Origin: Candidatus Woesearchaeota archaeon
GTDB taxonomy: Archaea; Nanobdellota; Nanobdellia; Pacearchaeales; GW2011-AR1
Length of the DNA stretch: 64,000 bases
Assembly (NCBI GenBank): GCA_964573625.1
Contig: CAZNJU010000001.1
Location: forward strand, 256,661 to 320,660
Direction of reading: 5' to 3'
The translations under genes were made by a program, and so were the position numbers. Of this stretch, positions 1 through 64,000 are shown one piece after another; position 1 is the first letter of the stretch, and the number at the start of each line of letters is the position of its first letter. The notes under the pieces are model-generated. The model was not told where the DNA came from, did no database searches, and saw nothing but the letters and a program-made list of their open reading frames with translations.

Positions 1-205
1 TATTAAATGTTGGCGCAAAGAAGTCATGCCTTGAAAAGCAATCCTCTACTTTATGACCTAAAATACCTGCCTCGATAAAACGAGACTCGTATGAATGAGA
101 AAAATACGCATTCACTCCGAGATAAATTCCCGCAAAAACAATAAGAAGTAGTGCAAAAAAAGGTCCGAACATGACTATTTCGCCTCCAATACCTCTTTTA
201 TGCAT
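1..205 (-). CDS. pilin-like protein, partial (class III signal peptide; C-terminus beyond window)
   Basis: Minus-strand ATG at 203-205 gives MHKRG|IGGEIVMFGPFFALLLIVFAGIYLGV, a basic residue and Gly followed by a hydrophobic helix. This is the archaeal prepilin (PibD/FlaK-type) signal pattern. The reading frame runs off the window start. Confidence 0.4.
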   Translation of the reverse strand, partial: MHKRGIGGEIVMFGPFFALLLIVFAGIYLGVNAYFSHSYESRFIEAGILGHKVEDCFSRHDFFAPTFN

Positions 206-617
206 GAGCGTTTCCTCTCGAATAAATAGTAAACTGAAACGTATTTCCTACAAGACGAGCATTCCGTATCTCAACATCATTAAAAAAAGGAAATCTGCTA
301 ACACTATTTGAGTCTAAACGTACTTCAACCAGTCGATTTACATTGTCAATCGTGATTATCTGCTCTGGCGCAACCTTATGCTTTGAAGCTATATCTATCG
401 CTCGAGAAACATCTAAAGTTACTTCGCTCGTTGAACCAAGTGCATCAACGGTCAATCCGATTTCTTTAGCATAAAAATCTTGCCATAGTAGCGTACCATC
501 CTGAAAAGCTACTATATACATGAAAAGTCCAAGAAAAAAGACTGCAAACAAAATAATGTAAATCAAGTTACTTGCTAGAATAGTGTCAGAGTCCCCTCGC
601 TTATTCATAATCCTCAC
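198..617 (-). CDS. pilin-like protein with class III (type IV prepilin) signal peptide
   Basis: N-terminus MNKRG|DSDTILASNLIYIILFAVFFLGLF. It lies in tandem with other KRG-motif genes next to the FlaI/FlaJ homologs. Confidence 0.5.
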   Translation of the reverse strand: MRIMNKRGDSDTILASNLIYIILFAVFFLGLFMYIVAFQDGTLLWQDFYAKEIGLTVDALGSTSEVTLDVSRAIDIASKHKVAPEQIITIDNVNRLVEVRLDSNSVSRFPFFNDVEIRNARLVGNTFQFTIYSRGNAHA

Positions 618-638
618 TACTCAAATAACCATATAAAG

Positions 639-1256
639 CTAACGAAAAGTCGTAGAAATAGGAACACTCGGTTCTGAATGATATGCTGCACAACTGCTAT
701 AATCAAATTTAGAGTCTCCAGAAGCAGATAAAGAAATGGAAGAAGACCCTCTTGCAATAGATATTTCAGATAATAAGGAAGTTAATGGAATACAACTTCG
801 ATAAAAAGTTACAGTAGTCAGTGCAGGAGGTGCACCAGTACCTGCCGCCCCCAAATTAACCATTGAATCAAACGGACGCGAGGAAACATTTACTTTCTTT
901 TCAGACACCCGTTTACAAATCCCGCTTTTCTGACATACAACCGTGGAAGCAGAGCCCGGACAAATACAAACGCATCCTTGATTATAACATCGATCTGGTC
1001 TAGTTGAGTCATCGGCAGACCATCCAGCAAGATACCAACCACTTATCCCTTGAATAGTAACATTTGCAGTTACTCCTTCAGGAACTACTTGAGCCTTGGA
1101 AATTATTGAGTCAAGAACGACCTTCGCCTTATCATTTTCTTGATTTGTATTAAGATCATACAACTTCGCGAAAGCATAAACGAAAACAACAATACCTATT
1201 ACTGCAATAACTATACCAAGAACATTGTTCGTAAAAAAATCACCTTTTTTTTCCAT
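639..1256 (-). CDS. Cys-rich pilin-like protein (class III signal peptide)
   Basis: The likely true start is the internal Met giving MEKKG|DFFTNNVLGIVIAVIGIVVFVYAF. The mature part is Cys-rich (CYNQGCVCICPG...CQKSGIC). The track's N-terminal extension overlaps the upstream gene. Confidence 0.45.
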   Translation of the reverse strand: MEKKGDFFTNNVLGIVIAVIGIVVFVYAFAKLYDLNTNQENDKAKVVLDSIISKAQVVPEGVTANVTIQGISGWYLAGWSADDSTRPDRCYNQGCVCICPGSASTVVCQKSGICKRVSEKKVNVSSRPFDSMVNLGAAGTGAPPALTTVTFYRSCIPLTSLLSEISIARGSSSISLSASGDSKFDYSSCAAYHSEPSVPISTTFR

Positions 1257-1258
1257 AG

Positions 1259-2314
1259 TTACGGAATGCTCTGTACCCCTCCGGCACAAAGTGTGTTAAT
1301 ATCTCGTACGTTATAAGGTAACGTCTGGATCAGTGAGCACCCATGTCTAAATCGATCATCATTGCTTATTGATTCTTTAAGCACCGACTCTGACGCGACC
1401 ACTCCGCGACATTGAACGGCTGCGGCATATTCTCCTGCAAAAGCATTTGAAATACTATATGCTGCGATTCCTGCCTCTGCAAGTCCTAAAACTAGACCTG
1501 TCTTCAATCCCCCAGGAGCCTTAAGTTCAGTACCAAAAATACCATATGCCCAATTGGTCGCAACATCCTGCCATGCCTTAGGTTTATTCTGTGCAAACAC
1601 GATCGCCAGTTGATTACCTGAAGATATACCTTCAAGTCCCGTCTGAGAAACAGATATCTTCTTAGGATCATTTCCGCTCAAGTAAGAGTTAACTTGTTCA
1701 ACACTTGGATAACTATTAAATTGCATATCTGTAAATGCATCAAGATAACTAATGCGATAATCTGGCGGAAGCTTCTGTTGCTTCAAGTATTCTCCAAGGT
1801 TAACCTTTTCAGGAAGTTTCGCGGCTACCACATCATTTCCAAGAGCAACTCGTGTACATATGACGCATGTTGCCTTTCCAAGATCCGACTCGCTCAACCC
1901 AAAAGATTTCCAAGCAGAACCATATAGATCTAATTTACCAGTTCCCATCATCTTCCAACAATCATACATATTGTTAGCGAGCGTTTGCTCAATAGTGTTT
2001 CGCATCTGAGATTCATCTCCAGAAAGACGTATATTCTCTACATTACTCTCTCCAATAAACTGAGGACATTCGTTCTGCTTTCCAGACAAACTTATACAAA
2101 TTTTACTCGTTCGACACTTCAAAGGTAACGACGCCTGAGAAATATCGGGGGCGGTTGCCCTTGTTAAAACAGAAACGCGACATAGTTCGCTATCAGAAAC
2201 ATTCTGATTATTGAAAATAGTGTACAAAAAAACAAGCAAAATAATAAAGCCAACAAGAGCAAGTATCAAAACAGTAAGTTGTGTTGAAGTTATTTCCCCT
2301 CTTTTTGTCGTCAT
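1259..2314 (-). CDS. pilin-like protein (class III signal peptide), 351 aa
   Basis: N-terminus MTTKRG|EITSTQLTVLILALVGFIILLVF. It is part of the tandem pilin array. Confidence 0.5.
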   Translation of the reverse strand: MTTKRGEITSTQLTVLILALVGFIILLVFLYTIFNNQNVSDSELCRVSVLTRATAPDISQASLPLKCRTSKICISLSGKQNECPQFIGESNVENIRLSGDESQMRNTIEQTLANNMYDCWKMMGTGKLDLYGSAWKSFGLSESDLGKATCVICTRVALGNDVVAAKLPEKVNLGEYLKQQKLPPDYRISYLDAFTDMQFNSYPSVEQVNSYLSGNDPKKISVSQTGLEGISSGNQLAIVFAQNKPKAWQDVATNWAYGIFGTELKAPGGLKTGLVLGLAEAGIAAYSISNAFAGEYAAAVQCRGVVASESVLKESISNDDRFRHGCSLIQTLPYNVRDINTLCAGGVQSIP

Positions 2315-2482
2315 CTAAATCATAGAGTAAAGAGGTTTATAACGATTACGTAAACCTCTTATAAACAAGATAAATAGCAGAAAGTGCTGCAATAATGAAA
2401 AATATCCAAAGTATCCAGCCAGTTACTGAATCACCTACTTGTGCTTTTTTCATAATAAAAAATAGAAAACTATCTATTAAAC

Positions 2483-4096
2483 TTATGTATTTCGTAACGG
2501 AATATCGTTAAGCTTCTTGCCATTAAGAACATATAACTCTCCAAGGACATCCCATGTAAACGGCTCTTCAGGAGGTTCACTAATCAAATTATTTCGGAGT
2601 ATAATTCCGTTCTCAACTGTTCCCGCTGAACGAGTAGTGATAGTACCTGAAGTAGTCTCGAAGACAAGAAAATATTTAGAACCTTCAAAACTTGACATTC
2701 GTTTAACGTAAAGACCAGTATATATTCCAGAATAATACAAGCGAGTTATATCCGTATTCACGACCTCACGTGAAAAAAGAGAAAAATCCTTTTTAAGAAG
2801 CGCTTCTCTTTCCTGTGCCGCATTTTCATACATTCTAAAATCATTTCCAAGTTCATAGTACTTTGTCATAATCCCATCCACAAATAAATCCGTGTTCATG
2901 ATTTGACCGTTAGCATCGAGAGCCCCACTCTGTTGAAGAGTTTGTATAGAAATAATATTTGGTTTACCTTTGAATTCAAAAGTTATACTATCGAGCACTG
3001 GTTTTTTACCCCAGTAGCCTGTACCCAGTATTCCTGCGTATTTGCCATCTAATTTACGAGTCGCAAGCATCAAGCCATCATAGAAGTGATTTGTTTCTGA
3101 GCCTTGAAATATGTAGAAGTCTGATGCATGATCGCCAGTATATGTCCATTCATCTTTACCGGCATTCCAAGAATAAACATGTGGAGCACCATTAATTGAA
3201 AAATGAATAGATACGTCGCTCGCATCGCTAAAACGTATAGGATATGGATCAACCTGTTTCACACACGAAACAAATTTTTCTTCAGTTCCTTGTACAGGCA
3301 TGTTAAAGTCAATGTAAATATAGTTCTTTAGCTGTTTGACACGATATGCTTCCTGCATAGGAGACTTATCTTTAGTAAATGAAACTGAAACAAATTTTTC
3401 ACATTGGCCATTCTCAAGTAATTGGTCTCTCCACGAAGACAACTTAGAAATATATGGAGTATAACGTTTCAACTCGTCACTTGTAGCTTTTTCAATTCTG
3501 AAAGGTGCTGAATGTAAGACATAAAGCTCATCATTTGAGTTTACAAAAATTCTTGTTTTATACGTGCCAAGCTCATTAGAAGCCAGTTCATCAAGTGCAT
3601 AAACATAGGTACCCTTATCTGCAAAAGCCGCATTTCCCAGACCTTCAATGGAAACAGGTGTTCCCTGCGAATGATAGAACAGAGATGTCTTGCCTGCTAG
3701 AGGTACAGCGTGAAGAATTCTCCAAGGTTCAGGCAGTTCAAAGAAGTTTGCACTTTTTCTATCAGTATTAAAATAGAAATCAATAAGCTGCTCTCGTAAA
3801 GAAGAAGGTATATCATACGAACCTATAGAAGCAACGTTATTAGTTGTCTTAAGAGGTATCCAGGCGTTTCCGCTGAAATAAACTAAGCGTAAGTCATTAG
3901 AAAGATCTATCCCAACTGAAACAACATTCTCAGTCAAAGGATTAGCGCTAGAGTTATATCCAGGTATAAAATTATTAAAAAAGCTCCCTATCGATCCAAA
4001 TTTATCAGTGCTTGCAACAACGATAGCAACAAGAAGAACTGCTGCAATAATCAAAGTAATTATCACACCGCTCGAAAGTTCACCTTTACGGTTCAT
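2483..4096 (-). CDS. large pilin-like / pilus-associated protein (class III signal peptide), 537 aa
   Basis: N-terminus MNRKG|ELSSGVIITLIIAAVLLVAIVV followed by a large beta-rich extracellular domain. Confidence 0.5.
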   Translation of the reverse strand: MNRKGELSSGVIITLIIAAVLLVAIVVASTDKFGSIGSFFNNFIPGYNSSANPLTENVVSVGIDLSNDLRLVYFSGNAWIPLKTTNNVASIGSYDIPSSLREQLIDFYFNTDRKSANFFELPEPWRILHAVPLAGKTSLFYHSQGTPVSIEGLGNAAFADKGTYVYALDELASNELGTYKTRIFVNSNDELYVLHSAPFRIEKATSDELKRYTPYISKLSSWRDQLLENGQCEKFVSVSFTKDKSPMQEAYRVKQLKNYIYIDFNMPVQGTEEKFVSCVKQVDPYPIRFSDASDVSIHFSINGAPHVYSWNAGKDEWTYTGDHASDFYIFQGSETNHFYDGLMLATRKLDGKYAGILGTGYWGKKPVLDSITFEFKGKPNIISIQTLQQSGALDANGQIMNTDLFVDGIMTKYYELGNDFRMYENAAQEREALLKKDFSLFSREVVNTDITRLYYSGIYTGLYVKRMSSFEGSKYFLVFETTSGTITTRSAGTVENGIILRNNLISEPPEEPFTWDVLGELYVLNGKKLNDIPLRNT

Positions 4097-4248
4097 CGGA
4101 ACCTCATAAGATCTTTGAGATAGCTAATGAGTCCAGTCCCCTTCCCGCTTAATCCAACATAAATGAGTACAACAAGCACAAGAACAATAAGCGCAATAAT
4201 CCAGGGGATAAGAGTGTCCCAGACAATAAACCCTTTTTTCTTCATAGA
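4093..4248 (-). CDS. small pilin-like protein (51 aa) using internal Met of the 73-aa ORF
   Basis: An internal start gives MKKKG|FIVWDTLIPWIIALIVLVLVVLIYV, a class III-like signal. It overlaps the stop of the downstream pilin gene by 4 nt, which suggests the two are co-transcribed. Confidence 0.3.
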   Translation of the reverse strand, partial: SMKKKGFIVWDTLIPWIIALIVLVLVVLIYVGLSGKGTGLISYLKDLMRFR

Positions 4249-4329
4249 AATAAAGAGAAAAATGTTATTATAAATGTGCCGCATAGTGAACTTTATAACG
4301 TCTTTAGCCCTCACGTTTAAATAAAAAAG

Positions 4330-6480
4330 ATGGGTTCCACAGACGAGATTCTTGCAAAGTATAGTCAGAAAATTGAGTCAGAGATGTCCAACGATGAAGA
4401 AAGTTACTCACGAGAATACCTCTCATTCAAAGAAGATATGCTTCCTGAGCTTTCACGCTATCAACGTCTCGTAAATACGCTAAATTTCGTTAAAGTTCAT
4501 GCATCTCAAAAAGACGAAGCCCGTTTACAAAAATACTTGGACGTTGCACACCTTGCAGTAACCCCCTCTCAAGCAATAACCTTTGCAGCGCTCTCATTTA
4601 TTGCTTCATTACTATTAGTTGTTGCAATAACGGCATCACTTTTCTTCATTCAAGGAAAGGTTCAACTAATGTTTTTGTTTCTAGGAGTAATAGTTTCTCT
4701 TTTTGTTTTTTATTACACTTATTCATATCCTAAACGTCTGGCTAATGCGTGGAGATTGAAGGCATCTTCACAAATGGTTCCAGCAGTTTTATACGTCGTA
4801 GTATATATGAAACACACATCTAACCTTGAAAAAGCAATAGAGTTTGCAGCACAACATCTTGAAATACCTCTAGCTCTGGATTTTCGAAAAATATTCTGGG
4901 ATGTTGAAGTTGGTCGATTCTCAACACTTAAACAGTCACTCGACGTCTATCTTGAAAGTTGGAGAGATTATGCTCCAGAATTTGTTGAATCATTTCATCT
5001 TATAGAGTCAAGTCTCTACGAACCTTCCGAATCTAGACGTGTTCAAACATTAGAGAAAGCGCTACAAATTATTCTTGATGGAGTATATGAGAAAATGTTG
5101 AAATATTCTAGAGAAATTCGATCACCTCTTACGAACATATACATGTTAGGAATTATCCTTCCAACATTAGGGCTTGCACTTCTCCCGCTTCTATCAACAT
5201 TAATGGGTGGCGTTGTACAGTGGCAGCATATTTTCCTTCTTTTCAATGTGATTGTCCCATTTATGGTCTTTTATATGACTTCAGAAGTTCTACTTAAAAG
5301 ACCTGGAGGATATGGTGAAAGTTCAGTATTAGAAAAAAACCCAGATTACCCTAAGTTTATATCGAGAAAGCCCTGGGTTACAGCTTTTCTTATCTGCTTT
5401 CCACTTTTAATAATTGGACTCTTGCCATTTGTATTCCAAATGTCTTGGATGAATACGCTAGGATTCAAAAGCGATTATACTTTCCAAGAGCTTCATGTCC
5501 CTTTTCTGAGTGATTCAGGAATGAAAATATTTGATTTCAAACAAGTCAATGGTGCGACATCGGGACCATTCGGAGCCGGTGCTGCACTCCTAAGCCTTTG
5601 TGTGCCTCTCTCAATAGGATTATTCTTTTCGCTCGTATATAAGAAGAAGACAAAAGAACTCATTAAATCGAGAGAGAAGACAAAAGAACTTGAAAGAGAA
5701 TTCAATAATTCACTTTTCCAACTAGGTAATCGTCTCGGAGACGGTATGCCGGCTGAAATAGCTCTTATAAGAGTTGCAGCAGCAACACAGGGTCAAAAGA
5801 CTCAATCTTTCTTTGCCATAGCAAATGAAAATATACAACAATTAGGTATGTCAGTCGAGCAAGCAATTTTTAATCCTAAACGTGGAGCAATAATTTACTT
5901 CCCCTCCGCGCTAATTGCAACAAGCATGCGCATTCTAGTCGAATCCGTAAAGAAAGGATTAGAAGTTGCTGCCCGTTCTCTTATGTCTATATCAGAATAC
6001 GTAAAAAACATTCAAAAAATAGATGATCGTTTAAGAGATTTGCTTGCAGAGGTAGTTTCAGATATGAAATCAAACATGACTTTCCTTGCTCCCCTTCTTG
6101 CAGGAATTGTTGTTGGTCTATCTGCAATGATAACTATGATACTTAACACGCTTCAATTAACAAGTGAGCTCGGTGGGCAACAAGCGCTGGGAGGTTTTGC
6201 ATCTATTTCAAGCATCACTGCTCTCTTTGATGTAAGAACCATGATTCCCCCATACTTTATTCAGATTTCAATAGGGCTCTATATAGTTGAAATAATATTC
6301 ATTCTCACAGCCGCACTGGTTACAGTTGATGCCGGTAAAGATCCTCTAAGAGAGAAATATGAACTAGCGAGAAATCTTAAGCGTGGACTTGTTCTTTATA
6401 TTTCAACTGCCTTGCTTTCGATCGTGGCACTTACGTTGCTTGCAGCAATTGTTCTTCCAGGAATAGGTACTCCTGCTTAA
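4330..6480 (+). CDS. type IV pilus/archaellum assembly platform membrane protein (FlaJ/TadC/PilC family)
   Basis: A 716-aa polytopic membrane protein with two cytoplasmic helical domains separated by TM clusters. It sits immediately beside the FlaI-like ATPase and the pilin array. Confidence 0.5.
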   Translation: MGSTDEILAKYSQKIESEMSNDEESYSREYLSFKEDMLPELSRYQRLVNTLNFVKVHASQKDEARLQKYLDVAHLAVTPSQAITFAALSFIASLLLVVAITASLFFIQGKVQLMFLFLGVIVSLFVFYYTYSYPKRLANAWRLKASSQMVPAVLYVVVYMKHTSNLEKAIEFAAQHLEIPLALDFRKIFWDVEVGRFSTLKQSLDVYLESWRDYAPEFVESFHLIESSLYEPSESRRVQTLEKALQIILDGVYEKMLKYSREIRSPLTNIYMLGIILPTLGLALLPLLSTLMGGVVQWQHIFLLFNVIVPFMVFYMTSEVLLKRPGGYGESSVLEKNPDYPKFISRKPWVTAFLICFPLLIIGLLPFVFQMSWMNTLGFKSDYTFQELHVPFLSDSGMKIFDFKQVNGATSGPFGAGAALLSLCVPLSIGLFFSLVYKKKTKELIKSREKTKELEREFNNSLFQLGNRLGDGMPAEIALIRVAAATQGQKTQSFFAIANENIQQLGMSVEQAIFNPKRGAIIYFPSALIATSMRILVESVKKGLEVAARSLMSISEYVKNIQKIDDRLRDLLAEVVSDMKSNMTFLAPLLAGIVVGLSAMITMILNTLQLTSELGGQQALGGFASISSITALFDVRTMIPPYFIQISIGLYIVEIIFILTAALVTVDAGKDPLREKYELARNLKRGLVLYISTALLSIVALTLLAAIVLPGIGTPA

Positions 6481-8751
6481 TTAAGAGTTAACTTGTCCAA
6501 TGAGCCAGCGTTTCCATTCCATAAAAACAACATCGCTAATAGGTAATCCAAGTTCACGCGTGACCTTATCGCTTATCATATGGAAAGAATCATTAGATCT
6601 TTTTACAAATGAAGCTTCTAATAACGATGGCTTGTTCAATCGTTTAGCAGTTGCAACAAGTTCCTGATGAATTTGTCCACGTAAAATGATATTGTCCATT
6701 ATCGCATCCCAGTTCCCAGCCCATCCTTTAACACTACCAGCAATTGATTTGATGACTTCGCAATCTCCATTGAGCAGTTCATCAGTAGGTTCAAGTTCAT
6801 CTTTTTCAACATTATATCTCATCAAGTCAACAAATCCTTTCTCTTCAAGAGGATCTTTTGTCCAGTGTTTTCTAACTTCTGCAATCTGAACAACTCTTTT
6901 GATAGAGTGAAGCCCATCAGGGGTTTTAATAGGGTTAGCCACAATAACGATATCCGTTGCCTTGAAACTTGTTACAGGTACGCCTAAGTCATTAACAAGT
7001 CTGTCGAAGACCCCATAAGGCGAAGCTCCGTGGATCGTACCCGCGACGACGTTTGCTAGAGCCCCTACTCGCATTGCTTCATACAATGCTTTAGCCTCTG
7101 AGCTTCGCACCTCTCCAACAATTAACGCAGAATCTCCCAAGCGCAAGCTCGCACGTATACCCTCGGAAGCTTCGATCTCGGTTGTTGCTTCGACAAGAGC
7201 ACTTCGAACTTTCATACGCTGGATATTATATTCTAATTTTCTTAGAGAATCAACTGGAAGTTCAAGAGTATCCTCTATAACAAGAATACGGTATTTCGGC
7301 ATTATCTCAAGCATAAGGCTTCCCAAGAGAGAAGTTTTTCCTGAGCTACGTGTTCCAGCTACGAGCAAAGTGCGTGAGCCATCGATAAGGAAACTGAGTA
7401 ACCCTGCGGCAAAGGGATTGATCATTTTATTGTTAACAAATAAAGGGAGTGTCCAAGGATCATCACGTGGACGACGTATGGCATATGCAATTCCCTGTGG
7501 AGAGAGCGGGCGCTGTATTGCTGCAACTCTTGCGCGTACCTTTCCATAAAAAAGATCAGTATCTAGAATAGGATTTGCTTCATCAAGAGGTCTGCCCGAT
7601 TGTAATCGAAGTTTTGCAGCCCAAGATTCTGCATCCTCGTAACTAGGAATTACATTTGTAACACACTCTCCGTATGTTTGATGTCTAACAAAAATAGGGT
7701 TTTGTGCGAGAGGAGCATTTAGAAAAATATCTTGTAATTGTGAATCAAGAAGAAGAACTTCTATGAGTCCAAAGCCAATGGTTTGCCTAACCAAAATACG
7801 AGCAAGACGATTAAGTTCCTTATAAGCGAGTGGAATCCCTTTGCTTTGAGAGAGTTCAGTAAGTAAATCCCTCGCAACTGTAAAAAAAACAGCTCTTGTG
7901 CGTTCAGCGTCGCTAAACTCTTCAGCTTTTGGCTGATGTTCAATAAGGACACTTCTTCCCAAGTTGAGAAGCATATGATGCTCCTCGCTTAAAGCATATT
8001 CCGGAGGCATAATATGATAAACATACGTCGACGCGTCTTTTCGTTTAAGAATTGTAACTATTATTGCCTCTTCCTCGGAGTCAATTTCATACTGATCAAC
8101 AAGTTCTGCATGTTCAGGTAGTTGTGCAACAAGTCTTGTAAAAGTAAAATTAGGTAAAATATCTGGTCTGAAAATAGACTTATAGATGGACCTATCGCCA
8201 TAAGTAGTTGTATCGATAATATCACTAATCGACTTGATAAGGCGTGTCTGCTCAACAAGAGCACGAGTGCGTTCAAGAAAACGAACATATGCTATTGAAA
8301 ATCTAGAATCATTTTGAGTGAGGGAAATTAATCTCTTAAGTTCTATAAGTGCTGAAACCGGATCCTGTCTAAGAAGATTAACAAAAGTGCTCAATTGACT
8401 ATAAACTAAGCCTGAGTCTCCATAAAAAGCGAGTTTCTCTGGGGAAAGTATGCGCTCTTGTTTAACGAGATAAATATAGAGTTGTGCAAACTCAATAAGG
8501 AGAGAAAGCTGATCAAAAGAATAATGATAATTTCGTTGTTGCACAAGAATGAGTCTGGAAACTCCTGCATGATCCATAAGAGAATCTACAACTCTGGCCA
8601 TAACCTCTTGAAAATCAGCAAGAGAAGGCGTAAAGGGCGCTCCTAGATAATTAACATATAAGATAGTCTCTCCCTCTTTACGCTCAACCTCTGTACTATA
8701 CAGAGGAGAGTTTTGCTTAAATATCATTGAACATTCGTGCCAAAACGGCAT
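6481..8751 (-). CDS. type II/IV secretion-system ATPase (FlaI/VirB11/GspE family)
   Basis: Walker A VAGTRSSGKTSLLGSL, Walker B/Asp box YRILVIEDTLELP and a His-box-like GTIHGASPYGVFDRL. The gene is tail-to-tail with the platform gene and shares a ttaattaa stop. Confidence 0.8.
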   Translation of the reverse strand: MPFWHECSMIFKQNSPLYSTEVERKEGETILYVNYLGAPFTPSLADFQEVMARVVDSLMDHAGVSRLILVQQRNYHYSFDQLSLLIEFAQLYIYLVKQERILSPEKLAFYGDSGLVYSQLSTFVNLLRQDPVSALIELKRLISLTQNDSRFSIAYVRFLERTRALVEQTRLIKSISDIIDTTTYGDRSIYKSIFRPDILPNFTFTRLVAQLPEHAELVDQYEIDSEEEAIIVTILKRKDASTYVYHIMPPEYALSEEHHMLLNLGRSVLIEHQPKAEEFSDAERTRAVFFTVARDLLTELSQSKGIPLAYKELNRLARILVRQTIGFGLIEVLLLDSQLQDIFLNAPLAQNPIFVRHQTYGECVTNVIPSYEDAESWAAKLRLQSGRPLDEANPILDTDLFYGKVRARVAAIQRPLSPQGIAYAIRRPRDDPWTLPLFVNNKMINPFAAGLLSFLIDGSRTLLVAGTRSSGKTSLLGSLMLEIMPKYRILVIEDTLELPVDSLRKLEYNIQRMKVRSALVEATTEIEASEGIRASLRLGDSALIVGEVRSSEAKALYEAMRVGALANVVAGTIHGASPYGVFDRLVNDLGVPVTSFKATDIVIVANPIKTPDGLHSIKRVVQIAEVRKHWTKDPLEEKGFVDLMRYNVEKDELEPTDELLNGDCEVIKSIAGSVKGWAGNWDAIMDNIILRGQIHQELVATAKRLNKPSLLEASFVKRSNDSFHMISDKVTRELGLPISDVVFMEWKRWLIGQVNS

Positions 8752-8801
8752 TAAATAAATTGCTATAGATACAAAACTATTTTAAACCACCTTCCCCTCA
8801 A

Positions 8802-9116
8802 GTGTTAATGCCTGAAGATTACAATGCTCAACAATACGCCACAGATGCCGCAACACGTCTTCGTGACCTCGAAGAAAAACAACGTCTCCTAAAAGAGAGA
8901 ATTTTACTTATTGGTCAGAATATCGTTTCGGAACGAGAATCTCTTTTTCAAGATTTACAAATGATAAAGAAGACATTATTCGAGCTAAAAGAAGAACAAC
9001 TTAAAATGAAAGAATTTGTTCAGAGATTATCCGAGTCAGTAACTGAGTTGGCACGAAAAGAGGAGGTTCTGACAATTCAACGCCAACTGGACATCCTAAA
9101 ACCCCACATACGATGA
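8802..9116 (+). CDS. coiled-coil protein
   Basis: 104 aa with heptad-rich sequence (LRDLEEKQRLLKERILLIGQ...). Its stop overlaps the start of the next ORF. Confidence 0.35.
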   Translation: MLMPEDYNAQQYATDAATRLRDLEEKQRLLKERILLIGQNIVSERESLFQDLQMIKKTLFELKEEQLKMKEFVQRLSESVTELARKEEVLTIQRQLDILKPHIR

Positions 9117-9883
9117 GTGTTCTTGAAGAGGTGAGGCAACTAAAAGATCAAGGAATGACTGACGATCAGATAGTTCAGATGATGCGAGATAAGGGAGTCC
9201 AGTATAGAGACATTTCTGAAGCGCTTGCGCAAACACAGATTAAGGCTGCGGTAGAACAAAAAGACGAGCCACAGGTAGCCTATCAAGCAGGACAGCAAGT
9301 GCAAGATGAAAACATGCTACAACCCTCTCTTTTGGCTGATGCTCAAGTGCCGCAAGGAACACAGGCTCAATACGCTCAACAAGGACAGCAATATCAGCCC
9401 CAATACTATCCAGGTCAAGACCAACAAATGCCTCAAGCACAGAATTACCAATATCAGCCCCAGCAGCAACAAGAACAGCAATATGCTCCGACAGATGCTG
9501 GGCAACAAGACTATAACCAATATAGTTACCCGCAGAGTACAGAAATGATTTCAGAGATAGCTGAACAAATCGTAGCAGAAAAGATGTCAGATCTTAGAAA
9601 AAATATTGAGAAAGTGATTGACTTTAGAACTTCTGCTGAATCAAAAATACAATTCATTGACGAGCGTCTTAAAAGGCTTGAGAAAGTGATTGACACGCTC
9701 CAGAGCTCCGTTCTAAGAAAAGTAGGAGACTATGTAACTAACGTAGAAGACATTAAACGAGAGATTGTAGAAACTCAGAAGACGTTCTCAAAACTCGTAC
9801 CGGGAAGACATCATCCACAGCAAACACATCAGCATCCACATAATCAGCATAATCAACCCAAACACCACCCTCATAAAAAATAA
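9113..9883 (+). CDS. Gln-rich low-complexity protein with coiled-coil segment and His-rich C-terminal tail
   Basis: The central part is Q/Y/P-rich (QQGQQYQPQYYPGQDQQMPQAQNYQYQPQQQQEQQ). The C-terminus reads HHPQQTHQHPHNQHNQPKHHPHKK. Confidence 0.4.
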   Translation: MSVLEEVRQLKDQGMTDDQIVQMMRDKGVQYRDISEALAQTQIKAAVEQKDEPQVAYQAGQQVQDENMLQPSLLADAQVPQGTQAQYAQQGQQYQPQYYPGQDQQMPQAQNYQYQPQQQQEQQYAPTDAGQQDYNQYSYPQSTEMISEIAEQIVAEKMSDLRKNIEKVIDFRTSAESKIQFIDERLKRLEKVIDTLQSSVLRKVGDYVTNVEDIKREIVETQKTFSKLVPGRHHPQQTHQHPHNQHNQPKHHPHKK

Positions 9884-9885
9884 AC

Positions 9886-10386
9886 TTATTTCTTAACAAG
9901 AAGCCAGCTAATAACTGCGGTCACCACTATCAATATAATCGCACCCACAACAGGGCCAGAATAGAGCCAGTCAGTAAATAAATTGCCTTCATATCCTACA
10001 CCTGGAAGGTAAGGATAAATTACGTCTGAAAAGACTACAATCGCTGAGATGAAAAAGATAAGTACGAGCATGATAACTGCCGCAACCCCTATATTTTCCT
10101 GAAACTTATTAGGCACTTTTCCAGCAAATGAAACAATAAGTAACATAAAGAAAAGAGATATGAACAAAACAGCAAACCATGGCGTCACAACCTCAACATA
10201 TCTTCGAGCTCCCGCCGCGGAAATGAATAGCGTCGCAATAACAAAAGAGACAAAAATTATCATCCATTTATTATCTCCTAGTACTTTAGTCTTTAACAGA
10301 ACAAGAGAGATAACAAGGAATACCAGAAAGAAAGCAATAATTGGAGCAAAATAGGAAAAATAAGTCACAGAAACTTCAGCAACCAT
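9886..10386 (-). CDS. small polytopic membrane protein, paralog family (1 of 3 in tandem)
   Basis: Four or five predicted TM helices. It shares the N-terminal FLLVFxVIxxxLxKTxxLG pattern with the two following genes. Confidence 0.45.
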   Translation of the reverse strand: MVAEVSVTYFSYFAPIIAFFLVFLVISLVLLKTKVLGDNKWMIIFVSFVIATLFISAAGARRYVEVVTPWFAVLFISLFFMLLIVSFAGKVPNKFQENIGVAAVIMLVLIFFISAIVVFSDVIYPYLPGVGYEGNLFTDWLYSGPVVGAIILIVVTAVISWLLVKK

Positions 10387-10388
10387 AA

Positions 10389-10967
10389 TTAATCTTCCGG
10401 CCTAACAGCAAGGAATTGAGTACCATGCTCTGCACGTCGTTTAGCCTTCTCATCAGCACTGTCTGGTTTGAGTAAAAGTGGTGCAATAATCAGCACAAGA
10501 ATTACCACAAAAATAATAGTTGTCCAGTTGTCCTGCCACCAAGAGGAGCCAAACCAGTCGAATTGATTCAAAGTTACAACTGCAATGATAATCGCGACTC
10601 CCAAACCGCCCCACATAAGAGTGTTACTAAAATTAGAAAAATTACCCTTTGTAATGAACAAGCCCATAAGAATTACTACCATGACTACAATAGCAATACC
10701 TATTCCAAAGTTAGGAAATACTGTTGTGAAAAACTGACTAACAATAGGTGCTCGAATAGCCAACAAAGCAATAGCTACTGAGATAATCACATTGATCCCT
10801 CGATTCCCACCCAAGACACGTGTAGAACTCAAAATACCAAAAACTACTGCAAAAATAAGCAAAGCAGGAAGGAAAAAATCAAAGATGCCTGCGTTCTCCC
10901 ATTGAAAATAAAGCTGTTGCAAGGATAACGTCTCTAAAAAGACAGAATGTAGCAGAGTACTTATCAT
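10389..10967 (-). CDS. small polytopic membrane protein, paralog family (2 of 3)
   Basis: Similar topology and N-terminal motif (LLIFAVVFGILSSTRVLGGNRG). Confidence 0.45.
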   Translation of the reverse strand: MISTLLHSVFLETLSLQQLYFQWENAGIFDFFLPALLIFAVVFGILSSTRVLGGNRGINVIISVAIALLAIRAPIVSQFFTTVFPNFGIGIAIVVMVVILMGLFITKGNFSNFSNTLMWGGLGVAIIIAVVTLNQFDWFGSSWWQDNWTTIIFVVILVLIIAPLLLKPDSADEKAKRRAEHGTQFLAVRPED

Positions 10968-11011
10968 AAGTTAAAATACAATAAACCCATTTAAATATGT
11001 TTCTCTAAGTT

Positions 11012-11518
11012 TTACTTTTTCTCAGCCGGTTTATCTGAGCCACTACTCATGGCAACATACAAAACCACAACAACAAGACCTACAAAAATGATATTTGTAA
11101 CAAGGGTACTATTATCACTTGAACTATACCACCAATCATAAATATAGCTCCAAGTTCCGGTAGCTACCAGTAAAGTTAAGACAACACCAAGTGCTGCCAA
11201 CACACCAATGGCAATCATAACTCGTGAATGCATTTTAAAGGATCCTGCTCCAAAAGACATCCCATATAGAATCATAAACACTAAGATAGCTACGACTGAG
11301 ATAGCCAGGAAGGGAATCAATGAAGTTATGATATTAGTAGCGTAACCAAAAGAAACAACAAGCAGTCCAATAACGAGCGCGACAATAGCATCTATTTGCT
11401 TTTTACCTTTCCCAAGAATCTCAGTCTTCTGAAGAATTGCAAAGATAACTACAAACACTAGCAAGAAAGGTAAGATAACCTCAGTAAACAGAGGGCTTGA
11501 AAGAATAGTCTGTACCAT
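11012..11518 (-). CDS. small polytopic membrane protein, paralog family (3 of 3)
   Basis: N-terminal motif FLLVFVVIFAILQKTEILGKGKK, with the same length and topology as the neighbours. Confidence 0.45.
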   Translation of the reverse strand: MVQTILSSPLFTEVILPFLLVFVVIFAILQKTEILGKGKKQIDAIVALVIGLLVVSFGYATNIITSLIPFLAISVVAILVFMILYGMSFGAGSFKMHSRVMIAIGVLAALGVVLTLLVATGTWSYIYDWWYSSSDNSTLVTNIIFVGLVVVVLYVAMSSGSDKPAEKK

Positions 11519-11561
11519 AATTAAAAAAGAGGTTAGATGTATTTAAAACTTTGCTGAAAAA

Positions 11562-11879
11562 TCAGTTAGAGGACAAATCAGCAGTATCAGAACCTGCAGG
11601 AACATCAATAGACGCTTCCTCTCGAACAGGCAAAGAAGCCTTATTGACAATGAATATGTCTCCAATAGATTTTACGAACTGGTGTGGAATAATAACTCCT
11701 CGAGCACCACCAAGAACACTCATGAAACCTCCACCAACGCGAATCTTCCATCCATCAATCTTATTGTCAACAAGGTTAACCTCTTCAATCTGACCAAAGT
11801 AATCGCCATCAGAGGTATAAACGTGCTTGCTCACCATTCCAGTCAATTTTTGAATACGTAACATGGCAAGAAAGTGCAT
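11562..11879 (-). CDS. PRC-barrel domain protein
   Basis: Reads VYTSDGDYFGQIEEVNLVDNKIDGWKIRVGGGFMSVLG, typical of PRC-barrel proteins. The start codon is uncertain. Confidence 0.45.
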   Translation of the reverse strand: MHFLAMLRIQKLTGMVSKHVYTSDGDYFGQIEEVNLVDNKIDGWKIRVGGGFMSVLGGARGVIIPHQFVKSIGDIFIVNKASLPVREEASIDVPAGSDTADLSSN

Positions 11880-11978
11880 CAGTCCCTATTTATAGTTTAC
11901 GTTTGTTGAGAATATATATTACAGATGTGAAAACAAGTTTACACAAATCTTTATATAAAGTTCGCCTCTCGTAAAAGA

Positions 11979-12623
11979 ATGAAAAAGCAAGAAATAATTT
12001 CGATTCTAGCAGCCGTTCTAGTATTTAGTATAGTATTGAGCTTTAGACAAATCGTGTTAGGAAACATCCTTTATGTCGGAACAGTGATTATTTTTTCAGT
12101 TATTGTAATATTCATAAACATTGGCGCGAAAAAATTGGCTGCCCGTTCTCTAGATTCAGACGTAGAGCACGATTTTTGGTATTGGCAAAGATACGGCCTA
12201 AAACCAGGAGACTACATGAAGAAGAAAATACCAGCAGGAGTTGCACTTCCTCTTATCCTTACCGCGATTTCATTAGGGTTCCTAAAGTGTATGACTTTTC
12301 TTACATATGAAACAACTGCTTTAAGACGCAGAGCGGTGAGAAGATTTGGATTTTACAGTTTTACAGAAATGACTGATTGGCACAACGCACTTATTGGTGC
12401 AGGCGGAATCATTGCCCTTCTGGCTCTCTCATTCATAACGTATTGGTCTCCATTTGTATTACTAGAAGGTCTCTGGAAGGTTAGTGCCTTTTACGCATTC
12501 TGGAATATGCTTCCTGTTTCAAGATTCGATGGAGCCCAGATTTTCTTCGGCTCTCGTGTTCTCTGGACAGCTCTTGCCCTTATAACTGCAGTATTTACTG
12601 CATATGCACTTATTCTAGTATAG
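11979..12623 (+). CDS. polytopic membrane protein, function unknown
   Basis: Six hydrophobic segments and no recognisable catalytic motif. Confidence 0.35.
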   Translation: MKKQEIISILAAVLVFSIVLSFRQIVLGNILYVGTVIIFSVIVIFINIGAKKLAARSLDSDVEHDFWYWQRYGLKPGDYMKKKIPAGVALPLILTAISLGFLKCMTFLTYETTALRRRAVRRFGFYSFTEMTDWHNALIGAGGIIALLALSFITYWSPFVLLEGLWKVSAFYAFWNMLPVSRFDGAQIFFGSRVLWTALALITAVFTAYALILV

Positions 12624-12657
12624 ATAAAGCCATAAACCCCTACGACATTCACAAGAA

Positions 12658-14184
12658 ATGATATCTATCGAGCCTAGAAAATACCAACAAGCCATCGTAG
12701 ACACTGCAAAAGAAGCTAATACTCTGGTAGTTCTTCCTACAGGAGTAGGTAAAACATTAATTGCGCTACTATTGGCGATACATCGTCTCGAAAAGTACGC
12801 TCCAAGCAAAGTACTTATGCTCGCACCCACGCGCCCGTTAGTTGAACAACACTTAGCTTCATTCAAAAAACAACTACCTGAATTGTTTGCAGAACTCAAC
12901 ATATTTACTGGAGAAATTCCTGCCTCAACAAGAAAAAAGCTTTGGGAAGAATCGGATATAATATTTTCAACTCCGCAATGCATCGCAAACGACCTTCAGA
13001 AAAGTCTCTATAGTTTGAGTGAAGTCTCTCTCTTGGTAATGGACGAGGCGCATAGGTGCCTTAAGAACTATGACTATACTAAAGTAGTGGATTATTATAA
13101 GAGACAGGCGGAAAACGAGAGAATTCTAGGCCTTACGGCTTCACCAGGTTCAGAGCATGAAACCATCCAGCAAATTTGCAATCACCTAAATATAAAAGAA
13201 GTTGAAGTGCGTTCACGCGAGTCGGAAGATGTCAAACCCTATTTACAAGAACTTGATTTTAAAAAAATAGAAGTTGAATTTCCAAAGGAATTTATCGAAA
13301 TTCGTGTTTTGTTAAAAAAAATATATGATAGCCTTACCTTTCAACTCAAGTCACGTAATTTGCTGTTTGGACCCGCGAATAAAATCACCCTTCTAAAACT
13401 ACAGAATAATCTTGCGCGGCAGGCTTCAAGCGGCAACGGAAATGCCATGTATGGCATGTCTCTTTGTGCACAAGCAATAAAGATTTCGCATGCGCTTGAG
13501 CTCTTAGAAACACAGACCGTTTCAGGGTTAAGGATCTATTTGCAAGGACTTATGAAACAAGCGGAAGAGCAAAAAAGCAGAGGAGTGCAAAGGCTCGTTA
13601 AAATGCCTGAATTTAACGCTGCATATCTTTCTCTTACCCAATTAGTAGCTAAAAAAACCGAGCACCCAAAGATAGAAACAGTCAGGAACATAATTGCTGA
13701 GCAAATGGCTGAAAAAGAAAACGCGAAATCGATAATCTTTACACAGTTCAGAGAAACTGCCTCTGTTCTAGTCAATACGCTAAATGAATTACCAGGTATT
13801 AAAGCTGCAATGTTCATAGGTCAAGCTAAAAAAGGAACAACGGGTTTATCTCAAAAAGAACAGCGAGAGATACTTGTTAAATTTACTTCTGGAGAAATAA
13901 ATACGCTTGTTGCAACATCTATAGGTGAAGAGGGACTAGATATCCCTGAAGTAAGTATGGTAATTTTTTATGAGCCCATACCGAGTGCAATACGAAAAAT
14001 ACAGCGTGCAGGAAGAACAGCGCGTCTTGCACCAGGAAGATTAATGATTTTAGTAACTAAAGATACTCGCGATGAGATACATCATTACGCTTCTGCTGCT
14101 CGTGAAAAACGCATGTATAAAGTCCTTGATGCTGTAAAGAAGGAACTTAAAAACAAACCGAAAACCTTAAAAGAATTTACATGA
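12658..14184 (+). CDS. hef: Hef/FANCM-type DEAH-box helicase (helicase part of Hef)
   Basis: Motif I LPTGVGKT, motif II MDEAHRC and motif VI QRAGRTAR. The N-terminal MISIEPRKYQ is the typical Hef start. The gene ends with ATGA overlapping the nuclease gene. Confidence 0.75.
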   Translation: MISIEPRKYQQAIVDTAKEANTLVVLPTGVGKTLIALLLAIHRLEKYAPSKVLMLAPTRPLVEQHLASFKKQLPELFAELNIFTGEIPASTRKKLWEESDIIFSTPQCIANDLQKSLYSLSEVSLLVMDEAHRCLKNYDYTKVVDYYKRQAENERILGLTASPGSEHETIQQICNHLNIKEVEVRSRESEDVKPYLQELDFKKIEVEFPKEFIEIRVLLKKIYDSLTFQLKSRNLLFGPANKITLLKLQNNLARQASSGNGNAMYGMSLCAQAIKISHALELLETQTVSGLRIYLQGLMKQAEEQKSRGVQRLVKMPEFNAAYLSLTQLVAKKTEHPKIETVRNIIAEQMAEKENAKSIIFTQFRETASVLVNTLNELPGIKAAMFIGQAKKGTTGLSQKEQREILVKFTSGEINTLVATSIGEEGLDIPEVSMVIFYEPIPSAIRKIQRAGRTARLAPGRLMILVTKDTRDEIHHYASAAREKRMYKVLDAVKKELKNKPKTLKEFT

Positions 14185-14843
14185 CTTTTTTTAACATATT
14201 CTCAGATAAGCCTATCAAAAGTAAAAGGAAAACTGTAATAATTGCCGATAACCGAGAGAAAAATTCATTAGTAATCTCTGAATTAATCAAGTTAAAATGT
14301 GATGTAAGCTTTAATCAGCTACCCGTTGGAGATTATTTAATCAATAAACATGTAATTGAAAGAAAAACCATCAATGATTTAAAAAGTTCTATTATAGACA
14401 AACGAATTATAACTCAGATCAAGGGATTAAAACAGGCTACTAGCCCAATTCTAATAATTGAAGGTGTTAACGATGAAATGTATCAAGGTATTATTCATGA
14501 AAATGCCTTTAGAGGATTTATTATTTCGCTCGTAACGAATCACAAGATCCCATTAGTTTATACTTTGGGGCCTGAAGACACTGCAAAGTATCTTGTCCGT
14601 TTAGATAACGGTGGCTCGATAAGTGCAAATTCATTACGTTTTGCCCGCCCTATGATGAGCCCTCAAGAACAAATGAGATTTATTATGGAAGGGTTTCCAG
14701 GCATAGGCCCCGCAACTTCAAAAAAACTGTTTGAGCAATTTGGAACAATTCAAGAAATAATGAATGCTCCTGAAGAATCTTTAAGAAAAAGTATAGGAGA
14801 AAAAGCTTCTATAATCTTAGAATTAAGATCAAAAAACTACTAA
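14181..14843 (+). CDS. XPF/ERCC4-family nuclease with C-terminal (HhH)2 (nuclease part of Hef)
   Basis: ERCC4 signature VGDYLINKHVIERKTINDL (GDx(n)ERKx3D) and a C-terminal HhH FPGIGPATSKKLFEQFGTIQEIM. Confidence 0.75.
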   Translation: MTFFNIFSDKPIKSKRKTVIIADNREKNSLVISELIKLKCDVSFNQLPVGDYLINKHVIERKTINDLKSSIIDKRIITQIKGLKQATSPILIIEGVNDEMYQGIIHENAFRGFIISLVTNHKIPLVYTLGPEDTAKYLVRLDNGGSISANSLRFARPMMSPQEQMRFIMEGFPGIGPATSKKLFEQFGTIQEIMNAPEESLRKSIGEKASIILELRSKNY

Positions 14844-15139
14844 GTTAAAATTCGTATACGTAATGCTCGAATTTCCATTTTACCATTATATTCATCGATT
14901 ATGCCTTTAACTAATATATTTTTACCACGGTAAGATTGGGTACATTCGCACAAAACACTTGTCCCATTAAGAGTAATGGTGTGATAATTTCCACGAACGC
15001 TCTCTTCAGTAACTGTTCCAGCGATGTAGATTACTTGTTTTAGATAATTGGAGTCTGTATCTGTTTGCAAGGGATGATTCATAAGAAAAATTAGAACAAA
15101 AATTCCTATCAGAGCTATTCCTAAACTGATTGCGCGCAC
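14840..15139 (-). CDS. small membrane-anchored protein with OB-fold-like domain
   Basis: An N-terminal TM helix followed by a ~70-aa beta-rich segment (GTVTEESVRGNYHTITLNG...ILVKGIIDEYNGKMEI). Confidence 0.3.
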   Translation of the reverse strand: MRAISLGIALIGIFVLIFLMNHPLQTDTDSNYLKQVIYIAGTVTEESVRGNYHTITLNGTSVLCECTQSYRGKNILVKGIIDEYNGKMEIRALRIRILT

Positions 15140-15152
15140 ATTTCTAAACGGG

Positions 15153-15182
15153 AAAGGTTTAAATTAACCTTTCGGTTAAAGG
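15153..15182 (+). promoter_or_regulatory. two overlapping palindromes containing TATA-like TTTAAATTA upstream of tyrS
   Basis: AAAGGTTtaaattAACCTTT spans 15153-15172 and CCTTTcggttAAAGG spans 15168-15182. Both lie in the divergent intergenic region 5 nt before the tyrS ATG. Confidence 0.35.
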
Positions 15183-15186
15183 AGAT

Positions 15187-16146
15187 ATGGATTTGCAAGA
15201 GAAGCTAAAGTTAGCTAAAGAGAATACCGAGGAAATAGTTACCGAAGAAGAACTACTTGAATTGTTCAAAAGAAAAAAAATTCCTATTGTGTATTGCGGA
15301 TATGAGCCTAATGGACCAATGCATCTGGGCCATATGGTCACAATTACAAAATTAATGATGCTTGAACAAGCCGGATGTAAAATAAAAATCCTATTGGCAG
15401 ATGTTCATGCACTTCTTAATAGAAAGGGCTCTGAAAAAGAAATCGCTCGTGAAGTCGATCAATGGAAAAAAACCATTAAAGCACTGGGCATGAAGGCTGA
15501 AATTGTTAAAGGAAGTGATTTCCAATTCGAGAAAGAATATCAGATTGACGTCATGAACCTTGCTCAAAAGGCGACTATCAATCGAGGAATTAAAAGTATG
15601 CAGGAAATCGCGAGAGATGCTGAAAATGCTACGATATCTCAATTATGGTATCCGCTCATGCAAGTTGCAGATATAAAAGCATTAAAGGTAGATATCGCAG
15701 TAGGTGGAATGGAACAAAGAAAAGTTCATATGATTGGAAAAGATCAATCGGCTACCCTAAATCATCAATTTGTGGCAATACATACACCATTAATAACCTC
15801 TCTCAAGGGTCCGGGAAGCAAAATGTCTAAATCTATACCTGGTTCGGGGATTTCAGTAGTAGATACTCAAGAGGAGATAAGAAAGGCTATTAACGAAGCC
15901 TACTGCCCTATTAAAATAATAGAAGATAATCCGGTTATCCAATTAGTACAATATATAATTTTTCCAAGAATAAAAAAAATAGATATCTTACGTCCTGCAA
16001 AATTTGGAGGAAATGTTTCATTCGAAAATATTCAAAAATTGAAAGAGAGCTATTCTGCAGGAGAGCTACATCCAGCTGATCTTAAGACTGCCGTAATAGA
16101 AAATCTTGAAAAGATAATTGCTCCGATAAGGAAAAAAATAAATTAA
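15187..16146 (+). CDS. tyrS: tyrosyl-tRNA synthetase (archaeal type)
   Basis: HIGH-like PNGPMHLGH and KMSKS. The sequence is colinear with archaeal TyrRS at about 320 aa. Confidence 0.85.
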   Translation: MDLQEKLKLAKENTEEIVTEEELLELFKRKKIPIVYCGYEPNGPMHLGHMVTITKLMMLEQAGCKIKILLADVHALLNRKGSEKEIAREVDQWKKTIKALGMKAEIVKGSDFQFEKEYQIDVMNLAQKATINRGIKSMQEIARDAENATISQLWYPLMQVADIKALKVDIAVGGMEQRKVHMIGKDQSATLNHQFVAIHTPLITSLKGPGSKMSKSIPGSGISVVDTQEEIRKAINEAYCPIKIIEDNPVIQLVQYIIFPRIKKIDILRPAKFGGNVSFENIQKLKESYSAGELHPADLKTAVIENLEKIIAPIRKKIN

Positions 16147-17048
16147 CTAGTCTGGAACTCTACAACATCTCTATCCTTCAAAGAGTGTCCAAGGCCCACC
16201 TTCTGATTCATGAATTTAGCACTTGGGCCAGTAACCTTTGTCTCTCGCACTCGAGAAGAGAACCCTTTCAGAATAGATTCTGCAACATCTCGAACAGTGC
16301 TCCCAATAGGGAGAACTACTGGAAAAGGACTAGGCTTCTTTCCAGGTTCTTTAGTATAAACTCGAATTACTTTCATACCTTTGAAAATATGTTCTTTGAG
16401 AACATTTAGACCGTCTTTCGTAACTGCAGATGTAAGGATATACGGAAGTCGTTTTGATTTGCAGCGCTCTTCTAACTTTCTCCGGCCGTTAGAATCAAGC
16501 AAATCTATTTTTGAAAGCACAACAAGCCGATTGCCTACGGATCGCGTTAAAACTTTTTCTATTTCGGGAAGATCTTCTATTTTTTCTATAACTTCTAAAA
16601 TACAGTCAGCAGTATTAACGAGGCCTATATCAAAATATGAATTTCCTAAGCTAGGTAAATCGACAATTTGGGCCTTAACTCCTTCATAGTCCATAGTGCC
16701 TAGTTCTGGTTGTTGAGTAGTATATGGAAACGTAGATATCGCTGGGCGTGCATTGGTAAGTGCTGCAAGAAGAGAAGACTTTCCAGAGTTAGGCTTGCCA
16801 ACGAGAGCCACCTGATATCCCTCTTTTTTGATTCCGGCCTTACCTTTACCCGTTTTTTTGCTCTTTTCTTTTTTTTCAAGAAACTTCTTAAGTCGCGTTT
16901 TAAGCTCTGCGAGCAGATTCTCGCTTCCCTTGTGCTTGGGCGCCGTTTTAATCATCTCTTCAAGAGCCATAATTCGTTCATCGAGGGTTTGAGCTGCAGC
17001 ATATTTCTTCTCAGCGTTTACATATTCGTATCCTGCATTAATAGGCAT
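16143..17048 (-). CDS. DRG/Obg-family GTP-binding protein with C-terminal TGS domain
   Basis: G1 VGKPNSGKSS, G2 FPYTT and a TGS-like IRVYTKEPGKKPSPFPVVLPIGSTVRDVAESI. The G3 and G4 motifs look degenerate (DLPS and SKID). Confidence 0.65.
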   Translation of the reverse strand: MPINAGYEYVNAEKKYAAAQTLDERIMALEEMIKTAPKHKGSENLLAELKTRLKKFLEKKEKSKKTGKGKAGIKKEGYQVALVGKPNSGKSSLLAALTNARPAISTFPYTTQQPELGTMDYEGVKAQIVDLPSLGNSYFDIGLVNTADCILEVIEKIEDLPEIEKVLTRSVGNRLVVLSKIDLLDSNGRRKLEERCKSKRLPYILTSAVTKDGLNVLKEHIFKGMKVIRVYTKEPGKKPSPFPVVLPIGSTVRDVAESILKGFSSRVRETKVTGPSAKFMNQKVGLGHSLKDRDVVEFQTS

Positions 17049-17098
17049 GTATCTAGAGATAAGAGATAGTTTATAAATTTCAGGAATTTGAAACCATA

Positions 17099-18292
17099 AT
17101 GAAGTTCATAAAAAAGAAGCTGAAAAATGGCATGACTGTGCTGTTCGAACAGAGGGAGCTTCCAGTAGTGTCTATAGGCATAGCGAATCCCTTCGGAGCA
17201 GCTTTTGAAGAGTCAAAGATAAAGGGGATTGCCCATTTCATTGAACATCTGGTTTTTACCGGAACTAAAACGAGGAATCATGAAGACATCTCTCGAGAAA
17301 TAGAGAAGAGAGGGGGCGTGTTGAATGCCTACACTGCAAACGAAGTAACCTGTTTTCTATTCAAGTTGCCTTCGGAACATTTGTTTGCAGGCCTGGATAT
17401 TTTACAAGATATTATGCAGAATCCTCTATTTAACAAAGACAAATTCGAAAAAGAAAAAAAAGTCATATTAGAAGAAATCAAAATGTATCATGATAATCCG
17501 CAAACATATGTTTTTGAAAAGATAGTTAACAATTTATATCGCGCTCCCTTTGGTGAGGGGGTAATCGGATCTGAAAAAACAATCAAAAGCCTAGAGAGAG
17601 ACTTTGTATATGACTACTATTCTAAAAATTATGATCCTCGAAATTATATTATAACAATTGTAGGAAAGGCAGACATCAAGAAAGTATGTGAATATTTAGA
17701 AAAAACCTTCAAGCCAGTAAATAATAAGAAAAATGCAGAGCCGTTAATAGAAAAAATAAATAGAGAGACTATTGAAGAACGGGAAGGAATTGATCAAGCA
17801 CATTTTCTCTTTGCAATGCATGCCCCATTGCCCAGTGATAAGGCGATGTATGCCTTAGAGGTTCTTGACGCCTATTTAGCAAACGGGATGTCTTCACACT
17901 TATTTCTCACTATCCGAGAAGAAAGAGGTCTTGCTTACAGCATACGTAGTTCAATCAATGCCGAGAAAAGACACGCATATTATACGATTTATGTGGGAAC
18001 TAGAAAAGAAGTAGTAAATGAGGTACGTGAATTAATCATTGAAGGTTTCAAAAAAATGGAAAAAATAACTGAGGCACAAGTTAAAGAAGCAAAAGAAAAG
18101 CTAATAGGCTTAAGAAAAATCTCTAAAGAAGAGAGTCTTTCTGTTATGAATGAATTATTGTCTGCTGAGCTGGTAGGCAACGTGGAAGATTATTATGCTC
18201 ACGAAAAAAAGATTAAGGAAGTTAAAATAGAAGATGTACGTAAGATCGCTAAATTGAGTTCGTTCAGCACTGCTTCAGTTATCCCAAAATAA
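17099..18292 (+). CDS. M16-family (pitrilysin-like) zinc peptidase
   Basis: Inverted zinc motif HFIEH (HxxEH) near the N-terminus. The 397-aa length matches single-chain M16B proteins. Confidence 0.65.
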   Translation: MKFIKKKLKNGMTVLFEQRELPVVSIGIANPFGAAFEESKIKGIAHFIEHLVFTGTKTRNHEDISREIEKRGGVLNAYTANEVTCFLFKLPSEHLFAGLDILQDIMQNPLFNKDKFEKEKKVILEEIKMYHDNPQTYVFEKIVNNLYRAPFGEGVIGSEKTIKSLERDFVYDYYSKNYDPRNYIITIVGKADIKKVCEYLEKTFKPVNNKKNAEPLIEKINRETIEEREGIDQAHFLFAMHAPLPSDKAMYALEVLDAYLANGMSSHLFLTIREERGLAYSIRSSINAEKRHAYYTIYVGTRKEVVNEVRELIIEGFKKMEKITEAQVKEAKEKLIGLRKISKEESLSVMNELLSAELVGNVEDYYAHEKKIKEVKIEDVRKIAKLSSFSTASVIPK

Positions 18293-18348
18293 GATTTTTT
18301 GATAAAATACTCTCCTAGAATATATTAAGAAATAAAACATGAAGTGCT

Positions 18349-19548
18349 GTGCTTATTGAACTAGTCGGAGGAGTTATTGCTGGATTGATTGTTGGAACAA
18401 TAACGGGCCTTCTTCCAGGAATACACATAAATTTAATTGCTGCGTTTATTGTATCCTCTTCAGCAATTCTAGAAAAGATTAATCCTCTTTCACTTGTAGC
18501 ATTTATTGTTTCTCTAGCAATAACACATACTTCGTTAGATTTTATCCCTTCGGTTTACTTGGGGGCACCAACTGACGAAACTGCTCTTTCGGTTCTCCCT
18601 GGTCACGAACTATTAAAGGAAGGTAAAGGTCATGAGGCAGTAATTATCGCATTATACGGAACAGTAGCAGGAATACTGATTGGGGCAATACTTCTTCCCT
18701 TTTTCCTAAGGTATTCCAAAATTTTCCAACAAGCAATTACAAATATATTGCCATTTATTTTGATAGGAATTTCATTATATGTAATTTTACGTGAAGAGAA
18801 ACCAATAATGGCTGGAGTTATTTTTAGTCTTGCAGGCATATTAGGAATAGTTTCTCTGAATCAACCAATAAATGAACCGCTTCTCCCTTTACTAACCGGT
18901 TTATTTGGAACTTCTGGAATGATTTTAAGTCTAAAAAACAACAATAAGCTTCCTCCTCAAATAAGTACGCCGCTCAATGAAATAAAAATCTCTAGAAAAG
19001 AATTAATTTCTGTGTTAATAGCTGCAATAGTTGCAGCACCCATCGGATCTTTTTTACCTGCTCTAGGTTCAGGATATGCTGCGCTTATTGGAAGTGAAGT
19101 GAGGGAATTATCAAGAAAGGCATTTTTATTCCTCAACGGGCTACTTAATACGACTATTATGATGATGAGCTTTGTAATGATATTCACATTGAATAAAGCA
19201 AGGACTGGTGCTGCTGCAGCAATTAGTGAACTGCTCACTAAGATAAGCATAAGCGACTTGACGATTATGCTTATTATCAGTACAATTACAATACTGTGTG
19301 CATTTATCCTTGGAGTATACCTTTCTAAAGTGAGTGCCAAGTTCATATCTCAGGTTTCTTACCCGGTTATTTCTGGAATGATTATTATTTTCGTAACTTT
19401 GTTAGTGGTAATTCTATCGGGATTTATAGGAGCACTAGTTTTAATGACTGCGACATCACTAGGAATATTTACAGTACGATCAAATGTAAAAAGAACAACT
19501 CTTATGGGCTGTTTAATTGTTCCAACAATTATATATTATCTTATCTAA
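18349..19548 (+). CDS. polytopic membrane protein, TctA/DUF112-like
   Basis: About ten TM helices and repeated GxxxGxLPG(I) motifs typical of the TctA family. The assignment is tentative. Confidence 0.4.
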   Translation: MLIELVGGVIAGLIVGTITGLLPGIHINLIAAFIVSSSAILEKINPLSLVAFIVSLAITHTSLDFIPSVYLGAPTDETALSVLPGHELLKEGKGHEAVIIALYGTVAGILIGAILLPFFLRYSKIFQQAITNILPFILIGISLYVILREEKPIMAGVIFSLAGILGIVSLNQPINEPLLPLLTGLFGTSGMILSLKNNNKLPPQISTPLNEIKISRKELISVLIAAIVAAPIGSFLPALGSGYAALIGSEVRELSRKAFLFLNGLLNTTIMMMSFVMIFTLNKARTGAAAAISELLTKISISDLTIMLIISTITILCAFILGVYLSKVSAKFISQVSYPVISGMIIIFVTLLVVILSGFIGALVLMTATSLGIFTVRSNVKRTTLMGCLIVPTIIYYLI

Positions 19549-22500
19549 AACCAACGTTTCAAAGCTTCTTGTTTTTCTTTCTCTTTTCCAAAAATTCCTT
19601 GAATGTCTTTTTCAGTTATCTCAAGACATTCAAGCAAATAAGGGCTTACATTGTACGTTCTAGCTAGATTAAGTGCCGAGGCAAGATACTTGATAATGCT
19701 TCCTTCAGAAATAGTGAAAATAAGTTTTCCGCCACATGCTGAACATTTGCCTGATAGAGGCACTCTTCTAAAGCTCTCATTGCATTCAACACATCTGAAC
19801 GCCTGCATAGAGAACTTTCTAAGGTTACCCCTGATATCTCTCATAAAATGTCTTTCAATAGTTAAACGTGCAACGTCTGTTAAGTCAACAGCACGTATCT
19901 TACTACATAACCTCATTTGAGAGTTGACTTTGTCTTGCATAGTCGGAAGCGTTTTGTAACTTGAACAAAGAGGTCCTCCGTTGATATTACTCACCTCATA
20001 AAAGTAATTAACATTATCAAACTCGTGCTCTCCTCCGATTCTGCCTCTAATTTGTTCCATTTTGAGAGTCATAGGGCTTTGCTCAAGTTCCGCAGCTTCA
20101 TAGAGTGCTAGTGGAACCGTCTTACTTACATCTAGGTCAAAAATCATATCATCTACTTCTCCTGCGCGCATACGTGTGTTAAGAACGAGCGGTGCATCTT
20201 GAGTTCCACCTCTGTGCGAAGGTAAGAATTTACGTGAAAAATTGATAAGTAGATCCATAAGAAGCATTACGGCAGCTTCATCACCATCGCAGTCTCGACG
20301 CATAGCTGCATGGATATAAGGTGAGGCGAGAAGAGCCTGTACTTTTGAAAATCCTATGATTCTTCCAACTACTGCTGCACAATTATGAGGTGCTATGCAT
20401 CCTAAAAGTTGTCCAACAAGATCTTCTTTTTTTGCAAGGTTAAAGAATCTAGGCAAATTATAAAGTCTGTCAAGTTCGTCATCAACGAATTTAGTGATAT
20501 TTAGAAAAACTGTATCTGCTCGCTCATCCGGGCTTTCGGGACAAGCTGGTAAAATTATATCGTGTGGAAATATTTCAAGAACTTGATTATCATTCTCCAG
20601 AGGTTTACCATTCACGTCTTTTTCATAACCCATTTTGAGTAATGTTTCAACCGACGTACCCACTTCTTTTGGTTTAAAATGAGTTATGGGCATTTCAGTC
20701 ATATCATACCTAATAGTTCCATCTTTGTTAACATGCAAATTATACTTTGCACGAAGCAATCCCTTGCCTAGATGCTCACAACTATGGTCTGCACTAGATG
20801 TTCCTCGAACGCCTTTTACTGCAGCAGGTATTTCCTCAATTCGAACCCCTGTAAGTTGCTTAGCTTTTTCAAAAAACGTCTTGATATCTACTCGCTGTTT
20901 AGAAAAGGGAAGACCCTTATTATGTTCGATACATACACTATCGTAAAGTCTATCACATTGAGGACAATAAAGTTTTTTCTTACAAGTCTCATGACACTGA
21001 TCACACACAGGATAAATTTTCTGCACATTACAAGTAGTACAGTGATAAAGAGGAAAGTCGCTACGTACTGTTCCAACTTCAACAGCTGCTTGAACGCTTC
21101 GTAATCTTCCGCCTTCAGTTCCAACTGGAAAGAGTACATGCGGGCTTCCTGTAAGTTTGCGTAGCTTAGCTTTTTCAGGACGACCCATACGTGCCCCGAT
21201 GAAAGTGCCTGCTTTATCTTTGATAGGTATTGACGACAGAGCGTTTATGATACTTAGCACATCGACTTCGGCAGGTATTTGAGAAATAAGTTTCTCAAAA
21301 GATTGTTCAAGGGAGTCATAAGTGGTGATTCCTAAATTAAAAAGGAGGGCTCGTGCAGATACCTCAGAAATAATTACATTTTCTAAAGATACTTCATGTG
21401 GACATCCTATAAGCTCCAAAACACGCTTACCTCGTGCAAAACGCTCGCGATCTACTTTGGTAAATGGAAGTACAAATCGAGAAGTGTATGTACCTCTTGA
21501 TATCCAGTCTATTAAAGCCATAAAATCGTCACGATCAATTTGACTCCAATAAAAAGTGTAAGACGGATGAAGGGCTATAGAATACTTCTTGGAAAGCTCG
21601 ATAGAGTTGTCCAATGAAGGCACTAGCTCGGAAGTGCCTCCTGCCTTAATGAGTTGTTCTAACCAATACTGCTCAACATATCCCGGTTTATCGAGTAAAT
21701 GATTTCGATTTCGATAGTCGCCATAAGGTACAAGTATGTCTCCTAAATAGATTATTTCAGCAAGCTCTGGGGCAAATTGCTTTGCTTGATCTGAGGTAGA
21801 CACATAGTGGACGCTTCCATCCAAAAGCTTGATAATTGGTCCATCAATACTGTCGCACACAGCAATAGTACACCCTTTAGTAGGTTTTTCTATTTTAAGT
21901 TGCGTTCCTACGGCAATGAAATTATCTGAAAGGACCATTGTAGCGGGATGGACTGCTAGAGTCGAGTAACCTGTATTACGAGCCCTTCCATATCGAAGCC
22001 TAAACGCTCCAGAATAGCTTGGATGTGCAAAAACAGGTCTCCCCGCAACGAGATCTTTGATATATGTTGCACTGGCGCCCGCTCCAACGGCTTTATTTTC
22101 TTTAATTTTCTTTTGCATTGCAACAAATCCCTCAAGCCAACCCCAGTCGCTCAGCAAAAATCCTTTTTCCTTAAGTTTAATCACTCGTGCAAGGATTTTA
22201 GGAGCTTTCTGTGCAATACCTTCTCCCATGACCAAGGCAAATCCGCTTCGAATATAGTTCGTTTCTATACGTGGAAGATCCTTGTAATTGTAAACCTCTC
22301 TATCTTCACTAGGGTCTCCGGTTAACTGAACAGGTAAGTATTTCATAAGTTCTTCTATTTCCTGTTCACTTGGCAAATATTGAAGATTGTTTATACGTTC
22401 ATGATATTCATAACATTCATGAATTCCTCGCTTCACTTCTTCCTGAGTAGGGTCATAACGAGCATATCCGAAGATTTCACGCAAATGATCAATGATTACT

Positions 22501-22985
22501 AACGAAAAAGCGGCTTCCGTTCCCCCGGCAGAACGAATCGGTCCCGAGAAGTAAGGTGCGAAGTAATCTTTTCCATCCATAGTTTTCTTAAGTTTAAGTT
22601 GAACAAAACCTTCAATAGGTGATGAAACCACTCCAAGAGTGAGATAAGCAATAGCTATACGTATTCCTGCCTCAATAGCTTCGAGATGACTTGCAAATTT
22701 ACAGTAAGTTTCCTTTGCAACTTCTTCCGCGACACGTAAAGCAACCGCAGGGTCAAGACTTCCGTATTGCTTCTCTAAATCTAGGATTCTTTTAACAAGT
22801 CGCGGATCAGCTATCTGAGGATATACTGCAGAAATAAGTCCTACTGCTCTTTCAGCAAGAGAAGTCGCCTGTGGAACTTCAATAGAAGAAACTGGATCTA
22901 TTCCTCTCTGTCTTGCCTGTTCAGCTAGAGCGTAACAACTTTTTACATTTTCGTTAAGAGATTCAAAATATTGGTTGATGTTCAT
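19545..22985 (-). CDS. polC: DNA polymerase II (PolD) large subunit DP2
   Basis: 1146 aa. The N-terminus aligns with archaeal DP2 (…RQRGIDPVSSIEVPQATSLAERA) and there are several Cys4 clusters (CTTCN…CDQC, CPQCD). No intein is apparent. Confidence 0.85.
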   Translation of the reverse strand: MNINQYFESLNENVKSCYALAEQARQRGIDPVSSIEVPQATSLAERAVGLISAVYPQIADPRLVKRILDLEKQYGSLDPAVALRVAEEVAKETYCKFASHLEAIEAGIRIAIAYLTLGVVSSPIEGFVQLKLKKTMDGKDYFAPYFSGPIRSAGGTEAAFSLVIIDHLREIFGYARYDPTQEEVKRGIHECYEYHERINNLQYLPSEQEIEELMKYLPVQLTGDPSEDREVYNYKDLPRIETNYIRSGFALVMGEGIAQKAPKILARVIKLKEKGFLLSDWGWLEGFVAMQKKIKENKAVGAGASATYIKDLVAGRPVFAHPSYSGAFRLRYGRARNTGYSTLAVHPATMVLSDNFIAVGTQLKIEKPTKGCTIAVCDSIDGPIIKLLDGSVHYVSTSDQAKQFAPELAEIIYLGDILVPYGDYRNRNHLLDKPGYVEQYWLEQLIKAGGTSELVPSLDNSIELSKKYSIALHPSYTFYWSQIDRDDFMALIDWISRGTYTSRFVLPFTKVDRERFARGKRVLELIGCPHEVSLENVIISEVSARALLFNLGITTYDSLEQSFEKLISQIPAEVDVLSIINALSSIPIKDKAGTFIGARMGRPEKAKLRKLTGSPHVLFPVGTEGGRLRSVQAAVEVGTVRSDFPLYHCTTCNVQKIYPVCDQCHETCKKKLYCPQCDRLYDSVCIEHNKGLPFSKQRVDIKTFFEKAKQLTGVRIEEIPAAVKGVRGTSSADHSCEHLGKGLLRAKYNLHVNKDGTIRYDMTEMPITHFKPKEVGTSVETLLKMGYEKDVNGKPLENDNQVLEIFPHDIILPACPESPDERADTVFLNITKFVDDELDRLYNLPRFFNLAKKEDLVGQLLGCIAPHNCAAVVGRIIGFSKVQALLASPYIHAAMRRDCDGDEAAVMLLMDLLINFSRKFLPSHRGGTQDAPLVLNTRMRAGEVDDMIFDLDVSKTVPLALYEAAELEQSPMTLKMEQIRGRIGGEHEFDNVNYFYEVSNINGGPLCSSYKTLPTMQDKVNSQMRLCSKIRAVDLTDVARLTIERHFMRDIRGNLRKFSMQAFRCVECNESFRRVPLSGKCSACGGKLIFTISEGSIIKYLASALNLARTYNVSPYLLECLEITEKDIQGIFGKEKEKQEALKRWF

Positions 22986-24526
22986 TGTGTAAAATCAAGA
23001 ACTTTAAGTTCGCGAGTCTTGACGTTGAACAAAGGAACTTTACAGGGATCAGGCACATTTCCAACCTTTTCTTCGAACTCTGTTTGAGCTTGCCAGCAAC
23101 TTCCCGTTATAATAATGGTCCCATTATAATTTTCGATATCTAGTCTGTGTACCTCTCCTGTGCATAAAACATCAGGTACTTCAGAAATAACAAGAGGATC
23201 ATGTTGAGCATTAGGAACATATACAATACTGGGACTAACTCCGTGTGTTGGAGCAAGATGTCTACGCTTAAGCATGTGTTTTACAGCTCGAGCCGGGCAG
23301 CGATGTGCTTTAGCAGCGCGTAGTTCATCAATTTCATTAATAAATGCATGAATGCTTGCTCCGTGATACATGAGTACTTTGAATTCTTTATCGCCTTCAG
23401 TAAGTTTAATCATTGAAGGATTCGAAACAAGAAAAAGATTAGGGAAAGCATAGAGCGCCTCTCCGTAAAAAGAATCAATCATTGGTTGAGGTTCAGCAAC
23501 ACGAACGGAATCGTGTTGTCCAGGACACATAAACATGGTTATATGTGGAGGCACCTGTTTAATATATGAAGCAAGCTTCGCGTATTGTTCTTTCAAACTC
23601 TTAAGGTTGAGCAGTCTTTCTTGTCCAGGAAAAACACCCACTCCATCTACATTATCTCCTACAAAAAAAATGTAACGTATAGACTTGGCAAGTTCATTTC
23701 CGCTATTGAGCCAATCAAGGAAGCGTTGAAATTCTGTTCCCAAATGCTTTTGGCTACCAACGTGTACATCTGAAACAAAGGCGATAGAATAATCTTCATC
23801 GAATCTTACTTTTTCCTTAAACGAATCAGGAAAAACAATATCGTGTACAAAAACAATTTCTCTGTTTCCAGAACCCTTTACAAGAACCACATCATCTAAT
23901 TGTAATTCACTTGCTTTTGAAAAACAGTCTGCATTTTGTTTGATAAGGGCCTTAACGCTCCCTGTTAAATCCTCAAAAGTAATTATTATATTTTTGTTGG
24001 GAGTTGTTCTTTTATCTGTAACAATTCCAATAAAGGAAAATCGTTGCCTATCTCCCGCAATTTTATTTAAGGATACTAAATTTTGTAAATCCCCTCGTTG
24101 CATAAGAATGCGTTGTAATTGTTGATAACGAGATCTAAAGTGTCCTACAAAATCAGCAATTTCTATCTTTTTATGGTTCTTGGTGTCAGTATAATATATT
24201 TGAAAGGGTAAATTTTCCTTCTTATCTTGACTGATCGGTGCAACAGAAGTTGATTTTTGAATTTCAACAGTAATTCCCATTTTGATAAAAACCGTTTCAA
24301 CTTGTTGCTTCATTTCTCCAGGCAAGCTTTTAACAACGTTTAGAACATATTCTGCATTCTTTGTCAAACTAGATGAAGTAATCATCTTCTGTCCCGAGAC
24401 TTTTTCCAAATTGTTTAAGAGATTCTTCGCAATCTCTGCGTCTGAAAAAGAGGTAAGTAAATCAAACAGATCTTTCTCTAAGAATAATCCTCTCTGTCTA
24501 ATAAATGCAATCGTGTCTTGATTCAT
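22982..24526 (-). CDS. polB: DNA polymerase II (PolD) small subunit DP1 (calcineurin-like phosphoesterase)
   Basis: Mre11-like metallophosphatase motifs (DVHVGS, GDNVDGVG, GQHD) and an N-terminal OB domain. Its stop overlaps the start of DP2. Confidence 0.85.
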   Translation of the reverse strand: MNQDTIAFIRQRGLFLEKDLFDLLTSFSDAEIAKNLLNNLEKVSGQKMITSSSLTKNAEYVLNVVKSLPGEMKQQVETVFIKMGITVEIQKSTSVAPISQDKKENLPFQIYYTDTKNHKKIEIADFVGHFRSRYQQLQRILMQRGDLQNLVSLNKIAGDRQRFSFIGIVTDKRTTPNKNIIITFEDLTGSVKALIKQNADCFSKASELQLDDVVLVKGSGNREIVFVHDIVFPDSFKEKVRFDEDYSIAFVSDVHVGSQKHLGTEFQRFLDWLNSGNELAKSIRYIFFVGDNVDGVGVFPGQERLLNLKSLKEQYAKLASYIKQVPPHITMFMCPGQHDSVRVAEPQPMIDSFYGEALYAFPNLFLVSNPSMIKLTEGDKEFKVLMYHGASIHAFINEIDELRAAKAHRCPARAVKHMLKRRHLAPTHGVSPSIVYVPNAQHDPLVISEVPDVLCTGEVHRLDIENYNGTIIITGSCWQAQTEFEEKVGNVPDPCKVPLFNVKTRELKVLDFTQ

Positions 24527-25728
24527 AGGTCTAAAGAAGTCCTCAAAATCTCCTTTGATTTTGCCATAAGAGGGGTTGGAATCATGAGTTTGATTTCTCT
24601 TGTTCTACCCTGCCTTCCTTTACTTACTACTTGCGCATTAATTATTCCTAACATATCGAATTCTGCCAATATATCTGAAACGCGCCGCTGTGTTAATACT
24701 TCATTTCGTGTACGTTCACAAACCTCTTGATATTTATTATAAATATCTCCTGTGTATAGTCTGTTTTCTCCTGCTGATTCGGTAAGTTGAATAATTGAAA
24801 AGAGTACGAGTTGAAACTGCTTAGGTTCATTCTCAATAATATCCAACATTTTATCACGCTCTATTTTTTTATTAGCCTCATCTATATGTTTCAATCCTAC
24901 TACTGCGCTATTTTCCCTATCGGCAAGCTCTCCAGCAACTCGTAACAAGTCAAGCGCCCTACGAGCATCTCCATGTTCACGAGCAGCAAACGCAGCGCAT
25001 TTAGATATAACTCCTTCTTCAAGAACACCCTCTGTAAATGCCTGTAAAGCTCGTTCCTTCAGTATATCTTGTAACTGTAAAGCATTATAGGGTGGAAAAA
25101 CAAGCTCTTCTTCTCCTAATGAACTGCGAACCCTAGGATCTAGTTCATCCATAAAAGTAAGACTATTACTTATACCTACTATACTAATTTGAGCATTCTT
25201 TAGTTCGGAATTGAGACGTGTTAAGGTATAAAGAAAACTGTCTGATATTTTTTTAACAGCTTGATCTATTTCGTCAAGTACTATAAGAACAATCTGCTTT
25301 CTATTATCAATAAGTTCTACAAATTTATTATAAACACTATCTGTAGGAAGTCCTGTCGCGGGAACGCTTCCTCCTAAATTATGAATAAGTTCTGCTAAAA
25401 TACGATATTCCGTGTCTGCTACTTTCTTTAACTTACAATTTACGTAAACTACTTTTAAAGATTGGCCACCGCTGTCTTTGACCCTCTTAGTGAGTTCGTT
25501 ACTTACGTACTGTACAGATAAAGTCTTACCTGTGCCTGTTTTACCATAAACGAATAAATTACTTACCCGTTCTGTTCTAAGTGCTGGAGCAAGAATAGAA
25601 GCTACTAATTCAATTTGATCATCTCTATGTGGAATCGTTTCAGGGGTGTAATTTATTTGTAAAACACTCTTATTTTTGAACAAACTCTTGCCCGCAACAG
25701 AATCAAATATTTTTCCAAGTTCTGGCAT
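24523..25728 (-). CDS. cdc6: Orc1/Cdc6 replication initiator
   Basis: AAA+ Walker A YGKTGTGKT, Walker B VLDEID and a C-terminal winged-helix domain. It is the first gene of the cdc6-polD operon, directly beside the AT-rich region. Confidence 0.85.
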   Translation of the reverse strand: MPELGKIFDSVAGKSLFKNKSVLQINYTPETIPHRDDQIELVASILAPALRTERVSNLFVYGKTGTGKTLSVQYVSNELTKRVKDSGGQSLKVVYVNCKLKKVADTEYRILAELIHNLGGSVPATGLPTDSVYNKFVELIDNRKQIVLIVLDEIDQAVKKISDSFLYTLTRLNSELKNAQISIVGISNSLTFMDELDPRVRSSLGEEELVFPPYNALQLQDILKERALQAFTEGVLEEGVISKCAAFAAREHGDARRALDLLRVAGELADRENSAVVGLKHIDEANKKIERDKMLDIIENEPKQFQLVLFSIIQLTESAGENRLYTGDIYNKYQEVCERTRNEVLTQRRVSDILAEFDMLGIINAQVVSKGRQGRTREIKLMIPTPLMAKSKEILRTSLDL

Positions 25729-26088
25729 GATACACCTCTTTCTGAAAGAGTATCCATTAGATTATAAACTTATTGTCACTGAAACCTCTATTTCCTATGG
25801 AAATAGCTCTAATTTCATACTTTATAAAAAAGGAGACTGACACCAACGTTTCCACTGGAAAATAATAAAAATAAAAATAAAAATATATCTATTATATACT
25901 ATATTATATATATTATAATATATAAATATTTAAAAGTAAAAAATAGAAAAAAAGAAAAGTAAATTTGTTTTTAAATCTTAGTATATATTCCATACGAAAT
26001 CATGGGGTGAGGGTGTTGTATATGAATAATCGTATAGCTATTAACAATTATACAAAACTTTAAATACCTCCTCCGCTGTTTTTCTAGA
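25729..26088. other. putative chromosomal replication origin (oriC): ORB-like dyads + AT-rich DUE + G-string ORB
   Basis: The dyads TTTCCtatGGAAA (25791-25805) and TTTCCACTGGAAA (25849-25862) match the Pyrococcus/Sulfolobus mini-ORB core TTCCAGTGGAAA. They are followed by about 120 bp of almost pure A/T (25860-25985). After that comes TTCCAtacGAAAtcatGGGGTGAGGGTG (25989-26016), a degenerate dyad plus a G-string as in full ORB elements. The region is adjacent to cdc6. Confidence 0.6.
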
Positions 26089-26349
26089 ATGGCATTAGAA
26101 AAGAGACCACTTAAGCATGTTCTTGGTAAACTCGTAGTTACTAAAGAAGGTAAGCGTTTAGGTCTTGTAAAAGACGTTACATTTGAAACAAGAACAGGAG
26201 AACTGCTTCAATTACTCTTAAAAGATGCAACGATATATACTAAAAACCTGAATTTAGAGGTTTCTCAGGATAAAGACACAGTAGTTCCTTATAATTCTAT
26301 TATTGCAATAGGCGATTTCGTGGTTGTTTCTGAAGAAGATCTTACATAA
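26089..26349 (+). CDS. PRC-barrel domain protein
   Basis: Reads LGKLVVTKEGKRLGLVKDVTFETRTGELLQLLL and is 86 aa long. Confidence 0.5.
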   Translation: MALEKRPLKHVLGKLVVTKEGKRLGLVKDVTFETRTGELLQLLLKDATIYTKNLNLEVSQDKDTVVPYNSIIAIGDFVVVSEEDLT

Positions 26350-26356
26350 TAATACT

Positions 26357-26779
26357 ATGAAAATAATTGGATTTAATTACACTAAAATTAGTGCTGAAAA
26401 GGCTCATAGAGTTGTGAATGCAACAGTTAACACCAATATCGAATTTTTGAATGTTGAAAAAGAATCTATGAATCTCTTAAAAGACGCAGAGCCCTTAAAA
26501 ATAACTTTCAAATACAACTTAACCTACGAAGGAAAAGAAAAAAAGCCAGAAAAACAAGGTGAAATTATGTTCGAAGGATATATTATTATAGCCGCAACAA
26601 AAGACGAAGTTAAAAATATAAATAAGGCATGGAAAAATAAAGAATTTCCAATTAGTTTGAAAATTCCACTTTTTAATATTATATTAAAGAAATGTACTCC
26701 AAAAGCAATCTACTTACAAGACGAAATAAGCCTTCCGTCGCATGTTCCAGTCCCTCGTTTATCTCCTAAACAGGAATAA
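26357..26779 (+). CDS. hypothetical protein
   Basis: The start is trimmed to the Met of MKIIGFNYTKIS to avoid overlap with the upstream gene. There are no recognisable motifs. Confidence 0.3.
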   Translation: MKIIGFNYTKISAEKAHRVVNATVNTNIEFLNVEKESMNLLKDAEPLKITFKYNLTYEGKEKKPEKQGEIMFEGYIIIAATKDEVKNINKAWKNKEFPISLKIPLFNIILKKCTPKAIYLQDEISLPSHVPVPRLSPKQE

Positions 26780-26781
26780 TT

Positions 26782-27477
26782 CTAAATTCGTTCAAGAGGC
26801 CCAAAATCTAAGGCCTGCCCATCATCGCTAACAACTATTGCTCTAAACTTTCCAAAAGCAAAATTCCACGGATTACGCACAGGTTGTTCTCTAACATCAC
26901 TTCCCTCACTACCAGGAAAAAAACTTGGAACAATAATAATTTTTTTCTTTTTGTACGTCCCCTGAAGAAAACACTTATATTTTTCTATTTTGGAACCATC
27001 TATGAATGTAATGGCAGGGTGAAAATGACCCAATACCCATGTTTTTACGGAATCATCATATAATGCTGGAAAGTCTCGGTCGCCGTGCATAAATATGTAA
27101 TCTTCCCAAGTATAATAATCTACAAGAGTAACTGAAAGTTCTCGCACAAGTGGCTCAAGTAATGCATCGTGGTTTCCTTTAACAATCACCACTTTCTTAG
27201 CTCGTTTACCACATATTGTAAGCAGTTTGGTTATCTCTTGTCGTTCTTCCCATAAAATTGTTCCAATAGCATGCTTCAAATCCCCTAAAATAACGATTGT
27301 ATCAATAAAATCAACACGTTTCAATACATCTTCCAATTCAGTTACAATATTTTCATAAATTTTAGTAGGAATCATAAACCCAGACTTCCAGAGCGCCTCA
27401 TTATATCCTAAGTGAAGATCCCCAATTACCAATACTTTCTTATCTAACAATAACGTCTTTCCAATAAATTCAATCAT
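26782..27477 (-). CDS. metallophosphoesterase (MPE), calcineurin-like
   Basis: Motifs LVIGDLHLG, GDL, GNHD and GHFH. Its start overlaps the stop of the Lhr-like helicase gene. Confidence 0.7.
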   Translation of the reverse strand: MIEFIGKTLLLDKKVLVIGDLHLGYNEALWKSGFMIPTKIYENIVTELEDVLKRVDFIDTIVILGDLKHAIGTILWEERQEITKLLTICGKRAKKVVIVKGNHDALLEPLVRELSVTLVDYYTWEDYIFMHGDRDFPALYDDSVKTWVLGHFHPAITFIDGSKIEKYKCFLQGTYKKKKIIIVPSFFPGSEGSDVREQPVRNPWNFAFGKFRAIVVSDDGQALDFGPLERI

Positions 27478-30098
27478 TTTTTATCAATTACTTTTAACTG
27501 CAATTGATGCATTCTCTTGAGGAAATTAGCACGATCTTCCATACTAATAAGATCAGTGTGACTCTGTAATAATAAGGTTAATCCAAAGGGAGAAACCATT
27601 GGAACACGCATAGTTTTTACAGATACTCTCTTTCGTTCAATCCACTCAAGAACAACTTTTGCTTGAGGAACATCCATAAGATCTTCAAATACTTCTCTTC
27701 GAGCCTCTTGCAAAATAGGAAATTCATCGCTCAGTTGCTTAACGCTTGTTAGCAGAAAACTCGAATGAACCTGCTGTTTTCCAACCGATTTCGATCTACC
27801 TTTGTAATTTCTCAAAATCATAAGGCTTCGAGAGGCACAATGTCTAAATCGTCTCTTCAAAACGTCCGTCTTTTCAATAGCTTCTTTCACAATAAGTTCA
27901 ACATTCTTAGACGTCACATATTCAATTATCTTTTTTTCATCGAGTTTTTCAGCACTAATAAAGAAACCATTATCATTAATTCCTAACTCAACGTCACGAT
28001 GTCTAAGACGTGCAGCGGCAAAGGCATATGCACGTGACAGAACATCATTAACACGTCTTCCATACATAGAATGAAAGAAAAGATATTCTTTATCAGAAAC
28101 AAATTTTTCAACTAACAGTGTTTGAGAATCCGGAATCATGGAAAACTGGTGCTGTTCAAGCATGTACTGATAAATCGTATGAGCTATTTCCGGAGAACAT
28201 TCAAGGTATTCTTCCAAGAAAGCAAGACTCTCCTTTCGATTATCTATTCTTTCACGTACAAGTCCGCGCAATCTCCCAATGTCACATGCTAACTCAAAAG
28301 TAAGAGGTAATTGTTCTGAAAACCAGCTTGGAACAGTTGGCTGTCGCGAAACATCTGCTTGCACGTAAGCTTTCATTCCACGTGAAAACAAGTATTGATA
28401 CTTGGCTCCACCCAATACAAATACGTCCCCACGTTTCAAACGCTCAAGAAACGCCTCATCTATTGAACCAACCCCCTCACCTCTTCGACCACCCTTACCA
28501 ATGACGACTTCCACATACCCTTCTTCAGGAATAGTTCCAATATTAGTCATATAAATAATGCGTGCAAGTTTTCCTTTCTTTCCAATGTCTCCTGTCTTAG
28601 CGTCATACCATATCTTAGCATATACATGTCTATGTTCAAGGGCATAATCTCCTGCCAAATAGCTAACAATCGAGAAAAACGCCTCTCGACTTAAGTTTCG
28701 ATAGCAGTAACTCTTACGAATTACTTTAAGCATAGCATCAGCATTCCATACACGTTGAATAGCCATCCCAAATATATGTTGTGAAAGCACATCAAGCGCA
28801 TTTTGAGGTATAGTAATCGTGTCAATCTTCTTATCTCGCATGTTTTTCATAAGAGCAGCACATTCAACCAGATCGTCACGATCAAGAACGATAAACCGGC
28901 CTTTCGGATTCTCATGAAGTTTATGTCCTGCACGCCCAATACGTTGTAAAGCTCGCGCAACACCCTTAGGCGAACGCAACAACACAACAAGGTCGATACT
29001 CCCAATGTCTATACCTAATTCTAAGCTAGTCGAACTAACAACTACCTTCAATTCACCCTTTCTCAATCGTTCTTCTATCTCAAATCTTCGAGCTTTATTC
29101 ATTGAGCTATGATGTGCCCCTATCAAGCCCGTGTATTTTCCAGGGAAATGCAAGTCAAGGTAGTGAATTATCTTTTCAGTAGCATTTCGAGTGTTAGTAA
29201 ATATAAGCGTAGTCTTATGTTCCTGAATTAAATCGTGTAAAATATGATACAGTCTTCTCTGTTGTTCGGGGGCATCGGTCTCCAGCAGATCACGCGAGGG
29301 GCTAATAAGTCCAACATCTATTTTTTTTAATAATTTAACTTCTGCAATAAGACACTCACGTTCACTACCCACCAAAAATCGAGCAATTTCATCCAAAGGA
29401 GCAATGGTAGCGCTCAATCCAACCCGCACAGGATCAATTACACTAATCTCTGCAAGTCTTTCAAGCGTCAGTGTCAAGTGTACGCCTCGCTTATTAGCCA
29501 TCGCATGAATCTCATCTACAATAATAAACTCAAGAGCTTGCAAATTTTTACCAAATATAGGAGCACTCAATACAATTGCAAGACTCTCAGGGGTCGTAAT
29601 AAAAATATGAGGTATCTTGCGTGCTTGTTTCGCTCGTTCACCAGGAGTCGTATCTCCTGTTCTCAATCCAACCCGAATCTCTTGCAAGGTAATCTTCTTC
29701 TTCTCAGCTAATTCGGTTATTTCCTTGAGTGGTTGAACCAAATTAACAGCGATATCATTGCTCAAAGCCTTAAGCGGAGAGATGTAAACGGCATAAATCT
29801 TATTTTCAAGCTCATTTTTACTCGCGAGCTCTACCAAATAGTTGATAATAGCCAAAAAAGCAGTCAGCGTCTTAGTTCCTCCGGTAGGTGCACTCACAAG
29901 AATATTTTTTCTATCGTGAATGTACTTAACAGCGTGCAATTGTGTAGGCGAGAACGCTTTGAATTTACCAAAGAACCACTCTCGCACCAACGGATGCAGT
30001 AGCTCTTTAAGCGCCCTTTCATCGGCAGGTTCAACGTAGGATACGAGGTTCTGTTGCATGGTATGAAAAGCTCCGTGAAGAATAACAATCCGAGCCAA
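27474..30098 (-). CDS. lhr: Lhr-family (Lhr-core) ATP-dependent DEAH-box helicase
   Basis: Motif I SAPTGGTKTLTAFL, motif II DEIHAMANKRG and motif VI-like RIGRAGH. A C-terminal domain of about 400 aa as in Lhr-core brings the total to 874 aa. Confidence 0.7.
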   Translation of the reverse strand: MARIVILHGAFHTMQQNLVSYVEPADERALKELLHPLVREWFFGKFKAFSPTQLHAVKYIHDRKNILVSAPTGGTKTLTAFLAIINYLVELASKNELENKIYAVYISPLKALSNDIAVNLVQPLKEITELAEKKKITLQEIRVGLRTGDTTPGERAKQARKIPHIFITTPESLAIVLSAPIFGKNLQALEFIIVDEIHAMANKRGVHLTLTLERLAEISVIDPVRVGLSATIAPLDEIARFLVGSERECLIAEVKLLKKIDVGLISPSRDLLETDAPEQQRRLYHILHDLIQEHKTTLIFTNTRNATEKIIHYLDLHFPGKYTGLIGAHHSSMNKARRFEIEERLRKGELKVVVSSTSLELGIDIGSIDLVVLLRSPKGVARALQRIGRAGHKLHENPKGRFIVLDRDDLVECAALMKNMRDKKIDTITIPQNALDVLSQHIFGMAIQRVWNADAMLKVIRKSYCYRNLSREAFFSIVSYLAGDYALEHRHVYAKIWYDAKTGDIGKKGKLARIIYMTNIGTIPEEGYVEVVIGKGGRRGEGVGSIDEAFLERLKRGDVFVLGGAKYQYLFSRGMKAYVQADVSRQPTVPSWFSEQLPLTFELACDIGRLRGLVRERIDNRKESLAFLEEYLECSPEIAHTIYQYMLEQHQFSMIPDSQTLLVEKFVSDKEYLFFHSMYGRRVNDVLSRAYAFAAARLRHRDVELGINDNGFFISAEKLDEKKIIEYVTSKNVELIVKEAIEKTDVLKRRFRHCASRSLMILRNYKGRSKSVGKQQVHSSFLLTSVKQLSDEFPILQEARREVFEDLMDVPQAKVVLEWIERKRVSVKTMRVPMVSPFGLTLLLQSHTDLISMEDRANFLKRMHQLQLKVIDKK

Positions 30099-30144
30099 CC
30101 TATCGGTTACCCGATCTTTTTAATAGTTTCGGTCAAATTAATTT

Positions 30145-30891
30145 TTAATCTTGTCTTTTGTACTGTAGGAGCGTCACACCTAGTTTACTGGCGGGACGAA
30201 TTAAAGGAGTCGAAGACGAATGAAACCTCCAACCAAGCACTCTTTCAGACTCGCTATACATTTTCTTACCCCTAAATCGTTTCGCATCATGGGTAAAACC
30301 AGGGATTTCGACTTTCCTTAGGCGACTAATAGGCACCTCCGTGATTAAAGAAAAGATTCCTCCCCGAGTTAAACGATTACAAGTTTCTTTCACTAAATCA
30401 TTAAATTCCTTTTCTATAGAAGGAAATTCAGCGTATTCTGGATAATTTCCAATTAAAGGTACTGCTGGGAAAAAGAAATAGGCACTTTCAAAAGCACCCA
30501 ATGAAGAAAGGTCAAATCCTCTGCCAAGGTATTCTTGAACAACCTTCATCCTCTTCGAATCATAACCTGCAATATCACCATGAAGGGCAACCAATTCATC
30601 TAAACCGGCATCTATTTTTTGATCGATACCAAATGGAAAAGGTTCAACTACCACTACTTCTCTCGCACCTGCTCTTAAAAAATCGGCAGAACTGACCATT
30701 TCTAATGGACCAATATCTAAAACTCTTTTATCTTTAATCTGGGAAGGATTAACAACCTTGTTGAATAAAGTTGAGTCGTAAATTCCCATTTGGCCTTCCA
30801 AGTAAGGTTTGGTTTTTCTCGTTAAAATGAGGTCTCCAGTCATAGTAAACAGCCTAGAAAGGTGCTCTTCTAGTAATTCTATCATGGTCAT
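30145..30891 (-). CDS. hypothetical protein (weak Rossmann-like VLDIGP segment)
   Basis: 248 aa with no clear family. A methyltransferase assignment is not supportable. Confidence 0.3.
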   Translation of the reverse strand: MTMIELLEEHLSRLFTMTGDLILTRKTKPYLEGQMGIYDSTLFNKVVNPSQIKDKRVLDIGPLEMVSSADFLRAGAREVVVVEPFPFGIDQKIDAGLDELVALHGDIAGYDSKRMKVVQEYLGRGFDLSSLGAFESAYFFFPAVPLIGNYPEYAEFPSIEKEFNDLVKETCNRLTRGGIFSLITEVPISRLRKVEIPGFTHDAKRFRGKKMYSESERVLGWRFHSSSTPLIRPASKLGVTLLQYKRQD

Positions 30892-30955
30892 GACGATACT
30901 GAAGGAGTTTTAAACATTTCCCTATATTTATATAAGTAAATCTCTAAGAAAAGAC

Positions 30956-31258
30956 ATGCCTTCAGTATCGTCAAAAACAAAGGACCGCATCTCAGAACAA
31001 ATATTAGCTTACTTATTCTCCCAATCGCCCGAGCCTCGCTACACAGTTCATATTGCATCATCAATCGCCCGAGACGAAGAGTTCACAAAAGCACTTCTTC
31101 TTGACTTAGAAAAGCGCAAGCTAGTAGTAAAAGTAACAAAGAGTTCTCAAGGCTTCGACTACCTTCGTCGTCAACGCTGGCGTCTCTCAGATGCAGCCTT
31201 CTCAGCATATAATCAGATGTCTAAGCAGAGATCTACGACTTTCATCGATGAAGAGTAA
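30956..31258 (+). CDS. hypothetical small protein, possible winged-helix DNA binding
   Basis: 100 aa with a basic C-terminal half and a predicted helix-turn-helix. Confidence 0.3.
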   Translation: MPSVSSKTKDRISEQILAYLFSQSPEPRYTVHIASSIARDEEFTKALLLDLEKRKLVVKVTKSSQGFDYLRRQRWRLSDAAFSAYNQMSKQRSTTFIDEE

Positions 31259-31264
31259 TCAATT

Positions 31265-31801
31265 TTAACGACTAGACCAGTCATAAACAGAACTAATAAT
31301 TGCTTGTCCTTCCAAAAAAGCATGTGCATGCCACATAAGAAAAGGTTCTATTTCTTTCGGTGCTTCCTTTAGATAGGGTGCTTTCGACTCTGCTTCCCAC
31401 ACATTATCGAATAGTCTAGTAAGGGGATGACCTTTGTTCTTATAGATTTGGCGTACCATATCCGTGCCATTGAAACTTTTCCGGGTTTTTAACACCAGAT
31501 CAATATCCTCTTGTCCAATAATGGGTAAACAAGATTCTTCTCTTAAATCTAATTCATAAAAAGCAGCTAGTAAAACAGAACTTCCACCATAATAAGACAT
31601 TGCAGCACATAATCGAGAAAGACCCTCCTCATGACCTTCTAATTTTTTGCGTTGTAGTACGTTCGACGAAACTTGGGATATATGAGCATTATAATCTTCC
31701 TGACAACGTACACGAAAAAGTATACTCTTTGGGAGTTGAGAGACCCCAGCAATACTAATTAACTGATCTACGGCCTTAGAGGATATTTCAAGTTGACTCA
31801 T
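31265..31801 (-). CDS. hypothetical protein
   Basis: 178 aa with no recognisable motif. Confidence 0.3.
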   Translation of the reverse strand: MSQLEISSKAVDQLISIAGVSQLPKSILFRVRCQEDYNAHISQVSSNVLQRKKLEGHEEGLSRLCAAMSYYGGSSVLLAAFYELDLREESCLPIIGQEDIDLVLKTRKSFNGTDMVRQIYKNKGHPLTRLFDNVWEAESKAPYLKEAPKEIEPFLMWHAHAFLEGQAIISSVYDWSSR

Positions 31802-31873
31802 AAAATAAGCAAGTCAAATCCTATTTAAATCTAACCACAACAATCCTTATAATATCCAAAAATATCAAAAGAT

Positions 31874-32503
31874 ATGGATCCTATAAAAGAAGCATTTCTA
31901 AAAGCAAAGCAAGATATACAGTTTTTGAATGAAAAAATAGACAAATTAACCCAAGAACTAGAAGAATTAAAGCGAACTCTAAATACATCATATCAGTCAG
32001 TTCAGCCAACCAACCAACAGATGATTCCAACACATCAACACCCTCTAGAACACTTAAAAAGCTCAAAAACAAGCTTCTCCACTGGAAATGAAGGGGTTCC
32101 AACCAACCAACCAACAATCCAACCAACCAACCAACGCACTGGAAATGAAGGGGTTCCCGATAAGATCAGCCATCTTGAACGAGTTTCAGAGATCCTAGGA
32201 TCTCTCGATGCATTAAAGAAAGAAGTTCGCATTAAATTTAAGAAGCTTACCCAGCAAGAAATGGCTATATACGGAGCAATTTACCAGCTTCAAGAGCAAG
32301 GAAATATCGTCGATTACACCTTATTAGCCTCAAAACTCAAATTATCAGAGATTTCAATACGTGACTATATTCGAAAAATAGCTACCAAGGGCATCCCTCT
32401 CAACAAAGAAAAAGTCGATAATAAAAAAATTAGGCTCACAATTCCAGAGGATTTGCGCCGAGTAGCAACCCTAGAAACGATTTTAGCTCTCCGCGAGCTA
32501 TAA
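31874..32503 (+). CDS. coiled-coil + C-terminal winged-HTH protein with internal 60-nt direct repeat
   Basis: N-terminal heptads (LNEKIDKLTQELEELKRTL). The tandem repeat actggaaatgaaggggttcc(aa/cg)...ccaaccaaccaac encodes ...TGNEGVPTNQPTIQPTNQRTGNEGVP. The C-terminal wHTH reads QEMAIYGAIYQLQEQGNIVDYTLLASKLKLSEISIRDYIRKI. Confidence 0.45.
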   Translation: MDPIKEAFLKAKQDIQFLNEKIDKLTQELEELKRTLNTSYQSVQPTNQQMIPTHQHPLEHLKSSKTSFSTGNEGVPTNQPTIQPTNQRTGNEGVPDKISHLERVSEILGSLDALKKEVRIKFKKLTQQEMAIYGAIYQLQEQGNIVDYTLLASKLKLSEISIRDYIRKIATKGIPLNKEKVDNKKIRLTIPEDLRRVATLETILALREL

Positions 32504-32575
32504 ATATCACTCCTTTCGGTATACCGAATAAAATAGGGGCTTAGCTATACCTTTTCCTTTCAAACTGTTCTATCA

Positions 32576-32603
32576 AAATTCGTTTTAACGCGAACTTTTG
32601 ACA
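32576..32603. repeat. AAGTTCG-box repeat copy (inverted orientation)
   Basis: aaaattcgttttaacgcgaacttttgac; the reverse complement contains AAAGTTCGCGTTAAAACG. Confidence 0.4.
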
Positions 32604-32914
32604 CTCACTTTTTGATCACTCAGAATCATCGCTTATCAGCGTGGATGATCCCTCACTTTTTGCACAAAAAAGGGCCAACAGTACCCTCTTTTTGAATCAA
32701 AATCCAGTAAATATCACTCACTTTTCACTTCCTCCGCTATAGCTTGCTCATAATCCTCACTTTTCTCTTCTTTTTCCCCCTTTTTGAGGCGTTTTTCCTT
32801 GCCCTTAACTCTCACTTTTGCGTATTTTAGGAGTTTAATACGAACTTCTTCACTAATAAACACTCTCTTTTTCCCATTTCCCTCAGTTATCTCCTCAATC
32901 AAGCCCTCACTTTT
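32604..32914. repeat. six dispersed copies of CTCACTTTT
   Basis: Copies at 32604, 32652, 32717, 32756, 32811 and 32906. They span the intergenic region and the 3' end of the minus-strand wHTH gene. Confidence 0.45.
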
Positions 32915-33403
32915 CTGCTTTATAGCATTTATTTGTCCTCTAACCGTACTTCTCTCTTTTCCAAGTAGCCTGGCTAGATCCTCATAGCTCAACTTCAGGC
33001 CCTCTCCGGCATTCAATAGGGTAAAAATCAATAGTCTCTCATTAGCTGATAGTTGATTCAAAATAGCATATAAATTACCTGTTTGAACAGGTGTTTGAAC
33101 ATCTTCTTCAACATCTTCAACAGCTGTTTGTTTGTCTAAAACACCCGTTTTTTTAAACAGCTGTTTGTTTTTTGCCTCAAAATCAACTAAGCTTAAACCT
33201 TCACGGAGCGATTCAATCTCTTCACGAACCGTCGCTAAATCCAATTTTAGGCTGTTTATCTCATCAAACAGCTGTTTGTCATGAGTATCCAGGTGTTTAA
33301 TCCAGCTTCCAACTTTCTCAAGATCCTTTTTAACTCCAGAAAAACCATGTTTGGTTGCTTCCTCTAATTTCTTATCCTTGTTTCCGAAAATCCATCCAAA
33401 CAT
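32714..33403 (-). CDS. coiled-coil + winged-HTH protein (paralogous architecture to 31874..32503)
   Basis: The start is trimmed to MFGWIFGNKDKK, because the track's extension reads through the iteron array. It has the heptad segment LKLDLATVREEIESLREGL and the wHTH ERLLIFTLLNAGEGLKLSYEDLARLLGKERSTVRGQINAI. Confidence 0.45.
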   Translation of the reverse strand: MFGWIFGNKDKKLEEATKHGFSGVKKDLEKVGSWIKHLDTHDKQLFDEINSLKLDLATVREEIESLREGLSLVDFEAKNKQLFKKTGVLDKQTAVEDVEEDVQTPVQTGNLYAILNQLSANERLLIFTLLNAGEGLKLSYEDLARLLGKERSTVRGQINAIKQKSEGLIEEITEGNGKKRVFISEEVRIKLLKYAKVRVKGKEKRLKKGEKEEKSEDYEQAIAEEVKSE

Positions 33404-33720
33404 AAACACCTTAAAACCCCTGTATTTATAAACTTTACGCCTTTTTACACATTCCAACACATCCTCCAACACACCAAAAAAACACCCCTGTTTAAACAGG
33501 CAAACAGCCCATAAACACCCCTTTTTCAAAAGCAAACAGGCAAAAAACACCTTTAAACAGGGTCAAACACCCCTAGAATAATCGACGATAAAACAGCCCA
33601 ACAGCTGTTTAAACACTCTTGCCTCAATTATCAGTGAGGCGCGAAGCGCCGAACGCGCCCGACAACACAAAAAACACCTGTTTTTAGGGCAATTCACAAG
33701 ATATTTAAACTTCAGTACCC
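33404..33720. repeat. iteron-like array: interleaved AAACAG(G/C) and AAACACC(CCT) short direct repeats
   Basis: There are at least seven AAACAGG/AAACAGC units and at least six AAACACC units in about 300 bp. One copy forms the palindrome AAACAGCTGTTTAAAC. The region is non-coding and lies directly upstream of the wHTH gene. Confidence 0.55.
33622..33661. repeat. 40-bp GC-rich hairpin repeat, copy 1
   Basis: cctcaattatcagtGAGGCGCGAAGCGCCGAACGCGCCCg. The GGCGC-GAA-GCGCC stem-loop is embedded in AT-rich DNA. Confidence 0.55.
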
Positions 33721-33730
33721 TTAACAAAAC

Positions 33731-33892
33731 ATGGTATTAGTTTCAGTAGCCATTTCAGCCGTATTGGCCATCATTTTAGGCATTTTAATCCTCGTATTCC
33801 CAAGGCTATTACGTTGGGCCGTAGGATTTTATCTGCTCATTTTCGGAGTCCTGCAACTTCTAGCACAGGCGTACCCTTCTTTCTCCCCATAA
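33731..33892 (+). CDS. small membrane protein (53 aa), DUF3096-like; not in ORF track (<60 aa)
   Basis: MVLVSVAISAVLAIILGILILVFPRLLRWAVGFYLLIFGVLQLLAQAYPSFSP is an ATG..TAA frame of 54 codons. It has two TM helices with the ILGILILVFP...GxYLLIxGVLQLL pattern. Confidence 0.4.
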   Translation: MVLVSVAISAVLAIILGILILVFPRLLRWAVGFYLLIFGVLQLLAQAYPSFSP

Positions 33893-33952
33893 AAATTCCC
33901 CAACACAGGCCCCTTTAGAAAGGATTAAAAACCAATCAAAACACCCAAAACT

Positions 33953-34339
33953 ATGGAAACAGCAAAAAGAATTAATGAAAAACCATCTCCTTTAGTAATC
34001 GCTGCCGCAGCAGTTGGCGCACTAGGCCTCGTGACCTACGGATTCATCACCCAAAAGCCTGCCCCAGAAAGACCTTCTTTGACAGGCAAGGTTACCTATG
34101 AAAGTCCCTTAAGTTTCAGCGGAGGCTTCGCCTATAGTTGGAGAATTGAGACGCCCGAAGGAGATTCACGTCTTATCGGAACATCAGCAGACGTATATTC
34201 TCCCAAGACCAACCAACCAAAACCATTTGGCCTGGGCGATGAAGTAAAAATCGACCTCAGAGGACTCGATCAAACGTACGAGTACGGGCCAAGAATAACG
34301 GATCTAAAATATGCTTCTATAGTTTCAAAAAACAAGTAA
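33953..34339 (+). CDS. hypothetical exported/membrane-anchored protein
   Basis: An N-terminal hydrophobic segment (LVIAAAAVGALGLVTYGFI) and then a beta-rich domain. It is flanked by the two GC-rich hairpin repeats. Confidence 0.4.
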   Translation: METAKRINEKPSPLVIAAAAVGALGLVTYGFITQKPAPERPSLTGKVTYESPLSFSGGFAYSWRIETPEGDSRLIGTSADVYSPKTNQPKPFGLGDEVKIDLRGLDQTYEYGPRITDLKYASIVSKNK

Positions 34340-34347
34340 TAAAACTT

Positions 34348-34396
34348 CTCAGCTTCGCTTAAATCTTTCAGCACCCATTAAAGTTCGTGTTAAAGC
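34348..34396. repeat. AAGTTCG-box long repeat, copy A
   Basis: ctcagcttcgcttaaatctttcagcacccattaAAGTTCGTGTTAAAgc is about 80% identical to 35417-35466. Confidence 0.5.
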
Positions 34397-34418
34397 CCGC
34401 GAACCCTAAGGAAATATG

Positions 34419-34458
34419 CCTCAATTAAGAGTGAGGCGCGAAGCGCCGAACGCGCCCG
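34419..34458. repeat. 40-bp GC-rich hairpin repeat, copy 2
   Basis: cctcaattaagagtGAGGCGCGAAGCGCCGAACGCGCCCg matches copy 1 at 37 of 40 positions. Confidence 0.55.
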
Positions 34459-34502
34459 GCAACGAGTAGAAAAGGTTAAAAACTATAAATCGATCAAAAA
34501 TC

Positions 34503-34886
34503 ATGCACTCACAAACTAAAACAGGCACAGTAACCCTAGAAGGCAAGACCTTCGAAGTAGAGTTGAATAGGCATCATATCGGTAGAACCTATGGAGAGTG
34601 TGAAAAAGATTGTCCAGCAGGATGGCATATGCCTACCTATCAGCTTTTGCAAGAAATAAGAAATTCAGCAGATAGAGACAAATTTAATTTACTTGAAACC
34701 TCAGAATATGTTCAACAGCCAGATGTTCTCTCAAAAGAAAGAGGGTTAGTTGCAGGGTTTGTTGCGAGTTCGGACGGGGCTATTCTTAGTTGCGCCGCGG
34801 ATCCTAAGACCGCCGATTCGGTACTTGGGGTGCGCTATGTGCGTAAACTTTCTGGAGACCCCATTCCTCGGCACGAGAATTGGTAA
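34503..34886 (+). CDS. hypothetical protein
   Basis: 127 aa with noticeably higher GC than the flanking genes. Confidence 0.35.
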   Translation: MHSQTKTGTVTLEGKTFEVELNRHHIGRTYGECEKDCPAGWHMPTYQLLQEIRNSADRDKFNLLETSEYVQQPDVLSKERGLVAGFVASSDGAILSCAADPKTADSVLGVRYVRKLSGDPIPRHENW

Positions 34887-34950
34887 AATAAGAGTTCGTA
34901 TAAGGTATATTAAGCGAAGTTTTAGAGGGTTTTTAGACAATAATGCGAAC

Positions 34951-35352
34951 TTATTTCTTCAGAATAGGCGGGATTGGTAAGTTTTTCAAGGCTTTTTCTC
35001 CGAATAGGCCTATAAGAAGTCCCCTAAGTCCCCTCTTTGAATCTCGATAATTTGAGTATGCTATTTGATAAGCAATATTTAGTTCCGTTCCTAGTTGAGT
35101 AAACTCCTGTAGTCTCTTAAGCATTTGCTTAGTGCCTCCATAGGTCAGGATGTGGTGGAGAAACTCTTCATGAAATCTCTTAATTTGAAAGTATTCCAAG
35201 TGTAATTTTTTAATTTCTTCAGCTTTTTCTTTCCAGAATTTTAGCCATTTTTCCACATCAAAATCCACCTCCTGATTTCTAAGGCTTAGAAACGGATAAT
35301 ACCTTCCTCGAAAAATTACAGATCCATCACCTAACTCTTCATATTCCTTCAT
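34951..35352 (-). CDS. hypothetical protein
   Basis: 133 aa, basic and helical. Confidence 0.35.
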   Translation of the reverse strand: MKEYEELGDGSVIFRGRYYPFLSLRNQEVDFDVEKWLKFWKEKAEEIKKLHLEYFQIKRFHEEFLHHILTYGGTKQMLKRLQEFTQLGTELNIAYQIAYSNYRDSKRGLRGLLIGLFGEKALKNLPIPPILKK

Positions 35353-35416
35353 CCGTTTATGGGGCGTACATGATTTTTAATCATTTCTATAGTCTGCAAT
35401 ACATGCTAAAACTTTC

Positions 35417-35466
35417 TGCTCTCGCTTAAACCTTTCAGCATACAGTATAAGTTCGTTTTAATAAGA
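35417..35466. repeat. AAGTTCG-box long repeat, copy B (plus short copy at 35517-35540)
   Basis: ctgctctcgcttaaacctttcagcatacagtaTAAGTTCGTTTTAATaag. A second short box, aataAAGTTCGTTTTAATtaaagc, lies 50 bp downstream. Confidence 0.5.
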
Positions 35467-35542
35467 AAAACGGTATGCTAGAACTTGTAAGCGTTAATGA
35501 TAATTTTAAGCAGATAATAAAGTTCGTTTTAATTAAAGCAGG

Positions 35543-35935
35543 TTAACTGTTTCTAAAATATAGGAACGTTCGCTCGACCAAACGACCTTCATCGAATCGA
35601 ACGACTCCATTAAGTTGAGCCATACTAAACTCTGGAGTAATTTCGTACTTTGCAAGATATGTCCAAACAGGGTTCTTTCCCCAACCTCTCCCTTTACGAG
35701 AACTGGTCGGTTCACCTATTTCGTTTCTAATTATGCTTCGATCTCGTGCCTCTAGAGAAATTCCTGTTTCTTTAAAATAATAGGCTCCCGATTCAGAGGC
35801 ATCTACACTTGGAAGTCCAATAGCTGCCCGATCACGTAATTGTTTGAGCTTCTCTATAATCTCAGTTGAAGGCATACCCGAGACTAATGTTAATCCTTCC
35901 AATTCAATAATTCCAGGTGTTCGTACCAATGACAT
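35543..35935 (-). CDS. hypothetical protein
   Basis: 130 aa with no motif. Confidence 0.35.
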   Translation of the reverse strand: MSLVRTPGIIELEGLTLVSGMPSTEIIEKLKQLRDRAAIGLPSVDASESGAYYFKETGISLEARDRSIIRNEIGEPTSSRKGRGWGKNPVWTYLAKYEITPEFSMAQLNGVVRFDEGRLVERTFLYFRNS

Positions 35936-36019
35936 GAATTATTCTCTATACCTTCCTTTTTAAGTGTTTCCAAATCCGCTTAGAGATATATTTTTATAGA
36001 CACTCTTAGCTTAAATTAT

Positions 36020-36781
36020 ATGATAAAATCCCCAATGAAAAGACGGGCAGCCAAACTAGGAGTACGCGCAGCGACCTATTATGCGGTAGGCTTTCCTGCC
36101 ACGGTCGCAACAACCTGGCTTGCAGCTGCTATGTATCCAATCGATGGACAACCGAACATGGTCGGAGTAAACACTTCAAAGTCTTCACAACGAATTCAAC
36201 GGCAATATTGTTTTGGATCAGATTCAGGAGATGTTCTTGTAGAAATTCGCGGCGGGCCGTTCAATACAGAAGTCGCACTCTGTCCGACCGGAGCAAATCC
36301 TTCAGGTCTTGTTTACAGTGCAACCATTCGAAAGCAGTATCCCTTGGTTAATCAATCTATAGTGGATACAAGGTTGTTACCTTCATGGGCTACCCTTCCC
36401 GACAATCTTCCCCAAGATAATTTGATTACAACAGGAGCATGGGGTTGGCCCCTTCGAGCGTTGAAAGGTGTCGAGCGAGACCGATTCGTATATACTTCTG
36501 GTTCGCCTAATCCCTTTGTGCGTCCGCATCTCGAAGATTATGTAACACCTTCTTGGCCAACAATGGGATTAGATATTCGCATGCTTCCTACAAAACCGAT
36601 ACCTACGGGACTAGCACTTGATGCGGCAGTTCACGGTGCAGCACTCGCCATACCTCAAATGTCTTTTGCAGCACTCGCATTACTTCGTAAACAATTTAGA
36701 AAACGAAATGGAGCTTGTCTCAAGTGCGGGTATGATATTACTAGTGTAATGATATGTCCTGAGTGTGGGACCAGGTGCTAA
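36020..36781 (+). CDS. hypothetical protein with N-terminal hydrophobic segment and C-terminal C4 zinc ribbon
   Basis: The C-terminus reads CLKCGYDITSVMICPECGTRC. The gene is Pro-rich and its GC is clearly above the window average. Confidence 0.4.
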   Translation: MIKSPMKRRAAKLGVRAATYYAVGFPATVATTWLAAAMYPIDGQPNMVGVNTSKSSQRIQRQYCFGSDSGDVLVEIRGGPFNTEVALCPTGANPSGLVYSATIRKQYPLVNQSIVDTRLLPSWATLPDNLPQDNLITTGAWGWPLRALKGVERDRFVYTSGSPNPFVRPHLEDYVTPSWPTMGLDIRMLPTKPIPTGLALDAAVHGAALAIPQMSFAALALLRKQFRKRNGACLKCGYDITSVMICPECGTRC

Positions 36782-36842
36782 TCATTCTAAAAAATAATTC
36801 AAATAAAATAAGGTATTCTATCTCAAAATTTATAAATCGTAT

Positions 36843-37322
36843 ATGAGGACTAGTTTTATGAAACATCGAATCTGGAATACAAAACCTCTGCCGAGTTTCG
36901 AAGAAAGACTATCTTTTGCACGTTGGAATAAAAAAGGCAATTGCATTGGCACTGCCTTTTTTTTGGCAGGAATGATTAGACAGGAAGGCATAATCTATCC
37001 AGATAAAGCCTACAGACAGTTTCTAGTTGACCTTCCACGGGTAAACTCTCCAGAGTTATATGGGCTTATCGCCTGGCAGCAAGCATTACACACTTCAAAA
37101 ACCATCAAAACTCCATGCGTCTGGACTGCCCATCTTGGGTTGGTAACTTCAATAGATCCGCTCTTGGTCGCTCATCGTCCTGGTCTCCGGAATTTCTTCG
37201 AAGAAGATGCACCTTTTGAAAGACCTAATACGGTGTACGGTAGCCAGGCAGGTAAACGTAATTTTCTAAGATATTATCGAACACCTTTACAAGAAGAAAT
37301 GTTTACACGTAAGCATGGTTAA
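36843..37322 (+). CDS. hypothetical protein (conserved Cys...His pair; possible thiol hydrolase fold)
   Basis: NKKGNCIGTAFFLAG and a downstream VWTAHLGLV. The fold assignment is speculative. Confidence 0.3.
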   Translation: MRTSFMKHRIWNTKPLPSFEERLSFARWNKKGNCIGTAFFLAGMIRQEGIIYPDKAYRQFLVDLPRVNSPELYGLIAWQQALHTSKTIKTPCVWTAHLGLVTSIDPLLVAHRPGLRNFFEEDAPFERPNTVYGSQAGKRNFLRYYRTPLQEEMFTRKHG

Positions 37323-37387
37323 TGAAATATCGTTAAGTAAATCAACAAACTGAGCCTCTGAGAATCTTTCTTTATTTTTTATTCTTT

Positions 37388-37927
37388 TCATGACATATCG
37401 TTTCTTAAGATTGCTCTGCAGGATTTGTAATATCCTTCAAAATCATTTAGGATTGTTTCAGCAGGTATTTTGTTGGCTTTGGTAAATTCCGCCATCCAAT
37501 CAGCAGTAGTCTGTAGATTTCCATGCGGGTTTAGATGTGCTATAACTTGTCCCCTAAATGATTTAAGTATCTTACGATAATATTCAGGTATCTCTGGTAG
37601 ACCGCTAACTCCTTGATTCATCATTTTTTCAATTACCTCATAAAATGAGCAAACTTCCATGATTACGTATTGCCAAAGCATGGCACTTGGAGAGACCTTA
37701 CCACTTTGAGCAGAAACACGATTTGCTGGAGAAACAAGTTGTGAATGATTCGAGTTAATTACCTTCATATAATCAAGCAAAACATGAACTTTAACATAAG
37801 CAAAATTTAATCGATCATACTTTTTCATAGGTCTAGAATTGTAATAATCTATAACTTCTTGATCTGTCATGTTTCTCAGCTTTTCAGCGAGTTCTTTTTC
37901 CTCTGAACTCTGTTCAGTAGTCATCAA
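37388..37927 (-). CDS. hypothetical protein
   Basis: 179 aa and all-alpha. Confidence 0.35.
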   Translation of the reverse strand: MMTTEQSSEEKELAEKLRNMTDQEVIDYYNSRPMKKYDRLNFAYVKVHVLLDYMKVINSNHSQLVSPANRVSAQSGKVSPSAMLWQYVIMEVCSFYEVIEKMMNQGVSGLPEIPEYYRKILKSFRGQVIAHLNPHGNLQTTADWMAEFTKANKIPAETILNDFEGYYKSCRAILRNDMS

Positions 37928-38024
37928 AAGTTATGTCCTTTCCTCTATTTAGTTTTTACTGTTTTGTATGTGACAAGAAAAACACAAAGGGTAAGCTTGT
38001 TAAGATTAGATAACTGAATTTCTA

Positions 38025-38567
38025 TCAGTTAACTTCAGCTACAACTGCCGGAGGCACTAGGCCGACGAATCTAAACTCATCCATGCCTTTTCGATGTCGT
38101 CCCTTGCATTTCATAGGATCTATACGTTCAAAAGAATATCCTTTAGGCAATGCATACACGTCTGCTCTCTTACGGCGAGACGAAACTCGGTTTATTTTTT
38201 CTATAAAACTGACTTCAAGACCATCCATTCCTGGTCTACCTTCTCTGAAACCGAATTCATAAGCCTTGTCAAAAGGTCGACGTAATTCGTCACCTGACAA
38301 TTCTAGGTATTGTGCCGATGTAAGAGCACCCTCAGCCCATATGTTTGATTGCGGAAGAGCTATCGTTACAAATTCAGCATAAGTAATGTTTGTTCCGAAA
38401 CCAGGAAGAAGATTTGTAAGAACCAACGGAGGATGCACTTGTCTTTTCCCTTCAATAGAATATCCTATATGTAAAGGCCATTCCTTAATCTGCTCAAGAA
38501 CACTTTCAAATTGACCACGCGCGGCGTGATGTGCAAGTCCTATATCAAAGAAAACCCTGTTGAGCAT
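38025..38567 (-). CDS. hypothetical protein
   Basis: 180 aa with no motif assignable. Confidence 0.35.
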   Translation of the reverse strand: MLNRVFFDIGLAHHAARGQFESVLEQIKEWPLHIGYSIEGKRQVHPPLVLTNLLPGFGTNITYAEFVTIALPQSNIWAEGALTSAQYLELSGDELRRPFDKAYEFGFREGRPGMDGLEVSFIEKINRVSSRRKRADVYALPKGYSFERIDPMKCKGRHRKGMDEFRFVGLVPPAVVAEVN

Positions 38568-38646
38568 ATTCTCTTTTCTTTCTGCTGGTTTTTAACTATT
38601 TGTATAATATTCTTCAAAGATAAAATAACGCATTAATCTAGAAATC

Positions 38647-39066
38647 CTATCTTGAAAACCGTGTAAAATCTTCTAGATCGCAAGCATTGTCTCGAGCATA
38701 AGAGATAGCATCACCTATCGCGAGCCCATGAACATATCTTACTCCAGATTCGAGCGAACGAGATTGAGCTACCTCTCTGCGATTCACACGTAAAGAAAAT
38801 AGCGTACCTTGATTATTTAGTGCAATAACATGATACGGCTGACTCTCAGTACCTTTTTCATTAAACCAGGAATATCTGATGACTTTCGGACTATATTTTT
38901 CCTCTATAACAATTATTTTTCGATCAGAAGTTTTCGGAGGAGCGTAATGGCGAGGAGGGCGAATGTTATGATTATGAATAGTCTTAGGTCTCCTTTTGAG
39001 CCTACTGATTTGTTCCTGAGTTTCTGTTCTCTTGCCCTTAGGCAAGTCTAAGACATCGAAAATCAC
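38647..39066 (-). CDS. hypothetical protein
   Basis: 139 aa and basic. Confidence 0.35.
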   Translation of the reverse strand: MIFDVLDLPKGKRTETQEQISRLKRRPKTIHNHNIRPPRHYAPPKTSDRKIIVIEEKYSPKVIRYSWFNEKGTESQPYHVIALNNQGTLFSLRVNRREVAQSRSLESGVRYVHGLAIGDAISYARDNACDLEDFTRFSR

Positions 39067-39118
39067 GCTAATAAAACCGAATGTTGTTATTTAAATTTAT
39101 CCAATTGAAAAATAGAAA

Positions 39119-39538
39119 TTAATGCCAGACAGTAAGAATGGCGCTACCAATAAGGAAGGTGACAAAGTAGTATCCAATATTAAGCGCGTACAGTTTCCAT
39201 GACTTGCCTTCCCAAAGAACCATTCCAAGTGACGTCGTAGCTATAAATCCAAGCCAGCACATGAATCCGATAAACATGCCGTCAAATAATTTGGAGGCAT
39301 TTGCATAAATAACTACATGCGCAAGTACATAGAAAAGAACAAAGGTAGAAACAAGATTAATAAGTATAACTTTAGCCATTCCCTTTGGTTTGTCGCCTTT
39401 AGGAGATATTTTAGCTAGTTTCATCCACATATTTCCAAAGAAGAGCGGGGAATACCAGAGCCATCCAATGATGAATGCAATAACGGTAGAAACAACAATA
39501 GGAAGATAATTGACAGGTACGGGAAACATCATAACCAT
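39119..39538 (-). CDS. DUF1761-like membrane protein
   Basis: Reads GWLWYSPLFFGNMWMKLA with four TM helices. Confidence 0.45.
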   Translation of the reverse strand: MVMMFPVPVNYLPIVVSTVIAFIIGWLWYSPLFFGNMWMKLAKISPKGDKPKGMAKVILINLVSTFVLFYVLAHVVIYANASKLFDGMFIGFMCWLGFIATTSLGMVLWEGKSWKLYALNIGYYFVTFLIGSAILTVWH

Positions 39539-39562
39539 AAAAGTTCTTTTTTATTTATAAAA

Positions 39563-40135
39563 CTATCTTCTTCTACGTCTTCCCAAACTTATTCCCACGA
39601 GTCCTCCAATAGCAAACACACTCGGCACAGGCACATTGGCTGAATTATATGTCGCGTATGTTTTCATGAACGTCTCGCTTCCATCAGGAAATCGTGAAAG
39701 AGATTCATCATACAACCCATGTGCATTCCCGTTAGGCACGTTTCCGGTATTGCCTGGCCAGTTCCCATATGAAAAACCATCTATAACTACGTTATTGAAT
39801 ATATCATACAACTCTATTCTCCCATCGTTGTTTTGCATGCCATCAGGATTAAGGATCATGAGTCGTTGCCCTGGATTAAGAAATCCAAATGAACTTAGCG
39901 ATAATCCACTCGGAGTAGTATCTATTAAATTAAGTTCAATACCATACAGGTTGAATGGTTGCGTCCCAGGGTTGTATATTTCAAACCATTCATCAGAAGG
40001 AGTTACCTGTTTATCATGATTCCAATCTTGTTGAGGATCAACAACTATCTCATTAATTCTAATAGTATCTCCTTTGACAGGGTTTGTAGCAGCAATAAGA
40101 CCTGTAAGACCTAAAGAGATTGCTCGTCCACGCAT
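39563..40135 (-). CDS. lamin-tail-domain (LTD) surface protein with PEP-CTERM-like C-terminal sorting signal
   Basis: An N-terminal signal peptide and an LTD-like core (INEIVVDPQ...WFEIYNPG...IEL). The C-terminus is VPVPSVFAIGGLVGISLGRRRRR, a Pro-rich motif followed by a TM helix and an Arg cluster. Confidence 0.5.
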   Translation of the reverse strand: MRGRAISLGLTGLIAATNPVKGDTIRINEIVVDPQQDWNHDKQVTPSDEWFEIYNPGTQPFNLYGIELNLIDTTPSGLSLSSFGFLNPGQRLMILNPDGMQNNDGRIELYDIFNNVVIDGFSYGNWPGNTGNVPNGNAHGLYDESLSRFPDGSETFMKTYATYNSANVPVPSVFAIGGLVGISLGRRRRR

Positions 40136-40221
40136 ATACCTTTGAAATATTAAATCTATAATTATTTTACTTGCATAAATAATAAACTATTTGTAAAATA
40201 TTATCCTTTTTTATGAAAAGA

Positions 40222-40704
40222 TTACTCTTTCGTAAAATCTCCAACACACAAAGCCAACTTGTCCAGGATTTTTTTAACATCAGCAGTGGCAACACGCGCA
40301 GAATGCGTCCGAAGACCAATATTGAACGAACTTTCAGTATTATTGTAAACACCCACACCAACAAGTAACTGGATGCGTTCCTTATGTCCGAATGGAGGCA
40401 CAGCCCCTACTTCACACCCAGTTTTCTCAAAGACTTCTTCATGTGTTGCCATCCGAATGTCTTTTTTCCATCCCAGTTTAAGTGCAACTTTCTTAGTGTC
40501 GACTTTACAATCAGCAGGAACGTCAACCACAACAAAATCAGTTCCGTTAGTGAACACAATCGCCTTTATTCCTTCTTTCATGCTAAATCCACGGGTTTCA
40601 GCAGCCTGCGCACTTGTTATGACTGGAGCATGTTCTAAGTATTTAGCGCGCACATTATGCTCTTTAAAAATAGACTTTATTCGAGCAACTTCTTCGATTC
40701 CCAT
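40222..40704 (-). CDS. YbaK/ProX-family aminoacyl-tRNA deacylase domain protein
   Basis: Reads KAIVFTNGTDFVVVDVPADCKVDTKKV...GAVPPFGH, typical of the YbaK/ProX trans-editing fold. Confidence 0.55.
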   Translation of the reverse strand: MGIEEVARIKSIFKEHNVRAKYLEHAPVITSAQAAETRGFSMKEGIKAIVFTNGTDFVVVDVPADCKVDTKKVALKLGWKKDIRMATHEEVFEKTGCEVGAVPPFGHKERIQLLVGVGVYNNTESSFNIGLRTHSARVATADVKKILDKLALCVGDFTKE

Positions 40705-40794
40705 AAACGGGCAGCATATTTCTCATTAAATAGTTTACTTGAACTAGATTGTATCTTTCACTAGCTTTTTAAAAGAAGATCAATAGGAAAAGAG

Positions 40795-41163
40795 ATGGCC
40801 GAACTAAACAGCGAGCAAAAAAAAGAAGTTAAGAAAGAAATAAACAAGCAAGTAGCTGAAGCCAAAAAAGAAATTGAAAAAGAAGAGCTTCGCATCCACA
40901 AACAGCTGTTGGAAAAAGCAACAAGAACGGCATCACTATTCGGACAAGAATTTCGCCAACAGACTGCGGCAGCGATTATTGCGGCGTTTGGTTTCCTTAT
41001 AGCCTTAGCATGGAAAGACCTTATTGTGAAGATTGTTGAGCAGTTTACCGCAAGTAATATTCTCACACAATACCCCTATTTTGCCGAACTGTTTTCAGCG
41101 ATTATTGTTACAGGAATTTCAGTGATAGGTATAGTAATAATTTCTAGATGGGCAAAGAAGTGA
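40795..41163 (+). CDS. small membrane protein with N-terminal coiled coil
   Basis: 122 aa with two TM helices. Confidence 0.35.
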   Translation: MAELNSEQKKEVKKEINKQVAEAKKEIEKEELRIHKQLLEKATRTASLFGQEFRQQTAAAIIAAFGFLIALAWKDLIVKIVEQFTASNILTQYPYFAELFSAIIVTGISVIGIVIISRWAKK

Positions 41164-41184
41164 TTAAAAAAGATAACTCGCACG

Positions 41185-41655
41185 TTAATGGTGATGTTCT
41201 GATTCTTTGAGGGTTTCATTTATTCCAATTATCTTAATCTTGAAGATAAGTGTTTTTCCTGCAAGAGGATGATTAAGATCAATAGTGATTATATTTGCAT
41301 CAGCAGCAACAATGTGCACAGGAACAGCCTGTCCATCAGGTGTTCGCATCATAAGAGTCATACCGGCCTTTGGTTTTTGATTTCGAGGAAGGGTAATTTC
41401 AGAAGCAGATATCTCTCTCTTGAGTTGTTCATCATATTCGCCATATGCCTCGGCAGCAGGAATCGTAATCTCCTTTTCTTCATCCTTTGCCATTCCAATA
41501 ACGGCATTATCAAACCCAGGTATTACTTGCCCAGCCCCTGCTTCGAACTCAAGAGGGTGTGAATGATCTCCATGACTGGAACTGTCAAAGACCTCTCCGG
41601 TTTCAAAGCGCCCCTCATAATCAACCGCTACCTTATCTCCTTTCTTTACAGTCAT
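41185..41655 (-). CDS. FKBP-type peptidyl-prolyl cis-trans isomerase (SlyD-like, with IF insert)
   Basis: Reads GDKVAVDYEGRFETGEVFDSS...LEFEAGAGQVIPGFDNAVIGM with a C-terminal HHH. Confidence 0.7.
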   Translation of the reverse strand: MTVKKGDKVAVDYEGRFETGEVFDSSSHGDHSHPLEFEAGAGQVIPGFDNAVIGMAKDEEKEITIPAAEAYGEYDEQLKREISASEITLPRNQKPKAGMTLMMRTPDGQAVPVHIVAADANIITIDLNHPLAGKTLIFKIKIIGINETLKESEHHH

Positions 41656-41805
41656 TCTTCTTCTACCTCTGATTCAAGAACATCTTCAAGGAGATCGCTG
41701 TCTAAGACAGTGGTCTCTCCATCATCCACATCGTCTTTTGGAATATAGGTAATAATTCGTTTGCTCATATCGCTCTCTGAAAATATGTCTTTAAGAACCT
41801 TGCGG

Positions 41806-42318
41806 TTATGCCTTTAGGGAAACAAGAAACCCCTTAATGGTCTCACGAAGAGTCCTATCTACATTTTTACTATTCGCTTTTCCATTAAGGACTATGTCTT
41901 TGATATAGCCAGGCAGTGATTTGTGTATTTCTTTAGCATGTGAGGAGAGAGGTTTAGTATGAATTATCAGAGATCTTTTAGGCAACAGTGAAACAAACGA
42001 TTGAAGAGATGACCCTCGCGAACGAGCCCAATCAAAAGGAGGATCAATAAGAACGTACGCCGCAGGTTTTATCTTATTAGAACCGAGCGCTTGGAGAGCA
42101 ATAAGAGCGCCAAGCTCAGTTCCAATGACAATAGCATCACCACTCAGCCTTTTCTGCAATATTGCTACCTCAGAATCTACATCGATATCGTGAGATGAAT
42201 TCCAATGATCATAGTGGTGTAATGAAACACCTTGCACGATATCGTGCAAAGAAAAACCTACGTCTTCAAGCCACTGTTTATTAGAGCGGTCAGCACGTGG
42301 AAGGAGAATAACCTGCAC
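41806..42318 (-). CDS. hypothetical protein (possible alpha/beta-hydrolase-like)
   Basis: 170 aa. The assignment is weak. Confidence 0.3.
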   Translation of the reverse strand: MQVILLPRADRSNKQWLEDVGFSLHDIVQGVSLHHYDHWNSSHDIDVDSEVAILQKRLSGDAIVIGTELGALIALQALGSNKIKPAAYVLIDPPFDWARSRGSSLQSFVSLLPKRSLIIHTKPLSSHAKEIHKSLPGYIKDIVLNGKANSKNVDRTLRETIKGFLVSLKA

Positions 42319-42351
42319 AATATAGAATACGTTTCAAAGATATAAAGATAT

Positions 42352-42546
42352 CTATTGCTGAGAAGATATGACCCAAGCAATCCAAATTATGAGATAGACA
42401 GCCATTACAAACAGACCAAGTCGTGTAAACGTGCTAATATGCAGTAGAAGCCCAGCCCCTATAAAAACTAAAGCGATTACAAATGCCCAGAATGTTGGAT
42501 TGATTCGAATTACTTTCTTTTGAAGATCGACAAAACGATTACGCAT
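42352..42546 (-). CDS. small membrane protein (start trimmed to avoid overlap)
   Basis: MRNRFVDLQKK... with two TM helices. The longer track ORF overlaps the metalloprotease start. Confidence 0.3.
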   Translation of the reverse strand: MRNRFVDLQKKVIRINPTFWAFVIALVFIGAGLLLHISTFTRLGLFVMAVYLIIWIAWVISSQQ

Positions 42547-42595
42547 AGAGTAACGTGATAAGAATATATTTAAGGATAGCGATACCATTTCATAC

Positions 42596-43693
42596 ATGCA
42601 TTTCAAATGGCCGCTTTTGGGCTTCGTAGGGCTCACACTCTTCAGTTTTACCCTTCTTGCAATCATTCATACGGATACTTCTACCACTCTAAGCCCCGGA
42701 GATAATCAACTCGAAGCGTGTAAAACTCTTACGTATCATGGAGAACACAAGATAAACCTTGTTTTCTTCGGAGATGGAAAGACAGTTAAGAAATATATGG
42801 ATTATTTTTTTTCGGTAAAGCCGTTTACAACCAGGCAAGAAGACTTCAATGTCTATTACATCGATGATTACAAGCCAACCTGTACGAGGTATAGAGGCAT
42901 TGCATTGCTGTGTTACAATAAAGAAGTCATTGAAAAAGCAGGTTCTTGTCCTTCTGCCGATGCAATTCTAGTACTCTCTTCAGACAAGGAAAGTATTCGC
43001 AGTTCAGCATATCTGGGTGTTGGATCACTTAATACAAATCACCCTTATTCCGTTTTTGCACATGAATTCGGACACCTCTTCGGCAATTTTGCAGAAGAAT
43101 ATAGAACAGAAACACTTCCGGCAAATCAACAAAACTGCAAAGCGAGTCAATCAGATTTCACGTCACCTGTAGATGGAATATATCAAGAATGCTCAAAACA
43201 ATCCTATTATCGCTCCATAGAGAGCGGATTTATGCGTTCTCTCGAAGCAACACAGTACGGGCAGTACAACGAACATCTTCTCGAAGCACAAATAGATAAC
43301 CATTACTCTCCATTAAAAGCAACCGGGTTCGCATCACAGGAACAAGAGAATTGTGCCGCAGAATCGTACTATCTTGCAGAGGCAAAGTACGACGGCACAT
43401 TAACACCGATTGATACGTATATTACAAATGGTTGCGCTCAAAATCAGCAAGCAGGATCATTCTCATATACTGGATCAGATGGCCGAGAAGTTTCAACATT
43501 TGAACCAATTTTATTTACAGATGGTCCAGGCAAAGAGACGATCGATGGCGAAGATTTCAAAGACCCTGATCTACCAGTTTACATCCCCCTTCCGCTTTCA
43601 ACACCTCCACAACTTAGTTTTCATGATGATGAAGGAAATTTTATTGGACAAATGGCATTGAGTGATGCAGGAGCACGGTTATGCAAAATATGA
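42596..43693 (+). CDS. secreted zinc metalloprotease (HEXXH...E gluzincin-like)
   Basis: Signal peptide MHFKWPLLGFVGLTLFSFTLLAI, active-site motif VFAHEFGHLFGNFAEEY and several Cys. Confidence 0.55.
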   Translation: MHFKWPLLGFVGLTLFSFTLLAIIHTDTSTTLSPGDNQLEACKTLTYHGEHKINLVFFGDGKTVKKYMDYFFSVKPFTTRQEDFNVYYIDDYKPTCTRYRGIALLCYNKEVIEKAGSCPSADAILVLSSDKESIRSSAYLGVGSLNTNHPYSVFAHEFGHLFGNFAEEYRTETLPANQQNCKASQSDFTSPVDGIYQECSKQSYYRSIESGFMRSLEATQYGQYNEHLLEAQIDNHYSPLKATGFASQEQENCAAESYYLAEAKYDGTLTPIDTYITNGCAQNQQAGSFSYTGSDGREVSTFEPILFTDGPGKETIDGEDFKDPDLPVYIPLPLSTPPQLSFHDDEGNFIGQMALSDAGARLCKI

Positions 43694-44127
43694 GCAGACG
43701 CGGAATGTCCACAGTCGTTTCAACAGTACTTGTTATAGCAATAAGTGTGATACTTGCAGTTATCATTGGATACGGAATTAAGCAGTTCACAGAAGTCTCT
43801 CTAGGTCCGGCTACTGCGTGCACACAACTAGCGATAAATCCGTCTTTCTCAATCCAGAAAGTATGTTATAACTCTGCACGAAAAGATCTCGAGATAACGG
43901 TTCATCGCTCGTTTGATGATAGAAGTACTGAAGGATTTTATATTTCGACTCAAACATCTTCAGGCGCGTCTGGAAAATGGTCATGTACAGACGCTTGTGG
44001 AACATGCACTCTCCTTTCAAATGGAGAAACAAAAACATACTACTTCGGCTTAGACGAAATGCCTTTGTATGCCGGTCTAGAATCTAACGGGTGCTCTCTC
44101 GAACAGAAGCCTGTTGAGAACTGCTAA
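43681..44127 (+). CDS. pilin-like protein (class III signal peptide)
   Basis: MSRRG|MSTVVSTVLVIAISVILAVIIGYGI, then a Cys-containing beta domain. Confidence 0.45.
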   Translation: MQNMSRRGMSTVVSTVLVIAISVILAVIIGYGIKQFTEVSLGPATACTQLAINPSFSIQKVCYNSARKDLEITVHRSFDDRSTEGFYISTQTSSGASGKWSCTDACGTCTLLSNGETKTYYFGLDEMPLYAGLESNGCSLEQKPVENC

Positions 44128-44314
44128 TCAGTCCTAAAATTAGTTTAGAAGGAGAGGCCTGAGCACCGAGCGAATCAACGGTTTGTTGAGTCTGCGCAGG
44201 TTGAGGTTCTGAATCTGATTCTTCATGTGTCGAGAGTGCAAAAATAAGCGCAGTTATAACGAGGAACAGAATAATTACCCAAACGATGAGCCCTATAAAA
44301 CCATTTCGATTCAT
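44084..44314 (-). CDS. small class III-signal-peptide-like protein
   Basis: MNRNG|FIGLIVWVIILFLVITALIFA. It overlaps the 3' end of the previous gene, so only one of the two frames may be real. Confidence 0.25.
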   Translation of the reverse strand: MNRNGFIGLIVWVIILFLVITALIFALSTHEESDSEPQPAQTQQTVDSLGAQASPSKLILGLISSSQQASVRESTR

Positions 44315-44391
44315 AAAACTACATAAATGTGCAATTTAAATACATTCTGAAGAGGCAACAACCTTAAATAGAAATAGCTCCCTCAATTCTA

Positions 44392-45198
44392 ATGGAGCAT
44401 GTTGAACTATTCAAAACCGAGCTAAAACTACGCGGCTTCTCTCCATTAACTATACGTAACTATTCTTTTTTTGTCGAAAAATTTCTTAAATTCACCAATA
44501 AAGACGCTTCACAAGTCGACGAGAACGATGCACGCGCATATCTAGCTTCTCTTTTCGAATCAAAATCTAAGAACACCATTATGCTCGCGGCAGCATCTCT
44601 CAAATTCTTTTATGCTGAAGTCTTAAAGAAGCCAACAGTAGCGATAAAAGCACCCAAAAAAGACAAACAGCTTCCAGAAGTATTGACAAAAGAGGAAGTT
44701 CGCAAGATGATTGATCTCTCTGAGACTCTCAAGTCACGCCTTATAATTTCATTGCTCTATTCATCAGGTCTCCGGGTTTCCGAACTCGTTCATCTCAAAC
44801 CAGAAAATCTTAACATCAATGAAAGTATGGGTTGGGTTCGTAGAGGAAAAGGCGCAAAAGACAGACGTTTCATTCTATCGGAAACACTTTCAAAAGATCT
44901 TGATGCGTACGTCAAAAGAAATCCGGGGCCATACGTCTTCTCAAAGAAAGAAGATCCCCTCACAACTCGAAATATTCAGAAAATCGTGAAAAAAATAAAA
45001 GAAAAAGCAGGAATAAATAAGAAAGTAACTCCTCACACACTAAGGCATAGCTTCGCAACCCATCTTCTCGAAGCAGGTACGGATATTCGACTTATTCAAA
45101 CGCTTCTTGGCCACGCGTCTCTAAATACTACTCAATTGTACACACATGTTTCAGCTGATCAGTTGAGAAAAGTTCAGAACCCTTTGGACGGATTGTAA
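44392..45198 (+). CDS. xerA: tyrosine recombinase, XerA/XerCD-like
   Basis: An N-terminal SAM-like domain and a C-terminal catalytic region with R...HxxR...Y (TPHTLRHSFATHLLEAGTDIRLIQTLLGHASLNTTQLYTHV). Confidence 0.7.
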   Translation: MEHVELFKTELKLRGFSPLTIRNYSFFVEKFLKFTNKDASQVDENDARAYLASLFESKSKNTIMLAAASLKFFYAEVLKKPTVAIKAPKKDKQLPEVLTKEEVRKMIDLSETLKSRLIISLLYSSGLRVSELVHLKPENLNINESMGWVRRGKGAKDRRFILSETLSKDLDAYVKRNPGPYVFSKKEDPLTTRNIQKIVKKIKEKAGINKKVTPHTLRHSFATHLLEAGTDIRLIQTLLGHASLNTTQLYTHVSADQLRKVQNPLDGL

Positions 45199-45254
45199 TT
45201 AAAAAATTACACCATTAAAAACTCCAAATTACATTTATTCTATAAATTAAAAAA

Positions 45255-45662
45255 TTAACGATAAGACTTCTGTCTCTTAGAACGTGCTTTTGAGTCGCCT
45301 GGCTTGTAAGCTTCCTTTCTTCGTGTGTCTGCTACAAGCAACGAACGATCGTATTTGAGGAATGCTTTCTTGAGTTCTGCAGAATGAGTAAATTTAACAA
45401 TAGCTTTAGCAACCGCAAGTCGTGCTGCTTGAATTTGACCTTCTTTTCCGCCGCCAAGTGTTCGGATTTCAATGTTAAATGGAAATGATTCTAGCACTGA
45501 AGTAGCAATAACGACAGGCTCACGTAATGCAAGACGATGGAACAAAGGTAGAGCAGTGTATGGTTGCTTATTATACGAAATCTTACCAGTACCGTTGCTG
45601 ATTTTAGCTTTAGCAACCGCAGTCTTTCGCTTTCCAGATACAACCATTATTTTCTCGCTCAT
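45255..45662 (-). CDS. rps9: ribosomal protein uS9
   Basis: GKRKTAVAKA...GGGKEGQIQAARLAVAKAI...KSYR at the C-terminus. Confidence 0.85.
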   Translation of the reverse strand: MSEKIMVVSGKRKTAVAKAKISNGTGKISYNKQPYTALPLFHRLALREPVVIATSVLESFPFNIEIRTLGGGKEGQIQAARLAVAKAIVKFTHSAELKKAFLKYDRSLLVADTRRKEAYKPGDSKARSKRQKSYR

Positions 45663-46060
45663 ATGTATTTGACTATCTCCTGTAATGTTGAAACTCGGAT
45701 ATTCTTTTCTTTACCTGACTTTATTTTCTTCACATCAGCATATTCAGCAGGGACTTCATTGTAACACATAACAAGATCAAATGCTCGTTCTCCGCGTCCT
45801 TGTTTATACGGCAACATACCTCGTATAGTACGTTTGACAATTCTCTCAGGTGACTTAGGGAAATGAGGACCATTAAGTGCAGAACCGCCTTTCTTTCGTA
45901 GAGTCATATATTCACTAGCAACCATCTTACTATTTCCTGAGATAACAACGTATTTGCAATTGACAACAACTATCTTTTTTCCAAGTAGTGCTTGCTTTGC
46001 TACATAGCTTGCAAGTCGTCCAAGCAATGCATTTGATCCGTCAACAACTATTTCGCTCAT
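45659..46060 (-). CDS. rpl13: ribosomal protein uL13
   Basis: IVVDGSNALLGRLASYVAKQALLGKKIVVVNCKYVVISG. Confidence 0.85.
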   Translation of the reverse strand: MSEIVVDGSNALLGRLASYVAKQALLGKKIVVVNCKYVVISGNSKMVASEYMTLRKKGGSALNGPHFPKSPERIVKRTIRGMLPYKQGRGERAFDLVMCYNEVPAEYADVKKIKSGKEKNIRVSTLQEIVKYI

Positions 46061-46422
46061 GCTAATTTGACTCCTGTTGCTTTAGTGTTTTTTTGAATTT
46101 CTTCATGAATAGTTACCATTTCAGCTTTCGCTTTCTTTAATTTATCTCGTGCACTCTCAGAATAACTTAGAGCACAAACACGTACTTTCTTTGAGATGTC
46201 TCCAGAACCAAGAACTTTACCAACGACAACGATGGTATCTCCTTCCTTTGACATCTTATCAATTTCAGAGAGGTTGACAGAAGTATGCATTCGAGTTGAA
46301 CCTGAAAGTCGCTGTGCAACCTTTCTCCAACCCGTATGAGCTTTAGCAAGATTGATAGTAGCCACTAGTGAGGAATTCGTTTTCCTTTTCGTTCTTTCTC
46401 GTATGTGTGTTTTGCTTATCAT
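46057..46422 (-). CDS. rpl18e: ribosomal protein L18e
   Basis: The start is trimmed to MISKTHIRERTKRK, because the track's N-terminal extension overlaps the tRNA-Leu gene. The typical L18e motif GDTIVVVGKVLGSG is present. Confidence 0.7.
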   Translation of the reverse strand: MISKTHIRERTKRKTNSSLVATINLAKAHTGWRKVAQRLSGSTRMHTSVNLSEIDKMSKEGDTIVVVGKVLGSGDISKKVRVCALSYSESARDKLKKAKAEMVTIHEEIQKNTKATGVKLA

Positions 46423-46436
46423 TTTTCTTCCGTTGA

Positions 46437-46520
46437 TGCGGGGAGTAGGAATCGAACCTACGCAGGCTCTACGCCACTGCCACCTCAAGGCAGCCCGTTT
46501 GACCGCTCCGGCATCCCCGC
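46437..46520 (-). tRNA. tRNA-Leu (anticodon GAG), class II with long variable arm
   Basis: The reverse complement is gcggggatgccggagcggtcaaacgggCTGCCttGAGgtGGCAGtggcgtagagcctgcgtaggttcgattcctactccccgc+a. The 7-bp acceptor, D-arm, anticodon stem/loop and T-arm all fold. Confidence 0.8.
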
Positions 46521-46524
46521 GTTA

Positions 46525-47223
46525 TTACTTGAAGGCTTTTTCAAACGCTTCAACGTTATCGCCGAGTACGCGCAATGCACGAAGTACAATTTCCTTGGCT
46601 GGCAGTTGTCCAAATGATTCTACAATGAAGAGAATCTCCTTGGATTGTTTAAGTGCCTGAGCGTCAAGTTGAGTTATTTCTTCAACAATAGATTCGTTAA
46701 GATCACAAACAATTCCATCTTTACCTTTTTCAGGTTTTACAAGCCCTCGTGACTGGCTTACAAGTTTCTCAACATGACTGTTCTTTGAGGAGACTTCATA
46801 CAAATGTCGATAGTAGCACAATCCAGGAGTATATTTCTCATGATCGCTTCCCTTTCCAAGACGAGCGGTAGCGATTACTTCAATTTCCTGATCTTTTTCA
46901 AGAAGTGTAAGAGGAATAGTTGGATGAACAACACTTACTCCACCTTTAAAGTCGGACGCATATACAGTACCTGGACCAGTCTTAACGAGTTTAAGCTCAA
47001 TTTCAGTTTTCTCATTCATTCCTGTTTCCATCTTAAGCGGAACAAGTCCAATTCGATGGGCCAAGAATTCGTCATACAAAGCAGAGTCATTCTTGAAAAT
47101 TTCAACCTCATCAATAGCAAGGACCTGAATCTCATTAACGCTTCTTCGTATGGCATTTGCGAGGCTTTCACTAGCTTCAATGCGCATAACCATTCGTTCA
47201 GGGCTCTGTTCTATAATTTCCAT
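46525..47223 (-). CDS. rpoD: DNA-directed RNA polymerase subunit D (Rpo3)
   Basis: MEIIEQSPERMVMRIEASESLANAIRR. The position between S11 and L18e is as in other archaea. Confidence 0.75.
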   Translation of the reverse strand: MEIIEQSPERMVMRIEASESLANAIRRSVNEIQVLAIDEVEIFKNDSALYDEFLAHRIGLVPLKMETGMNEKTEIELKLVKTGPGTVYASDFKGGVSVVHPTIPLTLLEKDQEIEVIATARLGKGSDHEKYTPGLCYYRHLYEVSSKNSHVEKLVSQSRGLVKPEKGKDGIVCDLNESIVEEITQLDAQALKQSKEILFIVESFGQLPAKEIVLRALRVLGDNVEAFEKAFK

Positions 47224-47247
47224 TGCAAGAGTATGAGCGAGAGTCTT

Positions 47248-47715
47248 TTAAACTCTTCGACCTCGTTTGCCTCCTTTCTTCTTAGGACCGCCACGTGGGA
47301 CGCGGGTGGTTTCGATAATACTAATTATTTTGAATCCTTCCTTAGCAAGGGTCTTTACTGCAGCATGTCCACCTGGACCAGCACCAATTGAATTTGTTTG
47401 AGCACGAGTTCTGATATATAGACTTGTCAATCCAAGATCTCTTGCGCGTTCAGCAGCTCGTTTTGCGACGAACATTGCAGTAGTTGGATTAGCCTTTAAT
47501 CTGCTTTGCTTAGTAACCATTCCACCGCTAACACGTGAGATAGTGTTTCCCGCCAGATCAGTTATGTGCACAATCGTATTATTGAATGATGTGTAAATAT
47601 AAGCGATTCCAGCACGCTCTTCCTTTTCAGAAATTACAGGCCCTTCCATTTCAGGCATGACTTTCGTTTCGGCAGTTTCTTCCTTCTTTACTTCTTCAGT
47701 CTTATGTTCGCTCAT
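47248..47715 (-). CDS. rps11: ribosomal protein uS11
   Basis: GIAYIYTSFNNTIVHITDLAGN...TPFAA-like core and a C-terminal basic tail. Confidence 0.85.
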   Translation of the reverse strand: MSEHKTEEVKKEETAETKVMPEMEGPVISEKEERAGIAYIYTSFNNTIVHITDLAGNTISRVSGGMVTKQSRLKANPTTAMFVAKRAAERARDLGLTSLYIRTRAQTNSIGAGPGGHAAVKTLAKEGFKIISIIETTRVPRGGPKKKGGKRGRRV

Positions 47716-48197
47716 TGTGCAGCCTCCGCAGGAACTGGTTTAGCCTTAGGTGTTGTAGCTCGAATAGTGATAATATTTTCTTCATTAACCTGTACAATAT
47801 ATCCAGGAGCGCTAACAACTTTTCCACCAATTGAAACTCGCTTATGAGAAATCATTTGACGCGCTTGCTTAGGTGTTGTAGCAAGTCCCTTCTTAATAAG
47901 GATCATTCCAAGGCGTCTCTGGAAAAGATTTTCTTTAGTAAGTGCAAGAACATCAGCAATCGACTTAACTTCCAAGCCTACTTTGTTAAGTTTAGCGAAA
48001 AACATTTGTTGATCTTTATTATCAGCAGTGATAAGCTTTTTGGCTCGAGTTCTGAGGTATCTGACGCGTGATTCTGTTTTCCAAATTTCTCGCTTATTCT
48101 TCAAACCATATTTTTCAACAAGCTTATTTTCCTCAGAGATTCTATCAATGTCGTACAATTTTCGAGGCCAGGAGAACTTCTTATGCTTTCTTATCAT
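47712..48197 (-). CDS. rps4: ribosomal protein uS4
   Basis: KLYDIDRISEENKLVEKYGLKNKREIWK and the S4 domain ...RRLGMILIKKGLATT. Confidence 0.85.
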   Translation of the reverse strand: MIRKHKKFSWPRKLYDIDRISEENKLVEKYGLKNKREIWKTESRVRYLRTRAKKLITADNKDQQMFFAKLNKVGLEVKSIADVLALTKENLFQRRLGMILIKKGLATTPKQARQMISHKRVSIGGKVVSAPGYIVQVNEENIITIRATTPKAKPVPAEAAQ

Positions 48198-48705
48198 TCT
48201 TCTTTACCCCCACTGCCTTTCTTTTCGCTCTGAAGTGGCTTCTCGTGCGCTGACCGCGTACAGGTTGCCCTGCAGCATGTCGCATACCTTTGTAGCTCTT
48301 CATCTTCTTCATGCGTTTTATATCGAATTCTTTGACAATATCCAAGTCGTTCGTCAGAAGGTGCTTGTGTTCACCAGCATCAAGATCAGATCTTCGATTC
48401 ATCATGTAAACAGGAAGCTTAAGATTTTTGAGTTCGTGTTCAATCTTACCAATCAACTCTTTTCCAAGATCAGAAACTTTCATTCGCTTGTCTAGTTTTA
48501 GATTATAACAAATAATATTTGCAACGGCCCAAGAAACGCCCTTAACTTTAGTCAATCCAACATACACATTTTTGCTTGCAGGGATGTCTTGACCAAAAAT
48601 TCTTACAAGTGCCTCGCTATGTTCTTCCTGAGGTCTTTTTTTAACAGCTTCAGGCTGTTGCTCAGGTTGTTTATTCTTTGTTTGTTTTTGTTCTTTCTTT
48701 TCCAT
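48181..48705 (-). CDS. rps13: ribosomal protein uS13
   Basis: ALVRIFGQDIPASKNVYVGLTKVKGVS...GQRTRSHFR. Confidence 0.85.
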   Translation of the reverse strand: MEKKEQKQTKNKQPEQQPEAVKKRPQEEHSEALVRIFGQDIPASKNVYVGLTKVKGVSWAVANIICYNLKLDKRMKVSDLGKELIGKIEHELKNLKLPVYMMNRRSDLDAGEHKHLLTNDLDIVKEFDIKRMKKMKSYKGMRHAAGQPVRGQRTRSHFRAKRKAVGVKKNDKKA

Positions 48706-48706
48706 A

Positions 48707-49246
48707 TTATCCTATAAAGAGTCTATGCCGCTGGTCTTCCGTAATCTCTTCCATGAGTCTTTTCTCAATGGCTTTTCGAGGATCTGGAATACCATTCGCG
48801 CGCTGCCGAATATCGTCGAACGACTCAAACGGCTTCTGCTCGCGTGCAGTAAGGATCTCTTGCATATGTTTTTTTCCGAAACCAGGAAGCAATTCAAGCT
48901 GATGTAATCGGGTGTTAATGGCTCGAGCGTTGTTAAAGAACATGACAAATTCTTTCTCTCGCTCCCCAACAACCTTCACAAGGAAGTCTTGAAGTTGGAT
49001 CTTCGCTGTTTCTGTAAGCTTTGCGTATGAAAGCCTACCTACGATGTAGTATACCTTATCTCTCTTTTCGGGACCTATATAAACCTTTTCTTGTGTCGTA
49101 AACGTTGCGCCTCTAACGGGAGACAATTCAAGAAGTGTTAAATGCGTTTCACCGATAGCCTGAACTACAGGCGTTCGTCTACCTTCTAGAGGATACCCAT
49201 ACGGTAAGTAATCTAGAACAATTGCATGATCGTCTTTCTTTCTCAT
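48707..49246 (-). CDS. DUF655-family RNA-binding protein (conserved archaeal partner of L21e/RpoF)
   Basis: DHAIVLDYLPYG at the N-terminus and a C-terminal HhH-like segment. Its position after rpoF is conserved. Confidence 0.6.
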   Translation of the reverse strand: MRKKDDHAIVLDYLPYGYPLEGRRTPVVQAIGETHLTLLELSPVRGATFTTQEKVYIGPEKRDKVYYIVGRLSYAKLTETAKIQLQDFLVKVVGEREKEFVMFFNNARAINTRLHQLELLPGFGKKHMQEILTAREQKPFESFDDIRQRANGIPDPRKAIEKRLMEEITEDQRHRLFIG

Positions 49247-49248
49247 GT

Positions 49249-49548
49249 TCAGTAGTTTTTGACAATGTCAAGGACGGCATTGGTTTCGCTCTCTTCAAAA
49301 GAGACGTCATGGAATATCTTGTGAACTTGCTCGCTGTCACGAGGTAGAAAGTCTACAATTTTCGCAATATGTTCTTCGCTGATCTTCACATTTGCAAGCG
49401 CTCTAATTTCATCAGCAAGTTTATGCGCTTTTTCCTGAGAAAGATTTCCAAATTTTTTCAAGTAGTCTTCAAGAGCTTTCTTTTCGCTCACATCGCCAGC
49501 TAGGTGCTGTACTTCAGCAAGGGTTAAAGGTTTCATTGATAATATCAT
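49249..49548 (-). CDS. rpoF: RNA polymerase subunit F (Rpo4)-like
   Basis: About 100 aa, acidic and helical. It lies between L21e and DUF655 as in the conserved archaeal cluster. Confidence 0.5.
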   Translation of the reverse strand: MILSMKPLTLAEVQHLAGDVSEKKALEDYLKKFGNLSQEKAHKLADEIRALANVKISEEHIAKIVDFLPRDSEQVHKIFHDVSFEESETNAVLDIVKNY

Positions 49549-49805
49549 TGGGTTACAGTTATCTTCTTAAGATGAATAGGTTTGACCGTAAAATGCTTGG
49601 TAGCATTATAGTCTTTTACTGAAACAACATAGGCTGCTCCACGCTTCTCAATAACAACGCCTGTTTTGCCTTGCATACGCTTAGGAAAAGAGGTTTTAAA
49701 GCTCAAATCTCGAACAAGCGCGACTGAGTCTCCAGCTTTTAGGGGCTGAAAGTAGCGACTGAATGCAATTTTCCCGCGTTCACTTAGTTTTTTCCGTTTT
49801 AACAT
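49545..49805 (-). CDS. rpl21e: ribosomal protein L21e
   Basis: KGDSVALVRDLSFKTSFPKRMQGKTGVVIEKRGAAYVV. Confidence 0.8.
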   Translation of the reverse strand: MLKRKKLSERGKIAFSRYFQPLKAGDSVALVRDLSFKTSFPKRMQGKTGVVIEKRGAAYVVSVKDYNATKHFTVKPIHLKKITVTQ

Positions 49806-50080
49806 AGCAATACCTCAGAACACTACTTTAAAAAGCTTTCCTCAAGAATTATTCGCCGACAGAGCCTTGGAACAAGTCGCCCTTTTCTTTAGCGCTATCC
49901 ATATTAGTCTTAATAGCATTGAACATTTTATCTCCCCAGATACCATGACCGCATCGGTCACAGACTTCAAATGCACGATCATCGCTTATCGCGCTCTTAC
50001 AAAATCCACATTTCTTCACCATTTTTATTCCTCTTTCTTTTGGTACATTTATTATTTATAAATGTTTATGTGTCCGATCG

Positions 50081-51292
50081 CTATTCATATCTAAGTGCTT
50101 TAACCGGTCGCACTTTGGAAGCTTGCCACGCAGGTAATACTCCTGAAACTGCACCGACAACAAATGCAAATGCAAGGCATCCTACAAAGAGATACCACGG
50201 AGCCGCGGCCTGAAGAAGATCAGTTCCTAAAATGCTGTTAGCAATTAATGAAATAAGTTCGCTGATTCCCCAACCCAGTAATACTCCGATAGTCCCTCCA
50301 AGCATTCCAAGCAACCCGGATTCAATAAGAAATATGATGAGAATATCTGCATTTCGAGCACCAACTGCTTTCATCACTCCAATCTCCTTTGTTCTTTCTA
50401 ACACCGAAGTATACATCGTATTCATAATCCCCACACCTCCAACAATAAGTGATATTCCTGCAACAGCTGTGAGGAAAAGAGTAATGATGTCTAAGATAGA
50501 TCCGAAACTATTGAGCAATTCTTCAGGAGTCAATATCGCGAAATCTTTAGTATCTTCAGTAACTCCTCGTGTAGAGAGAAGTTTTTTCTCAACACGCTTA
50601 GCAACTTCCTTGACATCTGCACCCGGATTGATTTGAACAATTACTTGATCAACACGATCGGTATTATTATAGAGCGTTTTAAAGTCGTCAAGAGACATGT
50701 AAATGAGCTTATCATCGACGGGATTTCCAATAGTCTTCAATATTCCTTTAACTTTGAAAGATACGCCATTAATCAAAATGTTATTTCCTTCAGAAATCGG
50801 AATTTTAAACACTGTGCCTTCGCCATATTTACTTCCAAGCATTACTTTTCCAACGTCGCCCCTCTGCAGAAGTTTTCCTTGAGACGCCTCATAAGAACCA
50901 GCTTCTTCGAGTACTTTTGATTTATCAAGGGGATACCCTATGACTTGCAAGAATCTTTTCTCGCTTCTAAAAGTAACTTCGGCATTTCCAACCGCATCAT
51001 ACGAAATATCTTTCACGCCAGAAACTCGTTCAATGGTATTTATGTCAGAAATGGTAAGCTCAGCAGCCCCACCGCTTCCAGGTCCTGCAATTTGCCCGCC
51101 AGGCTGAATGAAAAATTTGTCTGTTCCAAACGCTCTAAACTCTTCAGTTACAGCGTTCTGCAATCCGACAGACATGCTTACCAAAACGAAAATAGTGGCT
51201 ATCGAAATGAAAATACCTAACATAGTTAACCACGATCGGAGTTTTCGTTTCTTCAAATTGCGTATTCCTAAAACAATGTAATCACGAATCAT
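50081..51292 (-). CDS. ABC transporter permease, FtsX/MacB-like (4 TM, large extracytoplasmic loop)
   Basis: TM1, a periplasmic domain of about 220 aa, then three C-terminal TM helices with the conserved TMYTSVLERTKEIGVMKAVGA segment. Confidence 0.75.
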   Translation of the reverse strand: MIRDYIVLGIRNLKKRKLRSWLTMLGIFISIATIFVLVSMSVGLQNAVTEEFRAFGTDKFFIQPGGQIAGPGSGGAAELTISDINTIERVSGVKDISYDAVGNAEVTFRSEKRFLQVIGYPLDKSKVLEEAGSYEASQGKLLQRGDVGKVMLGSKYGEGTVFKIPISEGNNILINGVSFKVKGILKTIGNPVDDKLIYMSLDDFKTLYNNTDRVDQVIVQINPGADVKEVAKRVEKKLLSTRGVTEDTKDFAILTPEELLNSFGSILDIITLFLTAVAGISLIVGGVGIMNTMYTSVLERTKEIGVMKAVGARNADILIIFLIESGLLGMLGGTIGVLLGWGISELISLIANSILGTDLLQAAAPWYLFVGCLAFAFVVGAVSGVLPAWQASKVRPVKALRYE

Positions 51293-52503
51293 CTTCTAAA
51301 TGCCTCCACAGGTTTCAATCGAGCTGCTTGAAGAGAAGGCAGTAATCCGGAGAGCACTCCAATGAGGAATGAGAAAAGAATGACTCCAAAAACGAGCGGC
51401 CACGAAATAGTTATGGCTAGCAAATTGCTTCCGAGCGCCTTTGCTGCAAGTGACGAAATACCGAATGCGATGAAGAGACCCATAGCAGAGCCAATAATTC
51501 CCCCCACGAGGCCTAATAAACCAGATTCAATGACAAAAATAAGAAGTACTCTCGAGTTTCGAGCACCAACCGCTTTCATCACTCCAATCTCCTTTGTTCT
51601 TTCTAACACAGAAGTGTACATCGTATTCATAATTCCTACACCTCCAACAATCAGCGAAATGAATGCGATTCCCACAACAATAACATTAATTACGGTTAAA
51701 ACGGTGTTGATTGTAGAGAGTGCCTGAATGGGTGTTTGAACCGTAAAATCTTCTTCATCAGGTTTTTCATTTCTGTCTCTGCGTAGTTTTTCCTCAATAG
51801 ATTTAGCTACCATCTCAACATTGTTTTTATTCTGAACACGAGCAACGATTAAGTCAAATTCGTCATCAAGATCAAGTAATTGCTTAAGATCTCTTTCACT
51901 CATCAAAATAGCCTGATTAATTTGGAAGCTTCCTGCAGGTTTTAAAATTCCTACAACTTCAAAATCCGTTCCTTGTAAAGTAACATGTCTTCCAACCGTT
52001 ATAGATCTTCCAAATGAGTCATCCGTAAAGCTGCTACCAAGAACAACTTTTCCAGCATCTCCAGCACGAAGCAATCGGCCTTTATCCGGTCGCAAATCCA
52101 TTATAGAATTGATAACATCAACTTTGGCTTGATCATCGGGAATAGTAACTACAAACTGAAATTGAGCTTTCTTATTATATTCCATTTTGAGTACACGGAG
52201 TAAACGCGGAATAACCATAGAAACACCTGGAACATTTGCGATAAGCTGTACATCGTGATCGGTTAATTTAGTGATTGCGGTGCTTCCCGGAGGTCCGAAA
52301 CTTGTCTGTGCATTCTGAATTACAAGTGTGTCAGCCGAAAGACTCGAAAATTGCGCAGTCACAGCACTCTGCAAACCCTGTCCTAATGAAATAAGTGCAA
52401 CTATCGTGGCGATGCCTATGAAAATACCTAACATCGTCAACCACGATCGCAAACCTCTATGCTTGAGATTTTGAACAGCTAATGAGAAATAATCACGAAT
52501 CAT
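51289..52503 (-). CDS. ABC transporter permease, FtsX/MacB-like (paralog)
   Basis: The same architecture, with an identical 21-residue block TMYTSVLERTKEIGVMKAVGARN. Confidence 0.75.
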   Translation of the reverse strand: MIRDYFSLAVQNLKHRGLRSWLTMLGIFIGIATIVALISLGQGLQSAVTAQFSSLSADTLVIQNAQTSFGPPGSTAITKLTDHDVQLIANVPGVSMVIPRLLRVLKMEYNKKAQFQFVVTIPDDQAKVDVINSIMDLRPDKGRLLRAGDAGKVVLGSSFTDDSFGRSITVGRHVTLQGTDFEVVGILKPAGSFQINQAILMSERDLKQLLDLDDEFDLIVARVQNKNNVEMVAKSIEEKLRRDRNEKPDEEDFTVQTPIQALSTINTVLTVINVIVVGIAFISLIVGGVGIMNTMYTSVLERTKEIGVMKAVGARNSRVLLIFVIESGLLGLVGGIIGSAMGLFIAFGISSLAAKALGSNLLAITISWPLVFGVILFSFLIGVLSGLLPSLQAARLKPVEAFRR

Positions 52504-52520
52504 AAAACGTCTTAACTATC

Positions 52521-53237
52521 TCACTTGGAAACAATTTTCCAAGTACCATTTATTTTTCTTTTAATATGCTCGACTTTCCCATCTTTTATTTGATAGACTG
52601 TGCGTACATACGCCAATGCTAACTCTGGAGAGTGTGTAACCATAATAATCGTCTTACCTTCTTTGTTAAGCTCCTGCAGAAATTTCATAACCATATTACC
52701 TGTTTTCGTATCAAGATTACCTGTAGGTTCGTCTGCAAGAATCACTTCTGGGTCATTTGCAAGCGCTCGAGCTATAGCGACACGCTGCTGTTGTCCGCCA
52801 GAAAGCTGATTAGGATAATAGTTAATTCTATCACCGAGATCAACTTTTCTCAAAAGTTTTTCAGCTCTATCTTCTCGTTCAGCTCTATCAATTCCTTGAA
52901 AAAGCATAGGTAACATCACGTTTTCTTTAGCAGTTAAATTGGGAATAAGATTGAAACTTTGAAAGATAAATCCAATTTTCTTTCCACGTATCTGCGCGAG
53001 ATCTGATTCGCTAAGCATTTCGATATTGATATTATCCAGGAAAATGGATCCCTTTGTAGCAAGATCTAAACTTCCTACAAGATTCATAGCAGTAGACTTT
53101 CCAGAGCCAGATGGACCCATAATAGCTACAAAATCTCCTTGTTCAATAGAAATGTTCATTCCATCAACAGCTTTGACGGTAGTGTCTCCCATCTCATAAT
53201 ATTTTGAGACGTTTTTTAATTGTATAATATCAGCCAT
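52521..53237 (-). CDS. ABC transporter ATP-binding protein (MacB/LolD/FtsE-like)
   Basis: Walker [10 protein letters not shown], signature [15 protein letters not shown] and Walker [12 protein letters not shown]. Confidence 0.85.
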
Positions 53238-53335
53238 ATATTTTCGTAGAGCGCTTCGCTTATAATCCTTTGTTTATCGAATCAATCGACAGTTATGAGG
53301 GCAACATTTAAAAGAGGTTTTATCATTAGGACTTT

Positions 53336-54211
53336 ATGAAAGGAAAAGTCTTATTTGTTTGTTTAGCCTTTATCTCATTGGTAAGTTTGCTCCAAGTAGC
53401 TTCTGCTTTATGTGAACCTCGCGTCTCATTGCTTAATCAGGATCCGTACCCAGCTATTCCTGGAGATTATGCTAGAATTGTGTTTCAGGTTACCGGGGTC
53501 GACAATCCAGAATGCGACACAGTTAATTTCATGCTTCAACAAGATTACCCTATAAGTCTTGATCCTGGAGCAAGCCCCTTTGTAAGTCTTAAAGGCGGAG
53601 CATATTTACTCGATTATGGGACATTTTTTCTAGTTCCTTACAAAGTAAGAATAGATCAAGACGCCTTAGATGGCAATTACACCTTAAAAGTCAATTATGG
53701 TTCAAACAATAATCCTGTCTCTCTTTATCGCACAAGCAGCTTTGATTTGATAGTCAATGATACTCATACGGACTTCGATGTGTTTGTGGATAGTTATTCA
53801 GACACAACAAAAAGTCTCACGTTAAACATTGTAAATATTGGTAAAAATGATGCAAACGCTCTAACTGTTAAACTTCCTACACAAGATGGCCTAAATGTGA
53901 CTGCCGGAAGCGATAAGACCGTCGGTAAGTTGAGCGCAACAGATGATACAACGGTTACTTTTACAGCAATTCCTTCCGGAACTAGTTCTCTTAAAGTTAG
54001 TCTTTATTACACGGATTTAATCGGAAAGCGACGCCAAGTCGATAAGATAGTTCCCTTCACAGCTAGTTCATACGCGAGTACAGAAACTGCTAAATCAAAC
54101 CTAGGGATCTACTTTTACTTGTTAATTCTCACTTGGGTTGTAGTTGCAGGATATTGGTTCTTCATTGTTCGAAGACGAAAAAAGAAGAAATTCGATTCTC
54201 TAAGAAAGTAG
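53336..54211 (+). CDS. cell-surface protein with CARDB-like beta domains, signal peptide and C-terminal TM anchor
   Basis: A signal peptide ending in ...SLLQVASALC, two beta-sandwich-like segments (LTLNIVNIGKNDANALTVKL) and a C-terminal LLILTWVVVAGYWFFIVRRRKKKK. Confidence 0.45.
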   Translation: MKGKVLFVCLAFISLVSLLQVASALCEPRVSLLNQDPYPAIPGDYARIVFQVTGVDNPECDTVNFMLQQDYPISLDPGASPFVSLKGGAYLLDYGTFFLVPYKVRIDQDALDGNYTLKVNYGSNNNPVSLYRTSSFDLIVNDTHTDFDVFVDSYSDTTKSLTLNIVNIGKNDANALTVKLPTQDGLNVTAGSDKTVGKLSATDDTTVTFTAIPSGTSSLKVSLYYTDLIGKRRQVDKIVPFTASSYASTETAKSNLGIYFYLLILTWVVVAGYWFFIVRRRKKKKFDSLRK

Positions 54212-54266
54212 ACCTTTTCGTTACTACTGAACAAAGGTTTAAATATAGGAATTTTATTCTAAAATC

Positions 54267-55208
54267 ATGAGCGCTAAGCAACGAGTTATAAAATATCAGA
54301 ATTCTTCAGGCAGTTTTAACTTTACACGATATAAAATTCACAACAAAATCTCAGGGACAATTACCGAGTACTTGGGAGAAGTCGCTACCAATGGAAAGGA
54401 CTACCACGGAAGCAGAAAACTGACAGACCGCCATGCGATAATTCAACAAAAACTCAATGAATTTGCAAATCGAACGTATTCCAACGAAACTGAAAAATCG
54501 GAAGCACTCCAAGAGCTTGATCGTGTTTCAGAAGTCCTCTCAATGACGTTATATAGGAATAGTTCCATGAAGAGCAAGAAATACGCGCATCTTCTTCAAG
54601 AAACTAAAGAAAAAATTACATCAATTACTCAACTATTGCGACCTGTTCAAAACTCTTCTCTTGAAGAAAGCATTTCTCCACTAGCAGACTCTGGAACGTC
54701 TACTTACATTCCTCAGATCTCGGGTCCTGCACCCATGTTTGTCCAGTTGAACAACGCACTCCAGACACGCCGAGAACTTGGTAATTCAATCCCTATTTCC
54801 CCCGAATTGCAGTCAAAATGGAATTTGTTAAATGCTTCTTACCAACGAGCACAGTTGGAAGGAAAAATAAAACATCCTCTCAATCATCAATATGATGTAG
54901 GTATGGCCCTCCTGGCCTTTAGTGGTAAAACTCAAGAAGAACACGTTAAGCAATATGAAAAAAAACCGGTTACCGTTGCCTCAAACTCACGATTTGTAAT
55001 CAAAAGACCAGCCCTCAGATTAGCAGGAGTAGCCGCAGGAGTAATTATGACTTTGAGCGGAGTTATTGCTGGTCTCTCACTAACTCCTCAGTCCTCAAGT
55101 AAACCAACGGCAAAAGACAGAACACCCTTTATCCAAACGCCTGCTCCAACAGGTAGAGCTGATCAGTATAACTCTAATTCTTCAAAAGCAACGCTATCTC
55201 TAAAATAA
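54267..55208 (+). CDS. hypothetical protein with C-terminal TM segment
   Basis: 313 aa with a hydrophobic stretch LAGVAAGVIMTLSGVIAGLSL near the C-terminus. Confidence 0.3.
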   Translation: MSAKQRVIKYQNSSGSFNFTRYKIHNKISGTITEYLGEVATNGKDYHGSRKLTDRHAIIQQKLNEFANRTYSNETEKSEALQELDRVSEVLSMTLYRNSSMKSKKYAHLLQETKEKITSITQLLRPVQNSSLEESISPLADSGTSTYIPQISGPAPMFVQLNNALQTRRELGNSIPISPELQSKWNLLNASYQRAQLEGKIKHPLNHQYDVGMALLAFSGKTQEEHVKQYEKKPVTVASNSRFVIKRPALRLAGVAAGVIMTLSGVIAGLSLTPQSSSKPTAKDRTPFIQTPAPTGRADQYNSNSSKATLSLK

Positions 55209-55250
55209 TAACACCTTAACATTTAAAAACCCCGAAACGCCACTACTACC

Positions 55251-55448
55251 ATGATTATACCTGTTCGATGTTTCAGTTGCGGTAAACCTATCGCGCATCT
55301 TTGGGAAGAATACAAGCGACGCACGCAGGCTGGCGAAGAAGCCGGAAAAGTTCTTACTGATCTTGGTCTTACCAGATACTGCTGCAGAGCTGCATTACTA
55401 GGCCATGCTGATATGTTGCCTGAAATTACTAAGTTCAAGAAATCTTAA
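55251..55448 (+). CDS. rpoN: RNA polymerase subunit N (Rpo10)
   Basis: MIIPVRCFSCGKPI...RYCCRAALLGH. The zinc-binding CxxC...CC motif is typical of Rpb10/RpoN. Confidence 0.8.
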   Translation: MIIPVRCFSCGKPIAHLWEEYKRRTQAGEEAGKVLTDLGLTRYCCRAALLGHADMLPEITKFKKS

Positions 55449-55639
55449 ATAAATTATAAATATCCTGTTCTCTTTGTTCCTACATGAGAGAGGAAATCTA
55501 TCAACCATTATCTAGCGAAGATCTACGAGAGATCATAGGAAAGGCTAAGTCTGATTATCTAACAAGTCCCGAATACCTTGCTAGACAAGTACAAAGAAAA
55601 GAAATGCAGAAAAGATTAGAACCTTACAGAGATCGAAGT

Positions 55640-55912
55640 TTAAATCGACTTATTGTGACTGATTAATCTTAATTTATTAACAAATTCACATCTTGCACAA
55701 GTTATCATTACATGAGTTTTAGTTACTCTTCTATTGCTATTTGATAAGTCATTATAGCATTTCTTGCAGAATCGCGCCCGATACTTTCCAATGCGTATCT
55801 TGTGCTGCATCGCGAGGCGTTTTATCTTTCTGATCTCTAAAGGTTGAAAAGAAGTCTTCTGAAAAAAAGCCTCGATAGTCTTCATTGCTTCTGTTTTAGA
55901 AGGTTTATTCAT
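55640..55912 (-). CDS. rnp4: RNase P protein subunit Rpp21/Rpr2
   Basis: A basic N-terminal helix and a zinc ribbon CKKC...CARC with about 90 aa, as in archaeal Rpr2. Confidence 0.6.
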   Translation of the reverse strand: MNKPSKTEAMKTIEAFFQKTSFQPLEIRKIKRLAMQHKIRIGKYRARFCKKCYNDLSNSNRRVTKTHVMITCARCEFVNKLRLISHNKSI

Positions 55913-56109
55913 AAGGAAAGAAAGTCAGTTCCCTATTAATAAGTGAGTATAACGAAGACAGCATCCGTGTTTCGCCTCTTGACGGAGACTACCGCACAAG
56001 ACGTCATCAGCTTGACTTCTGTGTTCGGAATGGGAACAGGTATTTCCTGATGACTGTGACCGTCTTCAATCCATCATCATACCAACCATTTAAAAAGGTT
56101 TCGTTACAC

Positions 56110-56682
56110 GAGCAAGACATGAACTATTCAATTATAGGAATAAATGGTCTACCCGGAGCAGGGAAATCCAAGCTTATTAAGAGATTACTTAGCCTTGAAG
56201 AATTCTCATCCTGGAAAGGAATTTCAACAGGCGATATTCTAAGAAAAGATCATGCTCGTCTATGGAAGGACGGCCTATTCGGAGGAAATTTTCAAAGATA
56301 TCTCGCAAGTCTAACTGATAAAGATATTCGAGAATTCAATGCAAAAATACGATGCATGACTGATAAAGGTCAATGGGTTATGGACTCAAGATATGTTATA
56401 GAAAATTGCAGAAGCCGTACAGACACAGCATATGTATTTTTGACTGCCCCATTGGAAGTACGTGTCCATAGAAAAGTGCAAGAATCAGAAGGCAAGTTGT
56501 CTCCGCATGAAGTACAACGAGATTTGCTTGGAAGAGAAGCGTGGGAACTTACAACGGGCAAGCGCTTGTATAATTACGATTACCGCGTTACTAAAGATTA
56601 TCATCTTGTATTAGATACAAGCAAGATGGGAATTAACGCTGAAGCGAAAGCTATTCTCTCTCTTGTCAATAGGAATCTTTAA
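56110..56682 (+). CDS. P-loop nucleotide kinase (cytidylate/adenylate-kinase-like)
   Basis: Start trimmed to MNYSIIGINGLPGAGKSKL (Walker A). It is about 190 aa. The specific substrate is not determinable. Confidence 0.4.
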   Translation, partial: EQDMNYSIIGINGLPGAGKSKLIKRLLSLEEFSSWKGISTGDILRKDHARLWKDGLFGGNFQRYLASLTDKDIREFNAKIRCMTDKGQWVMDSRYVIENCRSRTDTAYVFLTAPLEVRVHRKVQESEGKLSPHEVQRDLLGREAWELTTGKRLYNYDYRVTKDYHLVLDTSKMGINAEAKAILSLVNRNL

Positions 56683-56708
56683 AACTCTCTTTTTGTCTTT
56701 ATTTTAAC

Positions 56709-56792
56709 GCGGGGATGCCGGAGCGGTCAAACGGGACAGACTCAAGATCTGTTGGCTTAGCGCCTTCAGAGGTTCGAATCCTCTTCCCCGCA
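56709..56792 (+). tRNA. tRNA-Leu (anticodon CAA), class II
   Basis: gcggggatgccggagcggtcaaacgggACAGActCAAgaTCTGTtggcttagcgccttcagaggttcgaatcctcttccccgc+a. The first 27 nt are identical to the tRNA-Leu(GAG) at 46437-46520. Confidence 0.8.
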
Positions 56793-56793
56793 T

Positions 56794-57075
56794 GTGGTTA
56801 TAGTTGTTGAAGACCTACGGCTTCATCTGTCGAGAGAAGGAATACTCCTTGATGATGTCTCTCTGATAGAAGCTGTACGTTTCAAAGGAATTTATTCTAT
56901 TGCGGAAGTTAGAGAAATAATGCTAGATACCGCTGCTCTAAAGACGAGACAACTAGAGAAAATTATTGTTGGGATGACTGACATAATTCCCAAAGGCACA
57001 CACTCGTATTTTATCAAATTGAGTAATAAGAAACAATACGTATGGCCTGCCTGGTATTCAATGAATAGGTTTTAA
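56794..57075 (+). CDS. hypothetical protein
   Basis: 93 aa with no motif. Confidence 0.25.
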   Translation: MVIVVEDLRLHLSREGILLDDVSLIEAVRFKGIYSIAEVREIMLDTAALKTRQLEKIIVGMTDIIPKGTHSYFIKLSNKKQYVWPAWYSMNRF

Positions 57076-57100
57076 ACATCTAATCCTGTACAATTTATAT

Positions 57101-57175
57101 GCGCCCGTAGCTCAGCCCGGATAGAGCAATGGGGTCCTAACCCGGAGGTCGTAGGTTCAAATCCTATCGGGCGCG
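57101..57175 (+). tRNA. tRNA-Arg (anticodon CCU)
   Basis: The 7-bp acceptor gcgcccg/cgggcgc, D-arm gctc...gagc, anticodon loop gtCCTaa and T-arm gtagg-ttcaaat-cctat all fold. There is one mismatch at the top of the anticodon stem. Confidence 0.7.
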
Positions 57176-57218
57176 CTCTGCAAAGCTTTAAAACTCCCTA
57201 GTAGATAATTCCCGTAAG

Positions 57219-57305
57219 CGCGGTTAGTTTAATGGCAAAACATCTGGTTTCCAAAATCGCTCTCTAAGCACTTGAAAACACCAGAGGTCACGGGTTCGAT
57301 TCCCG
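57219..57305 (+). tRNA. tRNA-Gly (anticodon UCC) with ~26-nt intron at canonical 37/38 position
   Basis: Exon 1 is gcgcggtta-gttt-aatggca-aaac-a-tctgg-ttTCCa, the intron is aaatcgctctctaagcacttgaaaac and exon 2 is a-ccaga-ggtc-acggg-ttcgatt-cccgt-accgcgc-a. Removing the intron restores the anticodon stem tctgg/ccaga. Confidence 0.65.
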
Positions 57306-57345
57306 TACCGCGCAGTTTACTCTTCGAGCATAATTCACAGATTAT

Positions 57346-57897
57346 CTAAGCAGTCTTCTTCCGATTTGAAATTGATAAGATTATCAGCAAGGCAAATGCG
57401 CTCAAAGCCATAACAGGAATAGTAATGTAGCCATATGTAAGGACAAACACTTTAGAGCAGGATGCCGAATAATTTCCGACAGCAGAACAAGGGATATTTA
57501 TCAGAGGTTTTGGAGCTGCTTGTATATAATAGTGAAACAGAGAAATGGCTCCGCCAATTATGGACAAAGGCAAACTATATTTCCAAATCTCTTTTTTGTC
57601 TTTTGTTATGAAAGCAGTCAAAAATAAGAAAACCTGAGAATACATGAAAATTCGCTCATACCAACATAATCTGCACGGTTCATAATGCAATATATCAGAG
57701 AAGTACAAGCTTCCAAGCATCGAAGTTAGGGCAATAATAAATGCAAAGAAAACAGCTCGATTACCTACCCACTTGAATAGAAACGAACGACTTTCAATCA
57801 TCTTTAGTTTCAATCCAATGCTTTCTAAAACATACAGTACTATGATTATGTCACTTAAAATGGTAAGAATGGAAAGAGCATTGGTTACTGCAGTCAT
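57346..57897 (-). CDS. disulfide bond formation protein DsbB/BdbC family
   Basis: Four TM helices, the CRLCWYERI motif (CxxCWxQR-type) and a second Cys pair CSAVGNYSASC in the periplasmic loop. Confidence 0.6.
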   Translation of the reverse strand: MTAVTNALSILTILSDIIIVLYVLESIGLKLKMIESRSFLFKWVGNRAVFFAFIIALTSMLGSLYFSDILHYEPCRLCWYERIFMYSQVFLFLTAFITKDKKEIWKYSLPLSIIGGAISLFHYYIQAAPKPLINIPCSAVGNYSASCSKVFVLTYGYITIPVMALSAFALLIILSISNRKKTA

Positions 57898-58073
57898 AAC
57901 TCCTAGAAATAATTAGAATATATAAGGTATTCGATGAAGAAAGCGTTATATGTCTATTCTTTAAATGACCTAAATTTGCTCAAGAGGAGCAACAACTAAT
58001 AGAGTCAGAGCAATATAGGTATCGAAGAAAGAATTTATAAACAAACTTTCGGACACGTTATTATCGCTATACT

Positions 58074-58964
58074 ATGACAGAACAACATCACCAACGTAAG
58101 AGAAACTGGTACGATAAGTCATACAAACTTTTACTTATTGCACCGGCTGTATTGTTCACACTATCTATTATTTACTTAGTTCATTTCTATGGGGTCAATG
58201 GAGACATTATCTACAAAGACGTATCTATAACGGGAGGGACGACAATAACGGTATACAATGAGGCAAATATCAAAGACGTTGAAAATGCCCTTAAATCAGA
58301 ATTTTCAGATATTGTTGTAAACGGTATTTCTGACTTGAGGACTGGAAAACAACTTGGCTTTTTCGTTGAGACGTCAGCAGGTGTAGATCAAGTTAAGGCC
58401 GCGCTTGAGAAATATCTCGGATATACTTTGACTCCTAAGAATTCCTCCATCGAATTTACAGGATCAGCACTATCGTCAAGTTTCTACCAGCAATTACGAT
58501 TTGCAGTCATTATTTCATTTGTATTGATGGCTATCGTAGTCTTTATCATTTTTAGAACTCCTATTAGAAGTCTCTCCATTATTATCGCAGGACTTGCAGA
58601 CATACTCATGACTATTGTAGTTATAGATATTTTACACATTCGTCTTTCAACGGCAGGTATTGTTGCACTCCTCATGCTTATCGGTTATTCAGTAGATGCA
58701 GATATTTTACTTACAACAAGAGTTGTGAAACATAAAGAGGGTACTCTCAATCATAGAATTTATGGAGCATTTAAAACAGGAATAACGATGACCCTGACAG
58801 CAATCGCTGCTGTTGCGGTCGCGCTCCTCATGACTCATTCAATCTCATCAGTTCTGTCACAAATGTTCACGATAATTCTTATCGGCTTAGGATTTGATAT
58901 ATTCAACTGTTGGGTAACGAACGCATCTCTCTTAAAATGGTACGGGGAGGCTAGGAGCATATGA
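58074..58964 (+). CDS. secF: protein-export membrane protein SecF
   Basis: An N-terminal TM helix, a periplasmic domain and a C-terminal RND-like five-TM bundle (IISFVLMAIVVFIIFRTP...LIGYSVDADIL). Confidence 0.7.
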   Translation: MTEQHHQRKRNWYDKSYKLLLIAPAVLFTLSIIYLVHFYGVNGDIIYKDVSITGGTTITVYNEANIKDVENALKSEFSDIVVNGISDLRTGKQLGFFVETSAGVDQVKAALEKYLGYTLTPKNSSIEFTGSALSSSFYQQLRFAVIISFVLMAIVVFIIFRTPIRSLSIIIAGLADILMTIVVIDILHIRLSTAGIVALLMLIGYSVDADILLTTRVVKHKEGTLNHRIYGAFKTGITMTLTAIAAVAVALLMTHSISSVLSQMFTIILIGLGFDIFNCWVTNASLLKWYGEARSI

Positions 58965-60484
58965 AAATTACTTTTAGAGTCTGGATACTTATAATTGCCC
59001 TCATATTTTCATTACTCGCTATTCGACCTTCATTTGAATCTGGAGTGCTTGTAAAGTCCATAGATCGCAATTCAGAGTTGTTCACTCAAGGCATACGCCA
59101 AGGAGATATAATTAAAGAGATAAATGGTCAACCGGTGACAGACATTCAATCATATGCATCTGCCATGGACTATCTTTCTAACATTACTTCGCCTACTCGT
59201 GTTGACATCACTACTAAAAATTCAGAGTATCTAGCCTTCTTAAACCAGACTCCTGATTTAGTTGTCCAGAAAGTTCCCCGAACGCGTCTCAAAACAGGTC
59301 TTGACATCCAAGGAGGAGCCCGCGCGCTTGTCAAACCAGAAGCACAAATTACAGACGCTCAACTACAGGACCTTATAGATGTGAGCAATAATAGATTCAA
59401 CGTTTTCGGAATTTCAGATGTTAAAATTCGTGCGGTGACGGATCTCGCAGGAGACAAGTTCATGCTTGTCGAAGTTGCAGGCGCAACACCTTCAGATCTA
59501 CAAGATCTCATAGCAAAGCAAGGGAAATTTGAAGCAAAAATAGGCAACAAGACAGTATTTCAGGGGGGGAATGAAGATATCACTTCAGTATGTAGAAACG
59601 ACGCAAGTTGTGCAGGCATTCGTCAATGTTTCCAGTCTCAGACAGGTTATACATGTACGTTTGCATTTACAATCTATTTGAGCGAGACCGCCGCAAAGAG
59701 ACATGCAGAGATAACTAAGAATGAGGAGTTAGACATTGCAAGTGGAGGATTATATCTCAAGAATAATTTAACGCTTGTGCTCGATGGAGTTTCCGTAGAA
59801 GAATTACTAATTAATCGTGATTTAAAGGGACAGGTAGCCACGCAAATTTCAATTCAAGGTTCGGGACAGGGTAAAACCCAACAAGAGGCATTTGATGACG
59901 CAAAGCAATCAATGCATAAACTACAGACTATTCTGATAACCGGCAGCATACCTTACAAGCTCGAGATAGTCAAATTGGATACGATCTCTCCTTTACTCGG
60001 TGAGCAATTTATTAAAACAATTATTCTAACCGGTCTCGCAGCAATTACTGCAGTAGGGATTATTGTATTTGTGCGTTACAGAAAAATAAAAGAATCATTT
60101 GCAGTGTTATTCACTTCATTCTCTGAAATTGTCATCATCTTGGGAGTTGCAGCATTAATTGGCTGGAACCTTGATCTTGCGTCCATCGCAGGTATTCTTG
60201 CAACTATTGGAACAGGGGTCGATCAGCAAATAATTATTTTGGATGAAGCTCGAAGAGGTGCAGAATCATCATTGCGCCAGAAAATGAAGCACGCTATCTT
60301 TATTGTTATGTCGGCATACGCTACTTCACTCGTTTCACTATTGCCATTATATTGGGCAGGCGCAGGATTGTTTAAGGGATTCGCTATAACTTCCATTATT
60401 GGGATCACTGCAGGAGTATTCATCAGTAGACCTGCCTTTGCAGATATGATCAAAGGTCTTGAAGAAAAGGAGCAAACTAAATAA
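58961..60484 (+). CDS. secD: protein-export membrane protein SecD
   Basis: GLDIQGG (the SecD GLDLxGG motif), a large periplasmic domain and a C-terminal six-TM bundle. It is translationally coupled to secF. Confidence 0.7.
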   Translation: MKITFRVWILIIALIFSLLAIRPSFESGVLVKSIDRNSELFTQGIRQGDIIKEINGQPVTDIQSYASAMDYLSNITSPTRVDITTKNSEYLAFLNQTPDLVVQKVPRTRLKTGLDIQGGARALVKPEAQITDAQLQDLIDVSNNRFNVFGISDVKIRAVTDLAGDKFMLVEVAGATPSDLQDLIAKQGKFEAKIGNKTVFQGGNEDITSVCRNDASCAGIRQCFQSQTGYTCTFAFTIYLSETAAKRHAEITKNEELDIASGGLYLKNNLTLVLDGVSVEELLINRDLKGQVATQISIQGSGQGKTQQEAFDDAKQSMHKLQTILITGSIPYKLEIVKLDTISPLLGEQFIKTIILTGLAAITAVGIIVFVRYRKIKESFAVLFTSFSEIVIILGVAALIGWNLDLASIAGILATIGTGVDQQIIILDEARRGAESSLRQKMKHAIFIVMSAYATSLVSLLPLYWAGAGLFKGFAITSIIGITAGVFISRPAFADMIKGLEEKEQTK

Positions 60485-60923
60485 TATGCTCCCACGATGG
60501 CACATTCTGCTCGGCGGAGTTTTCACACTTGTTATTTGGCTTGTTGCTCCAACCATCAATATATTTTATCTTTTGCTCGTTTTCCTCTCTTCTTTCCTCA
60601 TTGATTTTGACCACTATGTTAACGCAGCCATAAGAAATAAGAAACTATCTCTAAGTCAGGCTTTTGAATATCATCGAGAGCTAGAAAAGAAAGAAAAGCG
60701 CGAGCAAAAACAGGGTATTTTCGTTAAAGGAGATTTTCATCTCTTCCACACTGTCGAATTTCACATTCTTATTGGAATTTTGTCCTTCTTCTGGGCACCA
60801 TTCTTCTATATCTTTATAGGGATGATATTTCATTCATTGCTTGACGTTGCGTCATTACTTTATGTTGGAAGATTTTACAGAAGAGACTATTTCTTCTTCA
60901 ATTGGTTATTTAATAAATTCTAA
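60459..60923 (+). CDS. membrane protein, His-rich motifs (possible membrane-bound metal-dependent hydrolase)
   Basis: Three or four TM helices and DFDHY / HLFHTVEFH motifs. The assignment is tentative. Confidence 0.3.
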   Translation: MKKRSKLNNMLPRWHILLGGVFTLVIWLVAPTINIFYLLLVFLSSFLIDFDHYVNAAIRNKKLSLSQAFEYHRELEKKEKREQKQGIFVKGDFHLFHTVEFHILIGILSFFWAPFFYIFIGMIFHSLLDVASLLYVGRFYRRDYFFFNWLFNKF

Positions 60924-61195
60924 AGAAAACTTACAACGCCTTTAGCGATAAGCAAGAACGTACACATCCAGATCAGAAAGCTTGGCAAAGTAAAAACTAA
61001 TGAAAGGAGCAATGATAGTGATGCGACAAGATCTATTATGCTCAGCATATCTCCTGAAAGAATAAATAATCCTTTAAGGAAAAGCAAGCCAGCGCAAAAA
61101 AGAACCAATCCCAAAAAAGGATGAATTTGAAATATCAATGTCAGAAGCGTAGCTCCCGCAATTAAATCAATGAGTCCGAGTATTCTAACGAGCAT
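60920..61195 (-). CDS. small membrane protein
   Basis: 91 aa with three TM helices. Confidence 0.3.
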   Translation of the reverse strand: MLVRILGLIDLIAGATLLTLIFQIHPFLGLVLFCAGLLFLKGLFILSGDMLSIIDLVASLSLLLSLVFTLPSFLIWMCTFLLIAKGVVSFL

Positions 61196-61250
61196 ACAAT
61201 CTGGAATATCGGCATTATAAAAGCTTTATTAGAAACGTTTAACTACTTAT

Positions 61251-63044
61251 TTGCGATCTCTCGATATGGAAAGTACATCGGCAAAAAAAAGCTGGTACGA
61301 TCGAGCAATCGACTTTGCTTTTTCATCTGATCCTCGTAGATATCTTATTTTATTCATAATATTAGGATTTATGCTGCGTCTCATCGTGGCTAACAATGTA
61401 GCCCCTCTAGCCGATGAAATGATTCACGGAACAAATGCAATAAACATCATTAGTTCCGGCGTAATTAATGCACAAAACGAAGCTCCGGCATGGCTTTATC
61501 TAACTGACATTTTTTATCGTATTTTCGGAGTGCATTCTTTTTCGGCACGGTTTCTGTCAATACTTTTTGGAACTTTGACGATTTTAGTAGTATACTTATT
61601 GGGCAAACAACTATTCAATGAAAAAATAGGTCTAACAGCCGCATTCCTTATGGCTATATCTGCCTATTACATTCGTTACACTCTTATGGAAATGGATCAG
61701 GCCATGATGTTTTTCGTCCTTCTCGCACTATATTATTTTCTGAAAGAAATTGAAGCACATAAAAAAATACCTTACATCAGCGGAATTCTAATGGGAATTG
61801 CGCTCCTTATCAAGCCCATAACGCTTCCATTTATTGTTTCGTTCGGAGTATGTTTCTTCATAGCTCTCTATAAATCGGGAAACAGAGCAACTTTCTTCAA
61901 CAAAAATAAGATTAGAATTTGCTATGTTCTTCTTACGCTATTCTTGTTTGCAACTCCTATACTATCCTATAACTATATCTTATATCATCAAAAAGGAATA
62001 ACTGACGTCATATTCTCTCGTTTCCTAGGAATCAATCAAGATATTTACGCCGGCTTGCAAGGATATGACAAATCTTTTGTACTGAGTGAAGTTGTTTCGT
62101 TAGGTATTCCTGCACTGTTTAATGCGTATTGGAGTCTAGATCCTGCTATTTTTATCTTAGGTCTTCTTGGACTCGTTTTATTAATCACAACAACAAAATA
62201 TCGCAAAGCACGTATTCTGCTATGGTTCAATATAGTTCCATTAATTTTTCTGCTTGGAACGTCATTGCTCCAAACACATCTTTCTGTTTTTGTTCCTACA
62301 TTCTGTCTCCTCGCAGCATTTTTCATAGTAGGTACTACAGATTACTTTTCATCAGGAGAGAATATGAAAAAACTAATGTATGGGCTATTGATATTAGTGT
62401 TAATAGTCAATATCTATCTCCTTCTCCCAAACCTTACGAGCAAGGCCGCAATGTTTAAGTTACGAGACTATTCGATAAACAACATCGGGACAAACGACTT
62501 AGTGGTAGTCGATTCACGAGTTTACAGAGGGAGAATAGCCTGGACGTTAAACGATAAAGCCTATTTAGAGTCTACAAATCTTCAAGAATTACTCGAGCTT
62601 AATGAGAACCTATCGGGTGCAAAAATCCCCACGATTATTTATTTCGTCGAATGCGTTTCTGATGATTGTGGTTGGGGAACTATCAAAGATCAGCAAGAGT
62701 TCAATAAAAGCATGGAAGGAATTGTAGGCCTCTTCAAACAATCAAGTCAGGAAATTGTAACGTTCAATGGAGGAGGAGGATACGATGAGGAAACAGGAAA
62801 ACCTACTCTCCGCGTCTATAAAGGAATGATTAGCCTCAATCCTTCAGTGTTGCAAGCAGTATACAGTACACACGATTGGTTCTATTATCCTGTACGCTGG
62901 GAGAAGGGAGATTGGTACGACAAATACGTTCCAGAAGGATTTTTCCAAACAGTCTTTAATTTAATTGGAAAGTTATTCTTATGGCTCGCCATCATTCTCT
63001 CATTCGTTTATGCCTATAAGGTGTTCAAGGAAACGTTTAGTTAA
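61251..63044 (+). CDS. GT-C fold glycosyltransferase (PMT/ArnT-like, family 39/83)
   Basis: Eleven or more N-terminal TM helices with a DE motif in the first loop (LADEMIHG), and a C-terminal soluble domain of about 200 aa. Confidence 0.5.
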   Translation: MRSLDMESTSAKKSWYDRAIDFAFSSDPRRYLILFIILGFMLRLIVANNVAPLADEMIHGTNAINIISSGVINAQNEAPAWLYLTDIFYRIFGVHSFSARFLSILFGTLTILVVYLLGKQLFNEKIGLTAAFLMAISAYYIRYTLMEMDQAMMFFVLLALYYFLKEIEAHKKIPYISGILMGIALLIKPITLPFIVSFGVCFFIALYKSGNRATFFNKNKIRICYVLLTLFLFATPILSYNYILYHQKGITDVIFSRFLGINQDIYAGLQGYDKSFVLSEVVSLGIPALFNAYWSLDPAIFILGLLGLVLLITTTKYRKARILLWFNIVPLIFLLGTSLLQTHLSVFVPTFCLLAAFFIVGTTDYFSSGENMKKLMYGLLILVLIVNIYLLLPNLTSKAAMFKLRDYSINNIGTNDLVVVDSRVYRGRIAWTLNDKAYLESTNLQELLELNENLSGAKIPTIIYFVECVSDDCGWGTIKDQQEFNKSMEGIVGLFKQSSQEIVTFNGGGGYDEETGKPTLRVYKGMISLNPSVLQAVYSTHDWFYYPVRWEKGDWYDKYVPEGFFQTVFNLIGKLFLWLAIILSFVYAYKVFKETFS

Positions 63045-64000
63045 TCAACAATTTTATACGTATCAAAATAGTCTCTAGCTTTTTTCCACTCTTCAACAGG
63101 CTTTTGTTGGATTATTAAATTAGCCACAACACGAGCCATATCCAGACAATGATCAGCATTATTATAGTTAAAAAGACCTAACCTTCCAACACTATACAAA
63201 TTTGAAATATCATCGAGAGAATCAAATACTTCTGCTAATCTTTTCTTACAGTCTATAGAATAAACGGGATATACTCTTCCCGCGCGCCGGGTTATAAACT
63301 CATACACCTCATTTTCCTTGATAAGTCCTGCCTTTTCAAGATCTTTTACGACACGTGAGCGTATTTCTTCGTCGGAAGCAGCATATGTGCTATCTCCAAA
63401 ATCACAGGTTATTTCAGCAGTGAGTACGGTCTTGTCATCCGGACAAGTCATAGCGCTAAAGCTCTTCTGTTCAGCTACACGATTAAAACAAAATTCCTTT
63501 TCAGGGAAGAAAATCCAATTATCTTTCAATGCGATTTTCTTATTAAGGAAGACATAGGCAATAACCAGTGATCTAAACTTCAAGCTCTTTGCAGCATCAA
63601 TAGTTAATTTTGAAACAGAAGGTGAAATCAGGCTAGGTAATTCGGTTATTGCTAATGAAGAGATAAGCACATCACAAGACAATTTCTTTTTCTGTTTTCC
63701 TTGTGTAATTTCGATAGACTTAACTTGCCCCTTAGAAACAAGTATCTTGGAAGGAACTGTGGAAAGAAGGATTTTTCCTTTTTTTGCGATGATTTTATTT
63801 GCCAGCTTATCACACATTACCCCATATCCTTTCGTAGGATAAAGAAACGTTTCTGCGCTGACACTTTTCTTATTTTTAACAAGAGCGGTTTTTAACACAT
63901 CAAATATATTACTCACAGGAGATCTTCTTTGAGCAAGTTCGACGCTCAATTCTCTAGGGTTGCCCCAAACTTTCTCGGCAAAACCCTTAAAGATGATTTC
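63041..64000 (-). CDS. FAD-dependent oxidoreductase, UDP-galactopyranose-mutase-like (N-terminus beyond window)
   Basis: The frame stays open to the window edge (…EIIFKGFAEKVWGNPREL…). It has a YxxKxWG-type motif and a C-terminal GRLGLFNYNNADHCLDMA resembling the UGM GRLxxYxYxxMD. Confidence 0.4.
   Translation of the reverse strand, partial: EIIFKGFAEKVWGNPRELSVELAQRRSPVSNIFDVLKTALVKNKKSVSAETFLYPTKGYGVMCDKLANKIIAKKGKILLSTVPSKILVSKGQVKSIEITQGKQKKKLSCDVLISSLAITELPSLISPSVSKLTIDAAKSLKFRSLVIAYVFLNKKIALKDNWIFFPEKEFCFNRVAEQKSFSAMTCPDDKTVLTAEITCDFGDSTYAASDEEIRSRVVKDLEKAGLIKENEVYEFITRRAGRVYPVYSIDCKKRLAEVFDSLDDISNLYSVGRLGLFNYNNADHCLDMARVVANLIIQQKPVEEWKKARDYFDTYKIVD

What the first reader, a model, noticed from the sequence alone, without database searches (positions are those of the whole stretch)
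32576..35540. AAGTTCG-box repeat family in five intergenic sites
A conserved box (A/T)AAGTTCG(C/T)(G/T)TTAA appears at 32576-32603 and 34939-34957 in inverted orientation, and at 34381-34396, 35449-35466 and 35517-35540 in direct orientation. In two cases it is part of a longer repeat of about 48 bp (34348-34396 and 35417-35466, about 80% identical) that begins with cgcttaaa(t/c)ctttcagca. Every copy is intergenic within the accessory island, which suggests a common operator or promoter element, or small-RNA genes.
Basis: seen in the sequence. Interest (0 to 1): 0.55.

Follow-up and report, generated by a model that had tools for sequence, protein, structure and literature searches.

The report
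Shared promoter box of Pacearchaeota array
The AAGTTCG box is a real DNA motif shared by a whole lineage of tiny DPANN archaea; it usually sits just upstream of the TATA box of a fast-changing array of small genes beside two conserved regulator genes, so it is most likely a regulator-binding site, not a small-RNA gene.

Summary
WAAGTTCGYKTTAA occurs 4 times exactly in the window against 0.01 expected, and all looser copies cluster at 31.9-35.5 kb.

The motif is lineage-wide. In 80 related Pacearchaeota-type genomes the strict box occurs 49 times against 0.35 expected. There it is part of a conserved promoter module: two quasi-palindromic GCTnAAAnCTTTnAGC units at fixed offsets, the box, an optional GC-rich hairpin (GGCGCGAAGCGCC), BRE/TATA, then about 23 nt to a leaderless ATG.

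These modules precede small, almost entirely unrelated ORFan genes in a one-directional array. The array diverges from a conserved pair of MarR-like winged-helix genes a few kb from oriC. A box lies upstream of 89/490 array-strand ORFs and of 0/238 housekeeping ORFs.

Copies inside the two regulator genes are kept by biased synonymous codons. Boxes also flank the DNA-unwinding element of oriC in the four other genomes whose origin was captured.

Best reading: a protein-binding cis-element, probably bound by the neighbouring regulators. This is inferred, not shown. The small-RNA and attC-like readings are not supported.

In this window only the 34380 copy is in canonical promoter position. The "accessory island" label is partly wrong.

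The parts
34380..34393 (+). AAGTTCG box, exact (AAAGTTCGTGTTAA). This is the only window copy inside a complete promoter module in front of a same-strand gene (ATG at 34503).
35448..35461 (+). AAGTTCG box, exact (TAAGTTCGTTTTAA), preceded by two units. There is no same-strand gene within 135 nt, so it is an orphan or relic module, or one shared with the divergent gene 34951-35352(-).
35519..35532 (+). AAGTTCG box, exact (AAAGTTCGTTTTAA), 71 nt downstream of the previous copy. It abuts the 3' end of ORF 35543-35935(-).
32585..32598 (-). AAGTTCG box, exact (AAAGTTCGCGTTAA), between the convergent MarR-like genes.
32575..32588 (+). Degenerate box (AAAATTCGTTTTAA, 1 mismatch). It overlaps the previous copy and forms an imperfect palindrome with it.
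34889..34902 (+). Degenerate box (AAGAGTTCGTATAA), 3 nt after the stop of 34503-34886. It is the inverted partner of the 34940 copy.
34940..34953 (-). Degenerate box (TAAGTTCGCATTAT, 2 mismatches) overlapping the stop codon of 34951-35352(-).
   Evidence: I8
32222..32235 (+). In-ORF box (GAAGTTCGCATTAA, encoding E-V-R-I-K) in ORF 31874-32503. It is followed by AAATTTAAG, then 24 nt, then invariant Met130. It is kept by codon bias in orthologs.
32835..32848 (-). In-ORF box (GAAGTTCGTATTAA, encoding E-V-R-I-K) in wHTH ORF 32714-33403. The codon bias is seen in orthologs that have the VR dipeptide.
34341..34373 (+). Two upstream units of the module: AAAACTTCTCAGC and GCTTAAATCTTTCAGCA.
35405..35440 (+). 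Two upstream units of the second module: GCTAAAACTTTCTGC and GCTTAAACCTTTCAGCA.
34417..34463 (+). GC-rich hairpin element 'D3' (GCCTCAATTAAGAGTGAGGCGCGAAGCGCCGAACGCGCCCGGCAAC), between the box and BRE/TATA.
33620..33666 (+). Second D3 copy (94% identical), upstream of the DUF3096 gene. Its position is orthologously conserved.
34467..34483 (+). BRE/TATA (TAGAAAAGGTTAAAAAC) about 20 nt before ATG 34503. Sister copies lie at 33916-33932(+) and 35371-35392(-).
   Evidence: D5, I5
31874..32503 (+). Conserved gene for a coiled-coil plus MarR-like winged-helix protein; a candidate box-binding factor.
32714..33403 (-). Conserved gene for a coiled-coil plus MarR/ArsR-like winged-helix protein; a candidate box-binding factor. 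The array diverges from its 5' side.

Best explanation
The box (consensus WAA-GTTCG-NN-TT(T)AA) is a protein-binding cis-regulatory DNA element. It belongs to a conserved promoter module of Pacearchaeota-type DPANN archaea. The module reads: two quasi-palindromic units (GCTnAAAnCTTTnAGC) with cores 41 and 22 nt upstream of the box; the box; sometimes a 45-nt GC-rich hairpin element; BRE/TATA; then about 23 nt to the ATG of a leaderless gene. The box therefore lies at about -50 to -38 from the start, directly upstream of BRE. That is the position from which archaeal activators recruit TBP/TFB, or from which repressors occlude them. Modules of this kind head the genes of a one-directional, hypervariable array of small ORFan genes. 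The array diverges from a conserved convergent pair of MarR-like winged-helix genes located a few kb from oriC. I infer that one or both of these proteins bind the box. On this reading they co-regulate the array, regulate themselves through boxes inside and between their own genes, and in many genomes also touch oriC. What is shown: the motif, its enrichment, its position, strand bias and spacing, its restriction to this locus, the synonymous-codon constraint, and the fold of the neighbouring proteins. What is inferred: that a protein binds it, which protein, and whether it activates or represses.
For: Window: 4 exact copies against 0.01 expected.
80 related loci: strict box 49 observed against 0.35 expected; relaxed box 495 against 41 +/- 5.
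Intergenic bias: 62% of relaxed hits are intergenic, although only 24% of the sequence is.
Strand bias upstream of the wHTH gene: 192 array-sense boxes against 40 antisense. 63 of 68 loci have at least one array-sense box (per-kb profile).
A box within 135 nt upstream on the same strand: 89/490 array-strand ORFs, 3/214 opposite-strand ORFs, 0/238 housekeeping-side ORFs; p = 4e-17. An unbiased 7-mer screen recovers AAGTTCG at 42 against 2.
Spacing: GTTCG to ATG is 46-51 nt in cassettes, and the TATA hexamer to ATG is 29 +/- 1 nt. Explicit promoters are listed. Unit cores lie at -22 and -41 +/- 1 nt from the box.
General promoters of this genome (tRNAs, 5S rRNA, integrase, the gene at 26089) have the same TATA-to-start distance but no box.
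Modules are more conserved than the genes they head. Between L014 and L050, modules are 82-94% identical, core genes 77-81%, and the ORFs in between are unrelated.
Synonymous constraint: Arg119 in ORF31874 orthologs is encoded by CGY in 37/43, against 73/384 for other Arg codons (p = 1.5e-18); Val is GTT in 32/33. The same trend holds in the wHTH gene.
Both neighbouring genes encode MarR-like winged-helix domains.
Against: There are no transcription-start or binding data of any kind.
In this window only one of seven intergenic copies (34380) is in the canonical promoter position. Two pairs lie between convergent genes. The 35448/35519 copies have no same-strand gene downstream.
Boxes also occur in contexts without a promoter: the convergent intergenic region in 50/80 loci, and oriC.
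The motif is not palindromic, whereas MarR dimers usually bind palindromes.
Fixed spacing within modules could partly reflect common descent of duplicated modules rather than functional constraint.
Only about 18% of array-strand ORFs have a box. ORF calling was naive, and some of these ORFs are operon-internal with Shine-Dalgarno sites.
Confidence: 0.6

Rival explanations
1. The box and its module are recombination sites of an integron-like cassette system. Genes would be captured or exchanged at the repeat, and the promoter-like position would be secondary.
For: The arrays are one-directional and made of small, mostly unknown genes. 98 array proteins fall into 91 clusters. Only about 8 of 99 have Pfam hits, among them MazE/VapB antitoxins and one integrase.
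Modules are retained while the ORFs between them are replaced.
A whole module-plus-ORFs indel between L004 and L005 is bounded by unit sequences.
Against: Homology between genomes runs through the box on both sides, from the units to TATA, so the box is not a crossover point.
There is no attC-type R''/L''-L'/R' inverted-repeat structure and no GTTRRRY core.
No integrase gene is consistently adjacent. In the window the only tyrosine recombinase is 9 kb away and has no box.
Boxes occur inside conserved ORFs under codon constraint and in oriC, which a cassette site does not explain.
Module-mediated homologous recombination can explain the turnover without a dedicated site.
Confidence: 0.12
2. The box is primarily a binding site of an origin-associated or chromosome-organising protein (centromere-like or replication-control), and its presence in promoters is secondary.
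For: All four other loci that reach oriC have 1-3 boxes flanking the AT-rich unwinding element upstream of cdc6 (L076, L007, L036, L062).
The whole locus lies 3-7 kb from oriC.
The neighbouring ORF 31874-32503 carries ORB-like elements under synonymous constraint.
Boxes also occur in the promoterless convergent intergenic region.
Against: The window's own oriC (25729-26088) has no box.
Most copies (192 in 68 loci) are in promoter modules with gene-directed orientation and semi-fixed distance to TATA. That pattern points to transcription rather than segregation.
Only four origins could be examined.
Confidence: 0.15
3. The boxes mark small-RNA genes or RNA-level elements, such as a 5' leader or a 3' UTR/terminator.
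For: Some copies can pair with a nearby inverted partner. The 34383-34404 hairpin gives z = -2.2 for the region, and the 32575/32598 palindrome gives z = -2.4 to -2.9.
Many copies lie just 3' of a gene.
The adjacent D3 hairpin shows covariation.
Against: There is no Rfam match even at E <= 10.
The hairpin partners of the box are not conserved between loci.
Folding of the 35444-35545 region is not different from shuffles (z = -0.8).
The T-run of the box is not conserved (GTTCGGATTAA, GTTCGCATTAA and others), so it is not an oligo-T terminator.
Lying 3' of the preceding gene is a trivial consequence of tight tandem arrays.
The sequence downstream of the box is a BRE/TATA and a protein-coding gene.
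Confidence: 0.07

Closest known systems
Upstream activator or operator sites of archaeal transcription factors: Ptr2 UAS in Methanocaldococcus, the TFB-RF1 site in Pyrococcus, and the MarR-family regulators BldR, ST1710 and AbfR in Sulfolobus (recalled from the literature; BldR 3f3x and AbfR2 6cmv are among the fold matches)
   Same: A short specific DNA motif lies immediately upstream of BRE/TATA of a defined set of promoters. The regulator candidates are winged-helix (MarR-like) proteins encoded nearby, with sites in or at their own genes.
   Different: The motif is asymmetric and sits in a rigid multi-part module (two units, the box, and sometimes a GC hairpin). The regulon is a physically contiguous array of unrelated ORFan genes. 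The candidate regulators have long N-terminal coiled coils. Copies also occur in oriC and inside coding sequence.
Integron cassette arrays and attC sites, including the archaeal integrons of Ghaly et al. 2022 (PMC9668308)
   Same: Both are one-directional arrays of small, mostly unknown, rapidly exchanged genes separated by a conserved repeat. [quoted passage not shown]
   Different: The repeat here is a promoter upstream of each gene, not a 3' recombination site. It has no attC-type imperfect palindrome or GTTRRRY core, and no intI is adjacent. The repeat sequence is conserved across species. The homology breakpoints do not fall in the box.
Origin recognition boxes (ORB and mini-ORB) of archaeal oriC
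   Same: Both are short repeated protein-binding motifs that flank the AT-rich unwinding element next to cdc6. In 4 of the 5 origins examined, boxes are found there too.
   Different: The sequence is unrelated to ORB (TTCCAnnGGAAA followed by a G-string). Genuine ORBs are present alongside the boxes. Most boxes are in promoters outside oriC.
GCGAAGC mini-hairpin and REP-like GC-rich palindromes (for the accompanying D3 element; PMC13037366)
   Same: D3 contains GGCGC-GAA-GCGCC, whose core is the extraordinarily stable GCGAAGC hairpin. It is a GC-rich intergenic palindrome in an AT-rich genome.
   Different: D3 is strictly oriented with the downstream gene (80 against 0). It lies between the box and TATA, is confined to this locus, and has conserved single-stranded flanks (AGCCaCAATAA ... 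GCGCCCGaCA). No RAYT or Y1 transposase was seen.

Membership tests
Archaeal core promoter (BRE + TATA) | TATA box centred about 26-30 nt upstream of the transcription start, with a purine-rich BRE directly upstream | tested here: not met
   The box ends 36-46 nt before the ATG of leaderless genes, and a separate BRE/TATA lies between the box and the ATG. Housekeeping promoters (tRNA, 5S rRNA and others) have the TATA but no box.
Archaeal transcription-factor operator / upstream activating site | Specific motif at a constrained position and orientation relative to BRE/TATA in a subset of promoters | tested here: met
   The box-to-TATA distance is 17-23 nt, or 12 nt in the in-ORF case. Orientation: 192 sense against 40 antisense. 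Occupancy: 89/490 array ORFs against 0/238 housekeeping ORFs.
Archaeal transcription-factor operator / upstream activating site | Demonstrated binding by a regulator and an effect on transcription | not testable with these tools
   Only indirect evidence exists: MarR-like winged-helix genes are adjacent, and boxes in and between these genes are under codon constraint.
Integron attC site | Imperfect inverted repeat R''-L''...L'-R' with a GTTRRRY core at the cassette junction | tested here: not met
   GTTCG-NN-TTAA does not fit GTTRRRY, and no conserved inverted partner is present. Inter-genome homology passes through the box.
Integron attC site | An adjacent intI-type tyrosine recombinase, or at least arrays of attC (CALIN) | tested here: not met
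   No integrase lies next to the array in the window (nearest at 44392-45198, no box). Only 1 of 99 box-headed ORFs is an integrase.
Small non-coding RNA gene | A conserved transcribed sequence or structure downstream of a promoter, with covariation or a family match | tested here: not met
   No Rfam match at E <= 10. Folds around the box are not conserved, with z from -0.8 to -2.9. The sequence downstream of the box is a BRE/TATA plus an ORF.
MITE / mobile repeat | Terminal inverted repeats, target-site duplication, dispersed copies | tested here: not met
   Copies are confined to one locus. No TIR or TSD was seen. No matches in the phage, plasmid or IMG/VR collections.
Origin recognition box (ORB) | Sequence similarity to TTCCAnnGGAAA(+GGGG) and location in oriC | tested here: not met
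   The sequence is unrelated. The location criterion is met in 4 of 5 origins, but true ORBs are present alongside the boxes.

The most novel reading that the evidence does not exclude
Pacearchaeota-type archaea carry, next to oriC, an undescribed, integrase-independent cassette platform. Hypervariable ORFan genes are plugged between conserved 70-150-bp promoter modules (units, AAGTTCG box, optional GC hairpin, TATA). The modules would serve two purposes at once: they give one regulatory input from two origin-proximal coiled-coil MarR-like proteins that also bind oriC, and they act as homologous-recombination anchors through which cassettes are swapped between populations.
Probability: 0.3. 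Interest if true: 0.8.

Novelty: new variant of a known kind. Interest (0 to 1): 0.6.

Why it matters
DPANN archaea are uncultured, and almost nothing is known about their gene regulation. This motif and its module give a concrete, testable regulon. They define a cis-element, name two candidate regulators conserved in more than 1000 metagenomic relatives, and identify a target set of small genes that turns over almost completely between species. If the modules also act as recombination anchors, the locus would be a new route by which episymbiotic archaea acquire and express novel small proteins. The presence of the same box in oriC, together with ORB-like sequences inside one regulator gene, hints at coupling between replication control and expression of this array.

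Tried and rejected
- Rfam scans at gathering and at E <= 10 found nothing at or near the boxes.
- Pfam, PHROG, NCBIfam and PADLOC scans of window ORFs and of 99 box-headed ORFs were almost all negative, with no defence systems.
- A PDB sequence search with the three wHTH proteins gave no significant hit. Only fold comparison gave MarR-like matches.
- The IMG/VR scan for the D3 core gave 51 hits, all unrelated GC hairpins in phages, with no Pacearchaeota-type context.
- The metagenome scan with CTTTCAGCAN{5,9}AAGTTCG was a poor choice of pattern. 120 rows came back, nearly all chance matches; L185 is clearly a real locus (wHTH gene set present) and L233 probably is.
- blastn of the module against the phage and plasmid collections found no match.
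- The helix GCCTCA/TGAGGC and the hairpin GCGC-N5-GCGC in D3 have no covariation support. My first test of the main D3 hairpin used wrong columns and was redone.
- I tried to link box variants (the NN dinucleotide) to regulator sequence. The dinucleotide is simply unconstrained, so there was nothing to correlate.
- The two wHTH proteins are not detectable paralogues by BLASTP.
- Literature searches on Pacearchaeota promoters and on cassette arrays in DPANN found no prior description.
Full report
**1. The observation**

The window is an archaeal chromosome segment of about 39% GC. It carries the PolD large and small subunit genes, orc1/cdc6 (24523-25728, minus strand) and an Lhr-type helicase gene. 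An oriC-like region lies at 25729-26088, with an AT-rich tract and ORB-like TTCCACTGGAAA.

The pattern WAAGTTCGYKTTAA has four exact matches: 32585(-), 34380(+), 35448(+) and 35519(+). Only 0.01 are expected. With up to two mismatches there are 13 matches, and nine of them fall in 31967-35532.

Additional degenerate copies lie at 32575(+) and 34889(+). Three more lie inside ORFs, at 31967, 32222 and 32835. The two longer repeats are real and about 82% identical over 70 nt.

**2. Context in the window**

Promoters of the local genes are easy to recognise. RAAAGGATTAAAAAYC lies about 20-25 nt before the ATG at 33953, 34503 and 35352(-) (repeats D5 and I5). tRNA, 5S rRNA, integrase and other genes show the same TATA-to-start distance. 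The genes are therefore leaderless, and the box is not the core promoter.

The 34380 copy lies in the following string:
- units at 34341-34373
- the box
- a 47-nt GC-rich repeat (D3, 34417-34463, with a second copy at 33620-33666)
- BRE/TATA at 34467-34483
- the ATG at 34503

The 35448 copy has the same two units but neither D3 nor a same-strand gene downstream. The 32575/32585 and 34889/34940 copies are inverted pairs between convergent genes.

**3. The "island" is partly core**

The wHTH ORF 32714-33403 has more than 2000 homologues at 60-75% identity, all in Pacearchaeota, Nanoarchaeota or "Woesearchaeota" MAGs. I fetched 80 genomic loci around it.

tblastn shows a conserved block:
- Lhr helicase
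- small wHTH 30956-31258 (75/80 loci)
- ORF 31874-32503 (79/80)
- wHTH 32714-33403 (80/80)
- often DUF3096 33731-33892 (28/80)

The ORFs from 33953 onwards have almost no counterparts in the other loci.

**4. The box is lineage-wide and locus-specific**

- In the 80 loci (838 kb) the strict box occurs 49 times against 0.35 in dinucleotide shuffles. A relaxed form ([AG]TTCG[CTG][GTA]TT?AA) occurs 495 times against 41 +/- 5.
- 62% of hits are intergenic, against 24% of the sequence.
- Hits pile up 2-4 kb upstream of the wHTH gene, on the strand opposite to it, and around the two regulator genes. They are nearly absent from the housekeeping side.
- In the upstream flanks there are 192 array-sense boxes against 40 antisense, and 63 of 68 loci have at least one.
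- A box lies within 135 nt upstream, on the same strand, of 89/490 array-strand ORFs, 3/214 opposite-strand ORFs and 0/238 housekeeping ORFs (p = 4e-17).
- An unbiased 7-mer comparison of upstream regions recovers AAGTTCG (42 against 2), the unit core TTCAGCA (21 against 0) and the D3 words (58 against 0).

**5. Anatomy of the module**

The listing of box-headed genes and the spacing counts give the following order:
- two units
- about 8 nt
- WAA-GTTCG-NN-TT(T)AA
- 1-8 nt
- cgAAAga (BRE)
- TTTAAAWA (TATA)
- about 22-24 nt
- ATG

GTTCG to ATG is 46-51 nt. The TATA hexamer start to ATG is 29 +/- 1 nt. Unit cores sit at -22 and -41 +/- 1 nt from the box. The two bases after GTTCG are unconstrained, which fits a bipartite protein-contact pattern.

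In a "long" variant, D3 is inserted between the box and BRE/TATA. This gives the second distance peak at 105-125 nt. D3 occurs 80 times in the flanks, always in array sense.

The D3 hairpin NN-GA-GGCGC-GAA-GCGCC-GA-N'N' shows compensatory changes at the two outer pairs. There are 29 double-change cells against 7.9 +/- 2.4 in shuffles, and 0/500 shuffles reach that number. Its core is the GCGAAGC mini-hairpin known for extreme stability (PMC13037366). Whether D3 acts as DNA or as RNA is open.

**6. What the modules head**

Locus maps show one-directional arrays of small ORFs (median about 100 aa), nearly each preceded by a box and/or D3.

Of 99 such proteins, only about eight have Pfam hits: MazE three times, VapB, one integrase, DUF378, DUF3096 and others. 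None has a meaningful defence-system hit. 98 array proteins fall into 91 clusters. About 20% have a hydrophobic segment.

Between related genomes the modules are better conserved than the core genes, while the ORFs between them are unrelated. In L014 against L050, modules are 82-94% identical and core genes 77-81%. L005 has a module-plus-two-ORF insertion relative to L004, bounded by unit sequences.

Homology runs through the box on both sides. The box is therefore not a crossover point, although the modules as a whole may serve as recombination anchors.

**7. Copies outside promoters**

(a) The copy at 32222 inside ORF 31874-32503 (K-K-E-V-R-I-K-F-K) is present in the orthologs. It is held by codon choice: Arg is encoded by CGY in 37/43, against 73/384 for other Arg codons in the same ORFs (p = 1.5e-18), and Val is GTT in 32/33. 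It is followed by AAATTTAAG and, 24 nt later, the invariant Met130, which opens the 80-aa winged-helix domain. This may be an internal promoter.

(b) The wHTH gene shows the same bias where it has the VR dipeptide: 22/30 against 68/469.

(c) 50 of 80 loci have at least one box between the two convergent regulator genes.

(d) All four other loci that extend to oriC have one to three boxes beside the AT-rich unwinding element upstream of cdc6. The window's own oriC has none.

**8. Candidate binding proteins**

AlphaFold models were built for 32714-33403 (mean pLDDT 69) and 31874-32503 (mean pLDDT 75). Both show a long N-terminal coiled coil and a confident C-terminal winged helix. The best PDB matches for that domain are MarR-family regulators: MepR, AbfR2, BldR and MarR, at E about 1e-4 to 1e-3. 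The two proteins are not detectably paralogous.

Their constant adjacency to the array, together with the boxes in and between their genes, makes them the leading candidates. This is inference only.

**9. Rivals**

- Small-RNA or RNA-element reading: no Rfam match; folds are weak and not conserved; the T-run is not conserved.
- attC-like site: the array features match, but the defining features fail. There is no R/L inverted-repeat structure, no GTTRRRY core, no adjacent integrase, and the breakpoints are not at the box. The archaeal integrons already described use bacterial-type attC sites (PMC9668308).
- Origin or segregation site: supported by the oriC copies, but it is a minority context.
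- Mobile element or virus: no matches in IMG/VR, phage or plasmid collections.

**10. Verdict**

The box is real and non-random. It is the most conspicuous part of a conserved promoter module specific to one hypervariable gene array, to the two regulator genes beside it, and often to oriC, in Pacearchaeota-type archaea. It most likely works as a transcription-factor binding site immediately upstream of BRE (confidence about 0.6). The identity of the factor and the sign of the regulation are unknown.

In this particular window only the 34380 copy is canonical. The others are relic or non-promoter copies.

I found no prior description. I rate it a new variant of a known kind: an operator or upstream element embedded in an unusual cassette-like architecture.

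Noticed in passing
window 32080-32100 and 32137-32157 (inside ORF 31874-32503): CACTGGAAATGAAGGGGTTCC occurs twice and resembles the chromosomal ORB elements. It encodes the conserved peptide TGNEGVP. Across 44 ortholog copies the second Gly codon is always GGG and the first always GGA, far from background Gly usage, so the DNA sequence itself appears to be selected.
   Followed up: partly
L076 9885-9970; L007 12250; L036; L062 (oriC regions upstream of cdc6): AAGTTCG boxes flank the AT-rich unwinding element of oriC in all four other genomes whose origin was captured. They all point towards cdc6. The window's own oriC (25729-26088) has none.
   Followed up: partly
window 33620-33666 and 34417-34463; 80 copies in L002-L081: This is the GC-rich element AGCCaCAATAAnnnGTGAGGCGCGAAGCGCCGAACGCGCCCGaCA. 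It is always in gene sense, just upstream of BRE/TATA. It contains the hyperstable GCGAAGC mini-hairpin, extended by tandem G.A pairs and two covarying outer pairs. Its function is unknown (insulator, terminator for antisense transcripts, or protein site).
   Followed up: partly
window 32222-32262 (ORF 31874-32503): An in-ORF box, then AAATTTAAG, then 24 nt, then invariant Met130. This may be an internal promoter producing an 80-aa winged-helix-only isoform of the regulator.
   Followed up: partly
window ~32617-32656 (minus-strand sense), between the convergent regulator genes: A conserved hairpin of the form RTGAGG-stem-loop-stem-CTGA(G/T)G is found in most related loci, with different but complementary stems (for example GAAAAATTG/CAATTTTTC against GGATCATC/GATGATTC). 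It is flanked by repeats of AAAGTGAG. The flanking GA-rich boxes are reminiscent of a K-turn. It is not in Rfam.
   Followed up: partly
window 32515-32528: The perfect palindrome TTCGGTATACCGAA lies 12 nt after the stop of ORF 31874-32503. It is conserved in related loci as TTATTCGGTnnnCCGAA.
   Followed up: no
window 33116-33281 (in the wHTH ORF) and 33476-33612 (upstream of it): AAACAGCTGTTT occurs three times inside the wHTH gene, where it encodes the repeated peptide KQLF. TGTTTAAACA/CAGCTGTTTAAACA palindromes fill its upstream region, also in other genomes. This is a likely autoregulatory operator set, distinct from the AAGTTCG box.
   Followed up: no
window 32600-32930 (minus-strand sense): AAAAGTGAG(A/G/T)G is repeated about 7 times across the 3' end of the wHTH gene and its downstream region. 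One copy encodes the invariant KVRV, whose Arg codon is AGA in 44/49 orthologs. It shares the frame AAAGT-N5-TTAA with the box.
   Followed up: partly
L004 4640-4660 vs L005 3811-4672: An indel of about 860 nt comprising a degenerate module plus two ORFs, bounded on both sides by unit-like sequences. It is an example of gain or loss of a whole cassette at the modules.
   Followed up: partly
upstream regions of array ORFs in L002-L081: The Shine-Dalgarno-like AAGGAGG(T) is strongly enriched upstream of array-strand ORFs (49/490) against housekeeping-side ORFs (1/240). This suggests that many array genes are second genes of small operons.
   Followed up: no
window 57218-57314: An intron-containing tRNA detected by Rfam (60.6 bits) but missed by ARAGORN. 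A 5S rRNA lies at 55953-56067(-).
   Followed up: no
Logan assemblies of SRR16481183 (L001, L253): In the independent assembly of the same organism, the contig ends 260 nt upstream of the wHTH gene, and the array lies on a separate 1.8-kb contig. This is consistent with assembly breaks at the repeated modules or with strain heterogeneity in the array.
   Followed up: no

What the first reader, a model, noticed from the sequence alone, without database searches (positions are those of the whole stretch)
33404..33720. Iteron-like array (AAACAGG/C and AAACACC units) upstream of a coiled-coil/wHTH gene
About 300 bp of non-coding DNA is built almost entirely from two interleaved short direct-repeat families: AAACAG(G/C) at least seven times and AAACACC(CCT) at least six times. 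One copy forms the palindrome AAACAGCTGTTTAAAC. It sits between a wHTH gene (32714-33403) and a tiny membrane-protein gene. Arrays like this usually mark plasmid or viral replication origins (Rep-binding iterons) or strong operator clusters. Nothing else in the window resembles it.
Basis: seen in the sequence. Interest (0 to 1): 0.75.

Follow-up and report, generated by a model that had tools for sequence, protein, structure and literature searches.

The report
Phased operator array around wHTH gene
The repeat array is real, but it is not a plasmid or virus origin: it is a chromosomal binding-site cluster, conserved across a whole group of tiny DPANN archaea, that surrounds the promoter of a DNA-binding protein gene and runs into its coding sequence, where it dictates codon choice.

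Summary
Observation confirmed and extended. The two "families" are one 6-bp half-site, AAACA(G/C). 25 of the window's 135 copies lie in 33079-33683 (about 0.8 expected). They form direct repeats and AACA-SS-TGTT dyads.

The array does not stop at the start codon. Four dyads and two half-sites sit in codons 36-109 of the wHTH gene.

In 80 orthologous loci from separate Woese-/Pace-/Nanoarchaeota species genomes:
- Density is about 12 times background, both upstream and inside the gene.
- Upstream units are phased at about 10.6 bp.
- The TATA box sits at -29/-30, so the mRNA is probably leaderless.
- The embedded dyads are held by rare synonymous codons (Leu CTG 90% vs 7%). Amino-acid changes at dyad centres are almost all (over 90%) ones that keep the DNA motif.

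No plasmid or virus link was found. Synteny is chromosomal, and a canonical ORB/AT-rich origin lies beside cdc6 7.5 kb away.

Best reading (about 0.55): a cooperative operator array bound by the adjacent coiled-coil wHTH protein. It autoregulates that gene's promoter and, in some genomes, neighbouring small membrane-protein genes. Binding is inferred, not shown. A centromere-like or membrane-tether role is not excluded.

The flagged interval also holds a separate conserved GC-rich promoter-proximal element (33619-33670).

The parts
32714..33403 (-). Gene for a 229-aa protein. Parts: conserved N-terminal MFGWxFGxK motif, long helix (residues 7-78), low-confidence linker (83-104), winged-HTH (111-182), basic/acidic C-terminal helix.
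   Evidence: ORF and translation. AF2 model: pLDDT 70 overall, 79-89 across most of the wHTH, below 50 in the linker. Foldseek places the C-terminal domain with MarR/ArsR/Lrs14-type wHTH proteins. No Pfam or NCBIfam family reaches threshold. Orthologues are 58-76% identical across the listed homologues and the 80 loci.
33404..33410 (+). Half-site AAACACC (GGTGTTT on the gene strand) directly abutting the ATG. It lies between the TATA box and the presumed transcription start.
   Evidence: In orthologues, a consensus half-site sits at -16/-15 in 27 of 80 loci, and a relaxed TGTT[TG] site in 46 of 80.
33423..33432 (-). TATA box (TTTATAAATA on the gene strand), 29 nt upstream of the ATG. This implies a leaderless mRNA.
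   Evidence: A TATA box starts at -30/-29 in 61 of 80 loci.
33452..33476 (+). Degenerate units (CCAACAC x2), variants of the half-site.
33477..33574 (+). Core of the upstream array: seven AAACA(C/G) units in phase at about 10.6 bp (33480, 33502, 33513, 33534, 33545, 33555, 33565), plus the palindrome CCTGTTTAAACAGG.
   Evidence: Across 80 loci the spacing autocorrelation peaks at 10-12, 21-22, 31-33, 42-43, 53, 64 and 74 bp. There are 7.0 units in one orientation against 1.7 in the other.
33580..33590 (.). Motif B (AATCGACGATA; family consensus TATCGACGATA), a second conserved near-palindrome.
   Evidence: The core TCG[AT]CGA is found at -200..-150 in 25 loci. It is found again inside the gene at codons 56-59 in 31 loci, where Ser is TCG in 88% against 14% background. 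Its binding partner is unknown.
33591..33616 (.). AAACAGCC-AACAGCTGTT-TAAACAC: the upstream dyad with overlapping TGTTTAAACA palindrome.
   Evidence: An upstream dyad falls in the -200..-100 bins 72 times across the 80 loci.
33619..33670 (+). Conserved GC-rich element (GCCTCAATTATCAGTGAGGCGCGAAGCGCCGAACGCGCCCGAC). It is a separate system from the half-site array and lies upstream of the promoter of the divergent gene.
   Evidence: A second copy at 34408-34465 has a 47-nt core that is 44/47 identical. There are 105 copies in 80 loci. All lie upstream of the wHTH gene and all are on the opposite strand. The median distance from the GAA loop to the next ATG is 64 nt, with a TATA-like box directly after the element. 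Not in Rfam.
33672..33683 (.). Dyad AAACACCTGTTT, between the GC element and the TATA box of the DUF3096 gene.
   Evidence: DUF3096 genes preceded by dyads recur in L004, L024 and L040.
33701..33709 (+). TATA-like box of the divergent gene, about 22 nt before its ATG.
33731..33892 (+). Divergent gene for a 53-aa DUF3096 membrane protein.
   Evidence: Pfam PF11295, E = 2.7e-11.
33266..33277 (.). Intragenic dyad 1, AAACAGCTGTTT = codons 43-46 (KQLF).
   Evidence: In 81 sequences: Gln is CAG 75/75; Leu is CTG 60/67 (7% background); the Val variant is GTG 13/13; Phe is TTT 75/75.
33290..33298 (-). Intragenic half-site (AAACACCT on the gene strand), codons 36-38 (KHL).
   Evidence: His is CAC 73/78 here; over all motif codons His CAC is 94% against 17% background.
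33155..33166 (.). Intragenic dyad 2, AAACAGCTGTTT = codons 80-83 (KQ[L/V]F).
   Evidence: Gln CAG 77/77; Val GTG 41/41; Leu CTG 34/35.
33119..33130 (.). Intragenic dyad 3, AACAGCTGTT = codons 92-95 (QT[A/G/P]V), in the low-confidence linker.
   Evidence: ACA 61/66. The centre residue is Ala GCT 53, Gly GGT 12 or Pro CCT 7, all of which keep an S-S centre. GTT 73/77.
33077..33097 (.). Intragenic dyad 4, AACAGGTGTT (codons 103-106), plus the half-site CCTGTTT (codons 107-109).
   Evidence: CAA 80/81; ACA 70/79; centre Ala GCT 47, Pro CCT 27, Gly GGT 5; CAA 81/81; ACA 80/80. Third-position identity is 0.90 over residues 101-110, the highest in the gene.
32604..32913 (+). Second direct-repeat array, of a different unit: CTCACTTT x6 (AAAGTGAG on the gene strand). 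It covers the 3' half of the gene and the intergenic region between the convergent genes.
   Evidence: All 6 window copies are here. 282 of 303 copies in the 80 loci lie at +400..+900, all in one orientation. Binding partner unknown.

Best explanation
The interval is the upstream half of a roughly 600-bp cluster of binding sites (33077-33683) centred on the leaderless promoter of a lineage-specific coiled-coil/winged-HTH protein gene.

The unit is the 6-bp half-site AAACA(G/C), extended to about GG(G/C)TGTTTAA on the gene strand. Upstream of the TATA box it forms a head-to-tail array with a 10.6-bp period, so all copies face one side of the helix. This array is interrupted by AACA-SS-TGTT and TGTTTAAACA palindromes. 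One copy sits between the TATA box and the start codon. Four dyads and two half-sites lie inside codons 36-109.

Proposed mechanism:
1. The product of the adjacent gene dimerises or oligomerises through its N-terminal coiled coil.
2. It occupies these sites cooperatively, along one face of the DNA upstream and at the dyads downstream.
3. It thereby sets its own transcription. The promoter-proximal site would block RNA polymerase recruitment. The flanking clusters would provide cooperativity by looping or wrapping, or act as roadblocks.
4. In this window it also sets transcription of the divergent DUF3096 gene. In other genomes it would regulate neighbouring MscL, DUF3096, DUF5654 and DUF378 genes.

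Shown here: motif enrichment, conservation across 80 species-level genomes, helical phasing, promoter geometry, synonymous-site constraint on the embedded sites, and the wHTH fold.

Inferred, not shown: that this protein, rather than one of the two neighbouring wHTH proteins, is the binder; the direction of regulation; and looping.
For: - Local enrichment in the window.
- In 80 orthologous loci there are 8.6 half-sites per 400 bp upstream and 8.5 in the first 350 bp of the gene, against 0.69 per 400 bp elsewhere. Dyads number 1.06, 3.04 and 0.45 (the last per roughly 11 kb of remaining locus). They fall at fixed positions.
- 10.6-bp periodicity over at least 7 turns, with a 4:1 orientation bias.
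- TATA box at -29/-30 in 61 of 80 loci. A half-site at -16/-15 in 27 of 80, relaxed in 46 of 80.
- Synonymous constraint: normalised codon entropy is 0.18 at motif codons against 0.70 at other conserved-residue columns (Mann-Whitney p = 8e-8). Rare codons are fixed: Leu CTG, His CAC, Gln CAG.
- Residue changes at dyad centres are almost entirely confined to A/G/P (GCT/GGT/CCT) and L/V (CTG/GTG), which keep AACA-SS-TGTT. A few exceptions exist (Ser TCT 4, Ala GCG 3, Thr ACT 1, Val GTT 1).
- These codons lie in the AF2 low-confidence linker.
- Homologues at 30-50% identity keep the VQT/KQT-type codon repeats even where the upstream array shrinks.
- The C-terminal domain is a MarR/ArsR/Lrs14-like wHTH.
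- Secondary dyad clusters lie upstream of small membrane-protein genes near the locus.
- The array is stable between samples.
Against: - No binding data exist, and none can be computed here.
- Three wHTH genes are syntenic: the 229-aa, 209-aa and 100-aa proteins. At least four motif classes are present (A, B, AAAGTGAG and the GC element), so the assignment of protein to motif is open.
- The recognition helix is invariant in the sample, so no protein-motif covariation test was possible.
- The consensus promoter-proximal site is present in only about a third to a half of loci.
- Abutting 6-bp half-sites are unusually close for a classical wHTH dimer. This point rests on general knowledge of wHTH-DNA complexes.
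- Ten to twenty-five sites is far more than simple autoregulation needs.
- Uniqueness of the array within a genome could be checked only over the 64-kb window and about 0.9 Mb of flanks. The metagenome scan was uninformative.
Confidence: 0.55

Rival explanations
1. Chromosome-organising site: centromere-like, or a DNA-membrane tether. The coiled-coil wHTH protein would nucleate on the phased repeats and dyads and coat 0.6-1.3 kb including its own gene, as ParR/parC, TubR/tubC, AspA, ParB/parS (one parS lies inside spo0J), Noc or RacA do. Autoregulation would be a by-product.
For: - Phased 10-11-bp direct repeats flank the promoter of the binder's own gene.
- Sites lie inside the gene.
- The site count is far above what regulation needs.
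- The protein has a long coiled coil and a basic tail.
- An N-terminal hydrophobic-aromatic plus basic motif, M-x-F-W-x-F-x-K-K, is conserved even at about 25% identity. From memory it resembles the MinE and Noc membrane-targeting peptides. This is a lead, not a test.
- The locus lies 7.5 kb from the cdc6 origin in this window and 6.5 kb in L213.
Against: - No ParA/ParM/TubZ/SegA-type NTPase lies in the conserved neighbourhood.
- Origin proximity is not universal. L212 has no cdc6 within 10 kb.
- The upstream array shrinks to 2-3 sites in homologues at about 50% identity.
- Secondary sites sit in promoters of specific small genes, which suits a regulator.
Confidence: 0.15
2. The array is a protein-binding operator, but its binder is another factor: the convergent 209-aa coiled-coil wHTH paralogue-like protein, the 100-aa wHTH protein, or a factor encoded elsewhere. 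The 229-aa gene would then be a target, not the binder.
For: - Both other wHTH genes co-occur with the locus, in 79 of 80 and 75 of 80 loci.
- Several motif classes need binders.
- No covariation links the 229-aa protein to motif A.
Against: - The sites are centred on, and embedded in, the 229-aa gene, and travel with it even in distant homologues.
- The common arrangement is for a regulator's own promoter to carry its operator. This is general knowledge.
- The 209-aa gene carries different repeat DNA in its linker.
Confidence: 0.12
3. A replication origin with its own initiator. This could be a plasmid or virus-derived replicon, or a second chromosomal origin with binding sites embedded in the initiator gene, as phage lambda ori lies inside gene O, or as WhiP pairs with oriC3 in Sulfolobus.
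For: - The array is iteron-like, next to and inside a DNA-binding protein gene.
- A wHTH initiator adjacent to its origin has precedent in archaea (from memory).
- The array marks the border between a conserved block and a variable block.
Against: - There is no Rep, primase or helicase-loader domain.
- No AT-rich unwinding stretch is adjacent. GC is 0.33-0.47 in 100-bp windows.
- A canonical ORB-DUE-ORB origin lies beside cdc6 7.5 kb away.
- Cumulative GC skew does not turn at 33 kb.
- No integrase, att site or tRNA border is present, and there is no plasmid, phage or viral match.
- The gene is a vertically conserved chromosomal gene.
Confidence: 0.04
4. This is not a protein-binding array. 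On this view the repeats arise from slippage or gene conversion of a repetitive coding segment (VQT/KQ peptide repeats) that spilled upstream, or they act through DNA shape or RNA structure.
For: - The intragenic part is a near-tandem 12-nt repeat in some homologues.
- The neighbouring 209-aa gene also has simple-repeat DNA in its linker.
- The palindromes could form hairpins.
Against: - The same nucleotides are fixed at synonymous sites across 80 species-level genomes, including non-preferred codons.
- The upstream copies are non-coding, yet phased and placed relative to the TATA box.
- The upstream array lies outside the predicted mRNA, which argues against an RNA-level role.
- T3A2-3 tracts containing a TpA step are not classical bending tracts (from memory).
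Confidence: 0.06

Closest known systems
Ss-LrpB control region (Sulfolobus solfataricus): an autoregulated archaeal regulator with several regularly spaced boxes upstream of its own promoter, bound cooperatively with DNA wrapping (from memory)
   Same: An archaeal regulator gene preceded by regularly spaced, cooperatively usable sites upstream of its own TATA box. A concentration-dependent autoregulation logic is plausible.
   Different: The fold differs: Lrp/AsnC versus coiled coil plus MarR/ArsR-like wHTH. Ss-LrpB has three 15-bp palindromic boxes. Here there are 7-16 phased 10-11-bp direct repeats plus dyads. No sites are embedded in the Ss-LrpB coding sequence.
parC/ParR of plasmid R1, tubC/TubR of pBtoxis, and omega-protein heptad arrays of pSM19035 (from memory)
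   Same: Short direct repeats at helical or near-helical spacing flank the promoter of the operon that encodes the binding protein. The same array serves as operator and as a higher-order nucleoprotein scaffold.
   Different: Those systems are plasmid-borne and always pair with a ParM, TubZ or ParA NTPase gene. Here the locus is chromosomal and conserved across the lineage, no NTPase partner is present, and sites extend into the coding sequence.
Phage lambda ori inside gene O; parS inside spo0J of Bacillus subtilis (from memory)
   Same: Binding sites for a DNA-binding protein lie inside that protein's own coding sequence. In lambda O they lie in an inter-domain segment, so the DNA element constrains the protein sequence.
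   Different: Lambda ori has an adjacent AT-rich unwinding region and a replication function. parS is a single 16-bp site bound by a ParB CTPase. Neither feature is present here.
Auxiliary operators inside coding regions: lac O2 in lacZ, gal OI in galE, purR O2 in purR (from memory)
   Same: Operators lie downstream of the promoter within an ORF and cooperate with promoter-proximal operators. purR is autoregulated.
   Different: Those are single auxiliary sites in bacterial systems. Here four dyads and two half-sites are held by synonymous-site selection across 80 species-level genomes, and they appear to dictate the sequence of a disordered linker.
MarR/ArsR/Lrs14-type winged-HTH regulators (e.g. 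MepR 4lll, AbfR2 6cmv, SmtB 1r23)
   Same: The C-terminal domain has this fold: Foldseek E of 5e-4 to 2e-3, target TM 0.55-0.70.
   Different: No Pfam or NCBIfam family threshold is reached. The family adds a 70-residue N-terminal coiled coil, a conserved N-terminal MFxWxF-KK motif and a repeat-encoded linker. It is narrow: 287 clusters at 50% identity.

Membership tests
Iteron-type plasmid or viral replication origin (Rep plus iterons) | An adjacent gene encodes a Rep/initiator-family protein | tested here: not met
   Pfam, NCBIfam and PHROGs give only weak HTH matches. No Rep, primase or helicase domain is found.
Iteron-type plasmid or viral replication origin (Rep plus iterons) | An AT-rich unwinding element lies next to the iterons | tested here: not met
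   100-bp GC values are 0.33-0.47 across 32.4-34.0 kb, close to the window mean of about 0.39.
Iteron-type plasmid or viral replication origin (Rep plus iterons) | Mobile-element context: integrase, att or tRNA border, patchy distribution, matches to plasmids or viruses | tested here: not met
   Chromosomal synteny is conserved in 80 loci. There are no plasmid, phage or viral matches, no hallmark genes, and the nearest tRNA is 13 kb away.
Iteron-type plasmid or viral replication origin (Rep plus iterons) | Several directly repeated binding units (typically 17-22 bp) | tested here: inconclusive
   Direct repeats are present, but the units are 10-11 bp and are mixed with dyads.
Archaeal Orc1/Cdc6 origin (ORB elements) | ORB or mini-ORB repeats flank an AT-rich region beside orc1/cdc6 | tested here: not met
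   The array has no ORB-like sequence. ORB-like elements TTCCTATGGAAA, TTCCACTGGAAA and TCCATACGAAA..GGGGT flank an AT-rich stretch at 25792-26010, beside cdc6 (coordinates confirmed).
Plasmid-type partition centromere (parC/tubC/parS with a centromere-binding protein) | Phased repeats around the promoter of the binder's operon | tested here: met
Plasmid-type partition centromere (parC/tubC/parS with a centromere-binding protein) | A partner NTPase gene (ParA, ParM, TubZ or SegA) in the same locus | tested here: not met
   None lies within +/-10 kb in the window, L212 or L213, or in the conserved block of the 80 loci.
Autoregulatory operator of an archaeal transcription factor | A site overlapping or just downstream of the TATA box and transcription start of the regulator's own gene | tested here: met
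   In the window, 33404-33410 abuts the ATG and lies 13 nt from the TATA box. It is met in 27-46 of 80 orthologous loci.
Autoregulatory operator of an archaeal transcription factor | The regulator binds the sites and changes transcription | not testable with these tools
   Needs EMSA, footprinting or in vitro transcription.
MarR/ArsR-like winged-HTH proteins | Winged-HTH fold | tested here: met
   The AF2 wHTH domain has pLDDT of 79-89 across most of its length. Top Foldseek hits are MepR, AbfR2, SmtB and CadC.
MarR/ArsR-like winged-HTH proteins | Sequence-family membership at a curated threshold | tested here: not met
   The best Pfam hit, HTH_38, scores 24.4 bits against a cut-off of 27. The PDB profile search finds nothing below E = 0.01.
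Rfam RNA families (for the GC-rich element at 33619-33670) | A match to a curated covariance model | tested here: not met
   There is no hit at gathering thresholds. Only chance-level hits appear at E up to 10.

The most novel reading that the evidence does not exclude
The array and its gene form a chromosome-organising centre of Nano-/Pace-/Woesearchaeota. A coiled-coil wHTH protein with a membrane-targeting-like N-terminus would polymerise over about 1.3 kb of phased repeats that include its own coding sequence. It would act as a centromere or DNA-membrane anchor in archaea that have no recognised segregation machinery. The protein's linker sequence would then be a by-product of the DNA element.
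Probability: 0.15. Interest if true: 0.85.

Novelty: new variant of a known kind. Interest (0 to 1): 0.62.

Why it matters
Almost nothing is known about gene regulation or chromosome organisation in DPANN archaea, because almost none are cultured. This locus offers a ready-made, testable pairing of a protein and a DNA site that is conserved across a large order-level radiation.

It is also an unusually clear natural case of binding sites embedded in coding sequence. Four dyads are held by non-preferred synonymous codons. Nearly all amino-acid substitutions at the dyad centres are those that preserve the DNA motif. All of this lies inside a predicted disordered linker. In other words, the DNA element appears to write part of the protein.

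If the binder is confirmed, the strict 10.6-bp phasing predicts a wrapped or filamentous complex that can be studied in vitro. The link to MscL and other small membrane-protein genes, together with the conserved hydrophobic N-terminus, suggests a possible membrane-coupled regulator.

Tried and rejected
1. Mobile-element or replication-origin reading. Rejected on the evidence in the membership table.

2. Viral-contig scans. The GC-element core gave four hits, all in unrelated contigs of 58-60% GC. TGTTTAAACAGCTGTTT gave five hits, all isolated palindromes without arrays.

3. Metagenome scan for three phased units. It therefore says nothing about whether the array is unique in a genome.

4. Rfam searches at E-value thresholds on both intergenic regions gave only chance-level hits.

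5. Structure of the GC element. RNAalifold returned no consensus. The central GGCGC-GAA-GCGCC hairpin is mostly invariant, with a few compensatory variants. The first hairpin could not be aligned in register. RNA versus DNA function is undecided.

6. The idea that motif A controls the whole upstream cassette array. Rejected: GC-element copies distal to the gene have half-sites only at background rate (13 of 83, against 13% expected).

7. The window dyads at 3653 and 40901 as regulon members. Rejected: both lie in coding sequence, and DUF5654 homologues lack dyads (0 of 17).

8. Pairwise comparison of the 229-aa and 209-aa proteins. No detectable sequence similarity, so 'paralogue' refers to shared architecture only.

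9. Literature searches for the motif or a DPANN origin or regulator description found nothing relevant.

10. An intrinsic DNA-curvature claim was considered and dropped. The tracts contain TpA steps, and no reliable parameter set was available.
Full report
**1. What is in the sequence**

The interval 33404-33720 lies between a minus-strand gene (32714-33403, 229 aa) and a plus-strand 53-aa DUF3096 gene (33731-33892).

- The window holds 135 copies on both strands, against 87 +/- 9 in dinucleotide-preserving shuffles.
- 25 of them lie in 33079-33683.
- The two densest 300-bp windows hold 15 and 10 copies, against a mean of 0.63.
- Six of the eight AACA-SS-TGTT dyads in the window are here.
- In the intergenic part, 12 copies point one way and 3 the other.
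- Seven copies (33480, 33502, 33513, 33534, 33545, 33555, 33565) sit at multiples of about 10.6 bp.

The array does not stop at the start codon. Dyads at 33267, 33156, 33119 and 33086, and half-sites at 33293 and 33079, lie inside the gene.

**2. Organism and gene**

The 229-aa protein has more than 2162 homologues. The listed ones are 60-76% identical, and the few that carry a source name are labelled Pacearchaeota or Nanoarchaeota.

A scan of one genome per species found 360 genomes with a relative. The best 80 loci were fetched.

At 50% clustering the family has only 287 clusters with E <= 1e-3 among 1.84 billion representatives. It is therefore lineage-specific.

The AF2 model has these parts:
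- a long helix, residues 7-78;
- a low-confidence linker (pLDDT below 50 at 83-87 and 92-101);
- a wHTH at 111-182 (pLDDT 79-89 across most of it);
- a C-terminal helix.

Foldseek places the wHTH with MarR/ArsR/Lrs14-type regulators. No Pfam, NCBIfam or PDB sequence family reaches threshold.

**3. Not a mobile element and not the origin**

- Downstream synteny is fixed. It runs through a convergent 209-aa coiled-coil wHTH gene (79 of 80 loci), a 100-aa wHTH gene (75 of 80), Lhr (66 of 80) and a Metallophos (metallophosphatase-domain) gene (46 of 80). In the window, L001 and L213 it continues to cdc6 and PolD. L212 lacks cdc6 within 10 kb.
- No Rep, integrase or viral hallmark was found.
- Plasmid blastn, phage tblastn and two viral-contig pattern scans found nothing related.
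- The array region is not AT-rich.
- Beside cdc6 (about 24523-25728) there is a textbook archaeal origin. TTCCTATGGAAA (25792), TTCCACTGGAAA (25850) and TCCATACGAAATCATGGGGTG (25989) flank a roughly 100-bp AT-rich tract.

**4. Conservation of the array**

In the 80 loci, half-site density is 8.6 per 400 bp upstream and 8.5 in the first 350 bp of the gene, against 0.69 per 400 bp elsewhere. Dyads number 1.06, 3.04 and 0.45 (the last per roughly 11 kb of remaining locus).

Positions are fixed:
- upstream units peak at -200..-100;
- an upstream dyad falls in the -200..-100 bins 72 times across the 80 loci;
- intragenic dyads fall at +100-150 (71), +200-250 (65), +250-300 (52) and +300-350 (55).

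The spacing autocorrelation of same-orientation units peaks at 10-12, 21-22, 31-33, 42-43, 53, 64 and 74-75 bp. This is the helical repeat, sustained over at least seven turns. The unit consensus is about GG(G/C)TGTTTAA.

A TATA box starts at -30/-29 in 61 of 80 loci, which implies a leaderless mRNA. A consensus half-site lies at -16/-15 in 27 loci, and a relaxed one in 46.

The array is identical in two independent assemblies of this organism.

**5. The embedded sites are selected as DNA**

Codon choice in a codon alignment of 81 sequences:

| Codons | Residues | Codon usage |
|---|---|---|
| 43-46 | KQLF | AAA CAG CTG TTT. Gln CAG 75/75; Leu CTG 60/67; Val variant GTG 13/13 |
| 80-83 | KQ[L/V]F | CAG 77/77; GTG 41/41; CTG 34/35 |
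| 92-95 and 103-106 | QT[A/G/P]V | CAA ACA [GCT/GGT/CCT] GTT |
| 36-38 | KHL | AAA CAC CT |

- Across all motif codons, usage departs sharply from the rest of the gene: Leu CTG 52% against 7% (90-97% at the two dyad Leu codons), His CAC 94% against 17%, Thr ACA 93% against 33%, Ala GCT 92% against 43%.
- Normalised codon entropy is 0.18 at motif-A codons, against 0.70 at other conserved-residue columns (p = 8e-8).
- Third-position identity peaks at 0.83-0.90 over residues 91-110, which is the AF2 low-confidence linker.
- The residues tolerated at dyad centres are chemically unlike each other (Ala, Gly, Pro; Leu, Val). They share codons that keep AACA-SS-TGTT.
- Homologues at 30-40% identity still carry VQT/KQT peptides in this linker.
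- Homologues at about 50% identity keep GCTGTTCAAACAGCTGTTCAAACAG even though their upstream array shrinks to 2-3 sites.

I conclude that the DNA motif, not the peptide, is the primary object of selection.

**6. Other elements in and near the interval**

a. Motif B, TATCGACGATA (window 33580-33590). It recurs at about -175, and inside the gene at codons 56-59 with rare TCG codons.

b. A GC-rich element (33619-33670).
 - A second copy lies at 34408-34465.
 - The 80 loci hold 105 copies, all upstream of the gene and all on the opposite strand. The 64-kb window has only these two.
 - It sits immediately upstream of a TATA-like box. The median distance from its GAA loop to the next ATG is 64 nt.
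 - The genes it precedes are small and diverse: median 84 aa, about half with membrane-spanning segments, 70 clusters among 96.
 - It is not in Rfam, and its structure could not be settled.
 - Copies distal to the gene carry motif A only at background rate, so it is a separate system.

c. A second array, AAAGTGAG on the gene strand (CTCACTTT x6 at 32604-32913). Of 303 copies in the loci, 282 lie at +400..+900, all in one orientation. Half lie in the 3' coding region and half after the stop codon.

d. Secondary clusters of motif A (with or without motif B) at -450..-1700. They lie upstream of MscL (4 loci), DUF3096 (3 loci plus the window), DUF5654 and DUF378 genes.

**7. Mechanism**

The best-supported reading is a cooperative operator array for the adjacent coiled-coil wHTH protein.
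- The phased direct repeats present all sites on one DNA face, as expected for side-by-side oligomerisation.
- The dyads suit dimers.
- The site between the TATA box and the start is in the classical archaeal repression position.
- The intragenic dyads could act as loop anchors or roadblocks.
- The neighbouring membrane-protein promoters that carry dyads point to a small local regulon.

The binder, the sign of regulation and the looping are all inferred.

The large number of sites, the coiled coil, the basic tail, the conserved hydrophobic N-terminus and the frequent proximity to oriC keep a centromere-like or tethering role open. However, no partner NTPase gene is present, and origin linkage is not universal.

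**8. Comparison and novelty**

The locus works like known multi-site autoregulatory operators (Ss-LrpB) and like operator-centromeres (parC/ParR, tubC/TubR). Like lambda ori in gene O, parS in spo0J and lac O2, gal OI and purR O2, it places sites inside coding DNA.

It fails the defining tests for an iteron replicon, an ORB origin and a plasmid-type partition locus.

The following appear undescribed:
- conservation across the whole lineage;
- strict helical phasing;
- four dyads fixed by synonymous selection within a disordered linker;
- the stacking of at least three further motif systems on one 1.3-kb gene locus.

Literature searches found nothing. I rate it a new variant of a known kind, with interest 0.62.

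Noticed in passing
window 33619-33670 and 34408-34465; 105 copies in L003-L082: A conserved GC-rich element of about 50 nt (GCC[T/A]CAATAA..GTGAGGCGCGAAGCGCCGAACGCGCCCGAC). It is found only on the variable side of the wHTH gene and always on the opposite strand. It sits immediately upstream of the TATA box of small, highly diverse genes (membrane proteins, AbrB-like antitoxins). This gives a cassette-like array with 1-4 copies within the 6-kb upstream flank fetched per locus. It is not in Rfam. Its role (promoter element, sRNA or recombination site) is undecided.
   Followed up: partly
window 32604-32913 (+ strand CTCACTTT x6): A second direct-repeat array (AAAGTGAG on the gene strand) covers the 3' half of the wHTH gene and the intergenic region between the convergent genes. 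It is conserved in the 80 loci: 282 of 303 copies lie at +400..+900, all in one orientation. It has its own synonymous-codon constraint (Ser165 AGT 95%, Val197 GTG 100%). Its binder is unknown.
   Followed up: partly
window 25792-26010, beside cdc6 (about 24523-25728, - strand): A canonical archaeal replication origin. ORB-like TTCCTATGGAAA, TTCCACTGGAAA and TCCATACGAAATCATGGGGTG flank a roughly 100-bp AT-rich tract with AT tandem repeats. PolD small and large subunit genes follow cdc6.
   Followed up: partly
window 32098-32135, inside the 209-aa gene (31874-32503, +): The linker of the second coiled-coil wHTH protein is encoded by tetranucleotide-type repeats: (CCAA)n here, and (CAGA)n or (CCAA)n-type tracts in 50 or more orthologous loci. 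A 4-nt repeat period inside an ORF is the classic signature of slippage-prone, possibly phase-variable, genes. This was not tested.
   Followed up: partly
window 32615-32665 (- strand); orthologous positions in L015, L036, L049, L052: A conserved hairpin flanked by GTGAGG and CTGA lies downstream of the wHTH gene's stop codon, after a terminator-like hairpin with a U-run. RNA fold z-score is -3.0. Only chance-level C/D-box hits appear in Rfam. It could be a 3'UTR element or a small RNA.
   Followed up: partly
residues 1-12 of the 229-aa protein (window 33368-33403, -): The N-terminal motif M-F-x-W-x-F-x-K-K is nearly invariant and persists in homologues at about 25% identity. From memory it resembles short membrane-targeting peptides such as those of MinE and Noc.
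   Followed up: no
window 33580-33590; codons 56-59 in orthologues: Motif B (TATCGACGATA, a near-palindrome) often directly follows a motif-A dyad. It is embedded in the coding sequence with rare TCG codons in most orthologues, but is degenerate at that position in this window (AACCGTCGCTAA at 33227-33238).
   Followed up: partly
window 30145-30891 (-) and 31265-31801 (-): Two ORFs (248 aa and 178 aa, no family hits) interrupt the otherwise conserved block of wHTH genes and Lhr. They have homologues in 1 and 0 of the 80 loci, so they look like lineage-specific insertions.
   Followed up: no
window 57218-57314 (+): Rfam calls a 97-nt tRNA that ARAGORN does not report. It is probably an intron-containing archaeal tRNA. 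It lies next to tRNA-Leu, tRNA-Arg and a 5S rRNA gene (55953-56067).
   Followed up: no
L111 (metagenome contig Ga0209491_10024928), about 1040-1400: An unrelated contig of 48% GC has two inverted blocks of GTGTTTTGTG / AAACACCGCA 10-nt repeats that face each other. This is an iteron-like region from another organism, found by chance in the pattern scan.
   Followed up: no

What the first reader, a model, noticed from the sequence alone, without database searches (positions are those of the whole stretch)
33622..34458. Two copies of a 40-bp GC-rich hairpin element flanking one small gene
cctcaatta(tcag/agag)tGAGGCGCGAAGCGCCGAACGCGCCCg occurs at 33622-33661 and 34419-34458 with 37 of 40 positions identical. 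It can fold as GGCGC-GAA-GCGCC (a GNA triloop minihairpin) or as GGCGCG...CGCGCC. It is a sharp GC spike in AT-rich intergenic DNA. The two copies bracket the exported-protein gene 33953-34339. Possible roles are transcription terminators or attenuators, an RNA stability element, or a MITE-like mobile-element terminus.
Basis: seen in the sequence. Interest (0 to 1): 0.6.

Follow-up and report, generated by a model that had tools for sequence, protein, structure and literature searches.

The report
Conserved hairpin element before archaeal promoters
The two GC-rich repeats are copies of a roughly 65-base element found almost letter for letter in dozens of tiny (DPANN) archaeal genomes; its hairpin is preserved by compensating mutations, it sits just before the promoter of a small gene, I found no description of it, and its function is inferred only.

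Summary
It belongs to a larger family. The 22-nt core is exact in 27 Pacearchaeota/Woesearchaeota/Nanoarchaeota MAGs. A covariance model finds 86 copies in 80 loci anchored on a conserved winged-helix gene, all on the strand opposite to that gene and on its 5' side.

At least six different fully paired stems occur. The alternative GGCGCG...CGCGCC pairing and the window's GCCTCA/TGAGGC hairpin do no better than shuffled controls.

The element is always co-oriented with the next gene. It lies 40-69 nt before that gene's ATG in half of the copies, directly upstream of a leaderless BRE/TATA, and often downstream of the previous gene's T-run. It punctuates a variable array of toxin-antitoxin and small membrane-protein genes.

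It is not a bacterial-type terminator, MITE, attC site, CRISPR, K-turn or any Rfam family.

Best guess (about 0.3): a protein-recognised sense-strand RNA hairpin that insulates each small promoter unit from incoming transcription. Rivals are a 5'-terminal hairpin of its own transcript and an ssDNA recombination site. It appears undescribed.

The parts
33600..33669 (+). Element E, copy 1 (full family model match). It lies in the divergent intergenic region between the wHTH gene (32714-33403, - strand) and the 53-aa gene.
   Evidence: CM R1 64.4 bits, E=7e-12; nhmmer 4.3e-16; repeat D5
33636..33652 (+). Copy 1 structured core: GA (33636-37), stem GGCGC (33638-42), loop GAA (33643-45), stem GCGCC (33646-50), GA (33651-52)
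   Evidence: Covariation across the family
33655..33664 (+). Copy 1 third segment GCGCC plus CGACA. It is conserved in sequence but shows no covarying partner, and it abuts the BRE position in most family members.
   Evidence: Alignment A2; long-range pairing not supported
34397..34466 (+). Element E, copy 2 (full family model match). It lies between the 128-aa gene and the 127-aa gene.
   Evidence: CM R1 68.7 bits, E=8e-13
34433..34449 (+). Copy 2 structured core GA-GGCGC-GAA-GCGCC-GA
   Evidence: Same as copy 1
33701..33733 (+). TATA-like box ATATTTAAAC (33701-33710) and the leaderless start ATG 33731 of the 53-aa membrane-protein gene downstream of copy 1
   Evidence: A homologous gene follows E in L016, and the family is present in 29 loci.
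34470..34505 (+). BRE/TATA-like AAAAGGTTAAAAAC (34470-34483) and ATG 34503 of the 127-aa gene. The promoter starts about 10 nt after copy 2.
   Evidence: family-wide distance peak; PWM peaks
34345..34394 (+). M1-M2 junction motif (CTTCTCAGCTTCGCTTAAATCTTTCAGCA ... AAAGTTCGTGTTAAA). It follows directly on the stop codon of the 128-aa gene and lies about 40 nt upstream of copy 2's hairpin.
   Evidence: M2 lies 38-65 nt upstream of the hairpin in most of the 35/108 copies that have it
33404..33620 (.). Iteron-like region upstream of copy 1: AAACACCCCT x3 at 33-nt spacing, CTGTTTAAACAG palindromes and a CGACGATAAAA box. It is conserved in the homologous loci.
32714..33403 (-). Conserved coiled-coil plus winged-helix gene ('HTH229'), divergent from the element array in every locus
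33731..34339 (+). The two ORFs between the copies: the 53-aa membrane protein (33731-33892) and the 128-aa N-terminally hydrophobic ORFan (33953-34339)
   Evidence: The 128-aa slot is empty in L040 and holds unrelated genes in L024.

Best explanation
E is a strand-specific cis element of about 65 nt. Its functional core is a small sense-strand hairpin: 4-5 G/C pairs capped by a GNA triloop and clamped at its base by tandem G.A/A.G pairs. It marks the upstream edge of independent, mostly leaderless promoter units for small accessory genes (toxin-antitoxin pairs and small membrane proteins) in Pacearchaeota/Woesearchaeota.

The most likely mode of action is at the RNA level. Any transcript that enters from upstream would fold this hairpin just before the next BRE/TATA. 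Such transcripts could be read-through past a leaky T-run, or spurious starts in the TATA-rich iteron region. A lineage-specific protein would recognise the hairpin; candidates are the always-adjacent coiled-coil/winged-helix proteins. The transcript would then be terminated or cut there. The conserved A-run on the left (a T-run on the other strand) would do the same for antisense transcripts. Each autoregulated small gene would thus be insulated from its neighbours.

Shown: family membership, strand, position, structure and purifying selection. Inferred: that the strand acting is RNA, that a protein binds it, and that the outcome is termination or insulation.
For: Structure:
- The hairpin is 99% paired in 98 distinct copies. 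Two pairs show double changes, and 0/500 shuffles reach any measure.
- On 86 model-aligned copies, 4 of 5 pairs show changes on both sides, in 26 cells; the covariation score is 0.227 against 0.043 for shuffles.
- At least six fully paired stems occur: GGCGC/GCGCC, GCGCC/GGCGC, GGCCC/GGGCC, GGGCC/GGCCC, GGTGC/GCACC and GGCC/GGCC. Loops are GAA, GCA, GTA or GGAA.

Strand:
- The loop keeps G and A only on the + strand.
- The GGTGC/GCGCC variant is U.G on the + strand but C.A on the - strand.
- The basal 5'GA/3'GA is replaced by AA or TA with GT or TT in 7 of 9 exceptions.

Link to the downstream transcription unit:
- E is co-oriented with the next gene in essentially all copies.
- The ATG lies 40-69 nt after the hairpin in 47/95 copies, with a peak at 50-59 nt.
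- Canonical BRE/TATA PWM hits are concentrated at +40..+50 (25/102 copies, against 5 scattered upstream). TATA-only PWM hits peak at +35..+55.

Not a 3'-UTR element of the upstream gene:
- 42/108 copies lie after a T>=5 run.
- Copies also occur in divergent intergenic regions: window copy 1, L002, L021, L024, L025, L018 and L027.

Selection:
- The 22-nt core is identical in 27 MAGs, while the neighbouring protein is only 57-74% identical.
- Non-essential positions differ between copies within one genome.

Context:
- The downstream genes include autoregulated TA modules (AbrB/VapB-PIN, MazF, RelE), for which read-through would be harmful.
Against: - No transcript data exist. Nothing shows that RNA crosses the element.
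- Archaeal termination is known to use oligo-T runs, not hairpins, and there is no T-run after the hairpin.
- No binding protein is identified. The neighbouring wHTH proteins look like DNA binders.
- The near-invariant sequence of the third segment (GCGCC) is unexplained.
- An ssDNA hairpin would give the same covariation.
- A weak TATA-like box ends 21-25 nt upstream of the hairpin in about 14% of copies (14 against 4.5 expected). In window copy 1 a TTTAAACA box sits 22 nt upstream. This fits the rival in which the hairpin is the 5' end of a transcript.
Confidence: 0.3

Rival explanations
1. E carries its own weak promoter, and the hairpin is the 5'-terminal structure of a transcript. That transcript is either a longer, leadered isoform of the downstream mRNA or a short sRNA. 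The A/T-rich box would act as the TATA box, the conserved T-G before the stem as the initiator, and the GA-clamped G/C hairpin would protect the 5' end or bind a regulator.
For: - An A/T-rich box lies at a fixed distance from the hairpin (alignment A2).
- TATA-PWM hits ending 21-25 nt upstream of the hairpin are enriched about 3-fold (14 against 4.5 expected).
- Window copy 1 has a canonical TTTAAACA 22 nt upstream.
- This model explains the co-orientation, the fixed distance to the ATG, the occurrence in divergent regions, the position after upstream T-runs, and the sense-strand covariation.
- In the 'class 2' copies, E is followed by a second covarying hairpin and 200-300 nt without an ORF.
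Against: - The BRE+TATA PWM finds almost nothing upstream of E (5/102), but finds a canonical leaderless promoter downstream.
- E-associated genes lack a Shine-Dalgarno sequence, so a leadered isoform would be poorly translated.
- The A-run has no TA-rich core in most copies.
- If the A-run is aligned as a TATA box, the predicted start falls inside the stem.
Confidence: 0.2
2. E is an ssDNA hairpin recombination or transposition site, working like integron attC sites or IS200/IS605/REP hairpins. It would be used to shuffle small gene cassettes in the array next to the wHTH gene. The sense strand folds when it is single-stranded, for example as lagging-strand template.
For: - Copies form direct-orientation arrays of 1-5 separated by one or two small genes.
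- Gene content varies between related genomes, and the same vapBC unit with its E sits at different array positions in L006 and L025.
- The array is rich in TA cassettes, as in chromosomal integrons.
- d(GCGAAGC)-type GNA minihairpins with sheared G.A pairs are exceptionally stable in DNA (my own knowledge).
- A 5' tetranucleotide (GTGA) precedes the hairpin, as GTAG does in REP elements.
Against: - There is no integrase or Y1/HUH gene in 880 kb of loci. The only tyrosine recombinase is a housekeeping XerA-like gene, 10 kb away in the window.
- The one clean indel examined (L024 against L040) is bounded by a stop codon and the M1 motif, not by E.
- Cassettes carry their own promoters.
- E also occurs singly beside housekeeping genes.
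- No copies occur in 2.9 M viral contigs.
- This model does not explain the tight register with the downstream BRE/TATA.
Confidence: 0.18
3. E is a selfish or neutral REP-like repeat that spreads by an unknown route and merely tolerates positions between terminators and promoters. It has no host function.
For: It is a multi-copy, intergenic, GC-rich palindrome in an AT-rich genome with a patchy distribution.
Against: - Copy number is very low (2 in 64 kb).
- Copies within one genome differ at loose positions, while the hairpin and its flanks are held constant across 27 MAGs. This indicates purifying selection rather than recent spread.
- Orientation and spacing relative to the next promoter are strict.
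Confidence: 0.08
4. E is a double-stranded operator or upstream activating site bound by a dimeric transcription factor, for example the adjacent wHTH protein, which controls the downstream promoter.
For: - E lies immediately upstream of BRE/TATA.
- It shows 86/86 association with the wHTH gene locus.
- The wHTH domain is Lrs14-like.
Against: - Compensatory changes keep the two arms complementary while changing their sequence, and canonical and variant stems coexist in one locus (L011, L048, L117). This is not expected for half-site recognition in duplex DNA.
- The conserved features are asymmetric: the GNA loop and the GA flanks.
- Spacing to the TATA box varies from 5 to 60 nt.
Confidence: 0.07
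5. E works on the opposite strand as a terminator for antisense or divergent transcripts from the downstream promoter: a GC hairpin followed about 20 nt later by the conserved T-run.
For: - The A-run (T7 on the - strand) is conserved at the left edge.
- In T-run-class copies, the T-run and A-run sit back to back.
- The scan reports a - strand terminator-like site at copy 2.
Against: - The window copies lack the T-run.
- The loop and wobble evidence favours the + strand.
- The count of terminator-like sites is no higher than in shuffles.
- The GA flanks become unpairable UC on the - strand.
Confidence: 0.05

Closest known systems
Bacterial REP/BIME elements (RAYT-associated repetitive extragenic palindromes)
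   Same: A short GC-rich hairpin-forming repeat, strictly intergenic. A conserved 5' tetranucleotide precedes the stem (GTGA here, GTAG in REP). It sits between transcription units and is proposed to act on RNA ends or read-through.
   Different: - Copy number is very low.
- Copies are always single and in direct orientation, never in inverted pairs.
- Orientation and register with the downstream promoter are strict.
- The sequence is conserved across many species rather than being species-specific.
- No RAYT gene was found.
- The host is archaeal.
Integron attC sites and gene-cassette arrays (including the archaeal integrons of Ghaly et al. 2022, PMC9668308)
   Same: Same-orientation repeats separate single small genes in a variable array rich in toxin-antitoxin modules. 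The structure is selected on one strand.
   Different: - There is no IntI, attI or Pc.
- There is no R''-L''/L'-R' architecture and no GTTRRRY core.
- The sequence is almost invariant, whereas attC sites conserve structure but not sequence.
- Cassettes have their own promoters.
- The observed indel junction is not in E.
IS200/IS605 subterminal hairpins and PATEs
   Same: Top-strand-specific small hairpins in direct orientation at both ends of a segment. Recognition depends on structure plus flanking nucleotides.
   Different: - There is no tnpA or tnpB gene.
- There is no defined left-end/right-end asymmetry or target tetranucleotide.
- The hairpin is tied to promoters.
Hairpins at mRNA ends or in nascent RNA that are read by proteins (lambda nut boxB with N, 5'-terminal stabiliser hairpins, histone mRNA stem-loop)
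   Same: A short stem with a G-initiated purine loop. Both structure and specific flanking bases are conserved, and the element acts in cis on the transcript that contains it.
   Different: E lies upstream of the mapped-by-consensus promoter, not inside a known transcript. No partner protein is known. There is no sequence similarity.
K-turn / U4 5' stem-loop (L7Ae/15.5K sites)
   Same: Tandem G.A/A.G pairs flank a short G/C helix closed by a small loop. There is a weak cmscan hit to U4 (17 bits, E=0.12).
   Different: No canonical C-stem can form: the sequence 5' of the would-be bulge is A/U-rich and not complementary to the 3' segment. E is not a member.

Membership tests
Bacterial-type intrinsic terminator | GC-rich hairpin immediately followed by a U/T tract on the transcribed strand | tested here: not met
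   The consensus after the stem is GAACGCGCCCGACA, with no T-run. The scan finds no + strand terminator-like site at either copy.
Archaeal oligo-T terminator of the upstream gene | T>=5 run at the 3' end of a co-directional gene, with the element forming part of it | tested here: not met
   E contains no T-run on the + strand. 42/108 copies lie 25-110 nt downstream of a separate T-run. Several copies have no upstream co-directional gene.
MITE | Terminal inverted repeats and target-site duplication | tested here: not met
   No inverted-repeat partner was found in the window. The flanks of the two copies are unrelated and show no duplicated target.
REP/BIME | High copy number, frequent inverted pairs, GTAG 5' tetranucleotide | tested here: not met
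   There are 2 copies in 64 kb and at most 6 exact copies per MAG. All copies are in direct orientation. The tetranucleotide is GTGA.
REP/BIME | Associated RAYT (Y1 HUH) gene | tested here: inconclusive
Whole genomes were not searched.
Integron attC | Adjacent intI with attI and Pc | tested here: not met
   Neighbouring genes are wHTH/coiled-coil ORFs with no integrase domain. The only tyrosine recombinase is XerA-like, at 44392-45198.
Integron attC | R''-L''...L'-R' imperfect palindrome with RYYYAAC/GTTRRRY core sites | tested here: not met
   The consensus has a 5-bp perfect stem with a 3-nt loop and no core sites.
Integron attC | Cassette gain or loss junctions inside the site | tested here: inconclusive
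   The L024 against L040 indel is bounded by a stop codon and M1, not by E. Only a few genome pairs were examined.
CRISPR array | Regularly spaced repeats with 25-80 nt spacers | tested here: not met
   Spacing is 530-2100 nt and contains genes.
K-turn (L7Ae site) | Tandem G.A pairs next to a 3-nt bulge and a Watson-Crick C-stem | tested here: not met
   The GA/GA pairs are present. No complementary C-stem partner exists for the 3' segment in alignment A2.
Hammerhead or other small ribozymes; any Rfam family | Match to the curated covariance model | tested here: not met
   No family hit reaches the gathering score at the element. In permissive E-value mode there is nothing relevant. The CUGANGA core is absent.
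tRNA fragment / integrase att site | Identity to part of a tRNA gene, with an integrase-bearing element between the repeats | tested here: not met
   There is no tRNA at or near the copies. Only two small ORFs lie between them.
Protein-coding sequence | Conserved reading frame with third-position variation | tested here: not met
   ORFs through the element are short and frame-inconsistent. Substitutions are paired stem changes, not synonymous ones.

The most novel reading that the evidence does not exclude
E, together with the M1/M2 junction motifs, delimits a previously unrecognised gene-cassette array of DPANN archaea. In this reading, small promoter-bearing cassettes (toxin-antitoxin, small membrane proteins) are exchanged at single-stranded hairpin sites next to a conserved pair of coiled-coil/winged-helix genes and an iteron-like region. 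Functionally this would be an integron-like platform with unrelated parts and no IntI.
Probability: 0.15. Interest if true: 0.85.

Novelty: new variant of a known kind. Interest (0 to 1): 0.6.

Why it matters
DPANN archaea are uncultured or barely cultured, and almost nothing is known about how they organise transcription.

This element is short, easy to recognise and under strong constraint, being better conserved than the neighbouring proteins. Its structure is defined by covariation, and it marks the start of independent small-gene units in many genomes.

If it is an insulator or end-defining signal, it would be a hairpin-based transcription boundary in Archaea, where only oligo-T and factor-dependent termination are established. 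If it is a recombination site, it would define a new cassette system.

Either way it gives three practical things: a handle for annotating promoters and small genes in these genomes, a bait for finding its binding protein, and a testable marker for existing groundwater metatranscriptomes.

Tried and rejected
- **Long-range fold GGCGCG...CGCGCC.** It is 92% paired but no better than shuffles, and the third segment stays GCGCC when arm 1 changes.
- **Window-specific hairpin GCCTCA-N8-TGAGGC.** This is what RNAfold prefers. It is not general: the middle pair is unpaired in 51/98 copies and there is no excess covariation.
- **Pairing of M1 (GCTTCGC) with the hairpin (GCGAAGC).** It is predicted in the window, but M1 does not change in L118, where the stem is GGCCC/GGGCC.
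- **K-turn, hammerhead, H/ACA, C/D box, BHB.** The required partner strands or boxes are absent, and Rfam finds nothing.
- **tRNA half or att site, CRISPR, coding peptide.** All rejected.
- **Viral or plasmid origin.** The core has no hits in viral contigs, and the wHTH gene has no relatives there.
- **Own canonical promoter upstream of E.** The BRE+TATA PWM finds 5/102 scattered hits. Only a weak TATA-like enrichment remains.
- **Y1 transposase or integrase next to arrays.** None found.
- **Literature.** No paper contains the core sequence. Keyword searches on DPANN/Pacearchaeota repeats and on archaeal integrons turned up nothing describing it.
Full report
**Observation.** The core GAGGCGCGAAGCGCCGAACGCGCCC occurs exactly twice in the window, at 33636-33660 and 34433-34457 on the + strand, with none expected by chance. 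The repeat is 47 nt long (33620-33666 / 34417-34463; 44/47 identical). The core is 80% G+C in a 39% G+C window, and the sequence outside the repeat is unrelated. Two ORFs lie between the copies, of 53 aa and 128 aa. A covariance model of the family, run without filters on both strands, finds no third copy in the 64 kb.

**Whose genome.** The window carries an intron-containing tRNA, a 5S rRNA, Orc1/Cdc6, both PolD subunits and an Lhr helicase. It is 39% G+C. The related sequences come from Pacearchaeota, Woesearchaeota and Nanoarchaeota MAGs (lineage). It is therefore a DPANN archaeal chromosome. The element lies about 8 kb from a probable oriC upstream of cdc6.

**A family, not a local duplication.**
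- The 22-nt core GGCGCGAAGCGCCGAACGCGCC is found exactly in 39 stretches of the species-representative genome set. Of these, 34 come from 27 DPANN MAGs, several with 2-4 same-strand copies spaced 530-1220 nt apart. The other five are high-GC bacterial chance matches that lack the flanks. Viral contigs have none.
- The family consensus is aAAAAAATAGCCnCAATAnnnnGTGA-GGCGC-GAA-GCGCC-GAAC-GCGCC-CGACAt.
- Three window genes to the left of copy 1 are conserved beside the element in at least 15 of these loci, at 57-74% amino-acid identity. They are a 100-aa ORF, a 209-aa coiled-coil/wHTH ORF and the 229-aa coiled-coil/HTH ORF at 32714-33403. Their domains are HTH_38/Lrs14-like.
- I used an alignment of the 229-aa protein as an anchor (A1). 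The metagenome collection gave 431 relatives, of which the best 80 loci were kept.
- In those 80 loci the covariance model finds 86 copies of the element. All 86 are on the strand opposite to the anchor gene and on its 5' side. By nhmmer, 46 of 52 loci with at least 3 kb of flank had a copy. The model then recovered divergent copies in the remaining ones.

**Structure.**
- On 98 distinct copies (A2), the GGCGC/GCGCC stem is 99% paired and shows double-sided changes. No shuffle out of 500 reaches any of the five measures, and all slid controls collapse.
- On the 86 model-aligned copies, 4 of 5 pairs carry changes on both sides, in 26 cells. The covariation score is 0.227, against 0.043 for shuffles (this alignment is fitted to the model).
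- Stems observed: GGCGC/GCGCC (canonical), GCGCC/GGCGC, GGCCC/GGGCC, GGGCC/GGCCC, GGTGC/GCACC, GGCC/GGCC and GCGC/GCGC. Loops observed: GAA, GCA, GTA and GGAA.
- Canonical and variant stems coexist in single loci (L011, L048, L117).
- The flanking GA...GA is kept even when the stem is rewritten. Where the 3' flank is GT or TT, the 5' flank is AA or TA in 7 of 9 cases. This fits basal G.A/A.G pairs being swapped for A-U pairs.
- The conserved G and A of the loop, and the U.G-compatible GGTGC/GCGCC variant, point to the + (sense) strand.
Neither is the GCCTCA/TGAGGC hairpin that happens to be perfect in the window. Thermodynamic folding alone is unimpressive (z = -1.4 to -2.4) and picks the wrong hairpin.

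**Position.**
- The element is intergenic and co-oriented with the gene to its right.
- The next ATG-ORF starts 40-69 nt after the stem in 47 of 95 distinct copies, with a peak at 50-59 nt.
- Aligned on the ATG, a TATA-like box sits 21-22 nt upstream, as it does for other leaderless genes and tRNAs of this window. The element's CGACAT tail runs into the purine-rich BRE.
- A BRE+TATA matrix trained on the anchor gene's promoters scores 25 of 102 copies at +40..+50, and only five scattered sites upstream. A TATA-only matrix peaks at +35..+55.
- On the upstream side the context varies. A T>=5 run is present in 42/108 copies, so the element lies beyond the previous terminator. The M1-M2 motif is present in 35/108. 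In the first copy next to the wHTH gene, the upstream context is an iteron-like region.
- Window copy 1 is of this last type and has no upstream co-directional gene. Copy 2 follows M1-M2 directly after the stop codon of the 128-aa gene.

**What the array contains.** The genes on the element's side of the wHTH gene are almost all co-oriented with it. They fall into small membrane-protein families, including the window's 53-aa protein, and toxin-antitoxin modules (AbrB/VapB-PIN, MazF, RelE, others). A few are HNH proteins. Content varies between related genomes:
- The slot holding the window's 128-aa gene is empty in L040 and holds two unrelated genes in L024.
- The boundaries of that indel are the stop codon of the 53-aa gene and M1, not E.
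- A vapBC unit with its E sits first in the array in L025 and further along in L006.
- No transposase or integrase lies next to the arrays. The XerA-like gene is housekeeping.

**Interpretation.** The shown facts are:
- a strongly constrained, sense-strand hairpin with defined flanks;
- a physical tie to the next promoter;
- independence from the upstream context.

Compensatory change argues against recognition as duplex DNA. The position argues against a 3'-UTR element of the upstream gene and against a hairpin-plus-U terminator.

I therefore favour, at about 0.3, an RNA-level boundary. Transcripts entering from upstream would fold the hairpin and be ended or cut, through a lineage-specific protein, just before the next BRE/TATA. 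This would be particularly useful for autoregulated TA promoters.

The main rivals are:
- the hairpin is the 5' end of a transcript from a weak promoter inside E (about 0.2; there is a 3-fold enrichment of weak TATA-like boxes 21-25 nt upstream, and a canonical TTTAAACA at that place in window copy 1);
- it is an ssDNA recombination site (about 0.18).

A duplex operator, an antisense terminator and a functionless repeat are less likely. None of these can be settled without RNA-end mapping or biochemistry.

**Comparison with known systems.** E resembles REP elements, attC sites and IS200/IS605 hairpins in being a strand-specific intergenic hairpin repeat. It fails their defining features: copy number and inverted pairing, core sites and integrase, and transposase. 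It matches no Rfam family and fails the K-turn and hammerhead architectures. The core sequence occurs in no paper of the library, and keyword searches found no description. I rate it a new variant of a known kind (intergenic hairpin repeat), of moderate-to-high interest.

Noticed in passing
window 19545-30098 and 25729-26323: Orc1/Cdc6, PolD DP1 and DP2, and Lhr helicase form a cluster. The cdc6-upstream region is extremely AT-rich, with the inverted boxes ATTTCCTATGGAA / TTCCATACGAAAT flanking an (AT)n stretch. This is probably oriC, about 8 kb from the element.
   Followed up: partly
window 34345-34394, 35400-35461, 35522; related loci: A second conserved junction motif, M1-M2 (..CAGCTTCGCTTAAATCTTTCAGCA..AAGTTCGTTTAA), directly follows the stop codons of unrelated array genes. 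GTTCGnnTTAA occurs 7 times in the window, all within 31977-35522. A closely related pattern (AGTTCG[CT]-N0-2-TTAA) occurs 244 times in 879 kb of related loci, against about 2.5 expected. The reverse strand of M1 reads a decaying 'MLKDLSERRKI..' start. The one clean cassette indel seen is bounded by M1.
   Followed up: partly
window 33404-33620: An iteron-like region lies between the wHTH gene and copy 1. It has AAACACCCCT three times at 33-nt spacing, CTGTTTAAACAG-type palindromes and a CGACGATAAAA box. It is conserved in all homologous loci and may be the binding region of the adjacent wHTH proteins, or an origin-like site.
   Followed up: partly
L009, L010, L014, L017, L019, L020, L026, L027, L035, L039 (about 45 nt before to about 90 nt after the first base of the 22-nt core): A composite 'class 2' version occurs beside housekeeping genes. 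It consists of E, a CATTGATGnTTTT spacer, and a second hairpin CG(G/T)TTAAg-N4-aTTA(G/A)(A/C)CG with compensatory changes. It is followed by 200-300 nt with small UUCG-type hairpins and no ORF. It has no Rfam match and may be an unknown ncRNA.
   Followed up: partly
window 30956-33403: A conserved trio of ORFs (100 aa; 209 aa coiled coil plus PT/NQ-rich linker plus wHTH; 229 aa coiled coil plus HTH) has no curated family. The latter two share an EVRIK motif whose DNA matches the M2 motif.
   Followed up: partly
window 57218-57314: A 97-nt tRNA, presumably intron-containing, is found by Rfam but missed by ARAGORN. It sits in a cluster with tRNA-Leu, tRNA-Arg and 5S rRNA.
   Followed up: no
window 50081-52503: Two tandem paralogous genes of 403 and 404 aa on the - strand (direct repeats D1/D2, 70-79% identical).
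   Followed up: no
L012 about 6976, L030 about 7306, L044 about 4498 and 6178: A recurrent TATA-preceded sequence, CACCTCTTTTCCCAGGAGAGGACGTTTGATC, forms a hairpin in several related loci. It may be another small RNA.
   Followed up: no
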